Source: Clostridiales bacterium
GTDB taxonomy: Bacteria; Bacillota; Clostridia; Saccharofermentanales; Saccharofermentanaceae
Length of the DNA: 64,000 nt
Direction of reading: 5' to 3'
Assembly (NCBI GenBank): GCA_017513085.1
Contig: JAFWDK010000008.1
Span: 1-64,000, forward strand
In this document: piece by piece, positions 1 to 64,000 of the stretch
Layout of the letters: each line of letters opens with the position of its first letter
How positions within the stretch are numbered: position 1 is the stretch's first letter
Made by a program: the position numbers and the translations under genes
Notes under the pieces: generated by a model
Seen by the model: the letters and a program-made list of their open reading frames with translations, nothing else
Database searches by the model: none
Told to the model about the DNA's origin: nothing

Positions 1-1302
1 AAGAGATGCGCCCTTACCGAGAACAACATCAGCTTTGTTGATAACGATTGCTTTACCATTTGCATCAACACCGGTAAGTGTCATCAAAGCGCCCTCAAGT
101 TCCTGAGAACCATCAATGTTCGTCTTGCTGATCGCTACATTCGTTTTAAAAGGAGTAGGTGTAACTGTCGGTGTAACAGTTGGAGTTACTGTAGGAGTAA
201 CCGTCGGAGTAGGTGTCTCTGTCGGAGTCGGTGTAGGTGTTTCCGTCGGTGTAGGAGTCGGGGTCTCAGTCGGTGTAGGTGTAACCGGCTTAGGTGTCGG
301 GGTTGTAAAATTGATTCTGTTCGGGATCCAATGGAACTCAGAAGTACCAAAGAAAGAAGAACAGATAATAGATCCGTTAGAGTTACCACCAAGCTTCTTC
401 ACGTGAGCCTTAGGAGCAAGAAGTGTTCCATGCAAAGCGAAGTTATCCGGAACATTTACTTCTGTCGCACTCGCACAAACCCACATCAGTTTGCGGTCAC
501 GATCGTCGCCACCATCATTCGGAGTATCGAAGCTACCGAAAGTACCATAGCGAAGCTGCGGGAACTTGTTAACGGAACCGCCCTTAATATTGATTACGAC
601 CTGTACGCCTTCAGGGACATACATCATATCAACATCAGAAGGCATGTTGTAATATAAAACATCTTTTTCTTTATCGAATCCGTTCGGTGTAGAAAGAGCA
701 ACTTCTTTCCAGCCGCTTCCACCCTGAACGTTAGCAACTGCATTAGCAGAATTGGAAGCAGTTTCATTGACCATGTTAGCACGATTGATCATTGAATCTT
801 TCTTACCGGCAAAATCAAGTGTTACGCCCTGCTTAATGCCATACTCATTGCTGGAGAACTCATATGCATTACCGTGCATATTCGCCATGGACTGGATCTG
901 GATATCACCACGAATGGTATGGAGCGTTGTGAAATTTAAATCACCGCCAACTACGAGCTGAGGAAGTCCGAGCTCACCGGGTGCAGTATTTCCGGTTCCG
1001 GCAAAAGAATAATTGCCGAAGTTGGCATTACCACCGATTGCCATTGCACCGGTAGAATGCTGACCCTGTCCTTCACCCATGGTGAAATCACCGAATGTGT
1101 AAAGAACATAGTTGAAAGGATTCTGAACATTCAATCCGGAGCCGGCATCAAAAAGAAGATGATTTGTGGCAGTACCGGATGGGAGTGCTGCAATACCTTG
1201 TGTTCCTAGAAATGCTAAAACGAGAGTTCCTGAAAGTGTCTTTGCCCAACGACCGAATCTGCTCCGACCGCGAGCGCCCTGGTGTGTCTTTACGTCTGTC
1301 AT
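1..1302 (-). CDS. Secreted surface protein, partial (runs off left edge): choice-of-anchor-A-like N-domain, Pro/Thr linker, SpaA/prealbumin-like pilin-type domain
   Basis: Not in the ORF track because it has no stop in the window. ATG at 1302 after GGAGG; MTDVKTHQG..TLSGTLVLAFLGTQGIAA signal-like segment; YVLYTFGDF..HSTGAMAIGGNA; PTPTETPTPT linker; then VAISKTNIDGSQELEGALMTL. Confidence 0.75.
   Translation of the reverse strand, partial: MTDVKTHQGARGRSRFGRWAKTLSGTLVLAFLGTQGIAALPSGTATNHLLFDAGSGLNVQNPFNYVLYTFGDFTMGEGQGQHSTGAMAIGGNANFGNYSFAGTGNTAPGELGLPQLVVGGDLNFTTLHTIRGDIQIQSMANMHGNAYEFSSNEYGIKQGVTLDFAGKKDSMINRANMVNETASNSANAVANVQGGSGWKEVALSTPNGFDKEKDVLYYNMPSDVDMMYVPEGVQVVINIKGGSVNKFPQLRYGTFGSFDTPNDGGDDRDRKLMWVCASATEVNVPDNFALHGTLLAPKAHVKKLGGNSNGSIICSSFFGTSEFHWIPNRINFTTPTPKPVTPTPTETPTPTPTETPTPTPTETPTPTVTPTVTPTVTPTVTPTPFKTNVAISKTNIDGSQELEGALMTLTGVDANGKAIVINKADVVLGKGASL
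150..306 (-). repeat. Degenerate 6/12-nt tandem repeats encoding a (PT)n/TETP/TVTP linker
   Basis: Repeated GTCGGTGTAGGA-like units on the + strand. Confidence 0.85.
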
Positions 1303-1452
1303 TTACAACCCTCCATTAAGAAGTACTGTGGATCATCCCCATTAATCCACGCTAATTAACCTTTTTCATTCTACCTATATTGTGAAATAATTTCAACCGG
1401 TTTCATTTGTGCAAAATGAACAATTTTTCACAATTTTTTCACAATTCATAAC

Positions 1453-1484
1453 AAAAGAGGCCGTGAAATAGTATCACAGCCTCT
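1453..1484 (-). terminator. Probable intrinsic terminator ending the glg operon transcript
   Basis: AAAAGAGGCCGTGA...TCACAGCCTCT imperfect hairpin with T-run on the minus strand. Confidence 0.6.
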
Positions 1485-1522
1485 CCATTTGTCAAGATTT
1501 TGTAATAATTTGTTCGAAGTTA

Positions 1523-2620
1523 TCAATGTGTCAGCATGTAGAATACGGTGATCACAGCAATAGCAATCAAAATCGCAATAAATACACGCAATGCAGATAT
1601 AGGTGCCTTACCGCCTACCTTACCGGTCTGTCCATTAACTACGAAGTTATATACCTTATCGTTATACTTAAAGGAAGAAAGCCATACCGGCACAAGCAGA
1701 TATTTGTAAGTAATATTACTGTACAACGTTGAGAAATGAACAGAATCAACACGGTCGCAGTGCCAGTTTCTTCTAATATAATTATGAATATTAGAATTCA
1801 ATCTGGCTTTGATCGATTGCTGCGCAATCTCCCAACCGTCTTTTAATCCGATGGAATATCTCTCTGCGATAAAACCGGCAACAACTTGCGGAGAATATGG
1901 AACCAGCTTGGAAAAATCAAACGGTTCACATGTTTTCACAAGAGCATTGGAATTCTTCTTGGATGCCAATACAGTCTCATCGTCGATGAATTCCTGATAT
2001 ACGCCGGATACATGATGCCATGTCGTCTCAGTAACATAAGTATCGCCACGCTTTACTCTACGGTCAAAACCGGCACGACCACTAAAGTTAGAAGTAGTCT
2101 GCGCATCATAAGTCCAATACGGAAGATATACACCCTGGAAAGATTCCGGTTTTGCACTCTTCTTTGCTTTGGTCGGAGTAAACAGTTTTCCTCCGATCCA
2201 TCTGGTAAAGTTCTGTCCGGCCTTTTCTTTCGTGCAGGCAAAAGGAACAACAGCGCCAGGAGCCATGGAGTTCTCAGAATTGGCAGGCATTACGCTTGTG
2301 GAACCACAGAAAGGACATACAGCAGCCGTCTCAAGAGCATCATAGATCGTCTCAGCACCACACTGCTTACAAACAACAGACTTCTTCTCTGCTCCCCATT
2401 CAAAACTAGCTGTCTGAGTAGCCGACTCAAAATCCAATTCGCAAATACTATTACCTGCTTCCGGAGTTGGAAGGGATGTCTGGTAACCACAGAATTCACA
2501 AAGCATTCCTCCTGTACCCGGATCGAAAACAACCGTAGCGCCACAATTCGGGCACTTCTTATTGGTTACGTCTTCGGTTCTCTCATTCTTGATTACCTGA
2601 TTCTCGTCAAATTCAGCCAT
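1523..2620 (-). CDS. Double Zn-ribbon protein with C-terminal TM helix (family often mis-annotated as primosomal protein N')
   Basis: CPNCG..CEFCG, CKQCG..CPFCG, YLPYWTYD, VNGQTGKVGG, hydrophobic C-terminus. Confidence 0.75.
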   Translation of the reverse strand: MAEFDENQVIKNERTEDVTNKKCPNCGATVVFDPGTGGMLCEFCGYQTSLPTPEAGNSICELDFESATQTASFEWGAEKKSVVCKQCGAETIYDALETAAVCPFCGSTSVMPANSENSMAPGAVVPFACTKEKAGQNFTRWIGGKLFTPTKAKKSAKPESFQGVYLPYWTYDAQTTSNFSGRAGFDRRVKRGDTYVTETTWHHVSGVYQEFIDDETVLASKKNSNALVKTCEPFDFSKLVPYSPQVVAGFIAERYSIGLKDGWEIAQQSIKARLNSNIHNYIRRNWHCDRVDSVHFSTLYSNITYKYLLVPVWLSSFKYNDKVYNFVVNGQTGKVGGKAPISALRVFIAILIAIAVITVFYMLTH

Positions 2621-2632
2621 GTTCTCCTCCTC

Positions 2633-4777
2633 TTAGTCCTGTATTATTATTTTATATGAAATTGGTGCGACTACTATCTTACCCCTAGTATCTGTCTGTT
2701 CAGATACAATACTTTCATAGTTGGATGCTTTATCCTCTTCAGATAAGGAAGAAATCTCTTTTTCCAAAACAGAAACAACTCCCGAAACAGGGTCATGATC
2801 AACCAACAAAAACATTCTATCACTTCGATTTAGAATACACAAAGCATTATTCGACCCTTGACAAATCCTTCCGAAATGATCTCTTCCTTTTTCATCCAGA
2901 TATCTTTCATAGATCAGCACATCCCCCTTTGCATAAAGGATACGGATATCACCGTTTTTAAGGACTTCATGCTCCGAGCGGAGACCGCTGAGTTTCCGAT
3001 ATTCATCTAATTGGATGAGTTGAACGGCAGATTCTTTTTCCCAAGGATAGGTCCTGCGGTTAAAAGGATCGCGGTATCCTTCCATTCCGATCTCATCACC
3101 ATAATAGATGCAAGGACATCCCGGGTAAGTCATCTGGACAAAGAACGCCAGCTTCATCAAATCCATACCCTTTTTCAGTTCGTCCGGTGTTAATGGTGTT
3201 TTCCTCTGCGTCTCCCTGTCGCCCGGATCCGGTTTCCCGGCAAGTACAGTGATTGCTCTCGGCACATCATGACTGGAGATCAGATTCATCATACAAAAGA
3301 ACATCTCATCCGGGAAATTCTCACGCATCCTCTCCATCGACAAGGCCCACTCGAAAGCATCAATGTCCCCTTTTAAAAATCCGAGAAGCACTTCACGGAA
3401 AGGATAGCCCATGACCGTATCATGCGTACGTCCGAAAGCAAAATCACGATAATTGCCATAGCTGACTTTAGTCGTGGAATCTTCCCAGACTTCACCTAAA
3501 ACAAGGCCCTCGCCATTTGTAGCGCTTTTGACACAGGAACGCATCTCGCGAAGGAAAGAATCCGGCAGTTCATCCGAGACATCCAATCGAATTCCACTGG
3601 CGCCGCCACGGAGCCAATTGCTCACTACGCCGTGCGGTCCCAAAATATAATCTCTATAAGAAAGATCGTCTTCACGGACATTCGGCAGATCCGGGAAGCC
3701 CCACCACGAGTCGTAGTCGATCTGTCCATCCTCATGTCTCCAGAAAGAATACCACGAAGCATACGGACTTTCTTTTCCTTCCGCAAAAGCACTATAGGCA
3801 CCATTTCCTTCATAGCGGCCGAGCTTGTTAAAATACTTACTATCCGCTCCGGTATGACTGAACACGCCGTCAAGTATATAACGGATGCCATTCTCTTTCA
3901 TGCAGGAGGAGAATTTTTTGTATCCTGCGATACCGCCAAGCAGAGGATCCACATTCATATAGTCGGCTGTATCATATCGATGATTGGATCTGGCTTCACA
4001 GATCGGATTCAGATAGAGCACATCTATATGCAGGCTCTTAAGGTATTCGATCTTCTCTGCAATTCCTTGCAATGATCCGCCATAAAAATCGCAAGCAAGA
4101 TAACCGGTGGACTCTTTGCCGTAAATATCGACATCTTCATACCAATCTTCATGACAGATCCTCTCCGGCCGTTCTTTTTCGGAATCCTTCATTTTGGAAA
4201 AAGAAAACGCCTGGTCACGATGGAATCGATCCGGGAAGATCTGATACATGATCGCTCCTTTCATCCAATCGGGAGTTGTAAAGTCTTTCTCATACACTGT
4301 GATCTGAAACGCATGAGGATACTTATCCTCATTTGCGCCTACACGAGGTGCGGAAAAGGCAAACTTACCTTGTCCATCCTTCTTTTCCCAGGATGCTACG
4401 TAGTACAGATAAGTACGGTTTTCTTCATGTTTTCTGTAAAGAAGATCATGGTATTCTTTATCAACGATCTTCTCTATATCCTCGTTCTTACTCCGCAGAC
4501 AGAACCAATAAAAAAGAAGCCCGGATTCAGACGGCATGCGCAATCTGGCATGCCATCTTACTCCGTCAGCTTCTTTCTTTACACAACGCATTTCGTTATA
4601 AGATAACGAATAAAGACCATACGCATAACATAAGACCACTTCATCGACATGGCAATAGACATCTATCGCCAGATCCACATAACTTCCTGTCTTTTGCGCG
4701 CCAAACGGCGAACGATACTCCGTGGATCTCGAACAATGGATCACACTATTCGAGAAATTGGCTATATGAGCGTTCAT
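2633..4777 (-). CDS. GH13 neopullulanase/amylopullulanase-like glycoside hydrolase (probable glycogen debranching)
   Basis: YQIFPDRF, GGSLQGI, NHRYDT, DGVFSH, GIRLDV, GEVWED, SSHD, YYGDEIG, DPFNRR. Confidence 0.9.
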   Translation of the reverse strand: MNAHIANFSNSVIHCSRSTEYRSPFGAQKTGSYVDLAIDVYCHVDEVVLCYAYGLYSLSYNEMRCVKKEADGVRWHARLRMPSESGLLFYWFCLRSKNEDIEKIVDKEYHDLLYRKHEENRTYLYYVASWEKKDGQGKFAFSAPRVGANEDKYPHAFQITVYEKDFTTPDWMKGAIMYQIFPDRFHRDQAFSFSKMKDSEKERPERICHEDWYEDVDIYGKESTGYLACDFYGGSLQGIAEKIEYLKSLHIDVLYLNPICEARSNHRYDTADYMNVDPLLGGIAGYKKFSSCMKENGIRYILDGVFSHTGADSKYFNKLGRYEGNGAYSAFAEGKESPYASWYSFWRHEDGQIDYDSWWGFPDLPNVREDDLSYRDYILGPHGVVSNWLRGGASGIRLDVSDELPDSFLREMRSCVKSATNGEGLVLGEVWEDSTTKVSYGNYRDFAFGRTHDTVMGYPFREVLLGFLKGDIDAFEWALSMERMRENFPDEMFFCMMNLISSHDVPRAITVLAGKPDPGDRETQRKTPLTPDELKKGMDLMKLAFFVQMTYPGCPCIYYGDEIGMEGYRDPFNRRTYPWEKESAVQLIQLDEYRKLSGLRSEHEVLKNGDIRILYAKGDVLIYERYLDEKGRDHFGRICQGSNNALCILNRSDRMFLLVDHDPVSGVVSVLEKEISSLSEEDKASNYESIVSEQTDTRGKIVVAPISYKIIIQD

Positions 4778-6429
4778 GATTCAGTCTTCTCAGCTTTTTT
4801 CGGCTCTTCCTTCTTCGTTGTCTTAGTCTTCTTTGCAGAAGACTTGCTCTTCACAGCAGGCTTTTTCGCCACAGTTTTCTTTTTGGGTGCTTTTTCAGAA
4901 GACTCTTCTTTATCCTTATTCAGATCAAGGATTTCTTCCGTAAGCGCTTTTTTCTTTTTCGGTTCTTCAGCAATAGAAATACCGGTAATGAAAGAATAGA
5001 GACCCGCATACTCTTCTGCAGAGTGCTTCCAGGAATAATCAGCTTTCATGCCTTCTTTGATCAGCTTATCCCAAACATCCTTGTTGTGACGATACAGATC
5101 GCAAGCATACTTCGTTACAAACAGGAACTCATGCGCATTGATATTCGCGAACGAGAAACCATTACCCTCACCGGTAAATTCATTGTAAGGAATGACTGTA
5201 TCACGAAGTCCGCCGGTCTCACGAACGATCGGGATCGTACCATATGTCATGGCGATCAACTGGGAAAGTCCGCATGGTTCAAACAGAGACGGCATCAGGA
5301 AGATATCCGCACCGGCATAAAGCGTATGCGCCAATCCATTATCGAAAGAGATACATGCGCACATTTTTCCGGGATTTCGTGCAGCGATATCTGCCAATGC
5401 ATGCTCATAATATGCATCACCGGTTCCGAGTACGACGATCTGCATGCCGTCGAAAAGCATCTCTTCCACAACACGAAGTAACAGATCCAGGCCTTTCTGA
5501 TCGACCAGACGAGAGATCATGGTGCAAAGCGGCGCACCCGGGTTCACTTCCAGACCCAGCTGCTCCTGAACAGACTTCTTGTTGATCGCCTTACCTGTCT
5601 TGTAGTTCTTGATCGAATACTTCGCAGGGATCATATCATCTTTACTCGGATTATACTCTTCCGCATTGATTCCATTAAGGAATCCGGAAACCTTGTAGGC
5701 ATATCTTTGCAAAGTATGATTCAATCCTTCGCCATAATAATCGGTCATGATCTCATATGCATACGTTGGCGAGACCGTCGTGACGGAATTTGAATATACG
5801 ATACCGGCCTTCATGAAGTTGACCGCGCCATCCTTAATAGAAAGCTCATCCGTGAGGTATTCGCTCGGAAGATCCAAAAGATCCTGGATGACCTCGATAC
5901 CATGGATACCCTGATACTTCAGATTATGGATCGTATATACCGTCTTGACGTCATTATGGAATCCGTACTTCTTATAGTGCGCATCCAGAAGAAGCGGCAT
6001 CATACCGGACTGCCAGTCATTGCAGTGCAAAACATCCGGTTCAAAGCCCATGAAGTCGCCCATGAAATCAAGGACGGCTCTCTGGAAGAAACAGAAACGC
6101 TCGATATCAAATACGTACTCGACATAAACCTGATCGAAATTGAAATAATACTCATTATCAACGAAGTAATATTTCACGCCATTCATCGACAGAGTGTAAA
6201 GTCCGGCATAAAGAGAACGCCAGCCCATCTTGATCATCTTCCAGCCGATGAAATCCAGATTATGTGTCTGTTTTTGTTTTACACTCTTATAGAGCGGCAT
6301 GATGACTCTGGCATCACAATGGTGATGTTGCAGTTCTACCGGGAGAGCACCCACCACATCAGCCAGACCTCCTACTTTCGCGAAAGGATAAACCTCTGAC
6401 GAAACAAACAAAACTTTAATAGTACTCAT
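4774..6429 (-). CDS. glgA: Glycogen synthase with Lys-rich C-terminal tail
   Basis: AKVGGLADV, HCNDWQ, TIHNLKYQG, MPSLFEPCGL, TGGLRDT. Confidence 0.97.
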   Translation of the reverse strand: MSTIKVLFVSSEVYPFAKVGGLADVVGALPVELQHHHCDARVIMPLYKSVKQKQTHNLDFIGWKMIKMGWRSLYAGLYTLSMNGVKYYFVDNEYYFNFDQVYVEYVFDIERFCFFQRAVLDFMGDFMGFEPDVLHCNDWQSGMMPLLLDAHYKKYGFHNDVKTVYTIHNLKYQGIHGIEVIQDLLDLPSEYLTDELSIKDGAVNFMKAGIVYSNSVTTVSPTYAYEIMTDYYGEGLNHTLQRYAYKVSGFLNGINAEEYNPSKDDMIPAKYSIKNYKTGKAINKKSVQEQLGLEVNPGAPLCTMISRLVDQKGLDLLLRVVEEMLFDGMQIVVLGTGDAYYEHALADIAARNPGKMCACISFDNGLAHTLYAGADIFLMPSLFEPCGLSQLIAMTYGTIPIVRETGGLRDTVIPYNEFTGEGNGFSFANINAHEFLFVTKYACDLYRHNKDVWDKLIKEGMKADYSWKHSAEEYAGLYSFITGISIAEEPKKKKALTEEILDLNKDKEESSEKAPKKKTVAKKPAVKSKSSAKKTKTTKKEEPKKAEKTES

Positions 6430-7538
6430 ATGATAGCTCCCTTTCCGATCACAACCGGATAATCCTTGTGACCCACAAGTTTGATACCCGGACGGACTAC
6501 AGAATTCTTATCCAGGATAACATTCTCCAGATAGCAGTTATCTGAAATATGCACATCCTGCATGATAACACAATTTTTGATCACTGTATTCTTAGAAACC
6601 GCCACACCACGGAACAGGATCGACTCAATGACCTGACCGGAAATACGGCAGCCATCGGAAACGATCGAATCGTTCACTTTACAATCATCTGAATAAAGAG
6701 TCGGCGCTTCGTCCTTAACTTTTGTAAAGATCGGCATGCCATTCCAGAACAGATCTGAACGGATCTGATTATTCAGAAGCATCATGGACGAATTGAAGTA
6801 GGACTGAACAGTATTGATACGCAATACCAATCCCTTATATTCATAAGCATGTACACGCAAAGTATCAAACTTCTTTACAAACGAATGGATGCCGACATGA
6901 TTGGTACCGCGAGCCATCATCTCCGCGATCAGATCGACAAGAAGTTCTCTTCTCAACACAATAATACCCATGCTGCTCTTAGTAAAAGAACTCTTCTCCG
7001 GATTATAAAGCAGATCTTTGACCCAGCCTCTTCTGTCAATATCCAGAATATAGTTTGGTCCGCCGAACTTCGTACCGTCACGGTTATACATAACAGAGAT
7101 GTCCGCGCCGCAAGCTATAAAGTCTTCGATAAAGTCTGTAAATGTCGTATTGAGGATCACATTGCTCGAAGCCATGATCACATACGAAGCCTTGCTGGAT
7201 CGGACAAAATCCAAAAGTCCGGCCATTTCTTCGTCACCCTGTACAGAAGTCGCCTCGGAATTAACGTACGGCGGCAGGATATGAAGGCCACCGGAATTCT
7301 TTCGGTCAAGATCCCAAGACGCGCCGGTTCCCAGATGGTCCATCAAAGACTTATACTTCGTATAGGTATGGATACCGATATTCTTAATACCGGAATTCAC
7401 CATATTGGAAAGCATATAGTCAATAATACGGTAACGTCCGCCGAAAGGAATCGCTGACAGAGCACGCGGTTTGGAAAGCTCACCAAGTGTAATCTTCTTA
7501 TTATCACCAAAGATCAATCCCATTGCATCAATAAACAT
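6426..7538 (-). CDS. glgD: Glucose-1-phosphate adenylyltransferase non-catalytic subunit
   Basis: PFGGRYRIIDYMLSNMVNSG, no GxGxRL motif, TKVKDEAPT, adjacent to glgC. Confidence 0.93.
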   Translation of the reverse strand: MFIDAMGLIFGDNKKITLGELSKPRALSAIPFGGRYRIIDYMLSNMVNSGIKNIGIHTYTKYKSLMDHLGTGASWDLDRKNSGGLHILPPYVNSEATSVQGDEEMAGLLDFVRSSKASYVIMASSNVILNTTFTDFIEDFIACGADISVMYNRDGTKFGGPNYILDIDRRGWVKDLLYNPEKSSFTKSSMGIIVLRRELLVDLIAEMMARGTNHVGIHSFVKKFDTLRVHAYEYKGLVLRINTVQSYFNSSMMLLNNQIRSDLFWNGMPIFTKVKDEAPTLYSDDCKVNDSIVSDGCRISGQVIESILFRGVAVSKNTVIKNCVIMQDVHISDNCYLENVILDKNSVVRPGIKLVGHKDYPVVIGKGAII

Positions 7539-7556
7539 TTTCGTCTCTCCTCCCCA

Positions 7557-8816
7557 TCACACGCGAAAGATCTCTTCGATCACGTCATCTTTTTTTGGAA
7601 CGCTGATATCCTTGTCCACCTGGCAGTTCGCCGGAATTACGGCGTTGTCCTTGATCTTTAGACCGCCCTCGATAACAACGATACCATCTGAACAGATCTT
7701 CTCGTTCAGGTAAGGACTCTTTCCGGTAACATCCGATCCGGCCCGGACATTCTCTCCGATGATCGTACCGGAAGCAACAATGCAACGGTTCAGATGTGCG
7801 CCGGACTTAACGGTAACACCCGGGAAAAGCACGCAGTCCTTAACAAAAGCACCCTTCTCCACTGTAACCGAGTTGGAAAGAACCGAATGTTGGACAGAAC
7901 CGAAAATCTGGCAGCCATCCGTAAGAGCGGATCCGCGCACTTCAGCACTATCGCCCAGGAACTGGGAAGGCTTGACCGGATTTCTACTATAAACTCTCCA
8001 TGAACGGTCGATAAGATTGATCTCATGCGGACGGTCCAGGATGTCCATATTGGCTTCCCACAAAGAAGAGATGGTTCCAACATCTTTCCAATATCCGGAG
8101 AATCGGAACGCGCATAACTTTCTTCCCTGTTCAAGAAGCATCGGCACGATATTCTTGCCAAAGTCATTGTTGGATTTCGGATTATCCTCATCTTCAACAA
8201 GAGCTTTGCGCAAAACATCCCAGGTAAAGATATAAACACCCATGGAAGCCAGATTGCTCTCCGGCTTGGCAGGCTTTTCGACAAACTCCGTGATCACGTC
8301 ATCTTCTTTAGTATTCAGTATTCCGAAACGAGGAGCTTCCTCCCACGGAACTTCGAGAACAGCTAACGTTGCATCCGCCTGATTCATGATATGCTGGCGG
8401 AGCATCTCGGCGTAATTCATCTTGTAGATATGGTCACCGGAAAGGATCAATACATATTTCGGTTCACAATCGTCGATGAAATCACGATTCTGATAGATAG
8501 CATTGGCTGTGCCCTTATACCAGTCACTCTTGCCGGTCTTCTGGAAAGGCGGAAGAATAAAAGCTCCTCCGTTATTTCGGTCGAGATCCCAAGGATGACC
8601 ATTACCGATATATGTGTTCAGTGCCAACGGCTGATACTGTGTCAGAACACCAACAGTTTCAATTCCCGAGTTTGCACAGTTAGACAGAGGAAAATCGATA
8701 ATGCGGTAACGGCTGCCAAAAGGTACAGCCGGCTTGGCAATGTTCTTCGTCAGGACACCTAATCTGGAGCCCTGTCCCCCTGCTAAAATCATTGCGACTA
8801 CTTGCGCTTTCGCCAT
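7557..8816 (-). CDS. glgC: Glucose-1-phosphate adenylyltransferase
   Basis: [44 protein letters not shown]. Confidence 0.97.
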
Positions 8817-8839
8817 AATAAGAACCTCCGTTCGTTTCT

Positions 8840-10888
<2,049 letters not shown>

Positions 10889-10977
10889 GAAAAAAATCTC
10901 CTACTCGCATGGGTACCCCATATTTTTTCATATAGATATTATAGCGCAAGATTTTTATTCTTCCTAGCACTTTTAAC

Positions 10978-11007
10978 AAAAGAGAGCCGATTTCTCGGCT
11001 CTCTTTT
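10978..11007. terminator. Intrinsic terminator after the oxidoreductase operon
   Basis: AAAAGAGAGCCGA-TTTC-TCGGCTCTCTTTT perfect hairpin. Confidence 0.85.
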
Positions 11008-11097
11008 ATACTAAGTCACTATTTTGCCCTCAAATATCAATAAAAGGCGCATTTTGTAAAACTTTTGTGAACTTCTCCGCAAAGCGCTGATTCTACG

Positions 11098-11637
11098 TTA
11101 TTTCGCGAATTCAGCACCCTTATCAAAAGCATTGAGATTGTTCGGGATCATATGATGTCTTCTTTCCGGAAGAACATCATAGAGAGCTTTCTCAAAAGAC
11201 TCTCTGGTAAAAGCACCTGTTGCTGCAGATACACAGCCTAGGAGCACGATCGTGGCATATGCCATGGAACCAAGCTCACTTGCGATCTCAGAAGAATTGA
11301 TTGGAATAAAACGGATATCCGTACGCTTCGGAGATACCTTAACGAGCGAAGAGTCAATGATAATGATTCCGCCCGGCTTCAGTGTATCTTCAAACTTCTC
11401 CAGAGAAGGCTGGTTCAAAGCAATCAAAACATCCGGCTCATTGATGACCGGAGAACCGATCGGCTCATCGGAAATAACAACGGAACAGTTAGCTGTACCA
11501 CCACGCATTTCCGGACCATATGACGGGAACCAGGAAACCTCTTTACCTTCGATCAAAGCAGACTCTGCAGCCATCTTACCTGCAGAAAGGACACCCTGTC
11601 CACCGAATCCGGCGAGAATGATAGAAAAATCGATCAT
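11098..11637 (-). CDS. 2-oxoacid:ferredoxin oxidoreductase gamma subunit
   Basis: MIDFSIILAGFGGQG, PSYGPEMRGGTANC; start moved from the ORF-track 11883 to ATG 11637. Confidence 0.93.
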   Translation of the reverse strand: MIDFSIILAGFGGQGVLSAGKMAAESALIEGKEVSWFPSYGPEMRGGTANCSVVISDEPIGSPVINEPDVLIALNQPSLEKFEDTLKPGGIIIIDSSLVKVSPKRTDIRFIPINSSEIASELGSMAYATIVLLGCVSAATGAFTRESFEKALYDVLPERRHHMIPNNLNAFDKGAEFAK

Positions 11638-11641
11638 GTTA

Positions 11642-12388
11642 TTACACCTCCAGATCCTTACCCTTGAACACGCCCAAAGGATACTGTGGAACCATCTTCT
11701 CTTTACACCACTCGAGTGCCTCGATCGGTTCTTTACCCCAGTTGGTCGGGCATGTAGAAAGGAATTCAACCATCGCAAAACCAAGACCGGCCTGCTGAAC
11801 ACGGAAAGCCTTAGCGATTGCCTTTTTAGCTTCCTGAATATGCTTGAAATCAAAGAGTGCGACACGCTCGATATAAACCGCACCGGTCAAAGTAGCCAGC
11901 ATTTCACTGACGTTGATCGGATAACCACGGGTCTCTGCATCACGTCCCAGAGGAGAGGTTGTTGTAACCTGACCAAGAAGAGTTGTCGGAGCCATCTGAC
12001 CGGAAGTCATACCATATACGGCATTGTTAACGAAGAACGTGCAGATCTTCTCACCACGTGCTGCAGCATGAACGATCTCAGCAGTACCGATAGAAGCCAG
12101 GTCACCATCACCCTGATAGGTAAATACCATTTCTTCAGGCTTACAGCGCTTGATACCTGTTGCCACAGCCGGAGCACGACCATGTGCTGCCTGAACCATA
12201 TCGCAGGAAAAATAATCGTAGTTATTGTATGTGCATCCTACCGATGCGACACCGATGGTCTTGTCGATGATATCCATCTCTTCCATTACTTCCGCAATCA
12301 AGCGGTGAATGATACCGTGCATACAACCCGGGCAGTAATGGAACGGCTTATCGGTCAGACCTTTTGTTTTCTGAAATACAACTGCCAT
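11642..12388 (-). CDS. 2-oxoacid:ferredoxin oxidoreductase beta (TPP-binding) subunit
   Basis: YCPGC, HGRAPAVATG, QGDGDLASIG, NNAVYGMTSGQMAPT. Confidence 0.93.
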   Translation of the reverse strand: MAVVFQKTKGLTDKPFHYCPGCMHGIIHRLIAEVMEEMDIIDKTIGVASVGCTYNNYDYFSCDMVQAAHGRAPAVATGIKRCKPEEMVFTYQGDGDLASIGTAEIVHAAARGEKICTFFVNNAVYGMTSGQMAPTTLLGQVTTTSPLGRDAETRGYPINVSEMLATLTGAVYIERVALFDFKHIQEAKKAIAKAFRVQQAGLGFAMVEFLSTCPTNWGKEPIEALEWCKEKMVPQYPLGVFKGKDLEV

Positions 12389-12389
12389 C

Positions 12390-13460
12390 TTACATCTCCC
12401 CCTTATGAATCTTTACGATCTCATCCAGGATCTCTTTCTGAGTCGGCAGGTTACCACCCATACGACCATGGAAGTAGACCGGCTTCTTGCCATTAACGGC
12501 AAGGCGAACATCTTCGATCATCTGACCGGAAGAAAGCTCGACATCGAGGAAGCCCTTTACGCTCGGCATATCCGCAACGCGGGAGAATTCCTTGCTCGGG
12601 AAAGGCCACAAAGTGATCGGACGGACCATACCGACCTTGATACCCAGCTCGGCAGCCTGACGGATAACGTTCTTGCAGATACGGCTGCAAGTACCGTAAG
12701 CAGCGATCACGATCTCAGAATCGTCAAGGTTCGAGGATTCGAACATTACTTCCTTCTCCTCGATCTCACGGTATTTTTCCTGAAGTTCTCTGTTCTTAGC
12801 CTCCAGCTCATCCGGATCAATATAGATCGAAGTGATCGTGTTGTGCTTGGCACGGCCATGCATACCTGTTGTTGCCCAAGGCTTAGCTACTTCTTCAGTA
12901 TCTTCCTTCTCTTTAAAAGCAACAGGCTCCATCATCTGACCGATGGTACCATCACCGAGGATCATGCAGACCATTCTGTATTTATCAGCAAGATCAAAAG
13001 ATTTTACTGTAAGCTCATAAAGCTCCTGTACGGAAGCAGGTGCGATAACCAGATTCTTGTAGTCACCATGTCCGCCGCCCTTGGTAGCCTGGAAATAGTC
13101 ACCCTGAGACGGGAGAATACCACCGAGACCCGGACCGCCACGCATAATGTTTACGACAACAGCCGGAAGCTCAGCTCCGGCAATATAGGAAATACCTTCC
13201 TGCTTCAGAGAAATTCCCGGAGAGGAAGAAGATGTGAGAACTCTCTCTCCTGTTGCAGCAGCACCATAAACCATGTTGATTGCAGCCACTTCACTCTCTG
13301 CCTGTACAAATGTACCGCCATGCTTCACCATTTCTCTGGCCATGTAGTGCATGACTTCTGTCTGAGGTGTGATCGGGTAACCGAAATAATGACGGCAGCC
13401 GGCACGGATCGCCGCTTCAGCGATAACCTCATTACCCTTCATTAAAACTCTCTTTGCCAT
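12390..13460 (-). CDS. 2-oxoacid:ferredoxin oxidoreductase alpha subunit (3-methyl-2-oxobutanoate dehydrogenase/VOR type)
   Basis: MKGNE, GYPITPQTE, QAESEVAAINM, SSSPGISLKQE, RGGPGLG. Confidence 0.93.
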   Translation of the reverse strand: MAKRVLMKGNEVIAEAAIRAGCRHYFGYPITPQTEVMHYMAREMVKHGGTFVQAESEVAAINMVYGAAATGERVLTSSSSPGISLKQEGISYIAGAELPAVVVNIMRGGPGLGGILPSQGDYFQATKGGGHGDYKNLVIAPASVQELYELTVKSFDLADKYRMVCMILGDGTIGQMMEPVAFKEKEDTEEVAKPWATTGMHGRAKHNTITSIYIDPDELEAKNRELQEKYREIEEKEVMFESSNLDDSEIVIAAYGTCSRICKNVIRQAAELGIKVGMVRPITLWPFPSKEFSRVADMPSVKGFLDVELSSGQMIEDVRLAVNGKKPVYFHGRMGGNLPTQKEILDEIVKIHKGEM

Positions 13461-13471
13461 AACCAATCTCC

Positions 13472-13678
13472 TTACCTTTCCACCGTGATAACCGAATCAG
13501 GGCACTGTGTCGCACAGAAAGTACAACCGATGCACTGATCAGGATCTACACAGGAAGCCGGATGATAGCCCTTACTGTTCAAGCGCTCTTTGTCAAGCAC
13601 GAGGATCTTCTTAGGGCAGGCATATACACATAAGCCGCAGCCCTTACACAAATCTTCTTGAAAAGATACTTTAGCCAT
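13472..13678 (-). CDS. 2x[4Fe-4S] ferredoxin-type delta subunit
   Basis: CKGCGLCVYACP and CIGCTFCATQCP. Confidence 0.93.
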   Translation of the reverse strand: MAKVSFQEDLCKGCGLCVYACPKKILVLDKERLNSKGYHPASCVDPDQCIGCTFCATQCPDSVITVER

Positions 13679-13888
13679 ATGTCCCTCCTGATATTTTATT
13701 GCGTATTATGAATTATAGTCTTGCCCCCCTGTAAAATCAACCTCGCAAAAGGCTACGAATCTGAACGTTTTTGACTCTAGTTTCTATGTATTTTGCCATT
13801 TTTGTCAGGATCGCCTCCTTCCTTTCGGCTCTCTACGTCAAAAGCACTTCATCGGAACAGAGTTGCTTCGAATCTTTGTAGATCGTAC

Positions 13889-13938
13889 AAAAACAAAGCA
13901 GGGTTGCCTCTTCAAAAGAAGCAACCCTGTTCTTTTTT
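13889..13938. terminator. Intrinsic terminator after the PASTA-DUF4214 gene
   Basis: GCAGGGTTGC..GCAACCCTGT stem flanked by A and T runs. Confidence 0.75.
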
Positions 13939-13954
13939 CAGGTTCTGACAAGTA

Positions 13955-15622
13955 TCAGATATTTCCTCTGTCTATACCATACTTTTTACAGATGTTCGTG
14001 AACTCTTCACTCTGTCCGAAGAAAGCAAGCACGCTATCTCTTGTCTGTGTTCCCTTTGCGATCTCACCTGTCCAGTAAGCAACTTCGCCTGCTTCCGGTT
14101 CACGATCCATGAAGGTCTTATACAGTCTATTCACGAACTCGTCGTCCTTAAGTTTGAGGTTAACAAACTCCTGGCTGGTGAAGAATTCTTTTGCAGCGGA
14201 ACAACCTGTCTGTTCAAGGTTGGTAAGTGCCAAAGACCAGTACTTCAGGCCCGCCTCTTCTGCTTCTCTTCCAAGACAGCAGGTGTAAAGACGTGTAGCG
14301 AAGTTGATCGCGTTCTTAGAAGCAAACTCTGCTTTCGCTGTCGGCGCTCCGGACTTTACTCCGTATGTCGCGCAGACATTACACCATTCCTTCGAGTCGA
14401 TGAATCCCATGATGACCTGATCTCTGGTCATCGTCTTATTCTTCAGTTGACCTACCCAGAATGCCTTACCCTCTGCTTCGGAAGCACGTTCGAAGAACGT
14501 CTTATACAGTGTCTCAACGAAATCCTCATCGCCCAGGCCACGGTTCTTGAACTCAGGTGCTTCGATCAGGAAGAAGTAAGCACAATCACCACCTGTACGG
14601 TTCCCATCTTCGATCTCCTTGACCCAGAAAGCTTTTCCTTCCGGTTCAGACTCACGATTCAATGCGATCGTGTAAAGACGCTCAACGAAATCTGCGATAG
14701 AAGGTTCCTTATCCGGATCACCCGGAACAGGCGTTACCGGGGCAGGTGTTACAGGCGTCGGATCTCCTGGGGCCGGTGTAACCGGGGCAGGTGTAACAGG
14801 AGCCGGATCACCCGGGGCAGGTGTAACCGGGGCAGGTGTAACCGGTGCAGGTGTAACGGGAGTCGGATCACCTGGTGTCGGGGTCACAGGTGTTGGGGTG
14901 ACGCCCTGCTCTGCTACGCAGAAACTCACAACGAGATCCTTGTTGTTGTAAATAATCGTTTCTGCTTCCGGATCCTGCTGAACGACCGTACATGTCTTGT
15001 CCGGATCTACGTTGTGGACCCATGTGATACTGAATCTGATTTCATGGGTATAACCACCTGCACGGAGTTTATCCTCTACTTCTTTTTGGGCCTCTTCATA
15101 CCGCATACCCACTACATCCGGCATCTTCACACAAGCCATTGTCGGCGTCGGAACATCGGTAGGTTCTGACGGCGTCGGGGTGATCCCCTGCTCAGCCACA
15201 TAAAGAGTAAAGGTATGTCTTTCGTTTCCCAATACCCACTTACCGGCTTCCGGGTCCTGGCTTTTGACCTTACATGTCAATTCAGGATCATTATTATGTA
15301 CCCAACAGATTCTAATTTCGAGATCAGCTGTAAACCCTTCTTCTTTAAACTTTTCCCTGATCTCCTGCTCGGCATCATGGTAATTCTTACCGACCACATC
15401 AGGCATCTTCACACCAAACATTGTCGGCGTAGGAGCAGACAGTTGTTCATTGTCAGCAGATTCTTCCCGAAAAGATTCCTCAATTACATACGAATTCGAA
15501 GCCGTATCCAGGCACTGTTCCTCATCAGCCTGAACACTTGGCCGGTATACAATACTCGGAATCAAAGCCAAAGTCGTAGCTAACGACAAAAAGGCTGCAA
15601 ATAGTCGTTTTCCTCTTTTCAT
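13955..15622 (-). CDS. Secreted protein: two PASTA-like repeats, Pro/Thr linker, C-terminal DUF4214 repeat module
   Basis: Signal peptide MKRGKRLFAAFLSLATTLALIP after GGAGG; twice VKMPDVVG..DPEA; FVERLYTIALNR..YW..F..S.EF repeats. Confidence 0.82.
   Translation of the reverse strand: MKRGKRLFAAFLSLATTLALIPSIVYRPSVQADEEQCLDTASNSYVIEESFREESADNEQLSAPTPTMFGVKMPDVVGKNYHDAEQEIREKFKEEGFTADLEIRICWVHNNDPELTCKVKSQDPEAGKWVLGNERHTFTLYVAEQGITPTPSEPTDVPTPTMACVKMPDVVGMRYEEAQKEVEDKLRAGGYTHEIRFSITWVHNVDPDKTCTVVQQDPEAETIIYNNKDLVVSFCVAEQGVTPTPVTPTPGDPTPVTPAPVTPAPVTPAPGDPAPVTPAPVTPAPGDPTPVTPAPVTPVPGDPDKEPSIADFVERLYTIALNRESEPEGKAFWVKEIEDGNRTGGDCAYFFLIEAPEFKNRGLGDEDFVETLYKTFFERASEAEGKAFWVGQLKNKTMTRDQVIMGFIDSKEWCNVCATYGVKSGAPTAKAEFASKNAINFATRLYTCCLGREAEEAGLKYWSLALTNLEQTGCSAAKEFFTSQEFVNLKLKDDEFVNRLYKTFMDREPEAGEVAYWTGEIAKGTQTRDSVLAFFGQSEEFTNICKKYGIDRGNI
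14712..14900 (-). repeat. Degenerate 15-nt tandem repeats encoding a PVTPA/PGDP linker
   Basis: Repeated GGTGTAACCGGGGCA units. Confidence 0.85.
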
Positions 15623-15747
15623 TTTTTCCTCCTTCTTACAAGAACCTGAAAATGCATCATACATTCTTAGGCAACCTCACAAATTCTTTGTATATTATAA
15701 AAAAATATGATGGTGCTGACAATAATGATACTACAATGACTTCTAGC

Positions 15748-15796
15748 AAAAAAAGACCCGCTTCCAACGAAATACAATCGTCGAAAACGGGTCTTA
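15748..15796 (-). terminator. Probable terminator after mscL
   Basis: AAAAAAAGACCCG...CGGGTCTT. Confidence 0.65.
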
Positions 15797-15813
15797 TTAA
15801 TCAAATTAAATAA

Positions 15814-16236
15814 TCAAGCTTTTTCTTTCTTCAAAAGATCGCGGATCTCGGTAAGGAGCTCGATATCCTTTGGTGTCTCCTCTTCCTTTTCCTCTTCCTT
15901 CTTGGCAAGCTTTTCTTTAGCCTTATTCATAATACGAATAACAATAAAGATGCAGAATGCAATGATTATGAATTGAATAACCGCATTAATGAGAACGCCA
16001 TAGCCGATAGCTACTTCCTCTTTCACAACTTCACCCACAAGATTCGTTTCCGCTTCCTTAAGAACATACTTCATGTTTGCGAAATCCACGCCGGAAGTCA
16101 AAACACCAATGCAAGGCATAATGATGTTGTCCACAAGAGCAGTTACAATCTTACCGAAAGCGGCACCGATAACTACAGCAGTAGCCAAATCGATTACGTT
16201 TCCTCTCAACAGAAATGCTTTAAAATCTTTCCACAT
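15814..16236 (-). CDS. mscL: Large-conductance mechanosensitive channel
   Basis: FKAFLLRGNVIDLATAVVIGAAFGKIV, LLTEIRDLL. Confidence 0.97.
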   Translation of the reverse strand: MWKDFKAFLLRGNVIDLATAVVIGAAFGKIVTALVDNIIMPCIGVLTSGVDFANMKYVLKEAETNLVGEVVKEEVAIGYGVLINAVIQFIIIAFCIFIVIRIMNKAKEKLAKKEEEKEEETPKDIELLTEIRDLLKKEKA

Positions 16237-16300
16237 AAACAAACCCTCCGTTCAATTGTTTCTAACTGTGATTATAACAAACCCTAAGAAAAATGAAGCA

Positions 16301-16687
16301 TCACTTCTTATCTTTTTTTTTCTTTTTTTTGTTCTTTTTTTCTTTCTCTTCTTTCTTGGCCTTATTCTTCTTCTTCACGACGACCGTTTCAGAAGCTAAA
16401 GTATCATTCACTTTTTCCGGAGCATTTTGAATCGTCTTCAGTTCATCGATCAAAGATTCGATCGTGTCACTATCTATACTATAAAAGCACTCACGTCCGA
16501 TCCGGTTTGCTTTGACGATCTTCTTTTCAACTAATACACGCATGTGGTAGGACAATGTCGGCTGCGAGATCTCCACATGAGCCAGAATATCTTTTGCTCT
16601 AAGGCTTTTTGCATCCGCAAGCGAATGTAATATCTGCATTCTGGTGCAATCGCCTATAACGGCAAAATATTCACTAAAATCCACCAT
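16301..16687 (-). CDS. ArsR/SmtB-family transcriptional regulator with poly-Lys tail
   Basis: GDCTRMQIL, ISQPTLSYHMRVL, R.GRECFYS. Confidence 0.88.
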   Translation of the reverse strand: MVDFSEYFAVIGDCTRMQILHSLADAKSLRAKDILAHVEISQPTLSYHMRVLVEKKIVKANRIGRECFYSIDSDTIESLIDELKTIQNAPEKVNDTLASETVVVKKKNKAKKEEKEKKNKKKKKKDKK

Positions 16688-16702
16688 ATGTCCCCCTTCG
16701 GA

Positions 16703-17335
16703 TCACGCAATCAATTGTCCTTTCAAAGCCTCTTCAAAATCAGACAAATTTGCACAAGCAACAACTTCCGTATTATCTTCCAACAGAATATCCTCATCAG
16801 CCTTCACCAGCATCGTCATCGGTACACCAAGCTTACGAAGCAGCAAAAGCTGATACTCTTTACTTGGCTGATTAGCCAGATACTTGCTGAGCATGCGAAG
16901 GACCTGCTTGGCATCTTCCAGATAAATACCGGACAGACGCATCAGATGGTCAATAACATAGACGCCGAAAACATCATCGAACATCATGTTCTTCTTTTCC
17001 GGGAAGCAGGAAGAAAAAACAGTCATAGCAATCTTGGAAACAAGGTTGAGATTGACAAAATCTGCAATCGGAATACAGAAACTCTTTACATTCGGAGAGA
17101 AGATCTCCTGGAGCTGTTCAACAGTGAGTTCGCCCTTAAGATCCTGGATCCTCTCAATACGAGCCAGAACACGGTCTCTTGGAAGGAACGTCTCCTGTCC
17201 GGTCGCCGTAGCCTTATGAATGAACCAGCTTTCCGGAATCAATTTCATTCTTTTCCAGCGATAAAGTGTTCCATAAGAAATACGTGCCGCCCGCAAGAGT
17301 TGCTTCTTAGAAATCAATTCTTCATTTTCAAACAT
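16703..17335 (-). CDS. YhbD/DUF4004 family MerR-like HTH protein
   Basis: LISKKQLL..ISYGTLYRWKRMKLIPESWFIHKATATGQETFLPR. Confidence 0.85.
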   Translation of the reverse strand: MFENEELISKKQLLRAARISYGTLYRWKRMKLIPESWFIHKATATGQETFLPRDRVLARIERIQDLKGELTVEQLQEIFSPNVKSFCIPIADFVNLNLVSKIAMTVFSSCFPEKKNMMFDDVFGVYVIDHLMRLSGIYLEDAKQVLRMLSKYLANQPSKEYQLLLLRKLGVPMTMLVKADEDILLEDNTEVVACANLSDFEEALKGQLIA

Positions 17336-17411
17336 GGCTTTTTCACCTCACAAAAGAATAGCTGCGGACATCTCCTATAGAAACATCCACAGCTATCATT
17401 TTAAAGAGACA

Positions 17412-17442
17412 ATGTTACAACTTCTAAACAGTCATGTAGCAA
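17412..17442 (-). promoter_or_regulatory. Putative promoter with 19-bp spacer and overlapping dyad, upstream of the YhbD-like gene
   Basis: TTGCTA-19nt-TAACAT; inverted TGTTACA/TGTAGCA. Confidence 0.45.
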
Positions 17443-17490
17443 TTCCGTTCCCTTTTGAATTCAGGCGGAAAAACAGGCATGTAAGAAGTA

Positions 17491-18324
17491 TTAAAGACCG
17501 AAAGCGTCGTAAAGCTCGTCAATAAATCCGTTATAATCGCCTTCCAGAATTGCTTCAAACGCAGGTCTGATGAGGAAGTACAACAGAATGCAGACTGCAA
17601 GGGCCACGATGATGCCGATGATCTTCCAGATCAAAACGGCACGGGAAAGATTCTTGCGGCTCTGCTTCTTGCCGGAAACAGAGAAAATAATGGAACTGAT
17701 CAAGCCAACGACCGGAATAGCAAAAAGGAACAGTAACCAGAAAGCACCACCGGTAGAAAGCGGCTTGGACTCTGTGACCGGCTCTCCGTAGACCTTGTCC
17801 TTCTTCTTTCCTTTCTTCTCTTCAACCGGTGCAGCGGCCGGCTGGGCAAATGTATTCGGTGTCAGAGGTGCCGGCACCGGAATTGGCGCAACGCCTGCCG
17901 ATGATGTCTGCGCACTTGGAGCCGGCTGTTGGAATGCCGGAGCCGGAGAAGGGATCGGATTTTGAACAGGACTCGGAATGATCGGCTGATCGACCGGCTG
18001 TGAAGCAAAAGCAGCAACCGGAGCAACTTCCGGAACAGCTTCACTTACTGTCTCGCTTACTGTTTCTACAACTTCTTCTTTTTTCTTCGGTATAGCAATG
18101 GGGGCACCCGGATCAAAAGATGCACTCGGAAGATCATCTACTTCCTGGTTCAACGTTTCAACCGCAGCTTCTGCTTTCTCTTCAATTACCTCCGGCGCCG
18201 ACTGTGCTTCCGTTACCGCATCCGAAACAGCTCCCTGCACTGCTTCAGCAACCACGCTGGCACCACATGACGGACAAAACTTTACGCCATCCGGCAATGA
18301 AGATTCACATTTTGGACAAATCAT
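17491..18324 (-). CDS. Zinc-ribbon membrane protein (N-terminal Zn ribbon, Pro/Ala linker, two C-terminal TMs)
   Basis: MICPKCE..FCPSCG after GGGAGG. Confidence 0.8.
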   Translation of the reverse strand: MICPKCESSLPDGVKFCPSCGASVVAEAVQGAVSDAVTEAQSAPEVIEEKAEAAVETLNQEVDDLPSASFDPGAPIAIPKKKEEVVETVSETVSEAVPEVAPVAAFASQPVDQPIIPSPVQNPIPSPAPAFQQPAPSAQTSSAGVAPIPVPAPLTPNTFAQPAAAPVEEKKGKKKDKVYGEPVTESKPLSTGGAFWLLFLFAIPVVGLISSIIFSVSGKKQSRKNLSRAVLIWKIIGIIVALAVCILLYFLIRPAFEAILEGDYNGFIDELYDAFGL

Positions 18325-18431
18325 ATTCGTACCCTCCCCAAAAAATCTATGAATTGACTTGTTTAACAAGACTCGATTTATTATATCATGTTTAGAGATT
18401 TATTTAACAATTTTTATTGAAAGGAAAAAAT

Positions 18432-19778
18432 ATGCAGAACGACTTATCCTCCGGCAAACCATCATCTGTGCTCTGGCGCTTCTGTCTTCCTCTTTTTGCC
18501 AGCATGCTTTTTCAGCAGATGTACAGCATAGCAGATAGCCTGATTGCCGGCGGACTGATCGGAGAAGATGCTTTGGCTGCAGTCGGAAACAGTTATGAGA
18601 TCACATTCATCTATCTGGCCTTTGCTTTTGGCGCCAACATCGGCTGTTCCGTAATCGTTTCCAGGTTATTCGGTGCCGGACGCCATGAACAGATGAAGAC
18701 GGCCGTCTATACTTCTATTCTTCTGGTCATCGTAATGTGTGTGTTTCTCATGTCTATGGGTTTTATCGGGAACTCCGTTCTTCTCCAACTGATTCGCACA
18801 CCGAAAGACATCTTCGCGGACTCCCGGAATTATCTTCTGATCTATACGGCAAGTCTTCCCTTCATGTTTTTCTATAATTTGTCCACCGGCATTTTCTCGG
18901 GGATCGGAGATTCCCGCACGCCCTTTCTCTTTCTCGCCATATCCTCAACGGCAAACGTGATCCTGGACTACGTATTTGTGAAATTCCTGCACCTCGGTGT
19001 CCCCGGGATAGCTTGGGCAACCTTGATCTGTCAGGGGATAAGTTGCATCTTATCCATGACCGTCGTATTTCATACACTCCAAAGGATCAAATGCGAGCAT
19101 AAACCAGCGCTTTTCTCGGCGCCCCTTCTTAAACAGATCCTGGCCATCGCCATACCGAGCATATTCCAGCAGAGCTTCATTTCAGTCGGCAACATTATTC
19201 TGCAGCGCATCATCAACGCATTCGGAACCGCTGTCATGGCCGGCTATTCCGCATCGATCAAGCTCAACAACCTTATGGTCTCTTCTTTTACTACCCTTGG
19301 AAATGGTATTTCAAACTACACCTCGCAGAATATCGGTGCCCAAAAACCGGAACGCATCCCGGAAGGACACCGCGTCGGCATACACCTGGAATGGCTGCTC
19401 TGCCTGCCGTTCTTGCTTTTGTATCTGGTCTTCGGGAAATATCTTCTCCTGCCTTTCATGGAAAACCCGACCGGAGAAGCCATCCGGACAGGCATTATGT
19501 TTCTTCGGATCGTGTCACCGTTTTATTTCGTCGCCGAAATCAAGCTTGTATCCGATGGCGTTTTGCGCGGTTCCAATCACCTGAAAGAATTCATGATCGC
19601 CACATTTACAGACCTGATCCTTCGCGTCGTGCTTTCCTTCGCGCTCTCGAAAACAAACCTCGGCGCTAACGGAATCTGGTGCTCATGGCCGATCGGATGG
19701 ACCGTCGGAACGATCCTCTCCTACTTCTTCTACAAAAGCACTGTCAAAAAACTTATGTCTTCTCCTCAGAAGGAATGA
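18432..19778 (+). CDS. MATE family efflux transporter
   Basis: FQQMYSIADSLIAG, GDSRTP, NVILD, SQNIGA; about 12 TMs. Confidence 0.93.
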   Translation: MQNDLSSGKPSSVLWRFCLPLFASMLFQQMYSIADSLIAGGLIGEDALAAVGNSYEITFIYLAFAFGANIGCSVIVSRLFGAGRHEQMKTAVYTSILLVIVMCVFLMSMGFIGNSVLLQLIRTPKDIFADSRNYLLIYTASLPFMFFYNLSTGIFSGIGDSRTPFLFLAISSTANVILDYVFVKFLHLGVPGIAWATLICQGISCILSMTVVFHTLQRIKCEHKPALFSAPLLKQILAIAIPSIFQQSFISVGNIILQRIINAFGTAVMAGYSASIKLNNLMVSSFTTLGNGISNYTSQNIGAQKPERIPEGHRVGIHLEWLLCLPFLLLYLVFGKYLLLPFMENPTGEAIRTGIMFLRIVSPFYFVAEIKLVSDGVLRGSNHLKEFMIATFTDLILRVVLSFALSKTNLGANGIWCSWPIGWTVGTILSYFFYKSTVKKLMSSPQKE

Positions 19779-22700
19779 TCGCTATACAGATCTGTCCGGC
19801 CTGAAGAGTATACCTTCTTTCATTCAGACGCAGAATATTACCGGTCGATGCCAACCCGATGCTCTTGCAATTCGCAGAATAGCGGAAGACCTCAATGTCA
19901 CGCACCGGCACATCCGCCTCAATCAGGAACTGCTGTTGTTCAGGAGTCGGATTCACAACGATCAGATAAGTATTTCCATTGGAAGTAAAAGCATAAGAAA
20001 GCAGCTCCACCTGATATCCTTCTTCATTCGTCTTAGAAAGCGGCACAGTCCAATTGGTGTCCACACGATATCCTTTCGAGATCGAATGCAGCACGCCGAC
20101 AGTATGGATCGCTGTCTCCATATTCGCAGATGTCGTATATCTGTTTTGCAGTCTGTCATCATCTCTCGCAAAGAAGAAGTCTTCATCCGCATCTCCGTCC
20201 AGCCGGCTGACAGGAAGATCGACCGTCACAAATGCTGTATGCTCTCCCAGGTCTTCAAGCATGCATCTGGCAATATTCGCAGCAGTCAAAGGCTGTTCGA
20301 CCGTGATCACTTCATTGTCATACACCTGACGCGTAATGATCGAAACGGAAAGGTCGGATACCCACTCACCTTTTGTTTCCTGAATATATGACGCCGGAAT
20401 CCTGGGAATAGCGTCCTGATAATCCTGATACTGGGAATCCAGAAGCGAAGAAAGATCTCCGTTTTGGATCTCCTTATTGGCAGCATCGTTAGAAATATGT
20501 AAGGTTGAAGCATGGTAATCCGCCTGAGAATTCATGGTTCCACCTACATACTGCATACCATCGATCAGAACGATCTTATCTTTTATATCTACATAGTATT
20601 TCGAATTTCGGATCAGCGAGATCACATAATCCACATAAGAACCCCGCTCCATATCCGTCTCAAAAAGCCCGTTACTGTCCGTCACTTCAATCAGGATACG
20701 GTCAAACTGTCTCGCCCACGGGACCGCGGTTCCATTATCCACACGGACTTTACCGTACGGTTCCGTGATGCTTCCGCAAAGATAACTCAGAAGAACATCT
20801 GAATCTTCTTTACTGAAAGCGGAATCGATCACTAACCAGGGATTCGCGTTGACTTGTTTTACAAGACGGAGCGTCGACTCCAGCGAGATCACGCCGGTAC
20901 CGGAAACCCCATGTTCTCCAACGATGTTCAGTCTTTCATTTCCGTTCAGGAGAAGATTGGACTGAATAGTACTGCCGAGTTTACCAAATCCGAGATTATC
21001 CAACCGGATATACTCCGGCTGGTTATTTTCCAAAAGCTTAACCAGCTGAGGTTCGATCTCCGAATCGGAAAAACCTTCTCTTTCCAGACGGACACCGTCG
21101 CAGTAGAGTTCGCCGGAACCATAAAAACCGATATTCAAACGTATCTGTGACTCTTCCGACGGAACATATCCGGAAGGCCATGCAAATGTAAAACTATATT
21201 CTCTCCAACTGCTGCTCACCTCAGTAAAAGTCGAGCCGATCGATTCCGAAAGTCCCGAAAGCCATACCATGACGCGGCCACCGGTCAGATTACCTTGCTT
21301 CAGCCATAAACGCACATGATAAAATGCCTTATCCTTCATCGGGCTGACTTCATCACGGGAAATTACTTGAGAGACAAAATGTGCTTTTTCCACATCAGGA
21401 TTGGAAGAAAAAAGATGCAGAGAACGCTCGCCGGTTGTTTTCGGCGCATTCTGCGCATTCTGGACCACCGAATCCTCACCGAAAACCTCCCAGGCACTCA
21501 TGCCCTCCTGATTCATGGAAGGAACCGCTACGGTAAGGTAACAAACATCGCCGTTTTGAATCAACGCATCGCCGATTTCACGATCGATCGTCACTTTGGT
21601 AAACAGCGACGATGTATAAAGCGTACCTTTTCTGACAAAAAGCAGGTTCTCGTCGGAAGTAATGCCCATCGCCGAGATCTCACTATTACGCTCGTCATTC
21701 AATCTTTCCCACTTGTTCTCCACAAACGAGTAAGAATAAATATATCCGCCGAAAGTCAGCATCCAAACATCTCCATTTGAAAAACAGACAAGCTGCTTCG
21801 GTGAATAGTTTTTCTCGAGGGAATCCGTATATCTTGTAAAAGACCACTTCTGCGCCTCTTCATCAAAGGAACCGATCGCCATCTGTCCCTTTGCGTCCAA
21901 AAGCGTGATCTTTCCGTTATCAAAAGAAGAAAGGATCCAGGAATCTTCACTCTCGCATGAAAGTTCATCCTGACCCAGAGCCCGGAAAACCGTTCCATTG
22001 GACGTCGTCAGCACGGTTCCATTCTCCGCGCACAGCAGAGCTCTTTTTCCGTCACTGACCGCCGTGGAAAAAGAACTCTCCTCACCTGTTTTCGGCTCGA
22101 TGACCCGATTTCCTTCATGCACAAGTACTTTTCCTTGGCCGCCACACGCAATGACAGTCTGCCCGATCACCGTGAGAGCACGAATATCTGTATCTTCATT
22201 CGGCTCCGCATTGCCACCCAGCTCACTCCACAACCGGCCTCCGGACGAAGAAAAGAAACGTCCGTGTCTGGTCACCGCATAATCTCTTTTGCCGAAGCTG
22301 AACGAATCCACAAAAGGATCATTCTCATCCGGAGATTCGATGGCAAATTGCGTGGAAGTATGAATATACGTGATCATATCGCCATTCGCCATGATCGCCG
22401 CAGAATACTCATCATTACTGCAGATCTTCTTAACTTCCTCAGCGCGGCTGATCTCGCTCTCCATCGGCTTCCAAATGCCTAACTGGTTTTTGGAATAATC
22501 CACGACACCGGCATCCAGGATCTGATTCATCCGTCCATCCTCATCATAAGCCATAATGCGGAGTTTTCCGCTCTTGTGATAAGACTGCAGGATTTTCTCG
22601 ATCTTCGAGGAGGAGTGATGAAGAAAAACCGAATTTCCCTCCGCCTCTGCCACGCTGAACACATCCTCGACATAGTTATTTTCAAAAGAAGCATCCCAAA

Positions 22701-22938
22701 CCAGATTTGTGGAAGGAATGTAAGAGAGATTCAGTCCGAGTCCCGAAGATGCAATACCATTTCTGTTTTGAGAAACCGAGACTTTCGGATAATCGGATCC
22801 CATACGGAATAATCCTAAGCTGACAAAAAGGAAAGACGAAATCAAAAGAAAAATAACGGAAACCGTAACCGCCGTAACAAACGGCCGTTTATGGACGCGT
22901 TCTTTTCGTGTAAACAGATTACGGATCCGACTGAACAT
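19753..22938 (-). CDS. Large membrane-anchored protein: propeller-like region, CBM-like sandwich, degenerate GH51-like barrel
   Basis: N-terminal TM; NLVWDASFE; SSSGGRLW and TTSNGTVF; WREYSFTF; YLCGSITEPYGKVRVDNG. Confidence 0.6.
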   Translation of the reverse strand: MFSRIRNLFTRKERVHKRPFVTAVTVSVIFLLISSFLFVSLGLFRMGSDYPKVSVSQNRNGIASSGLGLNLSYIPSTNLVWDASFENNYVEDVFSVAEAEGNSVFLHHSSSKIEKILQSYHKSGKLRIMAYDEDGRMNQILDAGVVDYSKNQLGIWKPMESEISRAEEVKKICSNDEYSAAIMANGDMITYIHTSTQFAIESPDENDPFVDSFSFGKRDYAVTRHGRFFSSSGGRLWSELGGNAEPNEDTDIRALTVIGQTVIACGGQGKVLVHEGNRVIEPKTGEESSFSTAVSDGKRALLCAENGTVLTTSNGTVFRALGQDELSCESEDSWILSSFDNGKITLLDAKGQMAIGSFDEEAQKWSFTRYTDSLEKNYSPKQLVCFSNGDVWMLTFGGYIYSYSFVENKWERLNDERNSEISAMGITSDENLLFVRKGTLYTSSLFTKVTIDREIGDALIQNGDVCYLTVAVPSMNQEGMSAWEVFGEDSVVQNAQNAPKTTGERSLHLFSSNPDVEKAHFVSQVISRDEVSPMKDKAFYHVRLWLKQGNLTGGRVMVWLSGLSESIGSTFTEVSSSWREYSFTFAWPSGYVPSEESQIRLNIGFYGSGELYCDGVRLEREGFSDSEIEPQLVKLLENNQPEYIRLDNLGFGKLGSTIQSNLLLNGNERLNIVGEHGVSGTGVISLESTLRLVKQVNANPWLVIDSAFSKEDSDVLLSYLCGSITEPYGKVRVDNGTAVPWARQFDRILIEVTDSNGLFETDMERGSYVDYVISLIRNSKYYVDIKDKIVLIDGMQYVGGTMNSQADYHASTLHISNDAANKEIQNGDLSSLLDSQYQDYQDAIPRIPASYIQETKGEWVSDLSVSIITRQVYDNEVITVEQPLTAANIARCMLEDLGEHTAFVTVDLPVSRLDGDADEDFFFARDDDRLQNRYTTSANMETAIHTVGVLHSISKGYRVDTNWTVPLSKTNEEGYQVELLSYAFTSNGNTYLIVVNPTPEQQQFLIEADVPVRDIEVFRYSANCKSIGLASTGNILRLNERRYTLQAGQICIAIIPSEEKT

Positions 22939-23783
22939 TACTGTTCTCCTTTACTTTCTACAGGCACTGTCATTTTCGATTTCTTATCCTGTTTCTTCTT
23001 GAACCGGATAAGCAGGATAACCATGATGATAAAAATCGGGATCGCCGCATACTCCACAACTTCCAGAATATACTGGATCACTTCTGAAGGATTGAACACT
23101 TCGTAGATCCCGCTTCCGACAAAATTAAAAAGCATATGCGTCGCGATAGACATGACCAGATTCTTCGAGACATAATACACGACGGCCAGTACGATTCCGC
23201 ATAAGAACGCATAGCCGATCTGGATCACCTGGCCATGCATGACGCCAAAACAAAAACCGCTCACAAGAATAGCCGGCACCGGGTGGCTTACCTGAAGCAT
23301 CCCTTGGAAAACCACGCCACGGAAGATCATCTCTTCCAGCACAGGGATCAGGAGACAACTCGAAAGAAGATTCAGAGCAACCGCCAGAGTTGAAGAAGAC
23401 GTCACTTCCATCATCTCATTATATTCACGCATGGATCGTTCAATGTACGGCGTATGGATATTATTGATGGCTGTAAAATACAATGCCGATATGCCCAGCA
23501 TCGCCAGCGCGGCAAAAACCGCCAACAACCAATCTTCCGACTTGCCTTTCGAGTACGGGATCTGCCCGAAACCATATTTTCTGTAGGCGCGGAACCATAA
23601 AAGACAAAGGATGATGCCGACTATACCTTCGAGAGTATAGATCGCATAGTCATACTTCATCACATCTTCTCCGGCAAAAGCACGCACCGTCTCAAGCGAG
23701 ATCGATATAAGAAGATAGTAAGCAATCATGCAGGCTAACGGAACTACGACATACTGAATGATGACCCGGCCGACTTTGCTCAT
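22938..23783 (-). CDS. CPBP/Abi (CAAX-protease-like) intramembrane metalloprotease
   Basis: PVLEEMIFRG, FGVMH, HMLFN. Confidence 0.92.
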   Translation of the reverse strand: MSKVGRVIIQYVVVPLACMIAYYLLISISLETVRAFAGEDVMKYDYAIYTLEGIVGIILCLLWFRAYRKYGFGQIPYSKGKSEDWLLAVFAALAMLGISALYFTAINNIHTPYIERSMREYNEMMEVTSSSTLAVALNLLSSCLLIPVLEEMIFRGVVFQGMLQVSHPVPAILVSGFCFGVMHGQVIQIGYAFLCGIVLAVVYYVSKNLVMSIATHMLFNFVGSGIYEVFNPSEVIQYILEVVEYAAIPIFIIMVILLIRFKKKQDKKSKMTVPVESKGEQ

Positions 23784-24184
23784 GACTCCTCCACATTACG
23801 TGGTCTCGCCTTCGGCGCACTGCGGACTTTTCTGGCGCTCTTATCCGATGCATACCTGCGCATGAAAACTGTAAACGCAGCTTCCAGCTCGCTTTCATTC
23901 TTGATCGAGTAGAAATACTGATCACCATTCTTGGCGTATTCCGTTCTCATGATCACCAGTTCCGGATCCGCATGATTTCCATCGTCCGGTTCATAGTTAT
24001 ACATCACTACGTATTCGATGTTCTCGATCGAAAACGTATCGATCATGGAAAGATAGTATTCCTTCCCGTTGGAAGCATCGCGGATAACAGCAAGCGCATC
24101 ACCCTCCTTCGGAGAATGATGCGTCGTTCTTGCATTACTTGCGATCTTGGATTTAGTTTTCTTCGTCTGAGTAGTCTTCTTCAT
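23780..24184 (-). CDS. Second DUF1292-like protein (start uncertain)
   Basis: DASNGKEYYL..DTFSIENIEYVV..ELVIMR..ELEAAFTVF. Confidence 0.7.
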   Translation of the reverse strand: MKKTTQTKKTKSKIASNARTTHHSPKEGDALAVIRDASNGKEYYLSMIDTFSIENIEYVVMYNYEPDDGNHADPELVIMRTEYAKNGDQYFYSIKNESELEAAFTVFMRRYASDKSARKVRSAPKARPRNVEES

Positions 24185-24515
24185 CTTCAAGCTCTGCCTC
24201 ATCGCAAAGACGGTCGTATTCAGCATAGATCTCATCTGCTTCCGACTCATCAAGGCTCATCAGACCTTCTTCGCCGTTCTCCATCGTCACAACCTTGGTA
24301 ATGACCATTTCCGGCTCTTCCTCATCGGTAGTAACCAGTACGCAATAGGACTGATCCTTATATTCGAAATCATCCACCAAAGCAAACTGATACTCTTCGC
24401 CACTATCTGCATCGATCATCGTAATGATTGCTTCGTCCTCATTCATGCACTCTTCCGAGCCTTCTGCGCAGTTCAAATTGCAATCATCACAATTCTTTTC
24501 ACAATTAAATAACAT
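24153..24515 (-). CDS. DUF1292 (YrzB-like) acidic protein with N-terminal Cys cluster
   Basis: ITMIDADSGEEYQF..DDFEYKDQSYCVL; canonical position after ruvX. Confidence 0.85.
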   Translation of the reverse strand: MLFNCEKNCDDCNLNCAEGSEECMNEDEAIITMIDADSGEEYQFALVDDFEYKDQSYCVLVTTDEEEPEMVITKVVTMENGEEGLMSLDESEADEIYAEYDRLCDEAELEDEEDYSDEEN

Positions 24516-24579
24516 AAAGCACCTCCGTTACTGTTTCGTCTTGCAACGAATAAATTATTATACCATGAATATCCCCGCT

Positions 24580-24999
24580 TTAGCGATGCATATCCAAATA
24601 TTCCTGTAAGATGATCTCCGCGGCTACCTGGTCAACGACTTTCTTCTTATTTTTCCCTGAAACACCAGTTGTCCGAAGATATTGGGATGCGATCACCGTG
24701 GTGAAGCGCTCATCACGGAAAACAGGTTCGATTCCGACTCTCTGACTAAGTTCGGCTCCAAAAGCAACCGCCTTTTCTTCGGATTCACTGACTGTACCAT
24801 CCGTACGGCTCGGCTTACCCAGCACGATGGTAGTCACCTGTTTCTCCTCTACGATCTGAGAAAGTCTTGTCAATGCGTATTCACTGTCCTGACCATTCCA
24901 GGAAATCGTTTCAAAACCCTGTGCCATGATACCGAGCGGATCACTGAGCGCTACCCCGATCCTTCTCGTACCAAAATCAATCGCCATGACTCGACCCAT
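24580..24999 (-). CDS. ruvX: RuvX/YqgF/YrrK (pre-16S rRNA nuclease / Holliday junction resolvase-like)
   Basis: AIDFGTRRIGVALSD, DERFTT, VDQVAAEIILQ. Confidence 0.95.
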   Translation of the reverse strand: MGRVMAIDFGTRRIGVALSDPLGIMAQGFETISWNGQDSEYALTRLSQIVEEKQVTTIVLGKPSRTDGTVSESEEKAVAFGAELSQRVGIEPVFRDERFTTVIASQYLRTTGVSGKNKKKVVDQVAAEIILQEYLDMHR

Positions 25000-25024
25000 C
25001 GACGTACACTTCTCCTAAAAACTC

Positions 25025-25285
25025 TTACTCGTCCGCCAGACGCTCGCAGTAATCGCGCACGATCACCTCGAGGAGCTCATCTCTCTCCATACGGCGGATG
25101 ATGCCTCTGGCTCCCTTATAATTGGTAATGTAAGTCGGATCACCGGACATAAAATAACCCACCAGCTGGTTGATCGGATTATATCCCTTCTCCTGTAATG
25201 CATCGAGAACCTGCATCATAAGTTCCTTCGCATCCTCGGAGCGATCCATATTAAAAGAAAATCTAGCTGTGCCCGAATCCTGCAT
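25025..25285 (-). CDS. ireB: IreB/ReoM (UPF0297) regulatory phosphoprotein
   Basis: [26 protein letters not shown]. Confidence 0.95.
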
Positions 25286-25396
25286 TGTCGACGCACCTCC
25301 TTCATTTAAACATCCACATCAATGGATATATTCTACCACACAAAAAATCAATAAATCACAAGAATATTGTAACAAAAATCAAAATTTCTGAAAACT

Positions 25397-26710
25397 CTAA
25401 GAGCCCGTCACTGGAAAACCCTTGCCGCGCAGCGTAAAGCCGTCTGCGGATCCCACCCTGCACGAGAGCAAAATGCCGGGTTTCAGGCAGTCGCTATCGC
25501 AAGTACCCAAAACACGGATATACTCCCTGCAATATCCTTCGAAAAGTCCCGGCTCAGGCACTTTTTCCACGAGTACTTCCACCTCTGCCCCGACCATTTC
25601 ACGGGCTCTTTCCGCTTCCATAACATCCGATATTTCACGAAGCTCCGCAGTCCTTCGGTTCTTCACGGAAGGATCCACCTGGTCAGGCATAGAAAACGCT
25701 TTGGTACCTTCGCGCGGAGAAAACGGAAAAACATGGATATGCGTGAATCCGATCTCTTTGGCAAAGGCACAGGACTCCTTATGCTCCTCCTCCGTCTCAC
25801 CCGGAAAGCCGCAGATCATATCAGTAGTAAAGCTCGCCGTCGGAAAAGCACTTCTCAGTTTCCGTACCACTTCCCGGAAAAGTTCAGTGTCATATTTCCT
25901 GTTCATTCTTTTCAGCACCGAATCTGATCCGCTTTGAAGTGAAAGATGGAAATGCGGACATATCTTACCATTATCTCTGAGCATACCGATCAGCTCATCG
26001 GTCATGGAATATGGCTCCAACGACCCAAGTCGGATGCGCTCCACACCATCAATACCGGCCACTTCAGAAAGCAGCTCACCCAGAGCCGAAGGCCCATGCC
26101 CCAGTTCTTTTTCATAAGAACAAAGATGAATACCTGTAATGACGAACTCGCTATACCCCTTGCCCGCCAGATCCCGGATCTCTTCCAGCACAGCTTCACG
26201 GCTCCGGCTTCTTACCCGGCCGCGGGAATAAGGGATGATACAGTAGGTGCAAAAATTATTGCATCCATCCTCGATCTTTACGACCGCACGTGTTCCCTCC
26301 TGAAGAAGCACCGCACCATACTCAAAGAAACGCCCGCCTGCATCATAAAGATCATTTTCTTTTTCCGCGCTTCGTATCTGCAGTCTCTCCAAAAGAAGCG
26401 GCACGAGTTTCGGGCGATCACTGGTGCCTACCGTGATGTCCGCGCCCTCTTCATCTTTACACATTTCCGTATGACAGCCCATCGCCACAACGATTGCGGA
26501 CGGGGCAACTCTTCTGGCTTTGCGGATCATCTGCCTCGATTTTCTGTCAGCTTCAGCAGTAACAGCGCATGTGTTCACGACATACACATCGCATTGCGAA
26601 GGATCCTGCGTCTCTTCAAAACCCTCGCCGGATAAAAGTTTGGCAATGGCCGCACTCTCATATGAATTCACTTTGCAGCCCAATGTCAGAAAGAAAACTT
26701 TGTATGCCAT
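25397..26710 (-). CDS. mtaB: tRNA t6A37 methylthiotransferase (radical SAM)
   Basis: TLGCKVNSYES, NTCAVTAEADRKSRQ, GCNNFCTYCIIP, HLSLQSG, TRAM domain. Confidence 0.93.
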   Translation of the reverse strand: MAYKVFFLTLGCKVNSYESAAIAKLLSGEGFEETQDPSQCDVYVVNTCAVTAEADRKSRQMIRKARRVAPSAIVVAMGCHTEMCKDEEGADITVGTSDRPKLVPLLLERLQIRSAEKENDLYDAGGRFFEYGAVLLQEGTRAVVKIEDGCNNFCTYCIIPYSRGRVRSRSREAVLEEIRDLAGKGYSEFVITGIHLCSYEKELGHGPSALGELLSEVAGIDGVERIRLGSLEPYSMTDELIGMLRDNGKICPHFHLSLQSGSDSVLKRMNRKYDTELFREVVRKLRSAFPTASFTTDMICGFPGETEEEHKESCAFAKEIGFTHIHVFPFSPREGTKAFSMPDQVDPSVKNRRTAELREISDVMEAERAREMVGAEVEVLVEKVPEPGLFEGYCREYIRVLGTCDSDCLKPGILLSCRVGSADGFTLRGKGFPVTGS

Positions 26711-26795
26711 AAACAACCTCACGTCGTAAAATCGAGACTATTATACCCATATTCACGGAAGTTTCATAGCATCGAAAAGTTTTCTTTCGACATCG

Positions 26796-26823
26796 TTGAC
26801 ATCCAAAACACCTGTGATAAACT
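26796..26823 (+). promoter_or_regulatory. Sigma-A promoter of the HPr-like gene
   Basis: TTGACA-16nt-TAAACT with extended TG. Confidence 0.6.
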
Positions 26824-26856
26824 ATTCCCATACGTTAATAGTCAAGGAGGAGCAAT

Positions 26857-27093
26857 ATGGTTCGCTTTCCAATCCGTTTTCAGTCCATCTCCGATGTGAA
26901 GGAGTTTGTACAGATAGTTAATTCCTATCCGTATGATGTTGATCTGTCATCCGGCCGTTACGTCGTAGATGCAAAATCGATCATGGGTATCTTCAGCCTT
27001 GAGCTCCAGAGCGCCATTAACCTTGAGATCCACAGCAACACTTGCGACGATCTGGTCGAAGCATTGGCTCCTTTCCGCACTGACGATCAGTAA
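26857..27093 (+). CDS. HPr-family phosphocarrier-like protein (Ser46 motif kept, no His15)
   Basis: VVDAKSIMGIFSL. Confidence 0.88.
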   Translation: MVRFPIRFQSISDVKEFVQIVNSYPYDVDLSSGRYVVDAKSIMGIFSLELQSAINLEIHSNTCDDLVEALAPFRTDDQ

Positions 27094-27140
27094 TCTTTCC
27101 GAAGATCACCCCGACGGGAACCGAAAATCAAGATAAAGCG

Positions 27141-27168
27141 AAGGACTACCATCAAGGTAGTCCTTTTT
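27141..27168. terminator. Terminator between the convergent HPr-like gene and rnr
   Basis: AAGGACTACC-ATCAA-GGTAGTCCTTTTT. Confidence 0.85.
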
Positions 27169-27170
27169 GA

Positions 27171-29012
27171 TTATTCAACAAGATTGAAATCGATATGGTG
27201 CATCAGCGGATCCGCCGCAACGGCTTTCACTCGAAGTTTCTGCCCGATCCGGTACACCGTTCCCCGCGACCCCCTCGCTTCAAGTTTCTGCTCATCGAAA
27301 ACAAAGTATTCGTTAATAGAATGAAAAGCCACCATTCCTTCTATAGTATTCTCCAACTGTACAAAGATACCGGCATTGCAGGCACCGGATACCACAGCAT
27401 CAAACTCCTCACCCAAACGTTCCTGCATATACTGCGCGCACTTGTAATCCACCGAAGCTCTCTCGGCATCCGCACTGTTCCTTTCCATCTCGGAACTGTG
27501 ATACGCCACCTCAGCAACCAATTTGGCAAAGTGATCCTTCTGGTGCTTCTGGTGCAGGAAACTCTTGATGATCCGGTGAATATACAAGTCAGGATAACGA
27601 CGGATCGGCGAAGTAAAATGGCAGTAGAATTTCGAAGCCAAACCGAAATGGCCGCAGTTCATCTCGGAATACTTTGCTTTGGCCATGCTTCGGAGCAAAA
27701 GCTGATTTAAAGCCGGCGCACACTCCCGATCCTTGATCTCTTCCAACACCTCGCTTAAGAACTTCGGCGTAACTTTTCCGGAAGGTCTTTTATGCACACC
27801 GAAAAGCCGTGCGACATGCAGGAATTCCGCAATCTTCATATCATCCGGTTCCTCATGGATACGGTAGACAAACGGATATTCCATCTTGTTAAAGCGCTCC
27901 GCGATCGCTTCATTTGCTGCGATCATAAACTCTTCGATCACACCATGGATCTCATTGATCGGATAAGCATACACATCCACAGGCTTTCCCTCGGAATCAA
28001 GTTCAACATGCGTCTCCGGGAAAACAAAATCGATGTTTCCGCGCAATCTCCGCTTCTCCTTCAGGATCCGCTTCAGATCCAGCATAGTCTGAAACATTCC
28101 CTTAAGGTTCTTATACTCTTCGATCTCTTCATTCTCAAAAAGCACCCGGTTGACTTCGTTATATGAGGTTCTTGCATTACTCTCGATCAGACTCTCATAT
28201 ACGGAATCCTCGATAATATTTCCGGAACCGTCGATAACCATTTCACAAGTCAGACAGAAACGCGGCACATGCGGATTCAAACTGCAAAGTCCATTGGAAA
28301 GCTTCGGTGGAAGCATCGGAATAACACGATCCACAAGATACACGGAAGTTCCGCGCAGGGCCGCCTCTCTATCAAGTGCCGTCCCCTCACGGACATATTC
28401 AGAAACATCGGCGATATGCACCCACAAACGGTACCGGCCATGATCAAGCTTGGCAATAGAGATCGCGTCGTCAAGGTCTTTGGCCTCTTCACCATCGATC
28501 GTAATGGTCGTAAGATGGCGAAGATCCTTTCTTCCCTGCAGCAAAGCCTCCTCAATCGTCTTATCCTCAGGAGTCAGCGGAAGATCCTGTACTTCTTCCT
28601 GTACCGGAACCGGGAACGAAGAAGACAGTCCAAACTGCCGAAGTATCGACAGCATCGCCACATCGTTGTTTCCGGGATCTCCCAGCACCTCGATAATCCT
28701 GCCCTCGTAATCACCCTTCTTCGCACTCGGATTCAAGATCTCACAGACGACTTTCATACCGAACGGCGCACCATTCTGCTGATTCTTACGGATAATAATA
28801 CGTCCATATGTGGATGACGGATAGCCGGGATCCGGAACCACCACACCATTATCGATACCTTTCTGAAGGATGCCCACGCACTGGTTTTCCAAAGCCTGCG
28901 GTCCTCTCGGCGCCGTGTCCGCCACAGTAATTTCACGCTCCTGCGGATGCTTGACCAGATTTTTGCTCGCCACCGGGCGAATCTTCATATGTTTTCTCTT
29001 TTGTCTGCCCAT
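27171..29012 (-). CDS. rnr: Ribonuclease R
   Basis: TIDGEEAKDLDDA, HIADVS, RGTSVY, IEEFMIAAN, HFTSPIRRYPDL, S1 domain. Confidence 0.95.
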   Translation of the reverse strand: MGRQKRKHMKIRPVASKNLVKHPQEREITVADTAPRGPQALENQCVGILQKGIDNGVVVPDPGYPSSTYGRIIIRKNQQNGAPFGMKVVCEILNPSAKKGDYEGRIIEVLGDPGNNDVAMLSILRQFGLSSSFPVPVQEEVQDLPLTPEDKTIEEALLQGRKDLRHLTTITIDGEEAKDLDDAISIAKLDHGRYRLWVHIADVSEYVREGTALDREAALRGTSVYLVDRVIPMLPPKLSNGLCSLNPHVPRFCLTCEMVIDGSGNIIEDSVYESLIESNARTSYNEVNRVLFENEEIEEYKNLKGMFQTMLDLKRILKEKRRLRGNIDFVFPETHVELDSEGKPVDVYAYPINEIHGVIEEFMIAANEAIAERFNKMEYPFVYRIHEEPDDMKIAEFLHVARLFGVHKRPSGKVTPKFLSEVLEEIKDRECAPALNQLLLRSMAKAKYSEMNCGHFGLASKFYCHFTSPIRRYPDLYIHRIIKSFLHQKHQKDHFAKLVAEVAYHSSEMERNSADAERASVDYKCAQYMQERLGEEFDAVVSGACNAGIFVQLENTIEGMVAFHSINEYFVFDEQKLEARGSRGTVYRIGQKLRVKAVAADPLMHHIDFNLVE

Positions 29013-29034
29013 ATTTCCCTCCACATACTATGCG

Positions 29035-29072
29035 AAAAAAAGGGCTGAAGTCCGATTCGAACTTTAGCCCTT
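29035..29072 (-). terminator. Terminator between secG and rnr
   Basis: AAAAAAAGGGCTGAAGT..ACTTTAGCCCTT. Confidence 0.7.
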
Positions 29073-29101
29073 GGTTTACATCTGTAAATGTTTTTTCCGG
29101 A

Positions 29102-29353
29102 TCAGAAGCCTCTTGCCAAGATCAGGAAAAGAACTACGGTCAAAACAGCAAACAGAATTGCGACAAGCAATGTGATCTTCTTCAACTTCTCGTCAAGAGT
29201 TCTGCCCTTTGACTTCTCATAGAAAGAATTCGTGCCGCTGCCACCGACAACGCCCATACCCTGGTCATTACCCTCCTGGGACATAACCAGAATGATCAAA
29301 GCGATGCAAACTATAATATCTACGCATGTAAGTACAATTGCTAATGTATTCAT
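29102..29353 (-). CDS. secG: Preprotein translocase subunit SecG
   Basis: Two TMs, VMSQEG..GVVGG..KGRTLDEKL; upstream of rnr. Confidence 0.92.
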   Translation of the reverse strand: MNTLAIVLTCVDIIVCIALIILVMSQEGNDQGMGVVGGSGTNSFYEKSKGRTLDEKLKKITLLVAILFAVLTVVLFLILARGF

Positions 29354-29428
29354 TATATCAGCCTCCAAGACTGTTCTCAAATATTTTAACTGTTAGATAT
29401 TAACACAAGACATTCGCAGAATCAACTG

Positions 29429-32170
29429 TTATTTTTGTTTCTTGAATAACTTGTGGATCTCGCTGGCAGCAAACGGAATAAGTGCCAGAAGAACGATCGG
29501 GATCCAAAGAAGCGGATTGAGTGCCACATTATCAAAGATATGGTTCACACCCGGGATATAGATGACTGCCATAAGCAGCGCGATGGAACCCATCACCGAG
29601 ATATTCATGAAACGGTTGGAGAAAAGGCCGAGTTTAAAGACACTGACCTTCTCGGAACGTGCACTGTACGCACGGAAAAGCTCTGCCAGGATCAAAGTGG
29701 CAAATGCCATGGTCCTTGCTCCCTCGATCGGGGCGGCAGCATCTTTAAAGAACACTGTCAAACCAAGGATAAAGGATGTAAAGACTGTAGCAAAGATTGC
29801 CAGGCTCTGTACGAGAATATTGATCTTCATGGACTTGTTGATGATCGATTCCGATTTCTTTCTCGGCTTCTCGTTCATAATACCGGGCTCGCCCTTCTCA
29901 CGTCCCAGCGCCAGAGCCGGGAAGCTGTCCGTTACAAGATTCAGCCACAACAGCTGGATCGCGGTAAGCGGAGTAGCAATATTTGCGACAAGGCTTGTCG
30001 GGATCAAGGAGATCAGGAAGATGATTAGGATCTCACCTACATTACAGGAAAGCAGGAAGCCGACAAACTTACGGATATTGCTGTAGATCACACGCCCTTC
30101 TTCCACAGCGGAAACGATCGTTGCGAAGTTATCGTCCATAAGGATCATATCCGCAGAATTCTTTGCAACGTCCGTACCGGTAATACCCATAGCAACGCCG
30201 ATGTCTGCAGACTTCAGCGCCATAGCGTCATTTACACCGTCACCGGTCATGGAAGCGATATGGTCATTTTTCCGAAGCGCGGTAACGATACGTACCTTGT
30301 GATCCGGAGAAACACGGGCATATACATTAGTCGTCTCGCACACTGTTTCGAAATCCTTATCAGAAACTTTATCCAGTTCCGCGCCGGAAAGACTTCCGGA
30401 ATTCTCATCCATCATACCCAGATCATTGGCGATCGCAACAGCCGTATCTTTATAGTCACCGGTGATCATTACCGCACGGATACCGGCTTTGCGGCATACC
30501 GCCATAGCATCCTTAACTTCGGTTCTTGCCGGATCGATCATACCGACCAGACCCAGGAAGCACATATCCTTCTCGTGTTCAAAATCGGCTTCGATCTCTG
30601 TTTTTCCTTCAAAAGAACGATAAGCAAAAGCCAGAACGCGAAGTGCTGTCGTCGCATATCCATGATTGATCTCGGAGATCTTCTTTCTTAATTCTTCCGT
30701 CATCGGAACATTCTTTTCACCGTCAAAATACTCGACACAGCGATCCAGAACGATATCCGGCGCACCCTTGGTAAAAGAAACGATCGCGCCTTCAATAATA
30801 TTCGGATGATAAGTAGTCATCATCTTTCTGTCCGAATCAAAAGGAAGTTCCGCAATACGCGGGAAATTCTTATTGGTTTCTTCTTTCGGAAGTCCGGACT
30901 TAGCGCCCAGAGCAATCAAAGCCGCTTCTGTCGGGTCACCGATGCAGGAATATCTGCCGTCTTCTCCCTTAGGTGTTACCGCGTCACTACAGAGGACGCA
31001 GGACTGGAGAAGTCTTGTCAGGCGCGCATTAAGCTCCACTTTATTACCGGAAGCATCCTGGATCTGTCCTTCCGGAGCATAACCGATACCGGTAACATCC
31101 AAAGAATCCTGACCGTCGAATACTTTACGGACAGTCATCTCGTTCTGTGTAAGAGTACCAGTCTTGTCAGTACAGATCACATCCACACATCCGAGTGTCT
31201 CAACAGCAAGAAGACGACGTACGATCGCTTTCCGGCTGGCCATCTTTGTCATGCCCAAAGCAAGCACGATCGTTACAACAGCCGCAAGACCTTCAGGAAT
31301 AGCTGCCACGGCAAGGCTGATCGCTGTCATCAGGCCGTCTTCCCAAGGCTGACCCTGGACCAGAACATTCACCACGAAAACGATCACGCAGACGATCACA
31401 CAAACGACGCCAAGGATCTTTCCGAGTTTAGTAAGGTTCTTCTGAAGCGGAGTTTCTTCATCGTCAATGTTGGAAAGACGATTGGCGATCTTACCCAATT
31501 CCGTATTTCCACCGGTCTCCACAACAACACCACGGGCACGGCCATATGTTACCGCAGTACCCATATACAGCATATTCTTGCGATCACCTAAACCGCAATC
31601 CACATCCAAAACCACTTCTGCGTCTTTATCGACAGGAACGGACTCACCGGTAAGAGAAGCTTCTTCAACCTTAAGCGAGCTGGCTTCCATTAATCGGATA
31701 TCGGCAGCGATCAGGTCACCGGCATCAAGAACCACTACATCACCGGGAACCAGTTTATCAGAGTCGATCATTTTCTGGATATTATCACGAACGACCTTAG
31801 CCTGAGGCGAACTCATTTTTTTCAGAGCAGCAATCGCTTCATCGGCTTTACCCTCCTGATAAACACCCAGGATCGCATTGATAATAACAATGGCAAGGAT
31901 AACGATAACATCGATCCATCCTTCAAATCCGCCCTCACGAACAGCCATGACAGCAGAAAGGACAGCCGCCGCGATGAGAATGATGACCATCGCATCTGCA
32001 AACTGTCCGAGGAAACGCTTCCACAGCGGAGTCTTTTTTTCTTCGCCCAAAGAGTTCGGGCCGTACTTGACCAGGCGGGCTTCTGCTTCGCTTTGCGACA
32101 AACCACTCTTCACGTTTGTCTTAAGCTCGTCGATCACACTTTCTTTCTTCATTGAAAACGGATGATTCAT
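29429..32170 (-). CDS. P-type IIA (Ca2+-translocating-type) ATPase
   Basis: LTGES, IPEGL, DKTGTLT, KGAPD, MITGD, TGDGVND. Confidence 0.95.
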   Translation of the reverse strand: MNHPFSMKKESVIDELKTNVKSGLSQSEAEARLVKYGPNSLGEEKKTPLWKRFLGQFADAMVIILIAAAVLSAVMAVREGGFEGWIDVIVILAIVIINAILGVYQEGKADEAIAALKKMSSPQAKVVRDNIQKMIDSDKLVPGDVVVLDAGDLIAADIRLMEASSLKVEEASLTGESVPVDKDAEVVLDVDCGLGDRKNMLYMGTAVTYGRARGVVVETGGNTELGKIANRLSNIDDEETPLQKNLTKLGKILGVVCVIVCVIVFVVNVLVQGQPWEDGLMTAISLAVAAIPEGLAAVVTIVLALGMTKMASRKAIVRRLLAVETLGCVDVICTDKTGTLTQNEMTVRKVFDGQDSLDVTGIGYAPEGQIQDASGNKVELNARLTRLLQSCVLCSDAVTPKGEDGRYSCIGDPTEAALIALGAKSGLPKEETNKNFPRIAELPFDSDRKMMTTYHPNIIEGAIVSFTKGAPDIVLDRCVEYFDGEKNVPMTEELRKKISEINHGYATTALRVLAFAYRSFEGKTEIEADFEHEKDMCFLGLVGMIDPARTEVKDAMAVCRKAGIRAVMITGDYKDTAVAIANDLGMMDENSGSLSGAELDKVSDKDFETVCETTNVYARVSPDHKVRIVTALRKNDHIASMTGDGVNDAMALKSADIGVAMGITGTDVAKNSADMILMDDNFATIVSAVEEGRVIYSNIRKFVGFLLSCNVGEILIIFLISLIPTSLVANIATPLTAIQLLWLNLVTDSFPALALGREKGEPGIMNEKPRKKSESIINKSMKINILVQSLAIFATVFTSFILGLTVFFKDAAAPIEGARTMAFATLILAELFRAYSARSEKVSVFKLGLFSNRFMNISVMGSIALLMAVIYIPGVNHIFDNVALNPLLWIPIVLLALIPFAASEIHKLFKKQK

Positions 32171-32322
32171 GATCCTACCTCCTAAATGTGCACTAACCGT
32201 GCGTACAAAATATAACACAATAAGATTTCAAGTAAAAGCACCAACCCGATACTTATTAGGATGAATTTTGCTATATTCAGCAAAATACAACATCCATTCT
32301 CAATAAAATACACGGAGAATGC

Positions 32323-32353
32323 AAAAAGGACCGGTTCGTAAGAACCGATCCTT
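32323..32353 (-). terminator. tRNA operon terminator
   Basis: AAAAAGGACCGGTTC-GTAA-GAACCGATCCTT. Confidence 0.8.
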
Positions 32354-32356
32354 GTT

Positions 32357-32432
32357 TGGTGCCCAGAGTCGGAATCGAACCAACGACACGGGGATTTTCA
32401 GTCCCCTGCTCTACCGACTGAGCTATCTGGGC
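32357..32432 (-). tRNA. tRNA-Phe(GAA)
   Basis: GCCCAGATAGCTCAGTCGGTAGAGC..CTGAAAA..GGTTCGATTCC..GGGCACCA. Confidence 0.98.
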
Positions 32433-32466
32433 AAATGATAATCGGTCCAAAATGGACCGATTATCT

Positions 32467-32543
32467 TGGCGACGCAGAAGGGGCTCGAACCCTCGACCTC
32501 CAGCGTGACAGGCTGGCATTCTAACCAACTGAACTACTGCGCC
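32467..32543 (-). tRNA. tRNA-Asp(GTC)
   Basis: GGCGCAGTAGTTCAGTTGGTTAGAATGCCAGCCTGTCACGCTGG..TTCGAGCCC..GCCA. Confidence 0.98.
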
Positions 32544-32547
32544 GTAA

Positions 32548-32623
32548 TGGTGGAAGATACAGGGCTCGAACCTGTGACCCTCTGCTTGTAAGGCAGATGC
32601 TCTCCCAGCTGAGCTAATCTTCC
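32548..32623 (-). tRNA. tRNA-Val(TAC)
   Basis: GGAAGATTAGCTCAGCTGGGAGAGCATCTGCCTTACAAGCAGA..GGTTCGAGCC..TTCCACCA. Confidence 0.98.
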
Positions 32624-32665
32624 ATATCCACCATTTGCCGGGTGCACTTCTGAAGCGCAAGAAAG

Positions 32666-32694
32666 AGTATACCGAAACGAGTAGGAGTTGTCAA
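32666..32694 (-). promoter_or_regulatory. Sigma-A promoter of the tRNA operon
   Basis: TTGACA-17nt-TATACT. Confidence 0.88.
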
Positions 32695-32816
32695 CAACAT
32701 TTCCAAAAAAATCTGAAAGATAATTACGACATGTCCGCCGATGCCCTGACTACAGTGCTTTTGGCGCAGAAATCCGACATCCTGATGCGATAAACCGACA
32801 ATTTCCTCAAGAGACA

Positions 32817-32845
32817 TTGACACCTGTAACGGATATATCTATTAT
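32817..32845 (+). promoter_or_regulatory. Sigma-A promoter of the SBP-DUF4214 gene
   Basis: TTGACA-17nt-TATTAT. Confidence 0.75.
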
Positions 32846-32921
32846 CAGGTATAAGGGTTAAGAATACGGGGTCGAAAGTCATGAGGCGGTCCCGTAAAAT
32901 CAAGATCAGGGAGGTTATGAT

Positions 32922-35384
32922 ATGTTTTCAGAAAAAGCATTAGCTTTAACTACAGCTTGTCTTCTGGCGGCAAGTCCTTTTTCCGGCAAGGGAAAACAAC
33001 AAAACAACATATTGGATATGTCTTCATTTGCCGCTAATTACGGAGTGCAGCTCGCGAAAGACAATGATATTCGGGAACTCATCGCTCAAAAGACCGGGGT
33101 CCGTGTCTTTGAGCACTGGCTTGCTCCGGATGAGCTGCCTTCTGACGCCATCAATTCGATCATTGCTTCCGGTAAGGCTCCGGATTTCATCGATGGTGGC
33201 GATGGAACCCAGATGCTGTACGATGCCGGGATGCTTGTGGCCTGGGATGAGTATCTTGCTAAGCCTGAGTACTCCAATCTGAAAGAGATGTACTCGGATA
33301 AAGAATGGGATATGTTCAGGCAGAGCGACGGAAAGATCTATTGGGCAAACCAGTTTAATAACAGTTTCAACGGAATCCCGGCAAATCGCTATTACAACGA
33401 CTATGCTTTTTGGATCCAGGTACGTGTTCTCGAGTGGGCCGGTTATCCGGTAATCGAGACACTGGATGAGTATTTTGATCTTCTTGTAAGATATACTCAG
33501 GCACATCCGAAAAATGAAGACGGCAGCAATGTCATCACCTATACCGTTTTGTCGGAAGACTGGAGATATTTCTGTCTTGAAAGTGCAGGTCAGTACCTTG
33601 ACGGATACCCGAATGACGGATGCGTGATCGTTAAGGATCCTGCCACCAATCCGACAGTTGTTGATTATAACAACACACCTACCACCAAGAGATATCTGCA
33701 AAAACTCAACAGCATTTTCCACACGGGAATGCTTGACCCGGAATTTGCCGTTCAGACCTACGACGAGTATATCGACAAACTGGCTTCAGGTGCAGTTCTC
33801 GGCATGAGTGACACATGGTGGGATTTTGCTATGATAAATGATCGACTTGCAGGTCAAGGATTAGACAAACAGGGATGCAACTATGTACCACTGGGTCTGA
33901 CGATCGACAACGGCATGACAAACCAGTATTACACCGGATCACACGAAACGCTGGATGAGTACAACATATACACCGGAATTGCCGTAACAACAAGTTGTCC
34001 GGACCCCGATCTTGCATTCCGTTTCCTGAACCGTCTTCTTGATCAGGATATTCACGATCTTCGTTTCTGGGGAGTAAAAGGTACCGACTACCTGGCAGAT
34101 GGCAACGGAGTATACTACAGAACAGCAGAGATGCGCGAAAAATGGGAATCACAGGATTATCTTACTTCACACGCCTGTGAGTATACATACTTCCCGCAGT
34201 ACGGCGGTATGTCACGTGACGGGATCAACCCCATGAAGCCGGAAGACTCTGATTCGGAGTTTTACTTCGGCATGGCAGAACCGCTGAAAAAGTGTTTCGA
34301 GGCCTATGGTTTCACATCGTATTGGCAGTTCCTGCGCACTGAACCGAACCAGCCGATCTACCCTTGGTTCCCTCTCCTTAGAGTTTCCAATAATCTTCAT
34401 GCAGATACAGAGGAAGGTATTTCCTTCTTGAGAATGACAGATTGCAAGCAAGAATATCTCCCGAAGCTTGTTGCCTCCGACAACTTTGAATCGACCTGGA
34501 ATGATTATCAGAAGGCGTACAAAGCATGCAAACCGGAGATCTTCCTGGATTTTATGCAGAAAGTAGTCGATTCGTACAAGGGAGAAAAACCGGTTACTCC
34601 GACGCCGACTCCTGCACCGGATCCGGGCGAGGAGCATTCTGTTGGCGAGTTTGTAGAACGTCTCTACACCATCGCTCTGGGACGACCTGCCGAACAAGCC
34701 GGAAAAGCTTACTGGGTCAAAGAGATCGAGGATGGTAACCGTACCGGTGGTGACTGTGCTCACTTCTTCCTCATCGAAGCAGAGGAATTCAGAAACAGGA
34801 ATCTGACCAACGAAGAGTTTGTTGAAACTTTGTATGCGACCTTCTTCGATCGTGCATCCGAACCGGCCGGCAAGGAATACTGGGTCGGTCAGCTCAAGAA
34901 CGGTGCCATGACAAGAGACCAGGTCATCATGGGCTTCATCGATTCGAAAGAATGGTGCAATGTATGTGCGAAGTACGGCGTTAAGTCCGGTGCTCCGAAT
35001 GCCAAGGCAGAGATTGCCTCAAAGAGTGCCCTCAGCTTCGCGACACGTCTTTACATCTGCTGTCTCGGAAGAGCCCCGGAACAGGGTGGTCTGGACTACT
35101 GGGCTCTGGCACTTACCAACCTGGAGCAGACAGGCTGCTCGGCGGCAAAGGAGTTCTTCACTTCTGCCGAATTCGTTAACCTCAAGCTGCAGGATGATGC
35201 CTACATCGAGAGATTGTACACGACCTTCATGGATCGTCAGCCGGAAGCTTCCGAAATCGCATACTGGGCCGGCGAGATCAAGAAAGGCACACAGACTCGC
35301 GCCAGCGTTCTGGCCTTCTTCGGAAGCAGTGAGGAATTCACGAACATCTGCAAGAAGTATGGTATCGACAGAGGAACCATCTGA
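32922..35384 (+). CDS. Carbohydrate-type ABC solute-binding domain (family 1, LplA-like) fused to a C-terminal DUF4214 module
   Basis: IAQKTGV, IASGKAPDFI, QSDGKIYW, WIQVRVLEWAGYP..TLDEY, WGVKGTDY; PT linker; FVERLY..YW repeats. Confidence 0.85.
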   Translation: MFSEKALALTTACLLAASPFSGKGKQQNNILDMSSFAANYGVQLAKDNDIRELIAQKTGVRVFEHWLAPDELPSDAINSIIASGKAPDFIDGGDGTQMLYDAGMLVAWDEYLAKPEYSNLKEMYSDKEWDMFRQSDGKIYWANQFNNSFNGIPANRYYNDYAFWIQVRVLEWAGYPVIETLDEYFDLLVRYTQAHPKNEDGSNVITYTVLSEDWRYFCLESAGQYLDGYPNDGCVIVKDPATNPTVVDYNNTPTTKRYLQKLNSIFHTGMLDPEFAVQTYDEYIDKLASGAVLGMSDTWWDFAMINDRLAGQGLDKQGCNYVPLGLTIDNGMTNQYYTGSHETLDEYNIYTGIAVTTSCPDPDLAFRFLNRLLDQDIHDLRFWGVKGTDYLADGNGVYYRTAEMREKWESQDYLTSHACEYTYFPQYGGMSRDGINPMKPEDSDSEFYFGMAEPLKKCFEAYGFTSYWQFLRTEPNQPIYPWFPLLRVSNNLHADTEEGISFLRMTDCKQEYLPKLVASDNFESTWNDYQKAYKACKPEIFLDFMQKVVDSYKGEKPVTPTPTPAPDPGEEHSVGEFVERLYTIALGRPAEQAGKAYWVKEIEDGNRTGGDCAHFFLIEAEEFRNRNLTNEEFVETLYATFFDRASEPAGKEYWVGQLKNGAMTRDQVIMGFIDSKEWCNVCAKYGVKSGAPNAKAEIASKSALSFATRLYICCLGRAPEQGGLDYWALALTNLEQTGCSAAKEFFTSAEFVNLKLQDDAYIERLYTTFMDRQPEASEIAYWAGEIKKGTQTRASVLAFFGSSEEFTNICKKYGIDRGTI

Positions 35385-35419
35385 TCTGAAGTGCTGCTAA
35401 TACAGTAAAACGATTGAAG

Positions 35420-35456
35420 GAGAGCATCTGGACGAAAGTTCAGGTGCTCTTTTTTA
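35420..35456 (+). terminator. Terminator after SBP-DUF4214
   Basis: GAGAGCATCTGGAC-GAAA-GTTCAGGTGCTCTTTTTT. Confidence 0.85.
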
Positions 35457-35693
35457 TGGGGAATGTCGGTCGGAATGAGCGCCATGGTGCTTTTCGCCCG
35501 TACAAATCGGTGGTTTTCGAGTTTTTTCTTTGAGAAAGGCAGGCGTTTTCGTTGATTTGTCGAAACATGACCGACTTTTGGTGTAAAACAGGGCTGAAAA
35601 TACGGGCTCAAAAGCACTTCCCTGCCATTACGACTGCCTGATGTAGCAAAGCGGGCTTGAAGGGACCTGACAAGACTTTTTCGGATCGAACGT

Positions 35694-36107
35694 TCAGAAA
35701 GACTGATCCTTCACAAAGCCCGTGATCGTTACGATCGCGACTTGTGTTCCCAGATCATCCTTCACTTCGATCTCGTAAAAGCAGGTACTTCTCCCCGACT
35801 TCACGCAGTGCGCTTCGCTATAGAGCACCTCACCTTTGCAGGCTCCGATGAAAGAAATATTGCTCGAGATCGATACCGTCATGCGCCCGCCGAAATTGGC
35901 CGCCACCGCGAACGTCAGATCCGCGAGCGTAAAGATCGCACCGCCCATCACACCGCCCGCCGCATTCAGGTGGATAGGCGTGATCTTCATGGAGCAACGG
36001 CAGATCTTATCCCCCGCCTCTTCAATGACCACACCGGCCGCATCTGTGGCAAACCGGTCATTCGCAAATGTTTTTCTTGCCCACTCCAGATCTCGGATCT
36101 CTTCCAT
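35694..36107 (-). CDS. PaaI-family hotdog thioesterase
   Basis: HLNAAGGVMGGAIFTLAD. Confidence 0.9.
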   Translation of the reverse strand: MEEIRDLEWARKTFANDRFATDAAGVVIEEAGDKICRCSMKITPIHLNAAGGVMGGAIFTLADLTFAVAANFGGRMTVSISSNISFIGACKGEVLYSEAHCVKSGRSTCFYEIEVKDDLGTQVAIVTITGFVKDQSF

Positions 36108-36149
36108 AACCAGACCTCTCTTTCTCGGATCGCCGCGCTGCAAAAGCAC

Positions 36150-36473
36150 TTACGCGATCCATTGCATGATATATTCTACAACAAACACCGTACAGCAGGC
36201 ACCGATCGCCACTGTCAGCAGTTTCTTTTCAAACAAAGACAAGACCACAGCCGCGCAAAGTCCAAGAATTGCCGACACAAGATACGACGTGGAATAAAAG
36301 ATCGCCGGGATCGTCATAGCTGAAAGCACGGCATACGGTACATAATACAGAAAGGATATCACAAACTTATTCTTGATCTTTTCCTTGCAAAGGACCAGTG
36401 GCAGCATACGGATCAGATATGTAACTCCGGCCATTACGGCAAGATACAAAAAGAATGTACCGGTATCGATCAT
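36150..36473 (-). CDS. azlD: AzlD branched-chain amino acid export small subunit
   Basis: MAGVTYLIRMLP..FLYYVPYAVLSAM. Confidence 0.9.
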   Translation of the reverse strand: MIDTGTFFLYLAVMAGVTYLIRMLPLVLCKEKIKNKFVISFLYYVPYAVLSAMTIPAIFYSTSYLVSAILGLCAAVVLSLFEKKLLTVAIGACCTVFVVEYIMQWIA

Positions 36474-37204
36474 GCCTGCACCTTCCCTTCTGCTTTCTTA
36501 TCCTGCTCATCCTTGACCGGGCAGGCGATCGCGAAGATCACTCCGGAAACGACCGCGCACACAATAATGGCGATACCTTTCGAAAGGTCCTTAAACAGTG
36601 GCACATAATAGAACATACAGGATAAAGCCACTGCCAGAAGACAGCAGCCTGCTACCGCTTTGTTCTTTTTTGCCGGAGGGATCACGATTGCAACAAACAT
36701 AGCATAGAGCGCAAGTCCCAGTGCCGACACTACTGATGCCGGAAGCACATCACCCGCTACAGCACCTAACGCCGTTCCTCCTACCCATCCGAGAAAAGGA
36801 GTAACGATCAGGCCCATCATATAGGGCGTCTCCAAGTCTTCTTTCTGGCTTATAGAAACCGCGAAGATTTCATCCGTTACCATAAAAGCAATCACAAAAC
36901 GATGGAGAAAGCGTACACGCTTACTGAGTTTTTGCGACATGGAGACAGACATCAAGGAATAACGGAGATTGATCACAAACTGCGTCAGTACCATCTCCAC
37001 AAGCGGAAGGCCACCCACCATGATCGGCACACCGGCAAGCTGTCCGGCGCTGGTCACATTGGTCATAGAGATCAGGATCGCCTGCCAGACAGAAAGGCCT
37101 AAACCCACTGTAAAAATGCCAAAAGCAAAGGACACCGAGAGGTATCCCATGCATATCGGCAGTCCATCCCGAAGTCCTTTGGTAAATAACTGTTTATTCG
37201 TCAC
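36470..37204 (-). CDS. azlC: AzlC branched-chain amino acid export permease
   Basis: GYLSVSFAFG, SAGQ, INLRYSLMS, TDEIFA. Confidence 0.92.
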   Translation of the reverse strand: MTNKQLFTKGLRDGLPICMGYLSVSFAFGIFTVGLGLSVWQAILISMTNVTSAGQLAGVPIMVGGLPLVEMVLTQFVINLRYSLMSVSMSQKLSKRVRFLHRFVIAFMVTDEIFAVSISQKEDLETPYMMGLIVTPFLGWVGGTALGAVAGDVLPASVVSALGLALYAMFVAIVIPPAKKNKAVAGCCLLAVALSCMFYYVPLFKDLSKGIAIIVCAVVSGVIFAIACPVKDEQDKKAEGKVQA

Positions 37205-37241
37205 GACGCGCGACCATCCTCATTCTCAAGACATGCTCCGC

Positions 37242-38360
37242 TTATTGGGCAGAGAAACGATATCCGCAAAGATATCCCTTTTCCTCGTCTTTGTCAATGA
37301 CTGCGCTGGCAAAATTCTCGTGATGGATCGCATCCGGGAACATCTGTGCCTCCAGACAGATCGCTTCATACGGGCTGTAGTGAACACCGCCCTTTCCGTC
37401 CTCATCCAGATTGCACGCACAATAAAGCTGGACACCCGGAAAGTTCGTGAACATTTCCATCTTTCTTCCCGTCTTCTCCGAAGAAACAGAAGCAACAAGA
37501 GAAACCTTATCCTGCGAGGTTTTCAGAACATAGTTGGAATCCGCGCCCTTGGAACAATTCAGCTGCGGATTGGAAGAAGTCTTAACAAGTACTTTTTCCG
37601 TCGGACAAGGTGTACGGAAATCGAATTCGGTACCTGCAACGTCGATATACTTACCATTCGGTACATTGTCCATATCCTTCTCGGTGACCTGATCGGCATC
37701 GATCCACAAGAGCTGCTCGCCGATCCGGCCGGCCGCCTGGCCATCAATGTTAAAGTAGGAATGGTTCGTCGGCGCAAAGATCGTCTTCTTATCGGACTTA
37801 GCTTTATAAGCAATGACCAAAGTTCCATCCGTTGTCCAAGTATAGAGCACTTTCATGTCCATGTTGCCCGGAACACCGCATACGCCATCCGCCAACAGGA
37901 AAGAAAGCAATACACCCTCTGTCTCGACCGTCCAGTCATTTCCGATCGAAAGCCCCGAAATAAAAGCCTGAGCCTCATCACGGGAAATGATCTCGCCCTC
38001 CCAGAAACTGTTCTGGAAGTTTCCTGCACCACCATGGAGGTTGTTTTCGCCTTCATTCTTCGGCATCTGATACTTCACGCCGTCTATTTCAAAAGCACCG
38101 CCCTTGATACGGTTTGCAGTTCTTCCGATAATAGATCCGTGTCCGGAACCACTTGCCATATATGCATCGATGGTATCAAAACCAAGCATGACATCATCCA
38201 GCTTGTTGTTTTTATCAAATACTTTCAAAGTATGGATCAGAGCACCATATGTCAGAACGGAGAAGCTCTCTCCGTTAGGTCTTGTAATAACAAATTCGTC
38301 TACCGCTTTGCCATCTTTTGTCCTATCAAATACGATTTTTTCTGAAGACATAGTTTTCAC
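37242..38360 (-). CDS. galM: Aldose 1-epimerase (mutarotase)
   Basis: IGRTANRI, NNLHGG, TNHSYFN, PGVQLY, CLEAQ. Confidence 0.93.
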   Translation of the reverse strand: MKTMSSEKIVFDRTKDGKAVDEFVITRPNGESFSVLTYGALIHTLKVFDKNNKLDDVMLGFDTIDAYMASGSGHGSIIGRTANRIKGGAFEIDGVKYQMPKNEGENNLHGGAGNFQNSFWEGEIISRDEAQAFISGLSIGNDWTVETEGVLLSFLLADGVCGVPGNMDMKVLYTWTTDGTLVIAYKAKSDKKTIFAPTNHSYFNIDGQAAGRIGEQLLWIDADQVTEKDMDNVPNGKYIDVAGTEFDFRTPCPTEKVLVKTSSNPQLNCSKGADSNYVLKTSQDKVSLVASVSSEKTGRKMEMFTNFPGVQLYCACNLDEDGKGGVHYSPYEAICLEAQMFPDAIHHENFASAVIDKDEEKGYLCGYRFSAQ

Positions 38361-38492
38361 CTCGCCAATATGAATTTATACCGCTAATATTATCGCTTGT
38401 TTTCAGATAGAAAGTCAACGGATATTCTGATAGAATACCAATGTATTTGATAGATATGACTTCCTAGAACTGACTGAAAACGAGGCAAATAC

Positions 38493-40226
38493 ATGAATGC
38501 AAAGTGGCGCAAATTCTTTTCGTATTATCGTCCCTACATGAAGGGCTTCATCGCGGATATGTTTTTCGCATTAGTCGGCGCCGGAACATCCCTCGTCATT
38601 CCGCTTATCACCCGCTATATCACCGGCACCGTGCTGGAATCAGGTTTTTCTAACGCCTCCAAAACCATCCTGATCCTCTCCTGCGTCATGCTGGGACTCC
38701 TTGCTCTGGAATTCTGCTGCAATTACTTTATCGCCTATGTCGGACACATGGTCGGCGCGAAGATGGAATACGATCTTCGCAATGAGCTTTTCACGCATTA
38801 CCAGAAGCTCTCCTTCCGCTTTTATGACAATCAGAAAGTCGGAAGCCTCATGTCCCGAGTGACCAACGACCTTTTTGAGATCACTGAACTATACCACCAC
38901 GGACCGGAAGACCTTTTGATCTCGATCATAAAGCTTATCGGATCTTTTGTGATCCTTTGTATGATCAACCTCCGTCTGGCCATGGTTGCTTTTCTGCCGG
39001 TCCCCTTTATGGTCGTTTTCGCCACGATCCTGAACCGCAAGATGAAGCGAACGTTCAAGAAAAACCGCGAGCGCATCGCCGAGATCAATACCCGCATGGA
39101 AGACAGTCTTTCCGGAATACGTGTCGTCAAATCGTTTGCCGGTGAAGACACCGAGATCCATAAGTTTACGGAAGGCAATGATCTGTTTCTCCAGAGCAAG
39201 CGTGACAACTACCGCTATATGGCTATATACCATGCGGTGCTCTGGTGCGTCACCGGCTTGATCTCTGTCGCCGTCATTGCCGTAGGCTCCATCATGATCG
39301 GGCACGATTCCCTGACACTTCAAGATCTCATCGCATTCCTGCTCTACGTAAATAATTACACCGAGCCGATCCGCAAGCTCGTCAACTTCACCGAACAGTT
39401 TCAAAACGGCATGTCCGGTTTCGAGCGTTTCTATGAGATGATCTGCATCGAACCTGATATCGAGGATGCCAAGGACGCCGTAGAGCTTCAAACTGTTAAG
39501 GGCAATATCGATTTCCAGGATGTGTCCTTCTCCTATGGAGACAATCCCACCTCCGAATCGCAAGTGCTTTCGCATCTTGACCTTCATATTGACGCCGGTG
39601 AATATGTTGCGCTTGTCGGACATTCCGGCGTCGGCAAGACCACGATCTGCAGCCTGATCCCCCGCTTCTACGAACCGACCCACGGAAAGATCCTGATCGA
39701 TGGAACTCCGATCGACCGGTATACCCAGCGTTCTTTGCGCAGAAAGATCGGTATCGTTCAGCAGGATGTCTATCTTTTTTCAGGCACTGTTCTGGAAAAC
39801 ATCCGCTACGGACGGCCCGGCGCTTCTCTGGAAGAAGTCGTGGAAGCCGCAAAGAGAGCGAATGCTCATGATTTTATCATGGAGCTTCCGAATGGTTACG
39901 ACACGGATATCGGCCAACGCGGAGTCAAGCTCTCCGGCGGCCAGAAGCAGCGTCTTTCCATCGCCCGTGTATTTTTGAAGGATCCGCCGATCCTTATCTT
40001 CGACGAAGCCACTTCTTCTTTGGATAACGAAAGCGAAAAAGTCATTCAGGAATCCATGGAAGAACTGGCCAAAGATCGGACCACGCTGGTCATCGCACAT
40101 CGTCTGACTACGATTCAAAATGCCGGCCGGATCCTTGTACTATCCGAAAACGGAATTGAAGAAAGCGGCACGCACCAGGAATTGATTGAGAAAAACGGCG
40201 CTTATGCCAAGCTGTACAAGACATGA
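38493..40226 (+). CDS. ABC exporter, fused permease/ATPase
   Basis: HHGPED, GHSGVGKT, LSGGQKQR, IFDEATS, IAHRL. Confidence 0.95.
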   Translation: MNAKWRKFFSYYRPYMKGFIADMFFALVGAGTSLVIPLITRYITGTVLESGFSNASKTILILSCVMLGLLALEFCCNYFIAYVGHMVGAKMEYDLRNELFTHYQKLSFRFYDNQKVGSLMSRVTNDLFEITELYHHGPEDLLISIIKLIGSFVILCMINLRLAMVAFLPVPFMVVFATILNRKMKRTFKKNRERIAEINTRMEDSLSGIRVVKSFAGEDTEIHKFTEGNDLFLQSKRDNYRYMAIYHAVLWCVTGLISVAVIAVGSIMIGHDSLTLQDLIAFLLYVNNYTEPIRKLVNFTEQFQNGMSGFERFYEMICIEPDIEDAKDAVELQTVKGNIDFQDVSFSYGDNPTSESQVLSHLDLHIDAGEYVALVGHSGVGKTTICSLIPRFYEPTHGKILIDGTPIDRYTQRSLRRKIGIVQQDVYLFSGTVLENIRYGRPGASLEEVVEAAKRANAHDFIMELPNGYDTDIGQRGVKLSGGQKQRLSIARVFLKDPPILIFDEATSSLDNESEKVIQESMEELAKDRTTLVIAHRLTTIQNAGRILVLSENGIEESGTHQELIEKNGAYAKLYKT

Positions 40227-40366
40227 CCTGAAACTTCTTCGGAAGCGGCAGATCTTCACTTGCATCTCAAAAAAATCGAACATTTCCACGACATTTTCCA
40301 TTAAAAACTTATAGCCATGCACTTTTCTTTCCCGTATAATATGTATAGAGCTTAAAAACTTAGGGG

Positions 40367-41668
40367 ATGAAAAATATGAAGAATATCGCACTTAAGCGCT
40401 TTTTGCCGCTTATCTTTGTTTTTTGCATGCTATTTGCATCATTGGGTCATCTTTGTCTTGCCGACGATTCCATCGCGGATGGATCCGGTTATCAGACCGA
40501 GGCTTCGAAGGTCGAGAGTTTCGTTACCAGAATGTACGAGATCACTTTGAACAGAAAACCGGACAAAGACGGATTAGCATACTGGTGCAAGCAGGTCACG
40601 GATAGAAAGATCACAGCAGGCGGCCTTGCTTTTCAGTTTATTTTCGGAAAAGAATTTCAAAACAGGATCTCCAAGGAGAAAATGACCAGCACCCAGTATA
40701 TTACCTGCCACTACAAGCTTTTCATGGGGCGTGATCCCGAAAAGAGCGGCCTCGAGTACTGGGTAAATTACATGGGTCAGAAGTGGAATACAGACGCCAA
40801 GAAGAAGGCTTTGTTTGTCGGCTTCGTCAATTCCAAAGAGTTCCGCAAGATCTGCCAGGACTATGGCATGCTCCAGGGCTATTACGATCCGAATCACACG
40901 CCTGATCAGAATACAAGCGTAGCTCTTTTTGTAGATCGCATGTATCAGATCATTCTCGGAAGAAAGAGCGAGAGCGATGGACTTTTCTTCTGGACAGAGC
41001 AATTACTCACCGGTAAGATCGACGGCGCTTCCCTCGGACTCCAGTTTGCTTTCAGCAAAGAATTCAAGAACCTGAAAGTCAGCAACAAAGAATTCGTTTC
41101 CCGTCTCTATCGTGCTTTCATGGGCAGAGAACCGGATCAGGCCGGCATGGATTACTGGCTCTCCCTGATCGAGGTCGGCGCGCCACGTGAAGCGATCTTC
41201 AATGGTTTTATCCATTCCGCTGAGTTCACCAAAATCTGCAAGACGTACGGTATTACCAGAGGTTCTCTGAACCTTCCTACTACTGAGGTCTATGCCCGTA
41301 TCGTAGCCATCAATAAGCTCCGCGAAGAAAATGGTGCTCCGAAACTTAAGACCACTGATCTGATGCAGAAGTGGGCAGACACTCGTGTTCTTGAGATCTC
41401 CACCTACTTCTCTCACTACAGAAAAGACGGCTCTAAGTATGATAAAGTCGGCCGCAACCTCGGCATCAAGTTCGGCGCCAGCGCAGAAAACATCGCAGCC
41501 GGTTCCGGCGGATGCATGGATAATCTGGATCAGGCACTCAAAGCCTGGATGAATTCCGAGGGTCACCGTAAAAATCTTCTCAACCCGATTTATAATCGCG
41601 CTGCTCTGGGACGTTATGTTGCTCCGGACGGAACCGTATACTGGGCATTGGTACTTGCACAGTGCTGA
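40367..41668 (+). CDS. Secreted protein: N-terminal DUF4214 repeats plus C-terminal CAP/SCP domain
   Basis: FVTRMYEITLNRKPD..YW repeats; FSHYR, AENIAAG, WMNSEGHRKNLL. Confidence 0.88.
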   Translation: MKNMKNIALKRFLPLIFVFCMLFASLGHLCLADDSIADGSGYQTEASKVESFVTRMYEITLNRKPDKDGLAYWCKQVTDRKITAGGLAFQFIFGKEFQNRISKEKMTSTQYITCHYKLFMGRDPEKSGLEYWVNYMGQKWNTDAKKKALFVGFVNSKEFRKICQDYGMLQGYYDPNHTPDQNTSVALFVDRMYQIILGRKSESDGLFFWTEQLLTGKIDGASLGLQFAFSKEFKNLKVSNKEFVSRLYRAFMGREPDQAGMDYWLSLIEVGAPREAIFNGFIHSAEFTKICKTYGITRGSLNLPTTEVYARIVAINKLREENGAPKLKTTDLMQKWADTRVLEISTYFSHYRKDGSKYDKVGRNLGIKFGASAENIAAGSGGCMDNLDQALKAWMNSEGHRKNLLNPIYNRAALGRYVAPDGTVYWALVLAQC

Positions 41669-41700
41669 TCAGAACTATTCCATCTTATAGCCCGAGATGA

Positions 41701-42180
41701 TCAATCCGCAACGATATCCGCAAACTGTCCGGATACCGCTTTGCAAAGATCATCCGGCTTGAGATGGATCTGCGTTCCCAGCATTCCTCCGCTTACGATA
41801 ATGGTATCAAAAAGTTGCGCCGTTTCATGAATAATTGTCGGATACTTTTTCTTCATTCCGATAGAAGTCACGCCGCCACGGATATACCCCGTTACAGCCT
41901 GAATATCCTTGACATGCAGCATCTCCAGAGACTTCTCCCCGACGACTCTGGCCGCTTTCTTCATATCCACCTCTTCTGCGATTGGAAGAACAAAAACAAA
42001 ATAGTTCTTCGACTTGCCCTGCATGACTAAAGTCTTGAAAGAGGATTCATACGGCTGTCCCAGCATATCCGCGATATGTACGCCATCAATAAACTCGTCA
42101 CACTCGTAATACACCGCTTCGTAAGGTATCTTCTCCTTATCGAGGATTCTCATCGCATTTGTCTTATTTTCTTTTTTCAC
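41701..42180 (-). CDS. ybaK: Cys-tRNA(Pro) deacylase YbaK/EbsC
   Basis: KTNAMRILD, FKTLV, TGYIRGGVTSIG, VSGG. Confidence 0.93.
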   Translation of the reverse strand: MKKENKTNAMRILDKEKIPYEAVYYECDEFIDGVHIADMLGQPYESSFKTLVMQGKSKNYFVFVLPIAEEVDMKKAARVVGEKSLEMLHVKDIQAVTGYIRGGVTSIGMKKKYPTIIHETAQLFDTIIVSGGMLGTQIHLKPDDLCKAVSGQFADIVAD

Positions 42181-42204
42181 GTCAGTACCACCTTTTCAAA
42201 ACAA

Positions 42205-43569
42205 TCAGCCGAAGCAATGCTTCTGCAGATACTCACTTATATTCGCGGAAAGAGGCTGTGTCGGCACAGATCCCAACGTCTGAACATTGGACAGGACAAT
42301 GATGATGTCCTCCGTCTCCCGGTTTACGAACACATTCGTGTTATATCCCAGCGTCATGCCGGAATGCTCAATACACGGTCCAATCACATAAAAACCGTAT
42401 CCGTATCCAAAAGCACCGCCGTCGAAGATCTTGTCCCAGCTTTCTTTCTTAAGCAGTTTTCCATCCAGAACAGCATATTCCCACTTCAGAAGGCCTTCCG
42501 CCGTTCCCGTCATCACGCCGACAGCATAGCTGATGCTTGGATCCTGTGAAGGAAAATCAAAATTCCAGAACAAAAGCGATGTTCTTCCCTTAGAAGTCAG
42601 ATGATCGATATCCGGATAAAGCTCCGTCAGATCAAGCGGTTCAAGGATGTTCTTTCTGATGTACTCATCATACTTCATACCGGTCAATCTCTCGATAATA
42701 ATACCGAGGAAATAGTAATTTGTATTGCAATACTTAAACTGCGTACCGGGAGTAAACTCCAGATCAAAATACGACATCTGCTCGATCAGCCAATCACCGG
42801 TGATCGGTTTGGTTACCACCGCACGGACCGTCTGTTCCAGAGCATCCAGCTTCGTAAAATCGATCTGGGAAAAATCCGTCATGGAAAAGCCCAGCGTCCC
42901 GGTCTCCAGATAATCCGAAATGCCGGAAGTCATATTCAAAAGCTGATGTATCGTGATCTCCTTGGCATGTGAATATTCCGGAATATACTTATCAAGCGTA
43001 TCCTCCGGCGAGATCAATCCCTGCTCCACGAGCTGCATGATTGCAACAGCCGTAAACTGTTTCGTGATAGAGCCCATCTCAAAAACCGTATCCATCTTAT
43101 TCGGGATCCCCTGCTCGCGATCCGCCAATCCGGACTCTTTCGTCCATACTACTTCCCGGTTCTGCGAAACGAGCGCTACGCCGTCAAACGTGATCCCGTT
43201 GAAATACTTTTCTGCCGTTCCTTTGTCAAAAGCACTGTCAGTATTCCCCGGTGCTGTGGTAGTTTCCGTGGTGGTTTCTTCGGATGTCAGCTCCGTGGTC
43301 TCCGATGTGCTTTCTTCCGTGGTGGTCTCTTCCGAAGTCGTCTCCTCGGTCGTTTCCTCCGTCGTATTCTCGGTGGTAGTCGCCTCTGTCGTTTCTGAAG
43401 TGGAAGTCTCTTCAGATGAAGATTCTTCAGTCGTAACCGATGTCTCTTCCGAAGTTTCACGTTCAGTCGTACGGCGCGTGGAACGCGTCTCTTCCTCATT
43501 CTTACTGCAAGATGCCATCAGAATGCTGAGAGAAAGGATTCCCGCCAGGATCTTCACTGATTTTTTCAT
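42205..43569 (-). CDS. Lipoprotein serine hydrolase (beta-lactamase class C / PBP fold) with Thr/Glu linker
   Basis: Lipobox LMASC; SITK (SxxK); YCN (YxN); HSG. Confidence 0.9.
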   Translation of the reverse strand: MKKSVKILAGILSLSILMASCSKNEEETRSTRRTTERETSEETSVTTEESSSEETSTSETTEATTTENTTEETTEETTSEETTTEESTSETTELTSEETTTETTTAPGNTDSAFDKGTAEKYFNGITFDGVALVSQNREVVWTKESGLADREQGIPNKMDTVFEMGSITKQFTAVAIMQLVEQGLISPEDTLDKYIPEYSHAKEITIHQLLNMTSGISDYLETGTLGFSMTDFSQIDFTKLDALEQTVRAVVTKPITGDWLIEQMSYFDLEFTPGTQFKYCNTNYYFLGIIIERLTGMKYDEYIRKNILEPLDLTELYPDIDHLTSKGRTSLLFWNFDFPSQDPSISYAVGVMTGTAEGLLKWEYAVLDGKLLKKESWDKIFDGGAFGYGYGFYVIGPCIEHSGMTLGYNTNVFVNRETEDIIIVLSNVQTLGSVPTQPLSANISEYLQKHCFG

Positions 43570-43631
43570 GCTTTACTCCTCTATGCAAAAGGACCTCTTT
43601 ACGAGGTCCGTAATCGATATCAAGTCTTTTC

Positions 43632-44069
43632 TTACGCTTCAACTTCTTCGATCTTTTTATAGAAACGGTTCTTTTTAAGCGCCTTATAGTCACTCTTTTT
43701 CATTCCGCTTTGAATCGTAATACTCTCACCGGAATTCTTATCCTCAAGGATAAGATCATATGTCTTGGTCGCTGCGTGATGAACTCCACGAGGAACCAGA
43801 TTTGTAGTAACAGGAGTCGAATCTTTAATGATACGCTTCGCTTCTTTCTTAGCGTCCTTGATGCACTTATCACCGTTGAAGCAAACCGGACAGAAATGGT
43901 AATAGTCCGCGCCCAGCGGGATCAACGGAATAAAGTCAAGATGTCCCCACTTATTAAACTTTACATATGTCTCCTGGTAAGCCTTGTGGCAGAAAGAACA
44001 CTCTTTCACCTCACCTTTAGGTCCATATACTTTTTTAAATGATCTTACACCATAATAAACTACGCCCAT
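43632..44069 (-). CDS. Small Zn-ribbon hypothetical protein
   Basis: CSFC..FIPLIPLG..CPVC; GGAGG RBS. Confidence 0.7.
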   Translation of the reverse strand: MGVVYYGVRSFKKVYGPKGEVKECSFCHKAYQETYVKFNKWGHLDFIPLIPLGADYYHFCPVCFNGDKCIKDAKKEAKRIIKDSTPVTTNLVPRGVHHAATKTYDLILEDKNSGESITIQSGMKKSDYKALKKNRFYKKIEEVEA

Positions 44070-44198
44070 CTTTGTACGCCTCCTGTGCTTTTCTAAGCTT
44101 CACTCTAAACGTGTTTATTCTCGCATAGATATAAGAAAAAAACAATGTAATCATATTCACAAATCTTTCCTTATCAAACAGGCTACATTAAGAAAGAA

Positions 44199-44207
44199 TG
44201 TTATAAT
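44199..44207 (+). promoter_or_regulatory. Extended -10 promoter of the kinase-nuclease/HPRT-like operon
   Basis: TG-T-TATAAT followed by an AAAGGAGG RBS. Confidence 0.6.
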
Positions 44208-44236
44208 AGAAGAAGAAATCAAAGGAGGTCTGATGC

Positions 44237-45199
44237 ATGCCGATCATTACCATTTCCCGTCAGATGGGCAGCCTCGGCGACGAAGTCGCACAAGCTCTTT
44301 CCAGTAAGCTTGGCTGGGAATTGATCACAAGAGACCTTCTTATGGAGCGGTTCTTTCCGGACAGCAATCCGGAGCAAAGGCAAAGTCTTGCAGAGAGCGC
44401 GAAATTCTATTTATCCGAATACAAAGACGGTAAGACTTTCCGAGAAGTACTGGAGTCCTCTCTTCTTGATCTGGCGCAGCATCAATCTGCAGTACTGCTC
44501 GGATTCGGTTCCCAGATCTTCTTTTCAGACTATGACAGCGCCATCAACGTCCGCATCGTCGCGCCGAATGACGTCCGTCTCAGCAGGATACAAAGACAGT
44601 TTCACATGACCGAACAAGCCGCGCAAGCGCTTTTGGAATCAACGGACAGAAAACACAAGCGTTTTGTCTCGCACGTATTCTCTGCTGATTCTTCCGATGT
44701 GTCACTTTATCACCTTGTCCTGAATACTGCCTATCTTTCCGTAGACGAATGTGTGGCAGCGATCCTTGCTACCCACAACGAGCATGCGCTCCGTGTCCGT
44801 ATCAAGGATGAAACCAAAAGAGAGGGCGCGTACGATCACCAGAAAGATCTTCCTGTTTTTAAGAATCCTTCTGAAGCCGAATTTGCGCGCATTCTCGACA
44901 TGTACCATATTGACTGGAAATATGAACCGAAGACCTTCCCGGTAGAGTGGGACAGCGAAGGCAATGTAACCCTGGCGTTCAGTCCGGATTTCTATCTGAC
45001 AAGATTTGACACCTATCTGGAACTGACCACCATGGATCAGAAATATGTTACGAAGAAAAACAAAAAGCTGAAGAAAGTCCGCGAACTCTATCCCGGCACA
45101 CACATTAAGATCGTTTACAAGAAAGATTTTCTGGAATTGGTGGAACGTCTGAAGAGTTTTGACGCACCGCCTGCCGCATCCGACGATAACGAAAAGTAA
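44237..45199 (+). CDS. Cytidylate-kinase-like (Cytidylate_kin2) domain fused to a C-terminal PD-(D/E)XK-like domain
   Basis: ITISRQMGSLG, YHLVLNT; then SEAEFARILD..YEPKTF..PDFYL..YLELTT. Confidence 0.8.
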   Translation: MPIITISRQMGSLGDEVAQALSSKLGWELITRDLLMERFFPDSNPEQRQSLAESAKFYLSEYKDGKTFREVLESSLLDLAQHQSAVLLGFGSQIFFSDYDSAINVRIVAPNDVRLSRIQRQFHMTEQAAQALLESTDRKHKRFVSHVFSADSSDVSLYHLVLNTAYLSVDECVAAILATHNEHALRVRIKDETKREGAYDHQKDLPVFKNPSEAEFARILDMYHIDWKYEPKTFPVEWDSEGNVTLAFSPDFYLTRFDTYLELTTMDQKYVTKKNKKLKKVRELYPGTHIKIVYKKDFLELVERLKSFDAPPAASDDNEK

Positions 45200-45211
45200 G
45201 AGAGGACTACT

Positions 45212-45742
45212 ATGGAGCAGATCACATATAAGAAGATCCTTTATACCCAGGAACAGCTCGCCAGGCGTATCGCCGAACTGGGCAAGACCATCACTTCCGA
45301 TTATCAGGGTGAAGAACTCGTTCTTCTCGGTGTACTGAAAGGTTCTCTCTACTTCTTCACGGACCTGACCCGCGCGATCGATCTTCCTATCGAACTGGAC
45401 ATGCTGGCTGTCGGTAATATCCCTGATACGACCAGCACGACCGGAATCGTACGGATCACCAAAGATGTCGATATCAACATTACCGGCAAACATGTCATTG
45501 TAGTGGAGGACATCATCCGTACCGGGCTGACTACCGCTTACCTGCTCCAGACGCTGGAAGCCAGAAGACCGGCGTCTTTGGAAGTCTGCACATTGCTTTA
45601 TAATCCGGATAGACAACTCATTGATCTTCCTGTCAAATATTTCGGCTTCGAGATCGACCGGAGCTGGTTGATCGGATACGGCATGGATGCTTCGGAAAAA
45701 GGAAGGAATCTCCCCTTCATTGCCGAACTGGAACACAAATAA
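45212..45742 (+). CDS. Hypoxanthine phosphoribosyltransferase-like protein with divergent active site
   Basis: GVLKGS, VIVVEDIIRTGLT, IGYGMD, RNLPFI. Confidence 0.85.
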   Translation: MEQITYKKILYTQEQLARRIAELGKTITSDYQGEELVLLGVLKGSLYFFTDLTRAIDLPIELDMLAVGNIPDTTSTTGIVRITKDVDINITGKHVIVVEDIIRTGLTTAYLLQTLEARRPASLEVCTLLYNPDRQLIDLPVKYFGFEIDRSWLIGYGMDASEKGRNLPFIAELEHK

Positions 45743-45760
45743 ATCTATTTCCCTAATAGC

Positions 45761-45791
45761 AAAAGGTGGTCTCATAATGAAACCACCTTTT
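45761..45791. terminator. Bidirectional terminator shared by the HPRT-like operon and the large ncRNA
   Basis: AAAAGGTGGTCTCAT-A-ATGAAACCACCTTTT. Confidence 0.85.
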
Positions 45792-45816
45792 ATATAAAGC
45801 CTGAGGACAAATTAAA

Positions 45817-46407
45817 AGCTCCAGCGAACCAATCTCACTTCCAATTCCTACGGCCACCCTTTATTATCTGCGAACCTTCAAGATCCTGCTCAACCTGTCT
45901 TCGCGGAATTACTCACCACATGAAGCTGTGCCTTTCCAACCGACCCGAACCCGAAATGTTGTCGTCTCCGAAACCACCCTTTCCATTACCTCTGCTGCAT
46001 CTGCCTGAACTGATTGCCCCATGCTACCAATCCGGTCTCCGATCCAGTTTTTGCAACTTACTCAGTTATGGTCCGTCTCCTACCATCTCTTCGTAATCTC
46101 GACTCCCCGCTTGCTGATTCCCATCATCATCGGTTCATCTAAATCAAGGTTCCAACCTGACCCGCGACTTGTGTCCGCCCTCGCGTACCGTCAATCGCTG
46201 TCCGCTCTCCACTGCTTGCTACTATGGCTCAAACGGTTCCGGTTTTTGCTGTTCCTATTCGATCTCACCGGATCGCCTTCAAAAACGCATCCACCATCGT
46301 TTCCTGACCACTCTCTGGTCTTTCTGTTTTTTTCAACCTCGCCTTGTGTATTCATCAGTGGCGGTTCTCCGTTTGGGAAATGGTGTTAACTCGTATTCCC
46401 TGGAGCT
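45817..46407 (-). ncRNA. Large (~591 nt) structured non-coding RNA candidate (ROOL-sized; family unconfirmed)
   Basis: Own promoter with predicted +1 at 46407; 5' AGCUCCAG pairs with 3' CUGGAGCU followed by UUU; many nested hairpins; purine-rich; no same-strand ORF of 60 aa or more. Confidence 0.78.
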
Positions 46408-46413
46408 AATTTA

Positions 46414-46441
46414 AGTATAGCACGCAATAAACGTATGTCAA
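46414..46441 (-). promoter_or_regulatory. Sigma-A promoter driving the ncRNA
   Basis: TTGACA-16nt-TATACT with extended TGn. Confidence 0.82.
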
Positions 46442-46742
46442 CACCTTCCACCGCGAAATGCGCAAACTTTTTTATTTCGTTGTGCAACATGCACAAAACG
46501 ATACGTGCTGTTTTTGAAAAGCACCCTTGCATCTTTCAAACTGCGCTACCATCACGGTTTGCGGCTTTCCCTCCATCTTATCTTACCGGTTCACAGCAAG
46601 TGCTTCTGTATCCGTACTACAAAAAAAGTGCGACGATTGTTTACTTTTCGGTCATAATTCCCCACTGTTTCTAACAATACTGTCACTTGGTTTTTCTCAA
46701 AAATCCGTTATAATTGTTTTAGTTTAGCATTGGGAGTGTTGT

Positions 46743-47309
46743 ATGAAAGTCAAGCTTTTAAAACTCAATCGTGGTCTGATCCTTCTGATCATCGCAATCA
46801 TCGGCGTGCTGATCTACTTAACTGCCGAGACAATTGATGCCAACAAGAAAAAACAAGAAGTTCGCACTCTTGCTTCTGAGATCATCACGAAAACACAGGA
46901 GTGTATCGTAATCGTTAGCGACATTGACGACGTCATGAATTCACGCACTTTTATCTATCACAATAATTCTGACTTTAATGAAAACAAAGAGAATAATTAT
47001 TCCAATATTGACATACTGAAACCCTATCTTTACCAGGACGATCGTTTGTACCAGGAAATTTCAGAACTTGGCAATGATCTTTCTACAAGCGCATTTGTAA
47101 ATGATAATGTGATCATTAAGAGTCTGGTTTCCAGAATTCCCTACGAAACCAGCGTCATGTATTACAACAACACTGCCAAAGTTACGATACGCGTGAATAA
47201 TGAATATATATCCGCTGATAATACCCAGAATAGTATGACGTCTACCGACGAGCTCGGCTTTGAGTATATAGACGACAGATGGCAACTGGTCAGTTATGAG
47301 ATTTATTGA
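46743..47309 (+). CDS. Membrane-anchored hypothetical protein, first gene of an ABC-2 operon
   Basis: N-terminal TM, AT-rich; GGGAG RBS and upstream TATAAT. Confidence 0.75.
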   Translation: MKVKLLKLNRGLILLIIAIIGVLIYLTAETIDANKKKQEVRTLASEIITKTQECIVIVSDIDDVMNSRTFIYHNNSDFNENKENNYSNIDILKPYLYQDDRLYQEISELGNDLSTSAFVNDNVIIKSLVSRIPYETSVMYYNNTAKVTIRVNNEYISADNTQNSMTSTDELGFEYIDDRWQLVSYEIY

Positions 47310-47349
47310 TTCCGATCCAATATTGTCCTAACCTTTCAGGAGAGAATAC

Positions 47350-48282
47350 ATGAGTGATAATCCAGCATTAAGCATACAGAATCTTACTAAGACATTCGGA
47401 AAGAAAGTGGCTGTCGACAATGTTTCTTTCGATGTTTATCCCGGCGAAGTTTTCGGTTTTTTGGGACCGAACGGCGCCGGAAAAACCACGATCATCAAGA
47501 GCGTCATGGGCTTTATCCAACCGGATAAAGGAACGATCGTTATAAATGGTCATAATGCAAAAAAAGAATATGAAAAAGCCATGTCTTCCATCGGTGGCAT
47601 TGTGGAGAATCCGGAAATGTATTCGAATCTCTCTGCATACCTGAATCTCAAGATGTACGCCAAACTTCACGATAACATTTCAAAAGAACGTATCGACGAA
47701 GTCCTGGAACTGGTTGGTCTGAAAGAGCGTGCAAAAGAACCTGTCAAGAAATACTCTCTCGGCATGAAACAGCGAATCGGTCTCGCACAGGCCTTGCTTC
47801 ACAAACCAAGGATGCTTATCCTGGACGAACCTACCAACGGACTCGATCCGGCAGGCATCCATCAGCTTCGTGATATTTTGAAGAAATATGCTCACGAAGA
47901 TGGAGCCGCGGTCATGGTTTCCAGTCATCTTCTTTCTGAGATGCAGATGATGTGCGACCGTATCGGTATCATCAATCATGGAAAACTGATCCGGATCTGT
48001 TCTATCGAAGAGTTAACAGATCAGAGCACCTCGTCTTCCAAATATCGCATCAAGACTTCTGATCCGAAAAAAGCTTCCGTATTTCTATCCGAAACCTACA
48101 GCTACAAAGTCAGCAATCTTACGGAAAGCTGTTTTGATATCGAAGTGGACGAATCCGAAATCAACGAATGTGTCCGCAAAATGGTGGAATCCGGTTCGGA
48201 CATTTTAGGCGTGCAGAAAGTGGAGACCTCACTTGAAGACGCTTTCTTACAGATCACAGGAGGAGGAATTGAAATTGAATAA
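47350..48282 (+). CDS. ABC-2 type ATP-binding protein (BcrA/YhcH-like)
   Basis: GPNGAGKTT, YSLGMKQR, LDEPTNGLDP, SSHLL. Confidence 0.95.
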   Translation: MSDNPALSIQNLTKTFGKKVAVDNVSFDVYPGEVFGFLGPNGAGKTTIIKSVMGFIQPDKGTIVINGHNAKKEYEKAMSSIGGIVENPEMYSNLSAYLNLKMYAKLHDNISKERIDEVLELVGLKERAKEPVKKYSLGMKQRIGLAQALLHKPRMLILDEPTNGLDPAGIHQLRDILKKYAHEDGAAVMVSSHLLSEMQMMCDRIGIINHGKLIRICSIEELTDQSTSSSKYRIKTSDPKKASVFLSETYSYKVSNLTESCFDIEVDESEINECVRKMVESGSDILGVQKVETSLEDAFLQITGGGIEIE

Positions 48283-49849
48283 GATTGCTGCTCTTTATTC
48301 CAACGAAATGATCAAGATCTTCCACAGAGTTTCCGTGTGGATCGTAATGGTAATCATGCTTTCTATCGCGATACTGGCTCCGATCGCATTTAAAGTTTCG
48401 GTCGGAGATTATAACGATCAGTATGACGACTTTGAATCCTATTTATCCAAAGAAGAATTTACCAGAAGAAGAGATTCATTGGCACAGATTCTGAAAGATA
48501 CCAACGAGTTCGTCAAGCATTCCAATGTTCAGTACACTACCCAAAATGAAACACACGAAGTATTCTCGACATGGCTGGAATGTGACGAGGATAAGGCTAC
48601 AGACTACAGTTCCTATATATGTTATAACAACCTCATCAGCACCTATAACTTTGAATCCAACAGATTCAATACAAGCTGGTTGACGATAAACGCCTTACAG
48701 TCTTATGTGCTGGCTCACCATGATATCTGCTATTTGAATCTGACTCCTTTTTCCGAGCGTGATGAAGAATGGTATAAGATGTATACATTATACAGTCAGG
48801 CATTTGATCTGTACTCCGAAGCGCTTTTCTCAAATAACCTGAACGCTTATTATTCCGGCGAAGTTTTAATGGATACGGTCGGCAGATCCCGTTTCGAAAT
48901 CTCTTCACTGCAAAGACTGATGGAGATCGACCCGGATGCTTCTTTCCCCCCGGATCAAGCAAACTGTTTGCTTGATCTTCTTAACGAGATCGACAAATGT
49001 GAACAGGACCTCCATAGCAACCTGGCCAGAAGCCAAAGCACTCTTCCGCGAGTTTTGACGCAAACGGAAAAAAGTCGACTGCGTGACAGGCTTTCTATCC
49101 TAAACTACCATTTCGATCATGGGAATTATTTCACAGAAGAAGTCACCATCGCTCACCAGATCAACAATCTGGCGATAACATTCGGTCGCTTTGCTCTGAT
49201 CGTACTCCTGGTCCTCATTGCAGGCACCAGCGTTTCCCAGGAATTAGCCACCGGCTCGATCAAATCCTTGATCATTGCCCCCGTACGCAGATGGAAGATC
49301 TTCCTGGCTAAACTTCTCTCTATCATCTCCTGGTGTATTGTAGGTTCGATCCTTCTGGTAGGTGCTTCGACTTTGACAACGATGTTCCTTTACAGGAATA
49401 TCTCTCTGCCGGAATACATTTATGTTTCCGGCGGAATGATCCATCGCATTCCCTATCTTATCTATATGATCATGTCATTCTTCGTAAGCAGCCTTTCCCT
49501 CTTTGTCTATCTTATCCTTGCATTCATGATTTCTTGCATTTCCAAGAATACCGGTGTTTCCGTTGCCGTATCGAGTGCACTGATCCTTTGCTCGAATCTT
49601 CCATCCATCCTGATCGAGCTGGGCGGTCGTAAGAGATGGATCGACTTCCTGCCCTCCATAAACATGGATATCAAAAATCTCGTCTTCCCCTTCTCGAATT
49701 TGATGAACGGATTGAATAACAACGATTTTTTCATTACAGAAAATACGATAAACAATTCGCTCTCGTTCTCTCTGATCTATGTGGCGGTGCTGCTCCTCAT
49801 TATGCTCACTATCGCATACGATGCATTCACCAAGAGGGACATCCAGTAA
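48275..49849 (+). CDS. ABC-2 permease with large extracellular domain
   Basis: TTG start after GGAGG; NEMIKI, VSQELATGSIKSLIIAPVRRWKIFLAK, FTKRDI. Confidence 0.88.
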   Translation: MNKIAALYSNEMIKIFHRVSVWIVMVIMLSIAILAPIAFKVSVGDYNDQYDDFESYLSKEEFTRRRDSLAQILKDTNEFVKHSNVQYTTQNETHEVFSTWLECDEDKATDYSSYICYNNLISTYNFESNRFNTSWLTINALQSYVLAHHDICYLNLTPFSERDEEWYKMYTLYSQAFDLYSEALFSNNLNAYYSGEVLMDTVGRSRFEISSLQRLMEIDPDASFPPDQANCLLDLLNEIDKCEQDLHSNLARSQSTLPRVLTQTEKSRLRDRLSILNYHFDHGNYFTEEVTIAHQINNLAITFGRFALIVLLVLIAGTSVSQELATGSIKSLIIAPVRRWKIFLAKLLSIISWCIVGSILLVGASTLTTMFLYRNISLPEYIYVSGGMIHRIPYLIYMIMSFFVSSLSLFVYLILAFMISCISKNTGVSVAVSSALILCSNLPSILIELGGRKRWIDFLPSINMDIKNLVFPFSNLMNGLNNNDFFITENTINNSLSFSLIYVAVLLLIMLTIAYDAFTKRDIQ

Positions 49850-49860
49850 ACCTGAACTGA

Positions 49861-50787
49861 CTATTCTTTCGGACAGGGTCGGAAATTCCGGCCCTGTTCG
49901 ATTTTCCGCAAATGAAACTCCTGCGTGATACGATTTCTGACCATTCTCTTATTCGCCACCCATAATGGCGCGATCAGATGCTTCTTGTCTCCGTCCCCGG
50001 TCATCCGGTAAATAACGATGTCTTCACGAATGTTCTCGACCACGGTACATAAGAAATCGATATACTCATCCATGTCCATCAACGGGAATGGCTTCTGTTC
50101 AAAAAGCACTGCCAGTTCCGTATCGCGCAGAACATTCAGATTCGCGATCTTAATGCCCTGAATCGGAAGATTCGAGCAATACCGTATCGTCTCCAGCATC
50201 ATATCTTTCGTCTCGACCGGAAAATCCAGTATTACATGTACGATCGTTTCCAGATGACCGGATAACTTAGAAAGGCGCTCCACCGCTTGTTCAAACGCGG
50301 AAAGATCATATCCGCGATGAAACCATACTGCGGTCTCTTCATGGATCGTCTGAAGTCCCAGCTCGATCCAGACATACGTCTTCTGCGCCAGATCTTCCAG
50401 GATCCTGTACATCTTCTCGCTGATACTGTCCGGTCTGGTCGCGATCGACAGGCCCACTACTTCAGGATCCGAGAGCGCCGCCTCAAATTTTTCTTTCAGC
50501 GTCTCCTCATCCCCGTAAGTATTTGTGAAATTCTGAAAATACGCGATATATTTGTGGCTCTTGCACTTCTGTTCCACTCTCGTTTTCGCAAGGGCAAGCT
50601 GGGCCGGAACATCTAACGTCCGGTCCGCTGCGAACTCACCGGAACCGCTGCCGCTGCAGAATATACAGCCGCCCCTCCCCTTCGTACCGTCCCGGTTCGG
50701 GCAGGTGCAACCCGCATCCAGCGCGATCCGGTAAACTTTCTCTCCGAAGATCTCCTTATAGTGTTCGCTGGCACTGCGATAACTCAT
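49861..50787 (-). CDS. TIGR01212/YhcC-family radical SAM protein
   Basis: CPNRDGTKGRGGCIFC, YFQNFTNTY, TRPD, ELGLQT. Confidence 0.92.
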   Translation of the reverse strand: MSYRSASEHYKEIFGEKVYRIALDAGCTCPNRDGTKGRGGCIFCSGSGSGEFAADRTLDVPAQLALAKTRVEQKCKSHKYIAYFQNFTNTYGDEETLKEKFEAALSDPEVVGLSIATRPDSISEKMYRILEDLAQKTYVWIELGLQTIHEETAVWFHRGYDLSAFEQAVERLSKLSGHLETIVHVILDFPVETKDMMLETIRYCSNLPIQGIKIANLNVLRDTELAVLFEQKPFPLMDMDEYIDFLCTVVENIREDIVIYRMTGDGDKKHLIAPLWVANKRMVRNRITQEFHLRKIEQGRNFRPCPKE

Positions 50788-52022
50788 ACGTCCTCCTTAA
50801 AACCGCCGTGCGGGTGGTCTTCCCGATCTCCCGGACAAAGGTCTTCCTTCCCTTCCAGCTGTGTCGCCCGCATGACGATATTATACCCGTATCTTGCCCG
50901 CAAAGTATCGAGCGCAGTATTGACTTTATCATCACGCTGCATCTTCTCAAAATCTTCAAACACCGTCATCTGACGGTACCCGCCTTCATCCGACAGATTG
51001 GTCGTGCGCACTCCGATACTACGCAAAGGTGCATGCCAGTCATAACTCTCATCGAAAAGCTCCATGGCAAGCTGTGCGATCGCCTTCTCATCGTTCGTCT
51101 CGGACGGGAGCGCACGCTGTTTCTCATAGGATTTCAGTTCCGTATCCCTCACCCAGATCGTCACGGTCTTGGCCAGAAAGTGATGTTTCCGAAGACGCCC
51201 GGCCACCTGCGCGGACAAAGCAACGATCACTTTCCACACATCATGGCGGTCAACCATGTCTCTCGGTGTCGTCGTACTGTTTCCGACAGACTTGAGCGGA
51301 CGGGAATACGACTCCTCCCTGACCGGCGCCTCGTCTCTCCCGTTAGCATGCTCCCATAAGCTGAACCCGTTCTTTCCCATGGCGGAAATTACATAATCCC
51401 GATCCAGTCGCGCCAGATCGCCTATCGTCCGGACATTGATCTTGTGAAAAGCATCAGCGGTCGCCTTCCCGACAAAGAGAAGATCCGACACGGGCAATGG
51501 CCAGACGATATCACGGAAATTCTCCTCCGTGATGATCGTAGTAGCATTCGGTTTCTTATAATCGGATCCGAGTTTGGCAAACGTCTTATTAAAACTGACA
51601 CCGACCGAACAACTCAAAAACAGTTCTTCCTTCACACGTCTTCTGATCTCATCCGCGATCTGTTCAGGATGCCCTCCGGAACTCTCCGTGATATCCAGCC
51701 AGCACTCATCCAACCCGAAAGGTTCGACCTTATCCGTATACTGCAGGAACATCTCCCGAAGCTTCTCCGAAAAATATACATACTGGTCAAAATGAGCCGG
51801 CACGATAAGAAGATCCGGGCATTTTTGCCTGGCCTGCCAGAGCGCCTCGGCCGTCTTCACACCGCACGCCTGAGCCAGCGGATTCTTCGCCAGAATAATT
51901 CCGTGACGCTTCTCACTGTCCCCGCCGACAGCCATAGGAATATTGCGCCACTCCGGGTGGCTGCGCATCTCTACAGAAGCGAAAAAACAGTTCTGATCCA
52001 CATGTAAAATGTCCCTATGCAC
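50784..52022 (-). CDS. dinB: DNA polymerase IV (Y family)
   Basis: ILHVDQNCFFASVE, GLDECWLD, AKLGSDYKKP. Confidence 0.95.
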   Translation of the reverse strand: MHRDILHVDQNCFFASVEMRSHPEWRNIPMAVGGDSEKRHGIILAKNPLAQACGVKTAEALWQARQKCPDLLIVPAHFDQYVYFSEKLREMFLQYTDKVEPFGLDECWLDITESSGGHPEQIADEIRRRVKEELFLSCSVGVSFNKTFAKLGSDYKKPNATTIITEENFRDIVWPLPVSDLLFVGKATADAFHKINVRTIGDLARLDRDYVISAMGKNGFSLWEHANGRDEAPVREESYSRPLKSVGNSTTTPRDMVDRHDVWKVIVALSAQVAGRLRKHHFLAKTVTIWVRDTELKSYEKQRALPSETNDEKAIAQLAMELFDESYDWHAPLRSIGVRTTNLSDEGGYRQMTVFEDFEKMQRDDKVNTALDTLRARYGYNIVMRATQLEGKEDLCPGDREDHPHGGFKEDV

Positions 52023-52248
52023 TATGTCTCTCCTTGGCTGGAATCAAACGTTTGTTTGTTTTTCTATAACTATAATATCACCTTTTTTGAACAAACTCCA
52101 GACTTTACAAAATGGACATGTTTTATTTTCATTTTCGCTTTTATTTTAGAAGTGAGAAATGTATAATTACAAATAGACAAGTTTTTTTATTGTTGTAAAT
52201 TTGGCGACCCTGAAGAAGGTGCATTTTTTAACAAAGGATGGTGGATTT

Positions 52249-52956
52249 ATGGCAAAGCATCGTATTTTATTGGTAGATGACGATACCGATATTCTTGAGA
52301 TCAATCGCTCGTTTTTGTCAAACGAAGGCTATGAAGTCAGCGTAGCTACAAATATTTCCCAGACACTGCAAAAAGTGGAGACTAATGCTTACGATTGCAT
52401 TGTCCTGGACATCATGCTTCCGGATGGTAATGCCTTTGATCTTCCTTCGAAGATCCATGTACACTGCAATACTCCGATCATCTTCCTTTCCGCTAAGGAT
52501 CAGACAGAAGACAAGATCGCAGGTCTGCGTGCCGGCGGCTCTGACTATATGACGAAGCCGTATAGTCTTCCTGAGCTCTCCGCTCGTATCGCTGCCCACA
52601 TCCGCAGCAATATGGCACGTGACGGCTTCCTTATGGAATTCCCGCCGCTGACCATGAACGTGAAGACCCGTGAGGTTACGCTTAATGGCACACCTGTTCA
52701 TCTTACCAATCGTGAGTTCGACATTCTCCGTCTCCTGGCGGAAACACCGAACGTAATCGTTCCTTTTGCACGCATTTATGCAAATGTATGGGGTGACGAT
52801 GGTCTGTGCGACAATCACCTCGTAATGGTCAATATCAGTTATCTGAGAAAGAAGATGGAAAAGGCTGATCCGACTGTTCAGTTTGTTAAGACAGAATGGG
52901 GTAGCGGCTACTCCTTCACCTTCCCACCGATCAGAAATACGATGCGCGCCGAGTAA
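52249..52956 (+). CDS. OmpR-family response regulator
   Basis: LLVDDD, LDIMLPD, FLSA, DYMTKP, LTNREF, TEWGSGY. Confidence 0.95.
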   Translation: MAKHRILLVDDDTDILEINRSFLSNEGYEVSVATNISQTLQKVETNAYDCIVLDIMLPDGNAFDLPSKIHVHCNTPIIFLSAKDQTEDKIAGLRAGGSDYMTKPYSLPELSARIAAHIRSNMARDGFLMEFPPLTMNVKTREVTLNGTPVHLTNREFDILRLLAETPNVIVPFARIYANVWGDDGLCDNHLVMVNISYLRKKMEKADPTVQFVKTEWGSGYSFTFPPIRNTMRAE

Positions 52957-52981
52957 GCTTAGTCGGAAAGCGTGACAAAGC

Positions 52982-55180
52982 ATGTCCAAGGATCGCAACT
53001 CTATTGCCAAGAAGCGTCTTTCCGTAACCGCGTATCTTATCTTAGTTATTTTTGCAATCGCTGTCTTGTCGGTAGTTTTCCTTCTGGTAAACTACCGGCG
53101 GAGCAGCGATTATTCTTTTACAGATGATGGCGTGCTGGATCTTCGCAACTGGAACGACGACAGTTCCCCTATCATTCTGGGCAAAGGCTGGCAGTTCTAT
53201 CCGCATCAGCTCCTGACTCCGGAAGATGTCAGAAGAGACAGACGTGTGCAAGCCACCACCGGCGAAATCGAATACAATTGCTATGAAAACGTGCAGATCA
53301 CGACCGAAGGCTGGCGTGATCTGGGCTCTTCGGCGACACTCAAGCAAGCCGGAAACGGAAGCAAGACCGAACCCATGGAATCTTTTGGTTTCGGCACGTA
53401 CTGCCTCGATCTCGTATTCAGCAGCACTACAGATTATGTTACGATCAATCTGCCGAACATTGCCCAATCCGCCAGGATCTGGGTCAACGGAAAAACCATA
53501 CGTCATTTCGGTATAGTTTCCACATATGAAGCAGCATATGTACCGGAAGAGATCAGCACGGATATCCAGGTAGAGCCTTCAGAAACCGGACATGTTGAGA
53601 TCATCATCAACTGCGCCAACTTCTCCGCGCCTAACGGAGGCATTCTCTGCAGTCCATGTCTGGCATCCACTTCTTCCATCGAGCTGATCAAGTACAGTAC
53701 CAGAATGTATCTGGCTGTACTCATCGTACTGTGGATCGGATTCCTGATCGGCGGTCTTTATATCTCCCAGACCTTCCAGGGAAAGAGCAAGTTCTACTTC
53801 TTCATGCTGTTCTTCCTGTTTGAGATCCTGTATGAGAATTTCGATCCGGCGGTTACGCTTCTTCCGGGATCGTGGAACTATCTGCTCCGCGTTACGATCC
53901 TGATCTTTATGAATTACTTCTCATTTCTTTTCTATGTTTCATTGTACCCGAGAGGCGCCAGCAAGCTGAACGATAAGATCCGTTATTTCGAGTCGATCTT
54001 CTTCTCACTTATTTCGGTCCTTTACATTCTGACTTACTGGTGTTTCCCGAGATTCCTGTATCAGCGGTCCTCGGTATTCGCAAACTTCATTCTGATTCTG
54101 TTCACCAATCTGTATTGCATGAGCAAAGTCTTCTACATGGTCCGCCGACATGAACACGGACACTATCTGTATACACTTTCCGTGATGGTAACCAGCTTCC
54201 TTCACTTTTCGGTATTCATCCAGACACAGTACTATATCCCGATCACGCTGCATGCGTTTATTCTTATCTTCTTCACATTGATCTACGGCAGTTACTTCAT
54301 CATGGATTATGTGAAGACTTTTGAGAAGCTCTCGTTCCATAATAAGAATCTGGAAAGTGCGGTGGATGAAAAAACCAAGTATATCGCCAAAGTTAATCAG
54401 GATCTTCTTCGTAACCATGAGAAGCTCCTCGAAAACGAAGAAGCAAGAAAAAAGATGCTCTCCAACGTTTCTCACGATCTTCGTACACCGATCACAGCGA
54501 TCCGCGGATATGTCGAGCTGATGCTGAATGCAAAAGAACCCCTCCCCCGCGAACAGGAAGTCCAGTATCTTAAGAATATCCATACACGTAGCACACAAAT
54601 GGAGCAGCTTATCTCCGACCTGGTACAGCTGACACGTCTGGAATCGGAGAATGACACATTGGATCTGATGCCCATCAGCGTCAAAGAGATGGTTCACGAT
54701 CTATATACGCTCTACCACGCCGAGTGCGAAGGAACGAAAAAACAAGTGCTTTTTGAGGCGCCGGATGACGACGATCTGCTCATCGACGGCGATGCCAAGA
54801 AGTTACTGCGCGTATTTGAAAACATCATCGTCAACGCTATGAAATATACACGCGAGGACGGCATTATCCGCATCATCTGTCACCGATACGGCGATCCGGC
54901 CATGCTGGGCGGCAATGCGGTGGAAGTAATCGTGAAAGACAACGGCGTAGGTATTCCGCCTAACGAAGTACCCTACGTTTTTGACCGCTTCTACCGTGCC
55001 GAAAACTCCGGCATCAACAAGACGGGTTCCGGGCTTGGTCTTTCCATCGTGAAGAGCATCATGGATAAGCACGGCGGCAAGATCTGGGCCGAGAGCGAAG
55101 AAGGACAAGGATCGGAATTCCATATCGTATTCCGCGCCTCCGAGTTCAACTTTGACGAAGAACCGGAAGAGGAAGAATGA
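52982..55180 (+). CDS. Sensor histidine kinase with extracellular beta-sandwich and multi-TM (7TM-DISM-like) input
   Basis: GVLDLRNW..WQFYP; multiple TMs; SHDLRTP, NIIVNAMKY, DNGVGI, GSGLGL. Confidence 0.92.
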   Translation: MSKDRNSIAKKRLSVTAYLILVIFAIAVLSVVFLLVNYRRSSDYSFTDDGVLDLRNWNDDSSPIILGKGWQFYPHQLLTPEDVRRDRRVQATTGEIEYNCYENVQITTEGWRDLGSSATLKQAGNGSKTEPMESFGFGTYCLDLVFSSTTDYVTINLPNIAQSARIWVNGKTIRHFGIVSTYEAAYVPEEISTDIQVEPSETGHVEIIINCANFSAPNGGILCSPCLASTSSIELIKYSTRMYLAVLIVLWIGFLIGGLYISQTFQGKSKFYFFMLFFLFEILYENFDPAVTLLPGSWNYLLRVTILIFMNYFSFLFYVSLYPRGASKLNDKIRYFESIFFSLISVLYILTYWCFPRFLYQRSSVFANFILILFTNLYCMSKVFYMVRRHEHGHYLYTLSVMVTSFLHFSVFIQTQYYIPITLHAFILIFFTLIYGSYFIMDYVKTFEKLSFHNKNLESAVDEKTKYIAKVNQDLLRNHEKLLENEEARKKMLSNVSHDLRTPITAIRGYVELMLNAKEPLPREQEVQYLKNIHTRSTQMEQLISDLVQLTRLESENDTLDLMPISVKEMVHDLYTLYHAECEGTKKQVLFEAPDDDDLLIDGDAKKLLRVFENIIVNAMKYTREDGIIRIICHRYGDPAMLGGNAVEVIVKDNGVGIPPNEVPYVFDRFYRAENSGINKTGSGLGLSIVKSIMDKHGGKIWAESEEGQGSEFHIVFRASEFNFDEEPEEEE

Positions 55181-55210
55181 TCCAAAGACGAACATAAAAC
55201 AGGCACAAAG

Positions 55211-55246
55211 AAAGAGAGGACATCCCCTACGAGACGTCCTCTCTTT
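55211..55246. terminator. Bidirectional terminator
   Basis: AAAGAGAGGAC..GTCCTCTCTTT. Confidence 0.8.
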
Positions 55247-55275
55247 CACATTAAGCTCTTGTGTTCAAAAAGCAC

Positions 55276-55479
55276 TTACGCGTTTGCTTCCAGGTACTCA
55301 TTCAGAGCAGTGACGAGCTGGTCACAATCCAGACCATGTACTGCGCAAGCTTCCTCGATCGACTCACCATGAGCCATCGCGCAACCCAGGCAATGCAGTC
55401 CGCTGTTCATAAAGATCGGTACCAGATCCTGGTGCTCGTTCAATACTTCCGCAATGATCATATCTTTAGTAATAGCCAT
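55276..55479 (-). CDS. DUF1858 domain protein
   Basis: ITKDMIIAEV..GLHCLGC..ESIEEACAVHG. Confidence 0.9.
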   Translation of the reverse strand: MAITKDMIIAEVLNEHQDLVPIFMNSGLHCLGCAMAHGESIEEACAVHGLDCDQLVTALNEYLEANA

Positions 55480-55634
55480 ATTCTATTTCCTCCATTGTAA
55501 ACATATACTGCTACATTACCACGAGTTGACAGAGAATGCAATTTGAAATTCCTTAGGTTTATTTCTCAGTTTTTGATACGTTTATGTTATATTGGAAAGA
55601 GATCAAACCGAAAACCAGAAGGAGGAAACGATAC

Positions 55635-56972
55635 ATGAAACTCAACTATAAGCGGACGCTTCTCTCCGGAATGGCATTTCTGGTCATCATGGCTTTTTGG
55701 CAGATGTACGATAACGTACTTCCTCTCATGCTGAGAAGCACCTTTCATCTGAATGAAACCCTGATCGGCGTGATCATGGCTTCCGACAATATTCTGGCGC
55801 TGTTCCTGCTACCGCTTTTCGGTAAGCTTTCCGATCACACACATACCCGTATCGGTAAACGTATGCCGTATATCCTGTTTGGCACCGGACTTGCCATCAT
55901 CTTTACCAACATACTTCCCATACTGGACAACAGCTACTACGCTTCGGCCGGCAACCTGAAAATGGTTTCCTTCATCGTAACACTCGGACTCCTTCTGATC
56001 GCCATGGCGGTCTTCCGCTCTCCGGCGGTCGCCCTGATGCCTGATGTTACGCCGAAGCCTTTGCGTTCTCAGGGAAATGCCGTAGTTAACCTGATGGGCG
56101 CGCTGGGCGGTATCATCTACCTTATCTTTTCTGCACTGATGTATCCGGAATCCAAGACAAAAGCAGCCGAGCATGTCAATTATCAGCCGCTTTTCATCTT
56201 CATCGCTTCCCTCATGTTCGTCGTCATCGGAATCATGTTTCTGACTGTGCGCGAGCCTAAGTGGTCAAAAGAAAACTCAGAAATCGAAAAAGCACATCCT
56301 GAATGGGATCTTACCGAAAAGACCAAAGACAAAAGATCCCGTCTGCCCAAACCGGTCCTGCGCTCCATGATCTTCCTTCTCATGTCCGTCGCGCTCTGGT
56401 ATTTCGCCTATAATGCGCTGACAACATGGTTCACTTCTTATGTGGATATCGTCATGGATAAACAATTAGGCTTTGCTTCAACTTGTTTTCTGGTAACCAA
56501 TGTCGGCGCGATCCTTTTCTTTATCCCCGCAGGCATAATTGCTTCTAAGATCGGACGGAAGAAATCGATCCTGACCGGCACTTTGATCTTCAGCAGTTGC
56601 TTCCTGGCCGCATTTTTCATCACGACATCAGCCAAAGAAAACGCCATCATTCCAATGTATATCGACTTCTTTATCGTCGGAGTCTCCTGGGCACTGATCA
56701 ACGTCAACTCCCTGCCTATGGCCGTAGAGATGTGCAATGGCGCGGACACCGGCAAATTCACCGGTTATTACTATGCCGCTTCCATGAGCGCACAAGTCGT
56801 AACGCCGGTCCTTGCAGGCTTTTTGCTCCGTTACATCGGTTATAAGATCCTCTTTCCGTATGCGGCTGTTTTTGCCTTTTTGAGTTTCACAACCATGCTC
56901 TTCGTCCGGCATGGGGATAATCGTGTCGCGGCAGTCAAAAATCTGAATGCTTTTGAAGATATGGATCTATGA
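55635..56972 (+). CDS. MFS transporter (SLC45/maltose-sucrose permease-like)
   Basis: GKLSDHTHTRIGKRMPY, RSPAVALMPD, GKFTGYYY. Confidence 0.9.
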   Translation: MKLNYKRTLLSGMAFLVIMAFWQMYDNVLPLMLRSTFHLNETLIGVIMASDNILALFLLPLFGKLSDHTHTRIGKRMPYILFGTGLAIIFTNILPILDNSYYASAGNLKMVSFIVTLGLLLIAMAVFRSPAVALMPDVTPKPLRSQGNAVVNLMGALGGIIYLIFSALMYPESKTKAAEHVNYQPLFIFIASLMFVVIGIMFLTVREPKWSKENSEIEKAHPEWDLTEKTKDKRSRLPKPVLRSMIFLLMSVALWYFAYNALTTWFTSYVDIVMDKQLGFASTCFLVTNVGAILFFIPAGIIASKIGRKKSILTGTLIFSSCFLAAFFITTSAKENAIIPMYIDFFIVGVSWALINVNSLPMAVEMCNGADTGKFTGYYYAASMSAQVVTPVLAGFLLRYIGYKILFPYAAVFAFLSFTTMLFVRHGDNRVAAVKNLNAFEDMDL

Positions 56973-57060
56973 TTATATAGAGTATAAAAAGATAATAGCA
57001 TCTTGACAAATACAAATGTTATGCTTGTCTGCAGATTTGAAGGAAAAATCGAAAAAACCC

Positions 57061-57089
57061 TTGACAATAGGCGATTTGACGTTCATAAT
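57061..57089 (+). promoter_or_regulatory. Sigma-A promoter of hup
   Basis: TTGACA-17nt-CATAAT. Confidence 0.75.
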
Positions 57090-57126
57090 AACGATTGTTA
57101 ATAAAGCCCTGAAGGAGGCATTGATT

Positions 57127-57411
57127 ATGAATAAATCAGAACTTATTGATGCAGTTGCAAAGTCAACAAAGTTGACAAAGAAGGATGCTGAGGCAGCTAT
57201 CAACGCTACACTCGATGCTATCGGCGATGCTCTCGCTGCTAAGAAGCCGGAGAAGGTTGTTCTCGTTGGTTTCGGTACATTCGAGACAAAGAAGCGTGCA
57301 GCTCGTAAGGGTCGCAACCCGAGCACAAAGGAAGTTATCGACATTCCTGCTTCCAAGGCTCCTGTTTTCAAGGCTGGTAAGGGCCTGAAGGACAAGGTTA
57401 ACAAGAAGTAA
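57127..57411 (+). CDS. hup: DNA-binding protein HU
   Basis: MNKSELIDAVA, GFGTF, RAARKGRNP, PVFKAGKGLK. Confidence 0.97.
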   Translation: MNKSELIDAVAKSTKLTKKDAEAAINATLDAIGDALAAKKPEKVVLVGFGTFETKKRAARKGRNPSTKEVIDIPASKAPVFKAGKGLKDKVNKK

Positions 57412-57433
57412 TTTTTGTTAGATTGTTAGATCA

Positions 57434-57468
57434 AAAAGACTGTCTCATCGAGGCAGTCTTTTTCTTTT
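57434..57468. terminator. Bidirectional terminator after hup
   Basis: AAAAAGACTGTCTC-ATC-GAGGCAGTCTTTTT. Confidence 0.85.
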
Positions 57469-57487
57469 GCCGTTATTCAGATCCCCA

Positions 57488-58102
57488 TCAATATTCCGAT
57501 CTTCCGTAACTTCGGAAAACTTCCTCCATGGAGGCATCCAGGAGCCGGTTGATCATGGATACCACACGGGTCTCCTCCCCTCCTTTTGCCCGTCGTTTCA
57601 TGGCATAACGGATATTTCTTTCCACCTGGCTGGGTGACATATGAAATACAGGCATGGCCTTCGGATAAAGAAGCTTGGCCACGCCACGAAGGAGCGACGG
57701 GTCCTGGAACAACTGATAGATCAGGAAACGCAAAATCTGTGTTCCGACCAGAGTCGGATCAAATCCGTTCTTCTTCAATGTCGTCTCGATCGCATAATAA
57801 ACATATGCATCGTCGGCATGCGCACTTCGCCGGTCGGCACCGGTAATGCTCATTACTTTCTGATTGACCTGATTTGCCGCAAATTCACGGCCACGACGGC
57901 CGTCAACAAGATAGTGCACTTTCCCGTCCGCACTACTGATTCCGACCATTCCATTGTTGAGAAGCATGGAATTCACACAATTAAGAATCGCTCTATCATC
58001 ACATGCAATATAAAAACCATATTCATTCGGATTCTTGTGCTTGTATGAAGACTGCTCCCCAGAGGCAACTCTGCTGAAACTGTTCATATTTTCACACTCC
58101 AA
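57488..58102 (-). CDS. Protein with a Spo0A C-terminal DNA-binding-like domain and no recognisable receiver domain (start uncertain)
   Basis: GFDPTLVGTQILR..GVAKLLYP..SPSQVERNIRYA. Confidence 0.75.
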   Translation of the reverse strand: MECENMNSFSRVASGEQSSYKHKNPNEYGFYIACDDRAILNCVNSMLLNNGMVGISSADGKVHYLVDGRRGREFAANQVNQKVMSITGADRRSAHADDAYVYYAIETTLKKNGFDPTLVGTQILRFLIYQLFQDPSLLRGVAKLLYPKAMPVFHMSPSQVERNIRYAMKRRAKGGEETRVVSMINRLLDASMEEVFRSYGRSEY

Positions 58103-58163
58103 ATGTTTTTTCTATATTAAAACATCTTCAGAAAACGAAGTCTATATGATATAAGCACAATTT

Positions 58164-58591
58164 TTATTTTTTCACGAACTCTTCTTCCTTATCCTCATCA
58201 AGCTCTTCCGCCTTCTGAATCGAATAAGCATAGTGCGCATAAGGTGTATACTTGACCATCACCTCGTCGCCTTTCTCAAGCTCGAATTCAAAAGGATTCA
58301 CATAATAGATCACTCCATTGATCGTTATGTGATCCTTGAAATAAGACACCTTCTCGATTGTTCCTCTCTCCTGCTTAAACGTGGAACGCAAAACCGTCGT
58401 AGTATCCAAAACACGCGGAATCGAGAAAACAGCAAGCTGGACAAGCAGGATCACCATAAGCACGACCGGCATGAGGAATAAGAAACCATGACGCCAGCGA
58501 TTGTGCTGCGTATTCTTCGTTGCCCATAAAAACACGATCAGAAGCAGCAGGCTGATCAGAAGATGCACGCCAAGATTTCCCCAGAAATAAC

Positions 58592-58595
<4 letters not shown>
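58164..58595 (-). CDS. Hypothetical 2-TM membrane protein
   Basis: ORF coupled to the upstream gene; hydrophobic N-half. Confidence 0.75.
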
Positions 58596-61874
<3,279 letters not shown>

Positions 61875-61894
61875 TTGCCTTCACTCCGTATCAA

Positions 61895-62131
61895 TCAATC
61901 TTCAAACTCGTACGGATCATAATCTGCAAGAAGTTCCTTAAGAACAGCAACTTCTTCAGCAGTCAAAGTAATACCCTTTCCGGCACGCTCATGCTCCGGT
62001 GCCCAGTCACGGATATCCAGCTTCGGCTTACCGTCGTTCCAACGAATAATATTCACTTCACGATTCCAGTTAGATTTACTTGTAGACAAAATACCGATTT
62101 CCTTAACAACTTCGGACTTGATCTCTGCCAT
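61895..62131 (-). CDS. YdbC/PC4-like ssDNA-binding protein
   Basis: WNREVNIIRWNDGKPKLDIRDW..GKGITL. Confidence 0.92.
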   Translation of the reverse strand: MAEIKSEVVKEIGILSTSKSNWNREVNIIRWNDGKPKLDIRDWAPEHERAGKGITLTAEEVAVLKELLADYDPYEFED

Positions 62132-62242
62132 TTTCTTTTTCCTGCCTTCCTGTCAGGACATTTCCTGACAATTCTTTCAATACCAGATGATTATAACATA
62201 TGCTATTATATTTTTTGACTACAATTTCATTGGAGATGCAAA

Positions 62243-63106
62243 ATGACTTTCAACATCGGTACGATCCTGCTTTGTATCCTCGGTCTGGGGTTCCTGACCG
62301 GAATCATTCTGCTCGTCTATTCCTATCTTGAAGCCGGAAACCTCAAGGTCGACATCCGGGATATCGATGCGTACCGATCGTCCGATCAAAAGTCCGGAGA
62401 AACCGTGACAATAGGATTTTTCTCCGATTCACACGGTAAATTCTGTCATTTCAAACCGGAGCGAGTCTCCCGGGAATTTCTCGAACACAACTGCGACCTG
62501 GTGCTTTTCGGCGGAGATTGCTGTCTGCATCATCATGTCGACCCGACGGATCTTACCATGTTGCGGGAGGTCGCATCCGATCTGAAAACAAAGGATATCG
62601 ATCTTTTTGCCATCTACGGCAACCATGACGGACAGATGAAAGATGAATATTTCGAAGAGATGGGCGTGATCCTTCTCAAGGATTCCTGGCGGGAGATCAC
62701 CATCGGCAACGCCCGGTTTGCGCTTTGCGGACTTTACGACAGCGGGCGGGAAAACCGTGTCTGGCCGAAGATCCCGAAAGATTTCTCAGACTATCCGGGA
62801 TTCCGCCTTCTTCTTGTCCATAACCCTGATTATATCTATTCTCTTCCGGACTATACCGGAAAGAAAAACCTTCCTTACGATTATCAGCTTTCCGGTCATC
62901 TGCACGGCGGTCAGGTCCATCTTCCGTTCACGCTGGAATATAAACTTCTGCGCTATGACCGCATCGCCCTGGAAGAAAATATCCTCGGAGGCGCTTTTAC
63001 CTTCCGAGGACTTTCCGGTTTTATCTCCAAGGGTGTCGGTTGCGGCGCTCTTCCCATCCGTTTCCGCGCACGCCCGGAGATCCATATTTTACGTTTTCAT
63101 TTTTAA
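62243..63106 (+). CDS. Membrane-anchored metallophosphoesterase (YkuE/YaeI-like)
   Basis: SDSH, GGD, GNHD, HNPD, SGHLHGGQ. Confidence 0.92.
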   Translation: MTFNIGTILLCILGLGFLTGIILLVYSYLEAGNLKVDIRDIDAYRSSDQKSGETVTIGFFSDSHGKFCHFKPERVSREFLEHNCDLVLFGGDCCLHHHVDPTDLTMLREVASDLKTKDIDLFAIYGNHDGQMKDEYFEEMGVILLKDSWREITIGNARFALCGLYDSGRENRVWPKIPKDFSDYPGFRLLLVHNPDYIYSLPDYTGKKNLPYDYQLSGHLHGGQVHLPFTLEYKLLRYDRIALEENILGGAFTFRGLSGFISKGVGCGALPIRFRARPEIHILRFHF

Positions 63107-63115
63107 TACCGCTGC

Positions 63116-64000
63116 TTAGCGATTCTCTAAGAAGTGTGGAGTGAAGCAGCAGAAAAGTGTACCCAGACCAATGTTTACCACGGTTCCGATCACCAACGCC
63201 GGAAGCATCACATGAAGAACAATACCGACGATCACCGCAATAATGGCAGGGAACATTCCGATGTACAGGAATACCATCTGAACCACTGCTTTGATCGAAC
63301 TGCCCGTCTTTTGCGGCAGAGAAACGTTGATAAATGTACCCACTGCCGTGCCGAAGAAGCTGACGGATATGATGAACAGCATCCAGCCTAATACAACCAG
63401 AGGATTCTCCATCAGGAGAACGGTTACCACGATCAACGGAAGCAGAAGGTCGATTGCACAAACCACAAGTCCTCCGAACATGGAATACCACATTTTCATA
63501 AACGAAGAATCCGGAACGAGTACGAAAAACTCTCTTGATGTATCTTCTTCCAGAGGGTTGCCCAATGTCCGGTAAAATACCAGCACGATCAAAGCTATCG
63601 CAGGTACCACGATCGGGCTTGCGCCATCAATGTCACGTCCCAGCCAGGCCGCTACGCCGGCTACAAGTGTAAATACGATCGATGTCTTCGAAAGCACTTT
63701 GAAAATACCGAAGCGCAGGCGGTTATAGATCGGTTTGAAGAAGAATACGCTGGCGCCAAAACCATGCGAGAAACCTTCACGATTCAGCTTATCGCTTCTG
63801 TCTTTCTGTCTGGTCATAACACCACCATTGGCAGATCTCTTGGCATTGTCGAGCAATTCCGCTTTCTTCTCTGCCGCGCCAATAGCATCTTCGTAAAAAT
63901 CTGCTTTCATCTTCCAGATAAAGACGACCAGGCATGCGCAACCAAGGATAAACAAAGCCAGGAAGATCAAGGATCTTGCCACAGAACCGGTGAGCGCATA
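63116..64000 (-). CDS. Putative ABC-exporter membrane protein, partial (5' end beyond the window)
   Basis: DFYEDA, GFGASVFFFK, multiple TMs; no start with an RBS seen inside the window. Confidence 0.75.
   Translation of the reverse strand, partial: YALTGSVARSLIFLALFILGCACLVVFIWKMKADFYEDAIGAAEKKAELLDNAKRSANGGVMTRQKDRSDKLNREGFSHGFGASVFFFKPIYNRLRFGIFKVLSKTSIVFTLVAGVAAWLGRDIDGASPIVVPAIALIVLVFYRTLGNPLEEDTSREFFVLVPDSSFMKMWYSMFGGLVVCAIDLLLPLIVVTVLLMENPLVVLGWMLFIISVSFFGTAVGTFINVSLPQKTGSSIKAVVQMVFLYIGMFPAIIAVIVGIVLHVMLPALVIGTVVNIGLGTLFCCFTPHFLENR

Follow-up and report, generated by a model that had tools for sequence, protein, structure and literature searches.

Few enzymes of nucleotide metabolism have been studied as thoroughly as HPRT, which in Firmicutes is also a major target of (p)ppGpp. 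In its paralogue PRTFDC1, the Asp that contacts N7 of the purine is replaced. PyrR and PurR combine a type I PRTase fold with a nucleic-acid function that reads the nucleotide pool, PyrR being a UPRTase fold that binds RNA. Bacillus subtilis PurR is reported to be a PRT-fold protein that senses PRPP and (p)ppGpp and is joined to a DNA-binding domain (PMC8789054). A HPRT and an NMP-kinase fold occur in one system in the HGPRT/adenylate kinase fusion reported from Zobellia galactanivorans (PMC7326950).

Among nucleases, T7 endonuclease I (PF05367; 1m0d, 2pfj, 3cae) and the phage resolvase families of PHROGs share the pattern E...YE...PDF.LP...E.(K/T) and a basic helix. Comparable structures are the nuclease domain of Bax1 (DUF790; 6p4w, 6p4o, 8gy8), which has an XPB-like helicase partner, and the mitoribosomal and FASTK RAP domains (9g6k, 9gek), which are eukaryotic RNA binders. 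The Cytidylate_kin2 (CK2) family (PF13189; 3hdt, 3fdi) is of unknown function.

Here we describe a locus in a 64,000-nucleotide stretch of DNA from a Clostridiales bacterium (the window), at which a HPRT paralogue, HPRT2, follows a gene for a CK2-like domain joined to an endonuclease-I-like domain (C domain). No description of a C-domain/HPRT pairing was found in a search of the literature. Our analysis points to a previously undescribed two-protein unit, in which HPRT paralogues with a putatively remodelled purine pocket are tied to a small endonuclease-like protein. Our reading of this unit, to which we give a probability of roughly 40%, is a complex that is gated by a nucleotide ligand and acts on nucleic acid by binding or cleavage.

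Organization of the locus

The layout given in the original prediction, two open reading frames spaced by 12 nt on the forward strand, is present. The features of the locus are:

44199..44207, + strand: putative extended -10 promoter-like box TGTTATAAT, read from the sequence, 30 nt 5' of the start codon
44222..44229, + strand: Shine-Dalgarno-like ribosome-binding site AAAGGAGG, read from the sequence
44237..45199, + strand: open reading frame of the 320-aa two-domain protein (CK2-like plus endonuclease-I-like)
45212..45742, + strand: open reading frame of HPRT2, 176 aa (TIGR01203, 164.6 bits)
45761..45791, no strand assigned: terminator-like hairpin with T-runs on both strands
45807..46333, - strand: neighbouring abundant non-coding RNA, delimited by metatranscriptome contigs

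A two-hexamer consensus scan returned no + strand promoter before the 320-aa gene, and no good -35 element was seen. The Rfam scan of 40000-50000 at gathering thresholds was empty, with no riboswitch in front of the operon. The hairpin (-16 kcal/mol, z -4.2, equalled by 0 of 200 shuffles) is common to the operon and the convergent RNA. Two metatranscriptome contigs cross the gene junction (X3 record 10, 45111-45380; X4 record 16, 45059-45232), contigs being unable to prove a single transcript, and the gaps over parts of the operon in some runs prove nothing either. It is plausible from the sequence that one promoter and one terminator serve both genes. The 320-aa protein has 1044 full-length relatives at E≤1e-3, and its AF2 model reached a pLDDT of 89.1.

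The N-terminal domain

44243..44731, + strand: Cytidylate_kin2 domain (PF13189; P-loop NMP-kinase-like), residues 3-165, with degenerate P-loop

PF13189 matched at E 2.3e-30 and 106.5 bits (cut-off 28), over positions 1-175 of the 176 in the profile. The AF2 model superposes on 3hdt and 3fdi, two uncharacterised structures of this family (Foldseek E 5.4e-13 and 2.5e-12; TMt 0.87-0.88), and shows the P-loop NMP-kinase fold of the solved members. The N-terminus is a clear CK2 member by HMM and by fold, in agreement with the original prediction.

The motif SRQMGSLGDE is present and lacks the Walker-A Lys, as had been remarked before; this absence is no peculiarity of the protein, since all nine aligned stand-alone CK2 paralogues lack the Lys as well. 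A special pseudokinase marked by this loss was considered and dropped, the loss being family-wide, and kinase activity is doubtful because the whole CK2 family is without the Walker Lys. Across relatives, the only columns conserved to at least 90% are T5, G91, R114, and Y158, with the P-loop below that level. Compared to the stand-alone paralogues, the glycine-rich loop is less conserved here and the domain is fused to an endonuclease-like one.

The C-terminal endonuclease-I-like domain

44849..45163, + strand: PD-(D/E)XK, T7-endonuclease-I-like domain, residues 205-309 (PDB-sequence profile, VIA-align, BFVD, PHROGs)
44873-44875, + strand: codon of E213
44987-44989, + strand: codon of D251
45020-45022, + strand: codon of E262
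45026-45028, + strand: codon of T264
45056-45058, + strand: codon of K274
45065-45067, + strand: codon of K277

The C domain carries the pattern S212-E213, Y229-E230-P231, P250-D251-F252-Y253, and E262-L-T264. Searched against all PDB sequences, its profile retrieved T7 endonuclease I only (3cae, E 1.7e-4; 2pfj, 0.01; 1m0d, 0.028), and in the profile alignment the ETK of T7 lies opposite ELT, with K67 opposite Thr264. Both the motif pattern and the exchange of Lys for Thr had been anticipated. The 92 different C domains compared, which come from several phyla, all agree at fourteen positions: E213, Y229, E230, P231, F234, P250, D251, F252, L254, E262, T264, K274, K277, and P286. The PD-(D/E)XK catalytic signature consists of a Glu on helix 1, PD on strand 2, and (D/E)xK on strand 3; as Thr264 occupies the place of the catalytic Lys in 92/92, the full signature is absent. 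The lysines K274 and K277 on the following helix might substitute for it; conversely, because the Lys of (D/E)xK is missing in all relatives, the domain may be unable to hydrolyse phosphodiesters. A role of the C domain as a mere dimerisation scaffold was also considered and is hard to square with the invariant acidic triad.

The family matches are consistent with this assignment. PHROGs returned an endonuclease family (1.2e-6) and a Holliday-junction-resolvase family (6.2e-6), and BFVD gave 44 matches at E≤1e-3, led by a phage 'Endonuclease I' (E 1.9e-6, TMq 0.64); altogether, the PHROG and BFVD matches range from 1e-8 to 1e-5. The DUF790 HMM matched the 320-aa protein weakly (E 6.4e-4). PF05367 gave no match to it at E≤0.1; among 39 relatives it picked up two, neither with an E value below 7.8e-4. 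The nearest clusters in the ESM Atlas are unannotated. Remote homology to T7 endonuclease I is supported by the reverse profile search (E 1.7e-4). A widespread, unannotated family, absent from Pfam and NCBIfam, has the C domain as its conserved core. In contrast to T7 endonuclease I with its K67, the domain has an invariant Thr, lies below the PF05367 threshold, and is cellular rather than phage-borne and coupled to a HPRT.

The AF2 model of residues 201-320 (pLDDT 88.9) contains the alpha-beta-beta-beta-alpha-beta core. VIA-align listed 20 chains with a Z of 5 or more; as we take it from the entry titles, PD-(D/E)XK nuclease and RAP domains make up the majority, also in the top rows. The best structural matches were the RAP domain 9g6k (Z 8.3, rmsd 4.1 over 93 residues) and Bax1 6p4w (Z 7.5, rmsd 3.0 over 83 residues, 24% identity), with Z values in the range that the tool deems common for a shared arrangement. 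I-Bth0305I (Z 7.1), Vsr (6.5), and TnsA (6.4) followed. Foldseek against the PDB gave nothing below E 1e-3, the best being Bax1 at 1.0e-3, and T7 endonuclease I scored poorly (E 0.04-0.2, TM 0.31, rmsd >20 Å), probably because its chains are domain-swapped. Taken together, the PDB profile, VIA-align, PHROGs, and BFVD indicate that the PD-(D/E)XK fold proposed for this domain is adopted. Unlike Bax1, the protein has no XPB-like helicase partner. The charge of the C domain is near neutral (median net charge 0, median pI 7.6) and not decisive for nucleic-acid binding.

HPRT2, the linked HPRT paralogue

45518-45520, + strand: codon of R103, purine-site change
45602-45604, + strand: codon of N131, purine-site change

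HPRT2 passes the TIGR01203 equivalog cut-off (164.6 bits against 150) and is 54% identical over 167 residues to the housekeeping-type Thermoanaerobacter HGPRT (2geb, E 1.9e-54). PRTFDC1 (2jbh), a human paralogue of low activity, is also among its PDB matches. The best PyrR model gave 30.8 bits, below its cut-off of 140, and no PurR model was among the matches listed. The same genome has a canonical hpt on a second contig, C15 (217.4 bits), which keeps the N7-contacting Asp, the O6-contacting Lys, and the loop-II Tyr. In HPRT2, aligned to 2geb and 1r3u, these positions are R103, N131, and I70; the contact roles of the Asp (N7) and the Lys (O6) are those given in Table 2 of PMC2228302. The purine-contacting Asp/Lys pair of 6-oxopurine PRTases is thus missing in HPRT2, and because both residues are replaced, it would probably not serve this organism as an ordinary hypoxanthine/guanine salvage enzyme.

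The PRPP site is retained, including the PRPP/5-phosphate loop (E-D ... T-G) and the PPi-binding Arg. Its residues recur in nearly all linked copies: E99 in 87/88, D100 in 86/88, T104 in 85/88, G105 in 87/88, D159 in 85/88, and R165 in 86/88. Recognition of 5'-phosphorylated RNA ends or damaged DNA bases by HPRT2 was considered and dropped, as the E-D pair binds ribose hydroxyls in HPRTs.

At the O6-contacting position, all 15 unlinked HPRTs have Lys, and the 88 sequences from C-domain loci have Asn (35), Lys (22), Arg (19), or other residues (12). The N7-contacting position in the same 88 is Asp in 53, Arg in 24, Gly in 7, Asn in 3, and a gap in 1. Both canonical residues are kept in about one quarter of these sequences, and most of a Clostridia clade (loci L014-L053) has R at 103 and N at 131. 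At strict thresholds no residues split linked from unlinked HPRTs; at looser ones, position 131 and a few others do. In a quick, unrooted tree with about 14 near-duplicate rows among the loci, a single branch sets 15 of the 16 unlinked HPRTs together on one side, and the linked/unlinked label requires 2 changes compared to 15.2 in shuffles. No TilS or FtsH homologue was found near the C-domain genes in 91 loci. The linked HPRTs thus form a lineage distinct from the housekeeping copy of the tilS-hpt-ftsH locus. A second HPRT copy exists in the genome of the window and in 12 of 15 other genomes checked. In the remaining three (G300, G301, and G013, the last at 83% completeness), HPRT2 is the sole HPRT found and is probably a working salvage enzyme.

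These observations bear on a metabolic reading, to which we attach a minor share of the probability: HPRT2 would be a working PRTase in a metabolic complex, using 6-oxopurines in lineages with D/K and another base in those with R/N. The C domain would be a regulatory or catalytic subunit that acts on a small phosphoester such as PPi, PRPP, or a nucleotide, or that sets the oligomeric state, and the CK2-like domain would phosphorylate or sense the NMP product. The equivalog score and the complete PRPP site speak for such an enzyme, and so does the failure to find any HPRT besides HPRT2 in G300 and G301; genomes of this kind fit a metabolic role at least as well. Conservation of R103/N131 within the Clostridia clade suggests a new specificity rather than decay, and variable sensor domains before a constant core (see below) resemble regulated enzymes. 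We know of no PD-(D/E)XK enzyme that hydrolyses a small molecule, and the nearest sequence relatives of the C domain, all of them junction or DNA endonucleases, count against the metabolic reading, as do the unconserved P-loop of the N domain and the doubtful kinase activity of a family that lacks the Walker Lys. A precedent in its favour is the natural Zobellia fusion, which is reported to have both activities (PMC7326950). That system differs from the present one: its kinase is a true adenylate kinase and a nuclease-like domain is lacking, whereas the kinase-like domain at this locus is of CK2 type and sits on the partner protein.

Conservation of the gene pair

A same-strand HPRT was found at 86 of 91 C-domain loci across phyla. 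It starts at most 150 nt downstream in 60 and 151-600 nt downstream in 19; in addition, there is one in-frame fusion, two loci with the HPRT 2.1-2.2 kb downstream, and four with the HPRT upstream on the same strand. In all five loci where no HPRT was found, the flank is cut 15-573 nt away on the relevant side. All 20 additional loci from the family carry the pair, as do all 9 from the genus. The set of related loci comprised 80 among at least 574 species matches. Carriers belong to Clostridia, Syntrophomonadaceae, Actinomycetota, Acidobacteriota, Chloroflexota, Atribacterota, Deltaproteobacteria, and others. Non-pathogenic carriers in culture include Proteiniclasticum ruminis ML2, Thermomicrobium roseum DSM 5159 (with the fused hpt), and Ruminococcaceae bacterium YRB3002. 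No third gene was conserved, the next commonest cluster of open reading frames occurring in at most 15 of 91 loci, in a clustering confounded by shadow reading frames.

The two partners also occur fused, in at least six forms with three architectures: CK2-C-PRTase (P0126, P0139), GAF-C-PRTase (P0259), and C-PRTase (P0195), to which are added a GAF-C-HPRT protein (L110) and a 333-aa protein of Thermomicrobium roseum annotated "hpt". The domain in front of the C domain varies (CK2-like, GAF, other, or none), while C domain and HPRT are constant. Among 120 listed longer homologues no new architecture appeared; nearly all are CK2-C proteins (PF13189, 262-356 aa), with one 229-aa protein without a Pfam match.

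The original expectation of a conserved pairing with a HPRT-like gene is borne out across phyla and reinforced by the fusions. As the association is strict, old, and confirmed by fusions, a real molecular partnership is very likely. That the adjacency reflects chance or inherited gene order without a functional link is hardly conceivable, since fusions and synteny across phyla already contradict it: the same-strand arrangement in 86 of 91 loci from several phyla, the six or more fusions in three architectures, and the separate lineage of linked HPRTs all stand against it.

Modelling of the pair, proposed along with the original prediction, gave an ipSAE of 0.45 for HPRT2 plus C domain, compared to 0.01 for the best control; this amounts to weak support, with no interface given. 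Among 80 solved complexes, 58 attain the mark applied to ipSAE, as do 2 of the 110 mismatched pairs; only 7 of the 80, but both mismatches, do so at values of at most 0.60. Contact agreement between runs was at least 59% and partner pLDDT at least 73.

Distribution and the question of defence

The C-domain gene is single-copy and occurs in 106 of the 120 genomes of the family, which span all 8 genera, always with one match per genome. At the level of the class, the full-length protein is patchy (12 of 299 genomes). C-domain identity is 82-95% within the genus and roughly 50-60% across phyla. The operon is missing in two genomes of the same genus (G318, G310) and is dispensable on that account.

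A defence role had been offered as one option. The unit would then be an anti-phage or toxin-antitoxin system in which a nucleotide-sensing domain frees a nuclease toxin and the HPRT-like protein serves as sensor or antitoxin. The layout of sensor plus nuclease resembles many defence systems, the class-level distribution is patchy, and the operon has been lost in some close relatives. In PADLOC-DB 2.0 (2023), HPRT2 had no match, and the only match of the 320-aa protein was a marginal, local one of 35 residues to HEAT_CxxC_PD-DEXK (E 0.0018-0.0077, 13.5-15.6 bits), which even at its best (E 0.0018, 15.6 bits) reflects the shared nuclease motif only. Against defence stand the single match in each of 106 of 120 genomes across all genera and a C-domain conservation far above that of typical defence genes. 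Furthermore, tblastn against 50,697 phage records found no match to the C-domain gene; 72,556 plasmid records yielded one, on a 918-kb non-mobilisable replicon. Recurring defence or mobile genes were not found in the neighbourhood. Single copy, absence from phage records, and the lone plasmid match disfavour the defence option, which we consider very improbable.

The convergent non-coding RNA

The operon converges on an RNA whose contigs, from four metatranscriptome runs of two studies, extend from 45807, 45815, or 45833 to 46326 or 46333. Contig depth in X1 and X3 was 228-350 for the RNA and 2.5-4.7 for the operon. An Rfam scan of 45600-46900 by E-value gave just two terminator-like sRNA matches (E 0.06-0.13), and at E≤0.1 no match was obtained for five homologous loci.

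The original prediction saw no evidence of a functional link between this RNA and the operon. In seven of eight family genera (g1, part of g2, g3, g189, g190, g191, and g192), however, the RNA is found on the opposite strand, 44-160 nt past the stop codon of HPRT2. In loci L155-L162, the other neighbours seen in the window (ZnR, beta-lactamase-like, YbaK, d188, ABC) were not detected, the region upstream of the two-domain gene being covered there over about 100-170 nt only. On the other hand, the RNA also persists without the operon: G318 and G310 (96% and 94% complete) keep it between the same flanking genes.

The pair might be a dedicated partner of this abundant RNA of about 520-600 nt, as a processing or protection factor or as an RNP subunit. 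Besides the adjacency in seven of eight genera, which loci L155-L162 keep without the other neighbours being detected in their short flanks, weak collinear matches outside the family (L015, L035, L039), the RNA-binding RAP domain as best structural match of the C domain (Z 8.3), and RNA contigs far deeper than those of the operon are in favour of this role. It is opposed by the two genomes that hold the RNA without the operon and by three (G368, G399, G391) in which RNA and C-domain gene lie on different contigs. Moreover, the pair occurs in phyla where the RNA was not detected, in a search by sequence similarity only, which is insensitive, and adjacency within one family may be inherited gene order. 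We regard such a dedicated partnership as unlikely.

Proposed function

According to the preferred reading, the ligand-gated complex, the C domain and HPRT2 would associate physically. HPRT2 would provide a binding site for a 5-phosphoribosyl ligand, i.e., PRPP, a purine NMP, or (p)ppGpp. The C domain would be the nucleic-acid-binding, probably cleaving, output, as suggested by its invariant metal-binding Glu/Asp/Glu set, its Thr, and the basic helix with K274 and K277. The CK2-like domain with its degenerate P-loop would supply a second nucleotide input. In this way, binding or cutting of a structured DNA or RNA would be made to depend on the purine/alarmone pool. Its role would be chromosomal, vertically inherited, and of a housekeeping or stress type rather than anti-phage defence.

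A sensor-effector module for nucleotide pools is a reasonable inference, and the variable N-terminal domains (CK2-like, GAF, none) before a constant core of C domain and HPRT fit this idea. Its nearest logic, by analogy only, is that of PurR and PyrR; in contrast to these, the nucleic-acid module has the fold of an endonuclease instead of a winged helix, and in most lineages it is a separate polypeptide. A more far-reaching version, to which we assign a low probability, is an ancient and hitherto unrecognised type of complex in which a PRT fold reading PRPP/(p)ppGpp-like ligands gates the cutting or binding of structured nucleic acid, the target in this family maybe being the RNA of about 520-600 nt.

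The HPRT2 lineage has escaped notice, as its members bear the plain labels 'hpt' or 'cytidylate kinase family protein'; fused genes annotated 'hpt', for example in Thermomicrobium roseum, can now be annotated correctly. Gating of a nuclease or nucleic-acid binder by nucleotide ligands, should the partnership work in this way, would be a new output of purine and stringent-response signalling; a metabolic partnership, in turn, would define a new regulated PRTase with possibly a new substrate. Either reading gives a concrete, testable function to a conserved domain outside Pfam and NCBIfam. Should the more far-reaching version be true, the unit would form a new link from purine/alarmone status to RNA/DNA processing in at least six phyla.

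Operon organization

An HPRT-like gene had been placed 12 bp downstream of the two-domain gene, and the ORF calls confirm this, with an intergenic gap of 12 nt between the 320-aa and the 176-aa ORF:

44199–44207, upstream of the operon: extended −10-like box TGTTATAAT (sequence reading)
44222–44229, upstream of the operon: Shine-Dalgarno-like AAAGGAGG (sequence reading)
44237–45199, + strand: ORF of the two-domain protein, 320 aa (ORF call)
45212–45742, + strand: ORF of HPRT2, the linked HPRT paralogue, 176 aa (ORF call)
45761–45791, downstream of the operon: hairpin with T-runs flanking on both strands (fold −16 kcal/mol, z −4.2)

A two-hexamer scan listed no + strand promoter upstream of the operon. 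Both genes were covered at low depth by metatranscriptome contigs from two studies. Two contigs bridged the junction (run X3 record 10, 45111–45380; run X4 record 16, 45059–45232), which is no proof of a single transcript. Also in the window are a 454-aa predicted lipoprotein (42205–43569, − strand), beta-lactamase/transpeptidase-like by sequence look, with a ~100-residue Thr/Glu/Ser-rich low-complexity linker after its signal peptide, and, divergent from it, a 145-aa Zn-ribbon protein (43632–44069) with a weak PF17032 match.

Domains of the 320-aa protein

The protein joins a Cytidylate_kin2 (CK2)-like domain to a PD-(D/E)XK domain with an invariant variant active site. Residues ~205–309 (C domain) are by far its most conserved part, with 82–95% identity within the genus vs. 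69–91% for the N domain. When 177,635 PDB sequences were searched with a profile built from 43 C-domain sequences, T7 endonuclease I was the sole match (E 1.7e-4, 0.01, and 0.028), and the alignment set its ETK over the ELT of the window protein, bearing out the predicted T7-endonuclease-I-like pattern with Thr for the catalytic Lys. The T7 residues aligned with E213, D251, and E262 are E20, D55, and E65. In PHROGs, an unknown-function family (1.4e-8), an endonuclease family (1.2e-6), and a Holliday-junction-resolvase family (6.2e-6) were matched.

The C-domain model (pLDDT 88.9) matched 9g6k (Z 8.3), Bax1 (Z 7.5, 24% identity), I-Bth0305I (7.1), Vsr (6.5), TnsA (6.4), and VRR-NUC (6.0), most of which we take from their entry titles to be PD-(D/E)XK or RAP domains. 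As Z values of 6.0–8.3 are common for a shared arrangement according to the structure-comparison tool, the fold call rests on the nuclease-rich match list together with the sequence profile. BFVD returned a phage 'Endonuclease I' (E 1.9e-6, TMq 0.64) and 44 matches at E ≤ 1e-3; Foldseek against the PDB alone was marginal. The predicted PD-(D/E)XK fold is thus upheld by profile, structural list, and BFVD.

Neither Pfam nor NCBIfam holds a model of the C domain, and its nearest ESM Atlas clusters are unannotated. Invariant in all 92 distinct C domains, from many phyla, are E213, Y229, E230, P231, F234, P250, D251, F252, L254, E262, T264, K274, K277, and P286. Because of this invariance, the Thr at the catalytic-Lys position is, judging from the alignment, a defining family feature and not decay. 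Stand-alone C-domain proteins of GC-rich Chloroflexota loci (L096, L100, L101, L107, L112, and L084) carry long low-complexity C-terminal tails that include stretches rich in Arg, such as RRRRGRRRRR runs (frames read stop to stop).

Residues 3–165 match PF13189 Cytidylate_kin2 (E 2.3e-30), and the AF2 model of the whole protein (pLDDT 89.1) superposes on the uncharacterized CK2-family proteins 3hdt and 3fdi (TMt 0.87–0.88). The original prediction correctly noted a missing Walker-A Lys, but this is no peculiarity of the window protein: nine of nine stand-alone CK2 paralogues aligned lack it too, so that its absence is a trait of the CK2 family. In the fused family, conservation of ≥90% is limited to T5, G91, R114, and Y158 of the N domain and the glycine-rich loop is degenerate, which leads us to read the N domain as a putative ligand-binding or structural module, not a proven kinase. 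Two stand-alone paralogues, at loci L033 (G102:C2) and L034 (G131:C48), have the loops GSLGD and GSDGD, nearer to the fused protein than the usual GSGG, and the N domain may have been donated by their lineage.

Coupling to HPRT

Coupling or fusion of the C domain with a separate HPRT lineage is almost constant. The full-length protein was found in 12 of 299 class genomes, the window's own included, with HPRT directly downstream in 11/11 foreign loci. With the C domain alone as query, relatives were detected in at least 574 species genomes; by record titles, the matches listed include Clostridia, Syntrophomonadaceae, Actinomycetota, Acidobacteriota, Chloroflexota, Atribacterota, and Deltaproteobacteria. 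Over the 91 loci analysed, the HPRT start lay ≤150 nt downstream of the C-domain gene in 60 and 151–600 nt downstream in 19; HPRT was fused in frame in one and ~2.1–2.2 kb downstream in two, while four had it upstream in the same orientation. It was not found in five, all with the relevant flank cut to 15–573 nt. No other gene family occurred in more than ~15 of these 91 loci. The order was repeated in 20/20 additional family loci and 9/9 genus loci. Fusions with a phosphoribosyltransferase (PRTase) were as follows:

P0126 and P0139 (relatives' proteins): CK2-C domain-PRTase
P0259 (protein) and L110 (locus): GAF-C domain-PRTase
P0195 (protein): C domain-PRTase
L153 4950–5951 = NC_011961.1 368419–369420: C domain-PRTase, Thermomicrobium roseum DSM 5159 RefSeq 'hpt' (WP_012643103.1, 333 aa)

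The T. roseum hpt is considered a fusion because its N-terminal third contains the endonuclease-I-like domain; the tblastn match begins ~50 nt into the gene. It is located on a 918-kb second replicon, convergent with mutM. Locus counts and fusions together corroborate the suspected conserved pairing, of which no description was found in the literature searched.

A complex prediction for HPRT2 and the C domain scored 0.45 vs. 0.01 for the best control, with runs agreeing in at least 59% of contacts and a partner pLDDT of at least 73. The mark is reached by 58/80 solved complexes and 2/110 mismatches, and at ≤0.60 by 7/80 and both mismatches; the proposed complex thus scores above controls, at the level of weak support.

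HPRT2 as a separate lineage

A second HPRT of the window's genome scores higher (217 bits) and sits on a different contig, in the classical gene order tilS-hpt-ftsH. A second copy was also present in 12 of 15 other carrier genomes, and only the linked HPRT was seen in three: G300, G301, and G013 (83% completeness). In a quick, unrooted ML tree that includes ~14 near-duplicate rows, 15 of 16 unlinked HPRTs fell on one side of a branch, and the linked/unlinked label changed twice vs. 15.2 times in shuffles. At Syntrophomonadaceae locus L051, a second, canonical-type HPRT (D/D/K; 6131–6670, − strand) lies only ~1.3 kb from the linked HPRT2, placing both lineages side by side.

HPRT2 of the window shares 54% identity with Thermoanaerobacter HGPRT over 167 aligned residues (counted from the alignment) and departs from it at three functional positions:

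PRPP loop: canonical VEDIIDSG, window HPRT2 VEDIIRTG (R103)
Strand before hood: canonical LDKP, window HPRT2 LYNP (N131)
Loop II: canonical Tyr, window HPRT2 Ile

In the HPRT purine site, the Asp contacts N7 and the Lys contacts O6 (PMC2228302, Table 2); in the window's genome, this site of HPRT2 is remodelled. Across 88 sequences from C-domain loci, the N7-contact position is D in 53, R in 24, G in seven, N in three, and a gap in one, and the O6-contact position N in 35, K in 22, R in 19, and other in 12; unlinked HPRTs have K at the latter in 15/15. PRPP-site residues are retained nearly everywhere among HPRTs of C-domain loci. That the pair acts as a metabolic complex appears rather unlikely.

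Distribution

The C domain is near-core and single-copy: of the 120 genomes of the window's family, 106 have it, each with a single match, and it is present in 73/84 high-quality genomes and in 8/8 genera. By tblastn, 50,697 phage records gave no match. A search of 72,556 plasmid records gave one, the T. roseum megaplasmid, and PADLOC only a 35-residue local match (E 0.0018). Such a distribution is typical of a chromosomal function that is inherited vertically and conditionally dispensable, and not of a mobile defence system. A role in defence, as once suggested, or as a toxin-antitoxin pair is very improbable in view of the family, phage, and plasmid counts.

Neighbouring non-coding RNA

45807–46333, − strand: non-coding RNA convergent with the operon, ~520–600 nt (metatranscriptome contigs)
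46441–46414, − strand: promoter-like TTGACA-16-TATACT (sequence motif)

In four metatranscriptomes, RNA contigs ended at 45807/45815/45833 and 46326/46333. Contig depth, a rough guide only, was 228–350, compared with an operon depth of 2.5–4.7 in runs X1 and X3. Rfam gave no match. BLAST found the RNA conserved in 23/23 same-genus genomes, and a profile of these copies found collinear blocks in genera g3, g189, g190, g191, g192, and part of g2. These blocks lie on the opposite strand, 44–160 nt past the stop codon of HPRT2; a g2-derived query added two adjacent cases. In other genera of the family, the RNA is detectable as three collinear blocks (model positions ~1–113, ~225–284, and ~551–636), and its length varies from ~300 to 650 nt between genera. 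None of the other genes that flank the operon in the window was detected in these syntenic loci (~100–170 nt of upstream flank covered).

As to the co-occurrence asked about, the synteny beyond the genus is a point for the pair being a partner of this RNA. Against it, the RNA is kept between the same flanking genes without the operon in G318 and G310, and lies on a different contig from the C-domain gene in G368, G399, and G391. This makes the RNA a gene in its own right; a possible functional link to the pair finds its support in the synteny, and a true partnership is unlikely. In G318 and G310, of the window's genus (96% and 94% complete), the gene order is YbaK, beta-lactamase-like, Zn-ribbon gene, ncRNA, and ABC ATPase (L174, G318:C12:31500-37500; L175, G310:C54:4200-10200), with no operon separating the Zn-ribbon gene from the RNA.

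Proposed function

Tentatively, with a probability of roughly 40%, we propose that the C-domain protein would form a complex with HPRT2, that HPRT2 would bind a 5-phosphoribosyl ligand, that the endonuclease-like domain would bind or cut nucleic acid, and that the variable N-terminal domains may provide additional inputs. G318 and G310 are natural operon knock-outs that can be compared with operon-bearing relatives.

What the first reader, a model, noticed from the sequence alone, without database searches (positions are those of the whole stretch)
45817..46441. Unannotated ~591-nt self-contained, highly structured RNA gene (ROOL-sized or a new large ncRNA class)
Seen: a minus-strand promoter, TTGACA (46441-46436)-16nt-TGnTATACT (-10 at 46419-46414), puts +1 at 46407. 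That is exactly the first base of AGCUCCAG, which pairs with CUGGAGCU at 45824-45817, followed by a U-run and a bidirectional terminator (45761-45791). Between the ends lie nested helices (+ strand coordinates): 46380-46385 with 46292-46297, enclosing a hairpin at 46306-46320; hairpins at 46260-46275, 46163-46185, 46144-46160, 46068-46086, 46055-46067, 45941-45964 and 45917-45930; 45905-45910 with 45843-45848, enclosing 45900-45904 with 45870-45874. AAAGGGUGG occurs twice. The transcribed strand is strongly G/A-rich and has no ORF of 60 aa or more. Known: it lacks tmRNA, RNase P and SRP signatures and the ispA/oapA context of OLE RNA. Its size matches ROOL (about 580 nt, first described from rumen metagenomes), which is often near tRNAs or prophages. 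Inference: a stand-alone chromosomal large ncRNA, either a ROOL-like member in an atypical context or an undescribed class.
Basis: partly seen in the sequence, partly recalled or inferred. Interest (0 to 1): 0.92.

Follow-up and report, generated by a model that had tools for sequence, protein, structure and literature searches.

The report
New abundant structured RNA gene family
This is a real, highly transcribed, roughly 600-base structured non-coding RNA gene from a family found in no RNA database, and it travels with two unusual nucleotide-enzyme-like proteins that may be its partners.

Summary
The finding holds. Window 45801-46407 (minus strand) is a stand-alone ncRNA gene. It has a near-consensus promoter, and a closing helix (P1) formed by the first and last bases, followed by a U-run.

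- **Not a known family:** Rfam 15 gives no hit, including ROOL, OLE, GOLLD, HEARO and raiA.
- **Conservation:** homologues occur in 23 of 23 sampled genomes of the genus.
- **Structure:** it is supported by covariation (31 of 102 pairs compensatory; shuffles average 14.9).
- **Not coding:** the antisense ORF is broken in all 23 relatives.
- **Expression:** rumen metatranscriptome contigs from two studies cover exactly this unit.
- **Family:** it spans 254-805 nt with nearly invariant ends. It is found in at least 116 of 300 genomes of the order Saccharofermentanales. It is rare elsewhere and absent from the viral contigs examined.

The RNA usually lies beside a two-gene operon. One gene ("ck2") encodes a CMP-kinase-like protein with a nuclease-like C-domain. 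The other ("Hpt2") is a paralogue of hypoxanthine phosphoribosyltransferase, changed at two positions that are invariant in the housekeeping copies. Genera lacking ck2 lack the RNA.

My best reading is a trans-acting RNA partner of these proteins (about 0.4). Function is untested.

The parts
45801..46407 (-). The ncRNA gene (about 601-607 nt from the transcript start to the U-rich tail)
   Evidence: The start is set by the promoter. Homology to relatives begins at the -10 box and ends near 45802. Metatranscriptome contigs of 593 nt (45801-46393) and 591 nt (45806-46396) come from two studies.
46414..46441 (-). Promoter: -35 TTGACA, 16-nt spacer, extended -10 TG-n-TATACT
   Evidence: 11 of 12 positions plus TG. 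Both boxes are conserved over a variable spacer in 24 of 24 genus sequences, and in most loci of other families.
46480..46496 (.). Palindrome TTGTGCA-n3-TGCACAA upstream of the promoter; possible regulator site
   Evidence: The pattern TGTGCA-n(0-6)-TGCACA occurs only twice in the 3.06-Mb genome. A TGTGCA or TGCACA hexamer lies at -150 to -36 in 49 of 58 homologous loci, against 0 of 58 in a same-length control inside the RNA.
46395..46407 (-). P1, 5' strand (AGCUCCAGGGAAU)
   Evidence: Compensatory changes across families are shown.
45817..45829 (-). P1, 3' strand (GUUCGCUGGAGCU)
45801..45816 (-). U-rich 3' tail directly after P1 (UUUAAUUUGUCCUCAG); likely end of the RNA
   Evidence: A U-run follows P1 in all families. 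RNA contigs stop at 45801 and 45806, which is only a weak hint. UUUGUCCUCA is conserved in the genus.
46209..46365 (-). 5' strand of P3 (46363-46365, pairs with 45856-45858), and the peripheral 5' domain closed by 46358-46361 with 46209-46212. The domain includes hairpins at 46306-46320 and 46260-46275.
   Evidence: In minimal forms a single hairpin replaces this domain.
46164..46205 (-). Most conserved core: 5' strand of P5 (46200-46205, pairs with 45870-45875) and hairpin P6 (46164-46198)
   Evidence: The core pattern recovered 33 stretches in 185,579 species genomes.
45972..46162 (-). 5' strand of P7 (46154-46162, pairs with 45882-45890) and a variable middle domain (helices within 45972-46073)
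   Evidence: The middle domain is missing in three genus members (L020, L021, L023) and shortened in two (L018, L019).
45851..45946 (-). 3' domain: hairpin P8 (45905-45946), the 3' strands of P7, P5 and P3, and the conserved single strand GCAGAUAAUAAAGGG
45761..45791 (.). Hairpin terminator between the RNA gene and the convergent hpt2
   Evidence: Sequence. One search aligns it to terminator-type sRNA models. Hairpins of different sequence sit at the same place in relatives.
45212..45742 (+). hpt2: a paralogue of hypoxanthine phosphoribosyltransferase, convergent with the RNA
   Evidence: Pfam Pribosyltran. TIGR01203 scores 164.6 bits, against 217.8 for the housekeeping copy on contig C15. It is changed at two positions that are invariant in the housekeeping copies.
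44237..45199 (+). ck2: a 320-aa protein with a Cytidylate_kin2 N-domain and a very conserved C-domain of nuclease-like type
   Evidence: It co-occurs with the RNA.

Best explanation
This is a stand-alone gene for an abundant, highly structured non-coding RNA. It is the long (about 600 nt) form of a family not found in Rfam or in the papers searched.

**Shown**
- A sigma-70-type promoter starts transcription at A46407.
- The first 13 and last 13 bases form an almost invariant closing helix, P1, which is followed directly by a U-run.
- Inside P1, nested long-range helices (P3, P5, P7) and two conserved hairpins (P4, P6) carry peripheral domains. These domains differ greatly in size between lineages.

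**Inferred**
- P1 plus the U-run works as the terminator.
- P1 also hides both ends of the RNA from exonucleases, which would explain its abundance.
- The RNA acts in trans as the RNA partner (scaffold, ligand or substrate) of the two proteins encoded beside it. These are Hpt2, a phosphoribosyltransferase-fold protein changed at two positions that housekeeping Hpt keeps, and ck2, a CMP-kinase-like protein with a nuclease-like domain. P1 would serve as the conserved protein handle.

**Odds**
- That it is a real new ncRNA family: about 0.95.
- That it works with ck2 and/or Hpt2: about 0.4.
For: **It is an RNA gene**
- The promoter is conserved over a variable spacer.
- 23 of 23 genus genomes carry it at 70-92% identity, and similarity stops at the transcript ends.
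- In the genus alignment, 96.1% of cells pair, against 26-48% when partners are slid. 31 pairs show two-sided change, against a shuffle mean of 14.9 (0 of 500 shuffles reach 31) and 8-14 when slid.
- Across five families, 15 of 26 pairs show two-sided change, against a shuffle mean of 6.9 (0 of 500).
- P1 has compensatory changes at pairs 2, 5, 6, 7 and 8 in separate lineages.
- A 257-nt homologue folds into the same nesting on energy alone, with z = -4.17 and 0 of 200 shuffles folding as well.
- It is not coding.
- RNA contigs of 593 and 591 nt from two studies match the unit. In a third run its depth is 228, against 4.7 for the neighbouring gene.

**It is new**
- No Rfam hit.
- RNase P, SRP RNA, tmRNA and a 6S-like RNA lie elsewhere in the genome.
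- No paper was found.

**Link to the proteins**
- hpt2 is adjacent in 46 of the 62 RNA copies whose flanks were clustered. At least three gene arrangements occur.
- In the class sample, full-length ck2 occurs outside the order in only 6 of 383 scored genomes. In all 4 of those with enough DNA, the RNA lies next to it.
- Of 14 ck2 loci that I inspected for an RNA, 12 have one nearby.
- Nine genera without ck2 (0 of 39 genomes) also have 0 of 39 RNA hits. Within genera g24 and g29 the same genomes carry both.
- Genomes without ck2 keep a classical hpt-ftsH context (with tilS in two of the three loci annotated) and have no RNA motif nearby.
- The window's own genome also has tilS-hpt-ftsH, so hpt2 is an extra paralogue.
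- All 20 ck2-linked copies have R or N where all 6 housekeeping copies have D, and N or S where they have K.
- Two sister species without ck2 carry an RNA with a degraded P1, and at least one of them (L022) is no longer beside hpt2.
Against: - No binding or function was tested.
- In my hand tally, 10 genomes have the RNA but no ck2 at E <= 1e-30. Three of them are 93-100% complete, were re-checked at E <= 0.001, and have an apparently canonical RNA 5' end. For one (G137) the intact P1 was seen directly. So ck2 is not needed to keep P1.
- In the large genus g2, only 8 of 24 genomes with both sets of coordinates have the RNA within about 3 kb of ck2. One ck2-hpt2 locus has no RNA within 1.5 kb.
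- Some genomes carry extra or tandem RNA copies away from the operon.
- Related genomes are not independent, so shared descent could explain much of the co-occurrence.
- Assignment of the ck2 C-domain to a nuclease fold rests on weak sequence matches only.
- The roles of the two changed Hpt residues are recalled, not tested.
- Contigs cannot fix RNA ends or levels.
Confidence: 0.45

Rival explanations
1. An orphan trans-acting housekeeping or regulatory RNA, in the manner of raiA or 6S. Its partners are encoded elsewhere, and its place beside ck2-hpt2 is inherited position with no shared function.
For: - The RNA exists without ck2 in some near-complete genomes.
- Adjacency is lost in most of genus g2.
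- Extra and tandem copies lie elsewhere.
- Hfq is present in the genome. A terminal stem followed by a U-tail is the usual Hfq-binding module (recalled).
Against: - Adjacency survives at least three different gene arrangements and is seen in seven families.
- The RNA and ck2 are missing together in nine genera.
- The neighbour is a dedicated paralogue, not the housekeeping hpt.
Confidence: 0.3
2. An RNA-only assembly: the RNA forms homo-oligomers, as shown by cryo-EM for ROOL, GOLLD and OLE, and the proteins are incidental.
For: It is a large, ornate, abundant RNA with long-range helices. There is precedent in PMC12286853, of which I saw the abstract only.
Against: - Nothing here tests oligomerisation.
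- Family members shrink to 254 nt with only the shell kept.
- There is no homology to those RNAs.
- There is no phage or tRNA context.
Confidence: 0.1
3. A divergent member of ROOL or another known large RNA family (OLE, GOLLD, HEARO, raiA).
For: The size of the genus form (about 600 nt) and its rumen origin resemble ROOL. A conserved closing P1 with variable peripheral stems resembles raiA.
Against: - No Rfam family reaches its threshold in the window or in 20 homologous loci.
- Nothing but terminator-like hits and weak chance-level matches appears at E <= 10.
- The raiA and ROOL models find nothing in the genome at E <= 10.
- One genome has both raiA and this RNA.
Confidence: 0.03
4. A cis-acting element of hpt2: an antisense or convergent-transcription regulator, or a leader.
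For: It is convergent with hpt2 and shares a terminator region. In one genus it lies upstream of hpt2 on the same strand.
Against: - The mature RNA appears to end before the shared hairpin.
- A terminator separates the RNA from hpt2 in the co-oriented case.
- Orientation varies, and many copies are unlinked.
- The conserved complex fold and high abundance do not fit a simple antisense RNA.
Confidence: 0.05
5. A protein-coding gene (the 122-aa ORF on the + strand, 46021-46389) or a mobile element with inverted ends.
For: The ORF exists in the window. The two ends are inverted repeats, and some genomes have 2-4 copies.
Against: - The ORF is broken in 23 of 23 relatives.
- Gap runs are mostly not multiples of 3 (387 of length 1 mod 3, 76 of length 2 mod 3, 18 of length 0 mod 3).
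- There is no codon periodicity: 75, 68 and 70 variable columns out of 123 in each phase.
- There is a single copy in this genome, at a syntenic position with a fixed promoter.
Confidence: 0.01

Closest known systems
raiA motif RNA (Rfam RF03072)
   Same: An abundant trans-acting structured ncRNA of Bacillota. It has a highly conserved closing stem P1 formed by the 5' and 3' ends, a conserved core, and peripheral stems that vary in number (PMC12968392; sections 4 and 16 read). Function is unknown in both.
   Different: - No match to the raiA model.
- The P1 sequence and bulges differ.
- This family reaches 805 nt.
- One genome holds both RNAs.
- raiA is reported to bind KhpA/KhpB. This RNA instead travels with ck2 and Hpt2.
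ROOL RNA (RF03087)
   Same: Size of the genus form (about 600 nt, against a mean of 581 nt), rumen origin, and many junctions (PMC5737381; passages read).
   Different: - No model match.
- ROOL lies near tRNAs and in prophages. This RNA lies beside ck2-hpt2, and 0 of 36 viral-contig motif hits are real.
- This family has long invariant ends, whereas ROOL has only 10 highly conserved nucleotides.
OLE RNA with its Oap proteins
   Same: A large ornate RNA of anaerobic Bacillota whose gene sits beside genes for its protein partners (recalled). If the partnership reading is right, this is the closest organisational analogue.
   Different: No OLE model match. The neighbours are a kinase/nuclease-like protein and a PRTase paralogue, not membrane proteins of the Oap type (recalled).
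PyrR and its RNA binding loop
   Same: PyrR is a phosphoribosyltransferase-fold protein that binds a specific RNA hairpin (review passage read, PMC4347634). NCBIfam names it a bifunctional regulator/uracil PRTase. This is a precedent for Hpt2 binding P1. The recalled PyrR site (ARUCCAGAGAGGYU) resembles the RNA's 5' end, CUCCAGGGAAU.
   Different: - PyrR acts in cis on mRNA leaders.
- No match to the PyrR site model appeared among all Rfam families at E <= 10.
- Hpt2 belongs to the Hpt family, not the PyrR family.
- The motif resemblance is recalled, not tested.
6S RNA, and Y-like RNA with Rsr
   Same: Abundant RNAs whose paired 5' and 3' ends form the key conserved stem. Y-like RNA genes sit beside the gene of their protein partner (recalled).
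   Different: A 6S-like RNA lies elsewhere in this genome (44 bits). No Rfam match of either kind occurs here. I did not search for an Rsr gene.

Membership tests
ROOL (RF03087) | Match to the Rfam covariance model at or above its gathering score | tested here: not met
   No hit in the window, none at E <= 10 in 45600-46750, and none in the whole genome at E <= 10. The control for rang in no genome, so that search alone is weak.
ROOL (RF03087) | Frequent location near tRNAs or in prophages (PMC5737381) | tested here: not met
   The neighbours are ck2-hpt2 and, in the genus, an ABC transporter operon. None of 36 viral-contig motif hits has the promoter or the 3' end. The nearest tRNAs are 13 kb away.
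ROOL (RF03087) | [quoted passage not shown] | not tested
   Only nested helices were derived. Pseudoknots were not searched for.
OLE (RF01071), GOLLD (RF01998), HEARO (RF02033) | Match to the Rfam covariance model | tested here: not met
   All 4227 Rfam 15 families were scanned. The only matches at gathering score are three tRNAs elsewhere. Nothing real appears at E <= 10, and there are no hits in 20 homologous loci. The accession numbers are recalled.
raiA motif (RF03072) | Match to the Rfam covariance model | tested here: not met
   No match in the genome at E <= 10. 1 of 60 relatives has raiA (G027), at another place, and G027 also has this RNA.
raiA motif (RF03072) | P1 made of P1a, P1b and P1c, with conserved GU and GGU bulges (PMC12968392) | tested here: not met
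   Here P1 is 8 pairs, a G-G mismatch, then 4 pairs. No such bulges are present.
RNase P, SRP RNA, tmRNA, 6S | Being the genome's copy of the universal RNA | tested here: not met
   RNase P type A is at C19 (269.6 bits). SRP RNA is at C24 (91.8 bits). tmRNA is on another contig. A 6S-like RNA is at C14 (44 bits, just below its cut-off).
Hypoxanthine phosphoribosyltransferase (TIGR01203), for the neighbour Hpt2 | Score over the family cut-off, and the residues that housekeeping copies keep | tested here: inconclusive
   Hpt2 scores 164.6 bits against a cut-off of 150, and the housekeeping copy scores 217.8. But 20 of 20 ck2-linked copies lack the D of EDI[IV]D[TS]G and the K of DKP, both kept in 6 of 6 housekeeping copies. 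The catalytic roles of these residues are recalled.
PD-(D/E)XK nucleases (Phage_endo_I, DUF790), for the ck2 C-domain | Significant sequence or fold match | tested here: inconclusive
   - DUF790 matches 20 of 27 members (best E 6.8e-5). Phage_endo_I matches 7 of 27 (best E 4.1e-5). The first member's DUF790 score (19 bits) is below the cut-off (28.8); I did not see scores for the others.
- The PDB chain 3cae, Endonuclease I, matches at E = 1.1.
- The model (pLDDT 80-88 in this domain) shows a helix, five strands, a helix, a strand and a helix.
- The fold search was dominated by the N-domain kinases, so the C-domain fold was not tested on its own.

The most novel reading that the evidence does not exclude
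A previously unseen three-part ribonucleoprotein of an order of gut and rumen Clostridia. It would consist of an abundant structured RNA, whose invariant terminal helix is the handle; a catalytically altered Hpt paralogue recruited as an RNA-binding subunit, as PyrR was from uracil PRTase; and a CMP-kinase-like protein with a nuclease-like domain. Together they might sense or control purine-nucleotide status. The RNA interior is purine-rich in every subfamily although its sequence is not conserved, so it could even be a regulated substrate.
Probability: 0.35. Interest if true: 0.9.

Novelty: categorically new. Interest (0 to 1): 0.86.

Why it matters
- **Rarity.** Large, complex-folded bacterial ncRNAs are few, and each one found (RNase P, OLE, ROOL, GOLLD, raiA) has opened new biochemistry or structural biology.
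- **Abundance.** This RNA is abundant enough to assemble as a full-length contig from metatranscriptomes of under 200 million letters.
- **Spread.** It is conserved across an order of fibre-degrading rumen, gut and digester bacteria.
- **A natural deletion series.** The family runs from 254 to 805 nt around a fixed shell, which suits structural work.
- **A testable lead.** Unlike most orphan RNAs, it comes with two candidate protein partners. One looks like a metabolic enzyme turned into something else, so the question of function can be tested directly.
- **An annotation point.** The second "hpt" in these genomes is probably not a plain hypoxanthine phosphoribosyltransferase.

Tried and rejected
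- **CsrA sponge:** rejected, because no CsrA gene was found in the 99.4%-complete genome.
- **Replacement of raiA:** raiA is missing from nearly the whole order (1 of 60), so its absence says nothing.
- **Divergent RNase P, SRP RNA, tmRNA or 6S:** all are found elsewhere.
- **TilS replacement by ck2:** rejected, because tilS-hpt-ftsH is present in the same genome.
- **Phage link:** 0 of 36 viral-contig hits are real.
- **Narrow model R1:** the covariance model of the 3' domain found only 41 of 142 family genomes, because the interior diverges quickly. I replaced it with end-motif patterns.
- **False positives of the bare 5' 14-mer.**
  - Of 16 GCTCCGGGG hits fetched, 15 have neither promoter nor 3' end; five share a protein-coding context.
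  - Of 12 hits outside the order, 11 are chance matches.
  - I therefore give the promoter-anchored count instead: 120 of 300, with one hit of the reversed control pattern. I set aside hits in four genomes as that coding motif; one of these genomes (G137) also has a real copy.
- **ck2 start region:** I saw no obvious complementarity between it and the RNA tail.
- **Complex prediction of ck2 with Hpt2:** no verdict (score 0.26, mark 0.32). This counts neither for nor against binding.
- **Fold search of the ck2 model:** it returned only kinase-fold chains for the N-domain. The C-domain was not folded on its own for lack of calls.
- **Not seen:** The supplementary list of 224 motifs in PMC5737381 could in principle hold this RNA, although as I recall those motifs are in Rfam, which was scanned.
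- **Hand counts:** the 2x2 tally of RNA against ck2 was made by hand from the tables and may be off by a few.
Full report
**1. The observation**

The minus strand of window 45760-46450 carries a near-consensus promoter: TTGACA, a 16-nt spacer, then TG-n-TATACT. It matches 11 of 12 positions. This places the transcript start at A46407.

The first bases, AGCUCCAGGGAAU, pair with GUUCGCUGGAGCU at 45829-45817. A U-rich run and then a hairpin at 45761-45791 follow.

The strand is 63% purine. Its longest ORFs are 54 and 48 aa.

Single-sequence folding is unremarkable: z = -1.78, and 2 of 20 shuffles fold as well. Energy alone would therefore not have carried the claim.

**2. Conservation and structure**

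The stretch is single-copy in its 3.06-Mb genome.
- All 23 sampled genomes of the genus have it. Most are full length at 70-92% identity.
- Similarity starts at the -10 or -35 box and stops near 45802.
- In the 24-sequence alignment the -35 and -10 boxes are kept while the spacer varies. A terminator hairpin of different sequence follows the RNA in most of the 24 sequences.

RNAalifold gives 102 pairs. The covariation counts are:

| Measure | Observed | Shuffled partners | Slid partners |
|---|---|---|---|
| Cells paired | 96.1% | 91.8% | 26-48% |
| Pairs with two-sided change | 31 | mean 14.9 (0 of 500 reach 31) | 8-14 |

The fold is a set of nested long-range helices.

| Helix | Window coordinates |
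|---|---|
| P1 | 46407-46395 with 45829-45817 |
| P3 | 46365-46363 with 45858-45856 |
| P5 | 46205-46200 with 45875-45870 |
| P7 | 46162-46154 with 45890-45882 |
| P4 domain (branch) | 46361-46209 |
| P6 hairpin (branch, most conserved) | 46198-46164 |
| Middle domain (variable) | 46073-45972 |
| P8 | 45946-45905 |

The other seven are not in it.

**3. It is not coding**

The 122-aa ORF on the opposite strand is broken in 23 of 23 relatives.
- The length of that region varies modulo 3.
- Gap runs are mostly not multiples of three (387, 76 and 18 for lengths 1, 2 and 0 modulo 3).
- Variable columns show no codon phase: 75, 68 and 70 of 123 in each phase.

**4. It is expressed**

Fifteen RNA runs from at least seven studies of sheep and bovine gut metatranscriptomes hold the stretch. 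I laid four runs from four studies.
- A 593-nt contig covers exactly 45801-46393.
- A 591-nt contig covers 45806-46396.
- A 519-nt contig has depth 228. The only flanking contig, in the neighbouring gene, has depth 4.7.
- The flanks are otherwise uncovered.

Contigs cannot prove RNA ends or levels. These libraries could also hold DNA. Still, the match to the predicted unit in separate studies is what an abundant, discrete RNA would give.

**5. It is not a known RNA**

- Rfam 15 (4227 families) finds only three tRNAs, 13 kb away, at gathering scores.
- Nothing but terminator-like hits and weak chance-level matches appears at E <= 10 in the region.
- Nothing is found in 20 homologous loci.
- The ROOL and raiA models find nothing in the genome at E <= 10.
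- RNase P RNA, SRP RNA, tmRNA and a 6S-like RNA lie elsewhere.
- Four literature searches found no description. The text of the 224-motif paper mentions no hpt- or cytidylate-linked motif. I could not see its supplements.

**6. The family**

In other genera and families the same gene appears with the same layout. A TTGACA/TATAAT promoter is followed 6-7 nt later by AGCUCCAGGGAAUAC. The RNA ends with GGUUCGCUGGAGC and a U-run.
- I collected 62 distinct RNAs of 254 to 805 nt.
- The interior is conserved only within the Saccharofermentanaceae. In other families it is A-rich and unalignable, but the ends are nearly invariant.
- A 257-nt form folds by energy alone into the same P1/P3/P4/P5/P6/P7 nesting (z = -4.17; 0 of 200 shuffles).
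- Thirteen minimal forms from five families share P1, P4 and P6. Of 26 pairs, 15 show two-sided change, against a shuffle mean of 6.9 (0 of 500) and 2-7 when slid.
- P1 itself shows compensatory changes at pairs 2, 5, 6, 7 and 8 in separate lineages.

**7. Distribution**

The promoter-anchored 5' pattern occurs in 120 of 300 genomes of the order. By family the counts are f1 75/141, f4 6/65, f2 18/39 and f3 20/54. The reversed control pattern hits once. I set aside hits in four genomes as a coding motif; one of these genomes also has a real copy.

This count is a floor. Eight genomes that the exact pattern missed turned out to have RNAs with variant ends.

| Collection searched | Result |
|---|---|
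| Class sample outside the order | 1 of 12 hits examined is real |
| Viral contigs | 0 of 36 hits are real |
| Metagenome contigs | 4 of the 80 loci held carry the full RNA |

The order is Saccharofermentanales, judged from the taxonomy of one named record. The named MAG records come from rumen, omasum, horse gut and digesters.

**8. The neighbours**

Downstream and convergent lies a two-gene operon.

*ck2 (44237-45199, 320 aa).*
- It has a Cytidylate_kin2 N-domain.
- Its C-domain of about 100 aa is almost invariant across families.
- That C-domain gives only weak matches to PD-(D/E)XK nucleases. DUF790 matches 20 of 27 members, Phage_endo_I matches 7 of 27, and PDB chain 3cae matches at E = 1.1.
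- Its predicted secondary structure is compatible with that fold.

*The second gene scores as hypoxanthine phosphoribosyltransferase.*
- The same genome also has the classical tilS-hpt-ftsH operon on contig C15. The window's copy is therefore a paralogue, which I call Hpt2. It is 42.5% identical to the housekeeping copy.
- All 6 housekeeping copies have EDI[IV]D[TS]G and DKP. All 20 ck2-linked copies have R (17) or N (3) in place of that D. They have N (18) or S (2) in place of the K. Three also lose the E of ED.
- As I recall, these are the catalytic base and the 6-oxopurine-binding lysine. That is recalled, not tested.
- TIGR01203 scores 164.6 bits for Hpt2 and 217.8 for the housekeeping copy, with a cut-off of 150.

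**9. Linkage of the RNA to the operon**

*For the link:*
- hpt2 is adjacent in 46 of the 62 RNA copies whose flanks I clustered.
- The arrangements differ. There is ck2>hpt2> <RNA in most loci, RNA>terminator>hpt2> in one genus, and <hpt2<ck2 RNA> in families f26 and f57.
- In a 400-genome class sample, full-length ck2 outside the order occurs in only six genomes. In all four with enough DNA, the RNA is next to it.
- Of 14 ck2 loci inspected for an RNA, 12 have one nearby.
- In the order, ck2 is in 219 of 300 genomes.
- The nine listed genera without ck2 (0 of 39 genomes) have 0 of 39 RNA hits. In genera g24 and g29 exactly the same genomes carry both.
- Five ck2-less genomes all keep an hpt, have no RNA motif nearby, and show hpt-ftsH context in the three loci annotated, with tilS upstream in two.
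- Two sister species of the genus lack ck2 even at E <= 0.001. In them P1 has decayed while the interior stays about 70% identical, and at least one (L022) no longer lies beside hpt2.

*Against the link:*

My hand tally of the tables is:

| | ck2 present | ck2 absent |
|---|---|---|
| RNA present | 106 | 10 |
| RNA absent by pattern | 113 | 71 |

- Three of the ten RNA-only genomes are 93-100% complete. Re-checking shows no full-length ck2, and G137 at least has an intact P1.
- In genus g2, only 8 of 24 genomes have the canonical RNA within about 3 kb of ck2.
- Related genomes are not independent.

**10. How it most likely works**

*Shown:* a strongly promoted, abundant, structured RNA whose two ends are locked in an invariant helix followed by a U-run.

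*Inferred:*
- P1 plus the U-run acts as the terminator and shields both ends from exonucleases.
- P1 is the recognition handle for a protein.
- The partners are Hpt2 and/or ck2, which would make a dedicated ribonucleoprotein. The precedent is PyrR, a PRTase-fold protein that binds a specific RNA hairpin.
- The purine-rich interior and the nucleotide-enzyme ancestry of both proteins suggest a role in purine-nucleotide sensing or control. That is speculation.

I put the RNA gene and its novelty at about 0.95, and the partnership at about 0.4.

The main rival (about 0.3) is an orphan trans-acting RNA whose position beside the operon is inherited only. RNA-only assembly, a cis role on hpt2, membership of a known family, coding and mobile-element readings are all less likely. 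The reasons are given under the rival explanations.

**11. Also noted**

A TGTGCA or TGCACA element lies upstream of the promoter in 49 of 58 loci, against 0 of 58 in controls. In the window it forms a palindrome that is nearly unique in the genome. This points to a dedicated regulator.

**Verdict**

This is a new RNA family with an unusually concrete lead to its function.

Noticed in passing
window 46480-46496; homologous loci L025-L136: A palindrome TTGTGCA-n3-TGCACAA lies about 40-55 bp upstream of the -35 box. The pattern TGTGCA-n(0-6)-TGCACA occurs only twice in the genome (the other is at C19:10110). A TGTGCA/TGCACA hexamer lies upstream in 49 of 58 loci, against 0 of 58 in controls. It is probably a regulator binding site. 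The regulator is unknown.
   Followed up: partly
window 45212-45742 versus G000 contig C15:28087-28623 (L231): The genome has two hpt genes. The one in the tilS-hpt-ftsH operon keeps EDIIDSG and DKP. The one in the window has EDIIRTG and YNP. Annotation pipelines would name both hypoxanthine phosphoribosyltransferase (164.6 and 217.8 bits).
   Followed up: yes
window 44237-45199: ck2: the C-terminal 100 residues are almost invariant from family f1 to f57, whereas the kinase-like N-domain is only 40-60% identical. The usual lysine of the (D/E)xK motif appears to be a threonine (E262-L-T264). The motif reading is recalled.
   Followed up: partly
G039:C1:1396796 and 1397296; G051:C6:34494 and 35075; G234:C297:1969 and 2615; G042:C85:19964 and 20659: Tandem pairs of RNA genes lie 500-700 nt apart. 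In the pairs examined, each copy has its own promoter, and the two copies of a pair differ in interior and length (for example 312 and 404 nt).
   Followed up: partly
L022 (G014) and L024 (G006): Two sister species of the genus lack ck2. Their RNA starts AGCUCAAGAGAAU and has lost the canonical 3' strand of P1, with only a 5-bp GCUCA/UGAGC pairing possible. In L022 at least, a co-oriented gene lies downstream instead of a convergent hpt2.
   Followed up: partly
G027:C47:2205-2366 (L106): This is the only raiA motif RNA found among 60 relatives (140.7 bits). The same genome also carries the new RNA.
   Followed up: no
window 32360-32623: A cluster of three tRNA genes on the minus strand (67-71 bits).
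   Followed up: no
window 42205-43569 (-): A beta-lactamase-family protein (PF00144, E 6e-53) with a long N-terminal linker rich in Thr, Glu and Ser after a lipoprotein-like signal. It is probably a surface-tethered serine hydrolase or penicillin-binding-type protein.
   Followed up: no
G000 contig C14:156218-156391: A 6S-like RNA candidate scores 44 bits, just under the Rfam gathering score of 46.4.
   Followed up: no
g2 loci L150, L152, L154, L156, L159, L160: The 14-mer GCTCCGGGGAATAC recurs inside a conserved protein-coding context (...CAGAA[AT]GCTCCGGGGAATAC[AT]CCCTT...). This is a source of false positives for motif searches for this RNA.
   Followed up: partly
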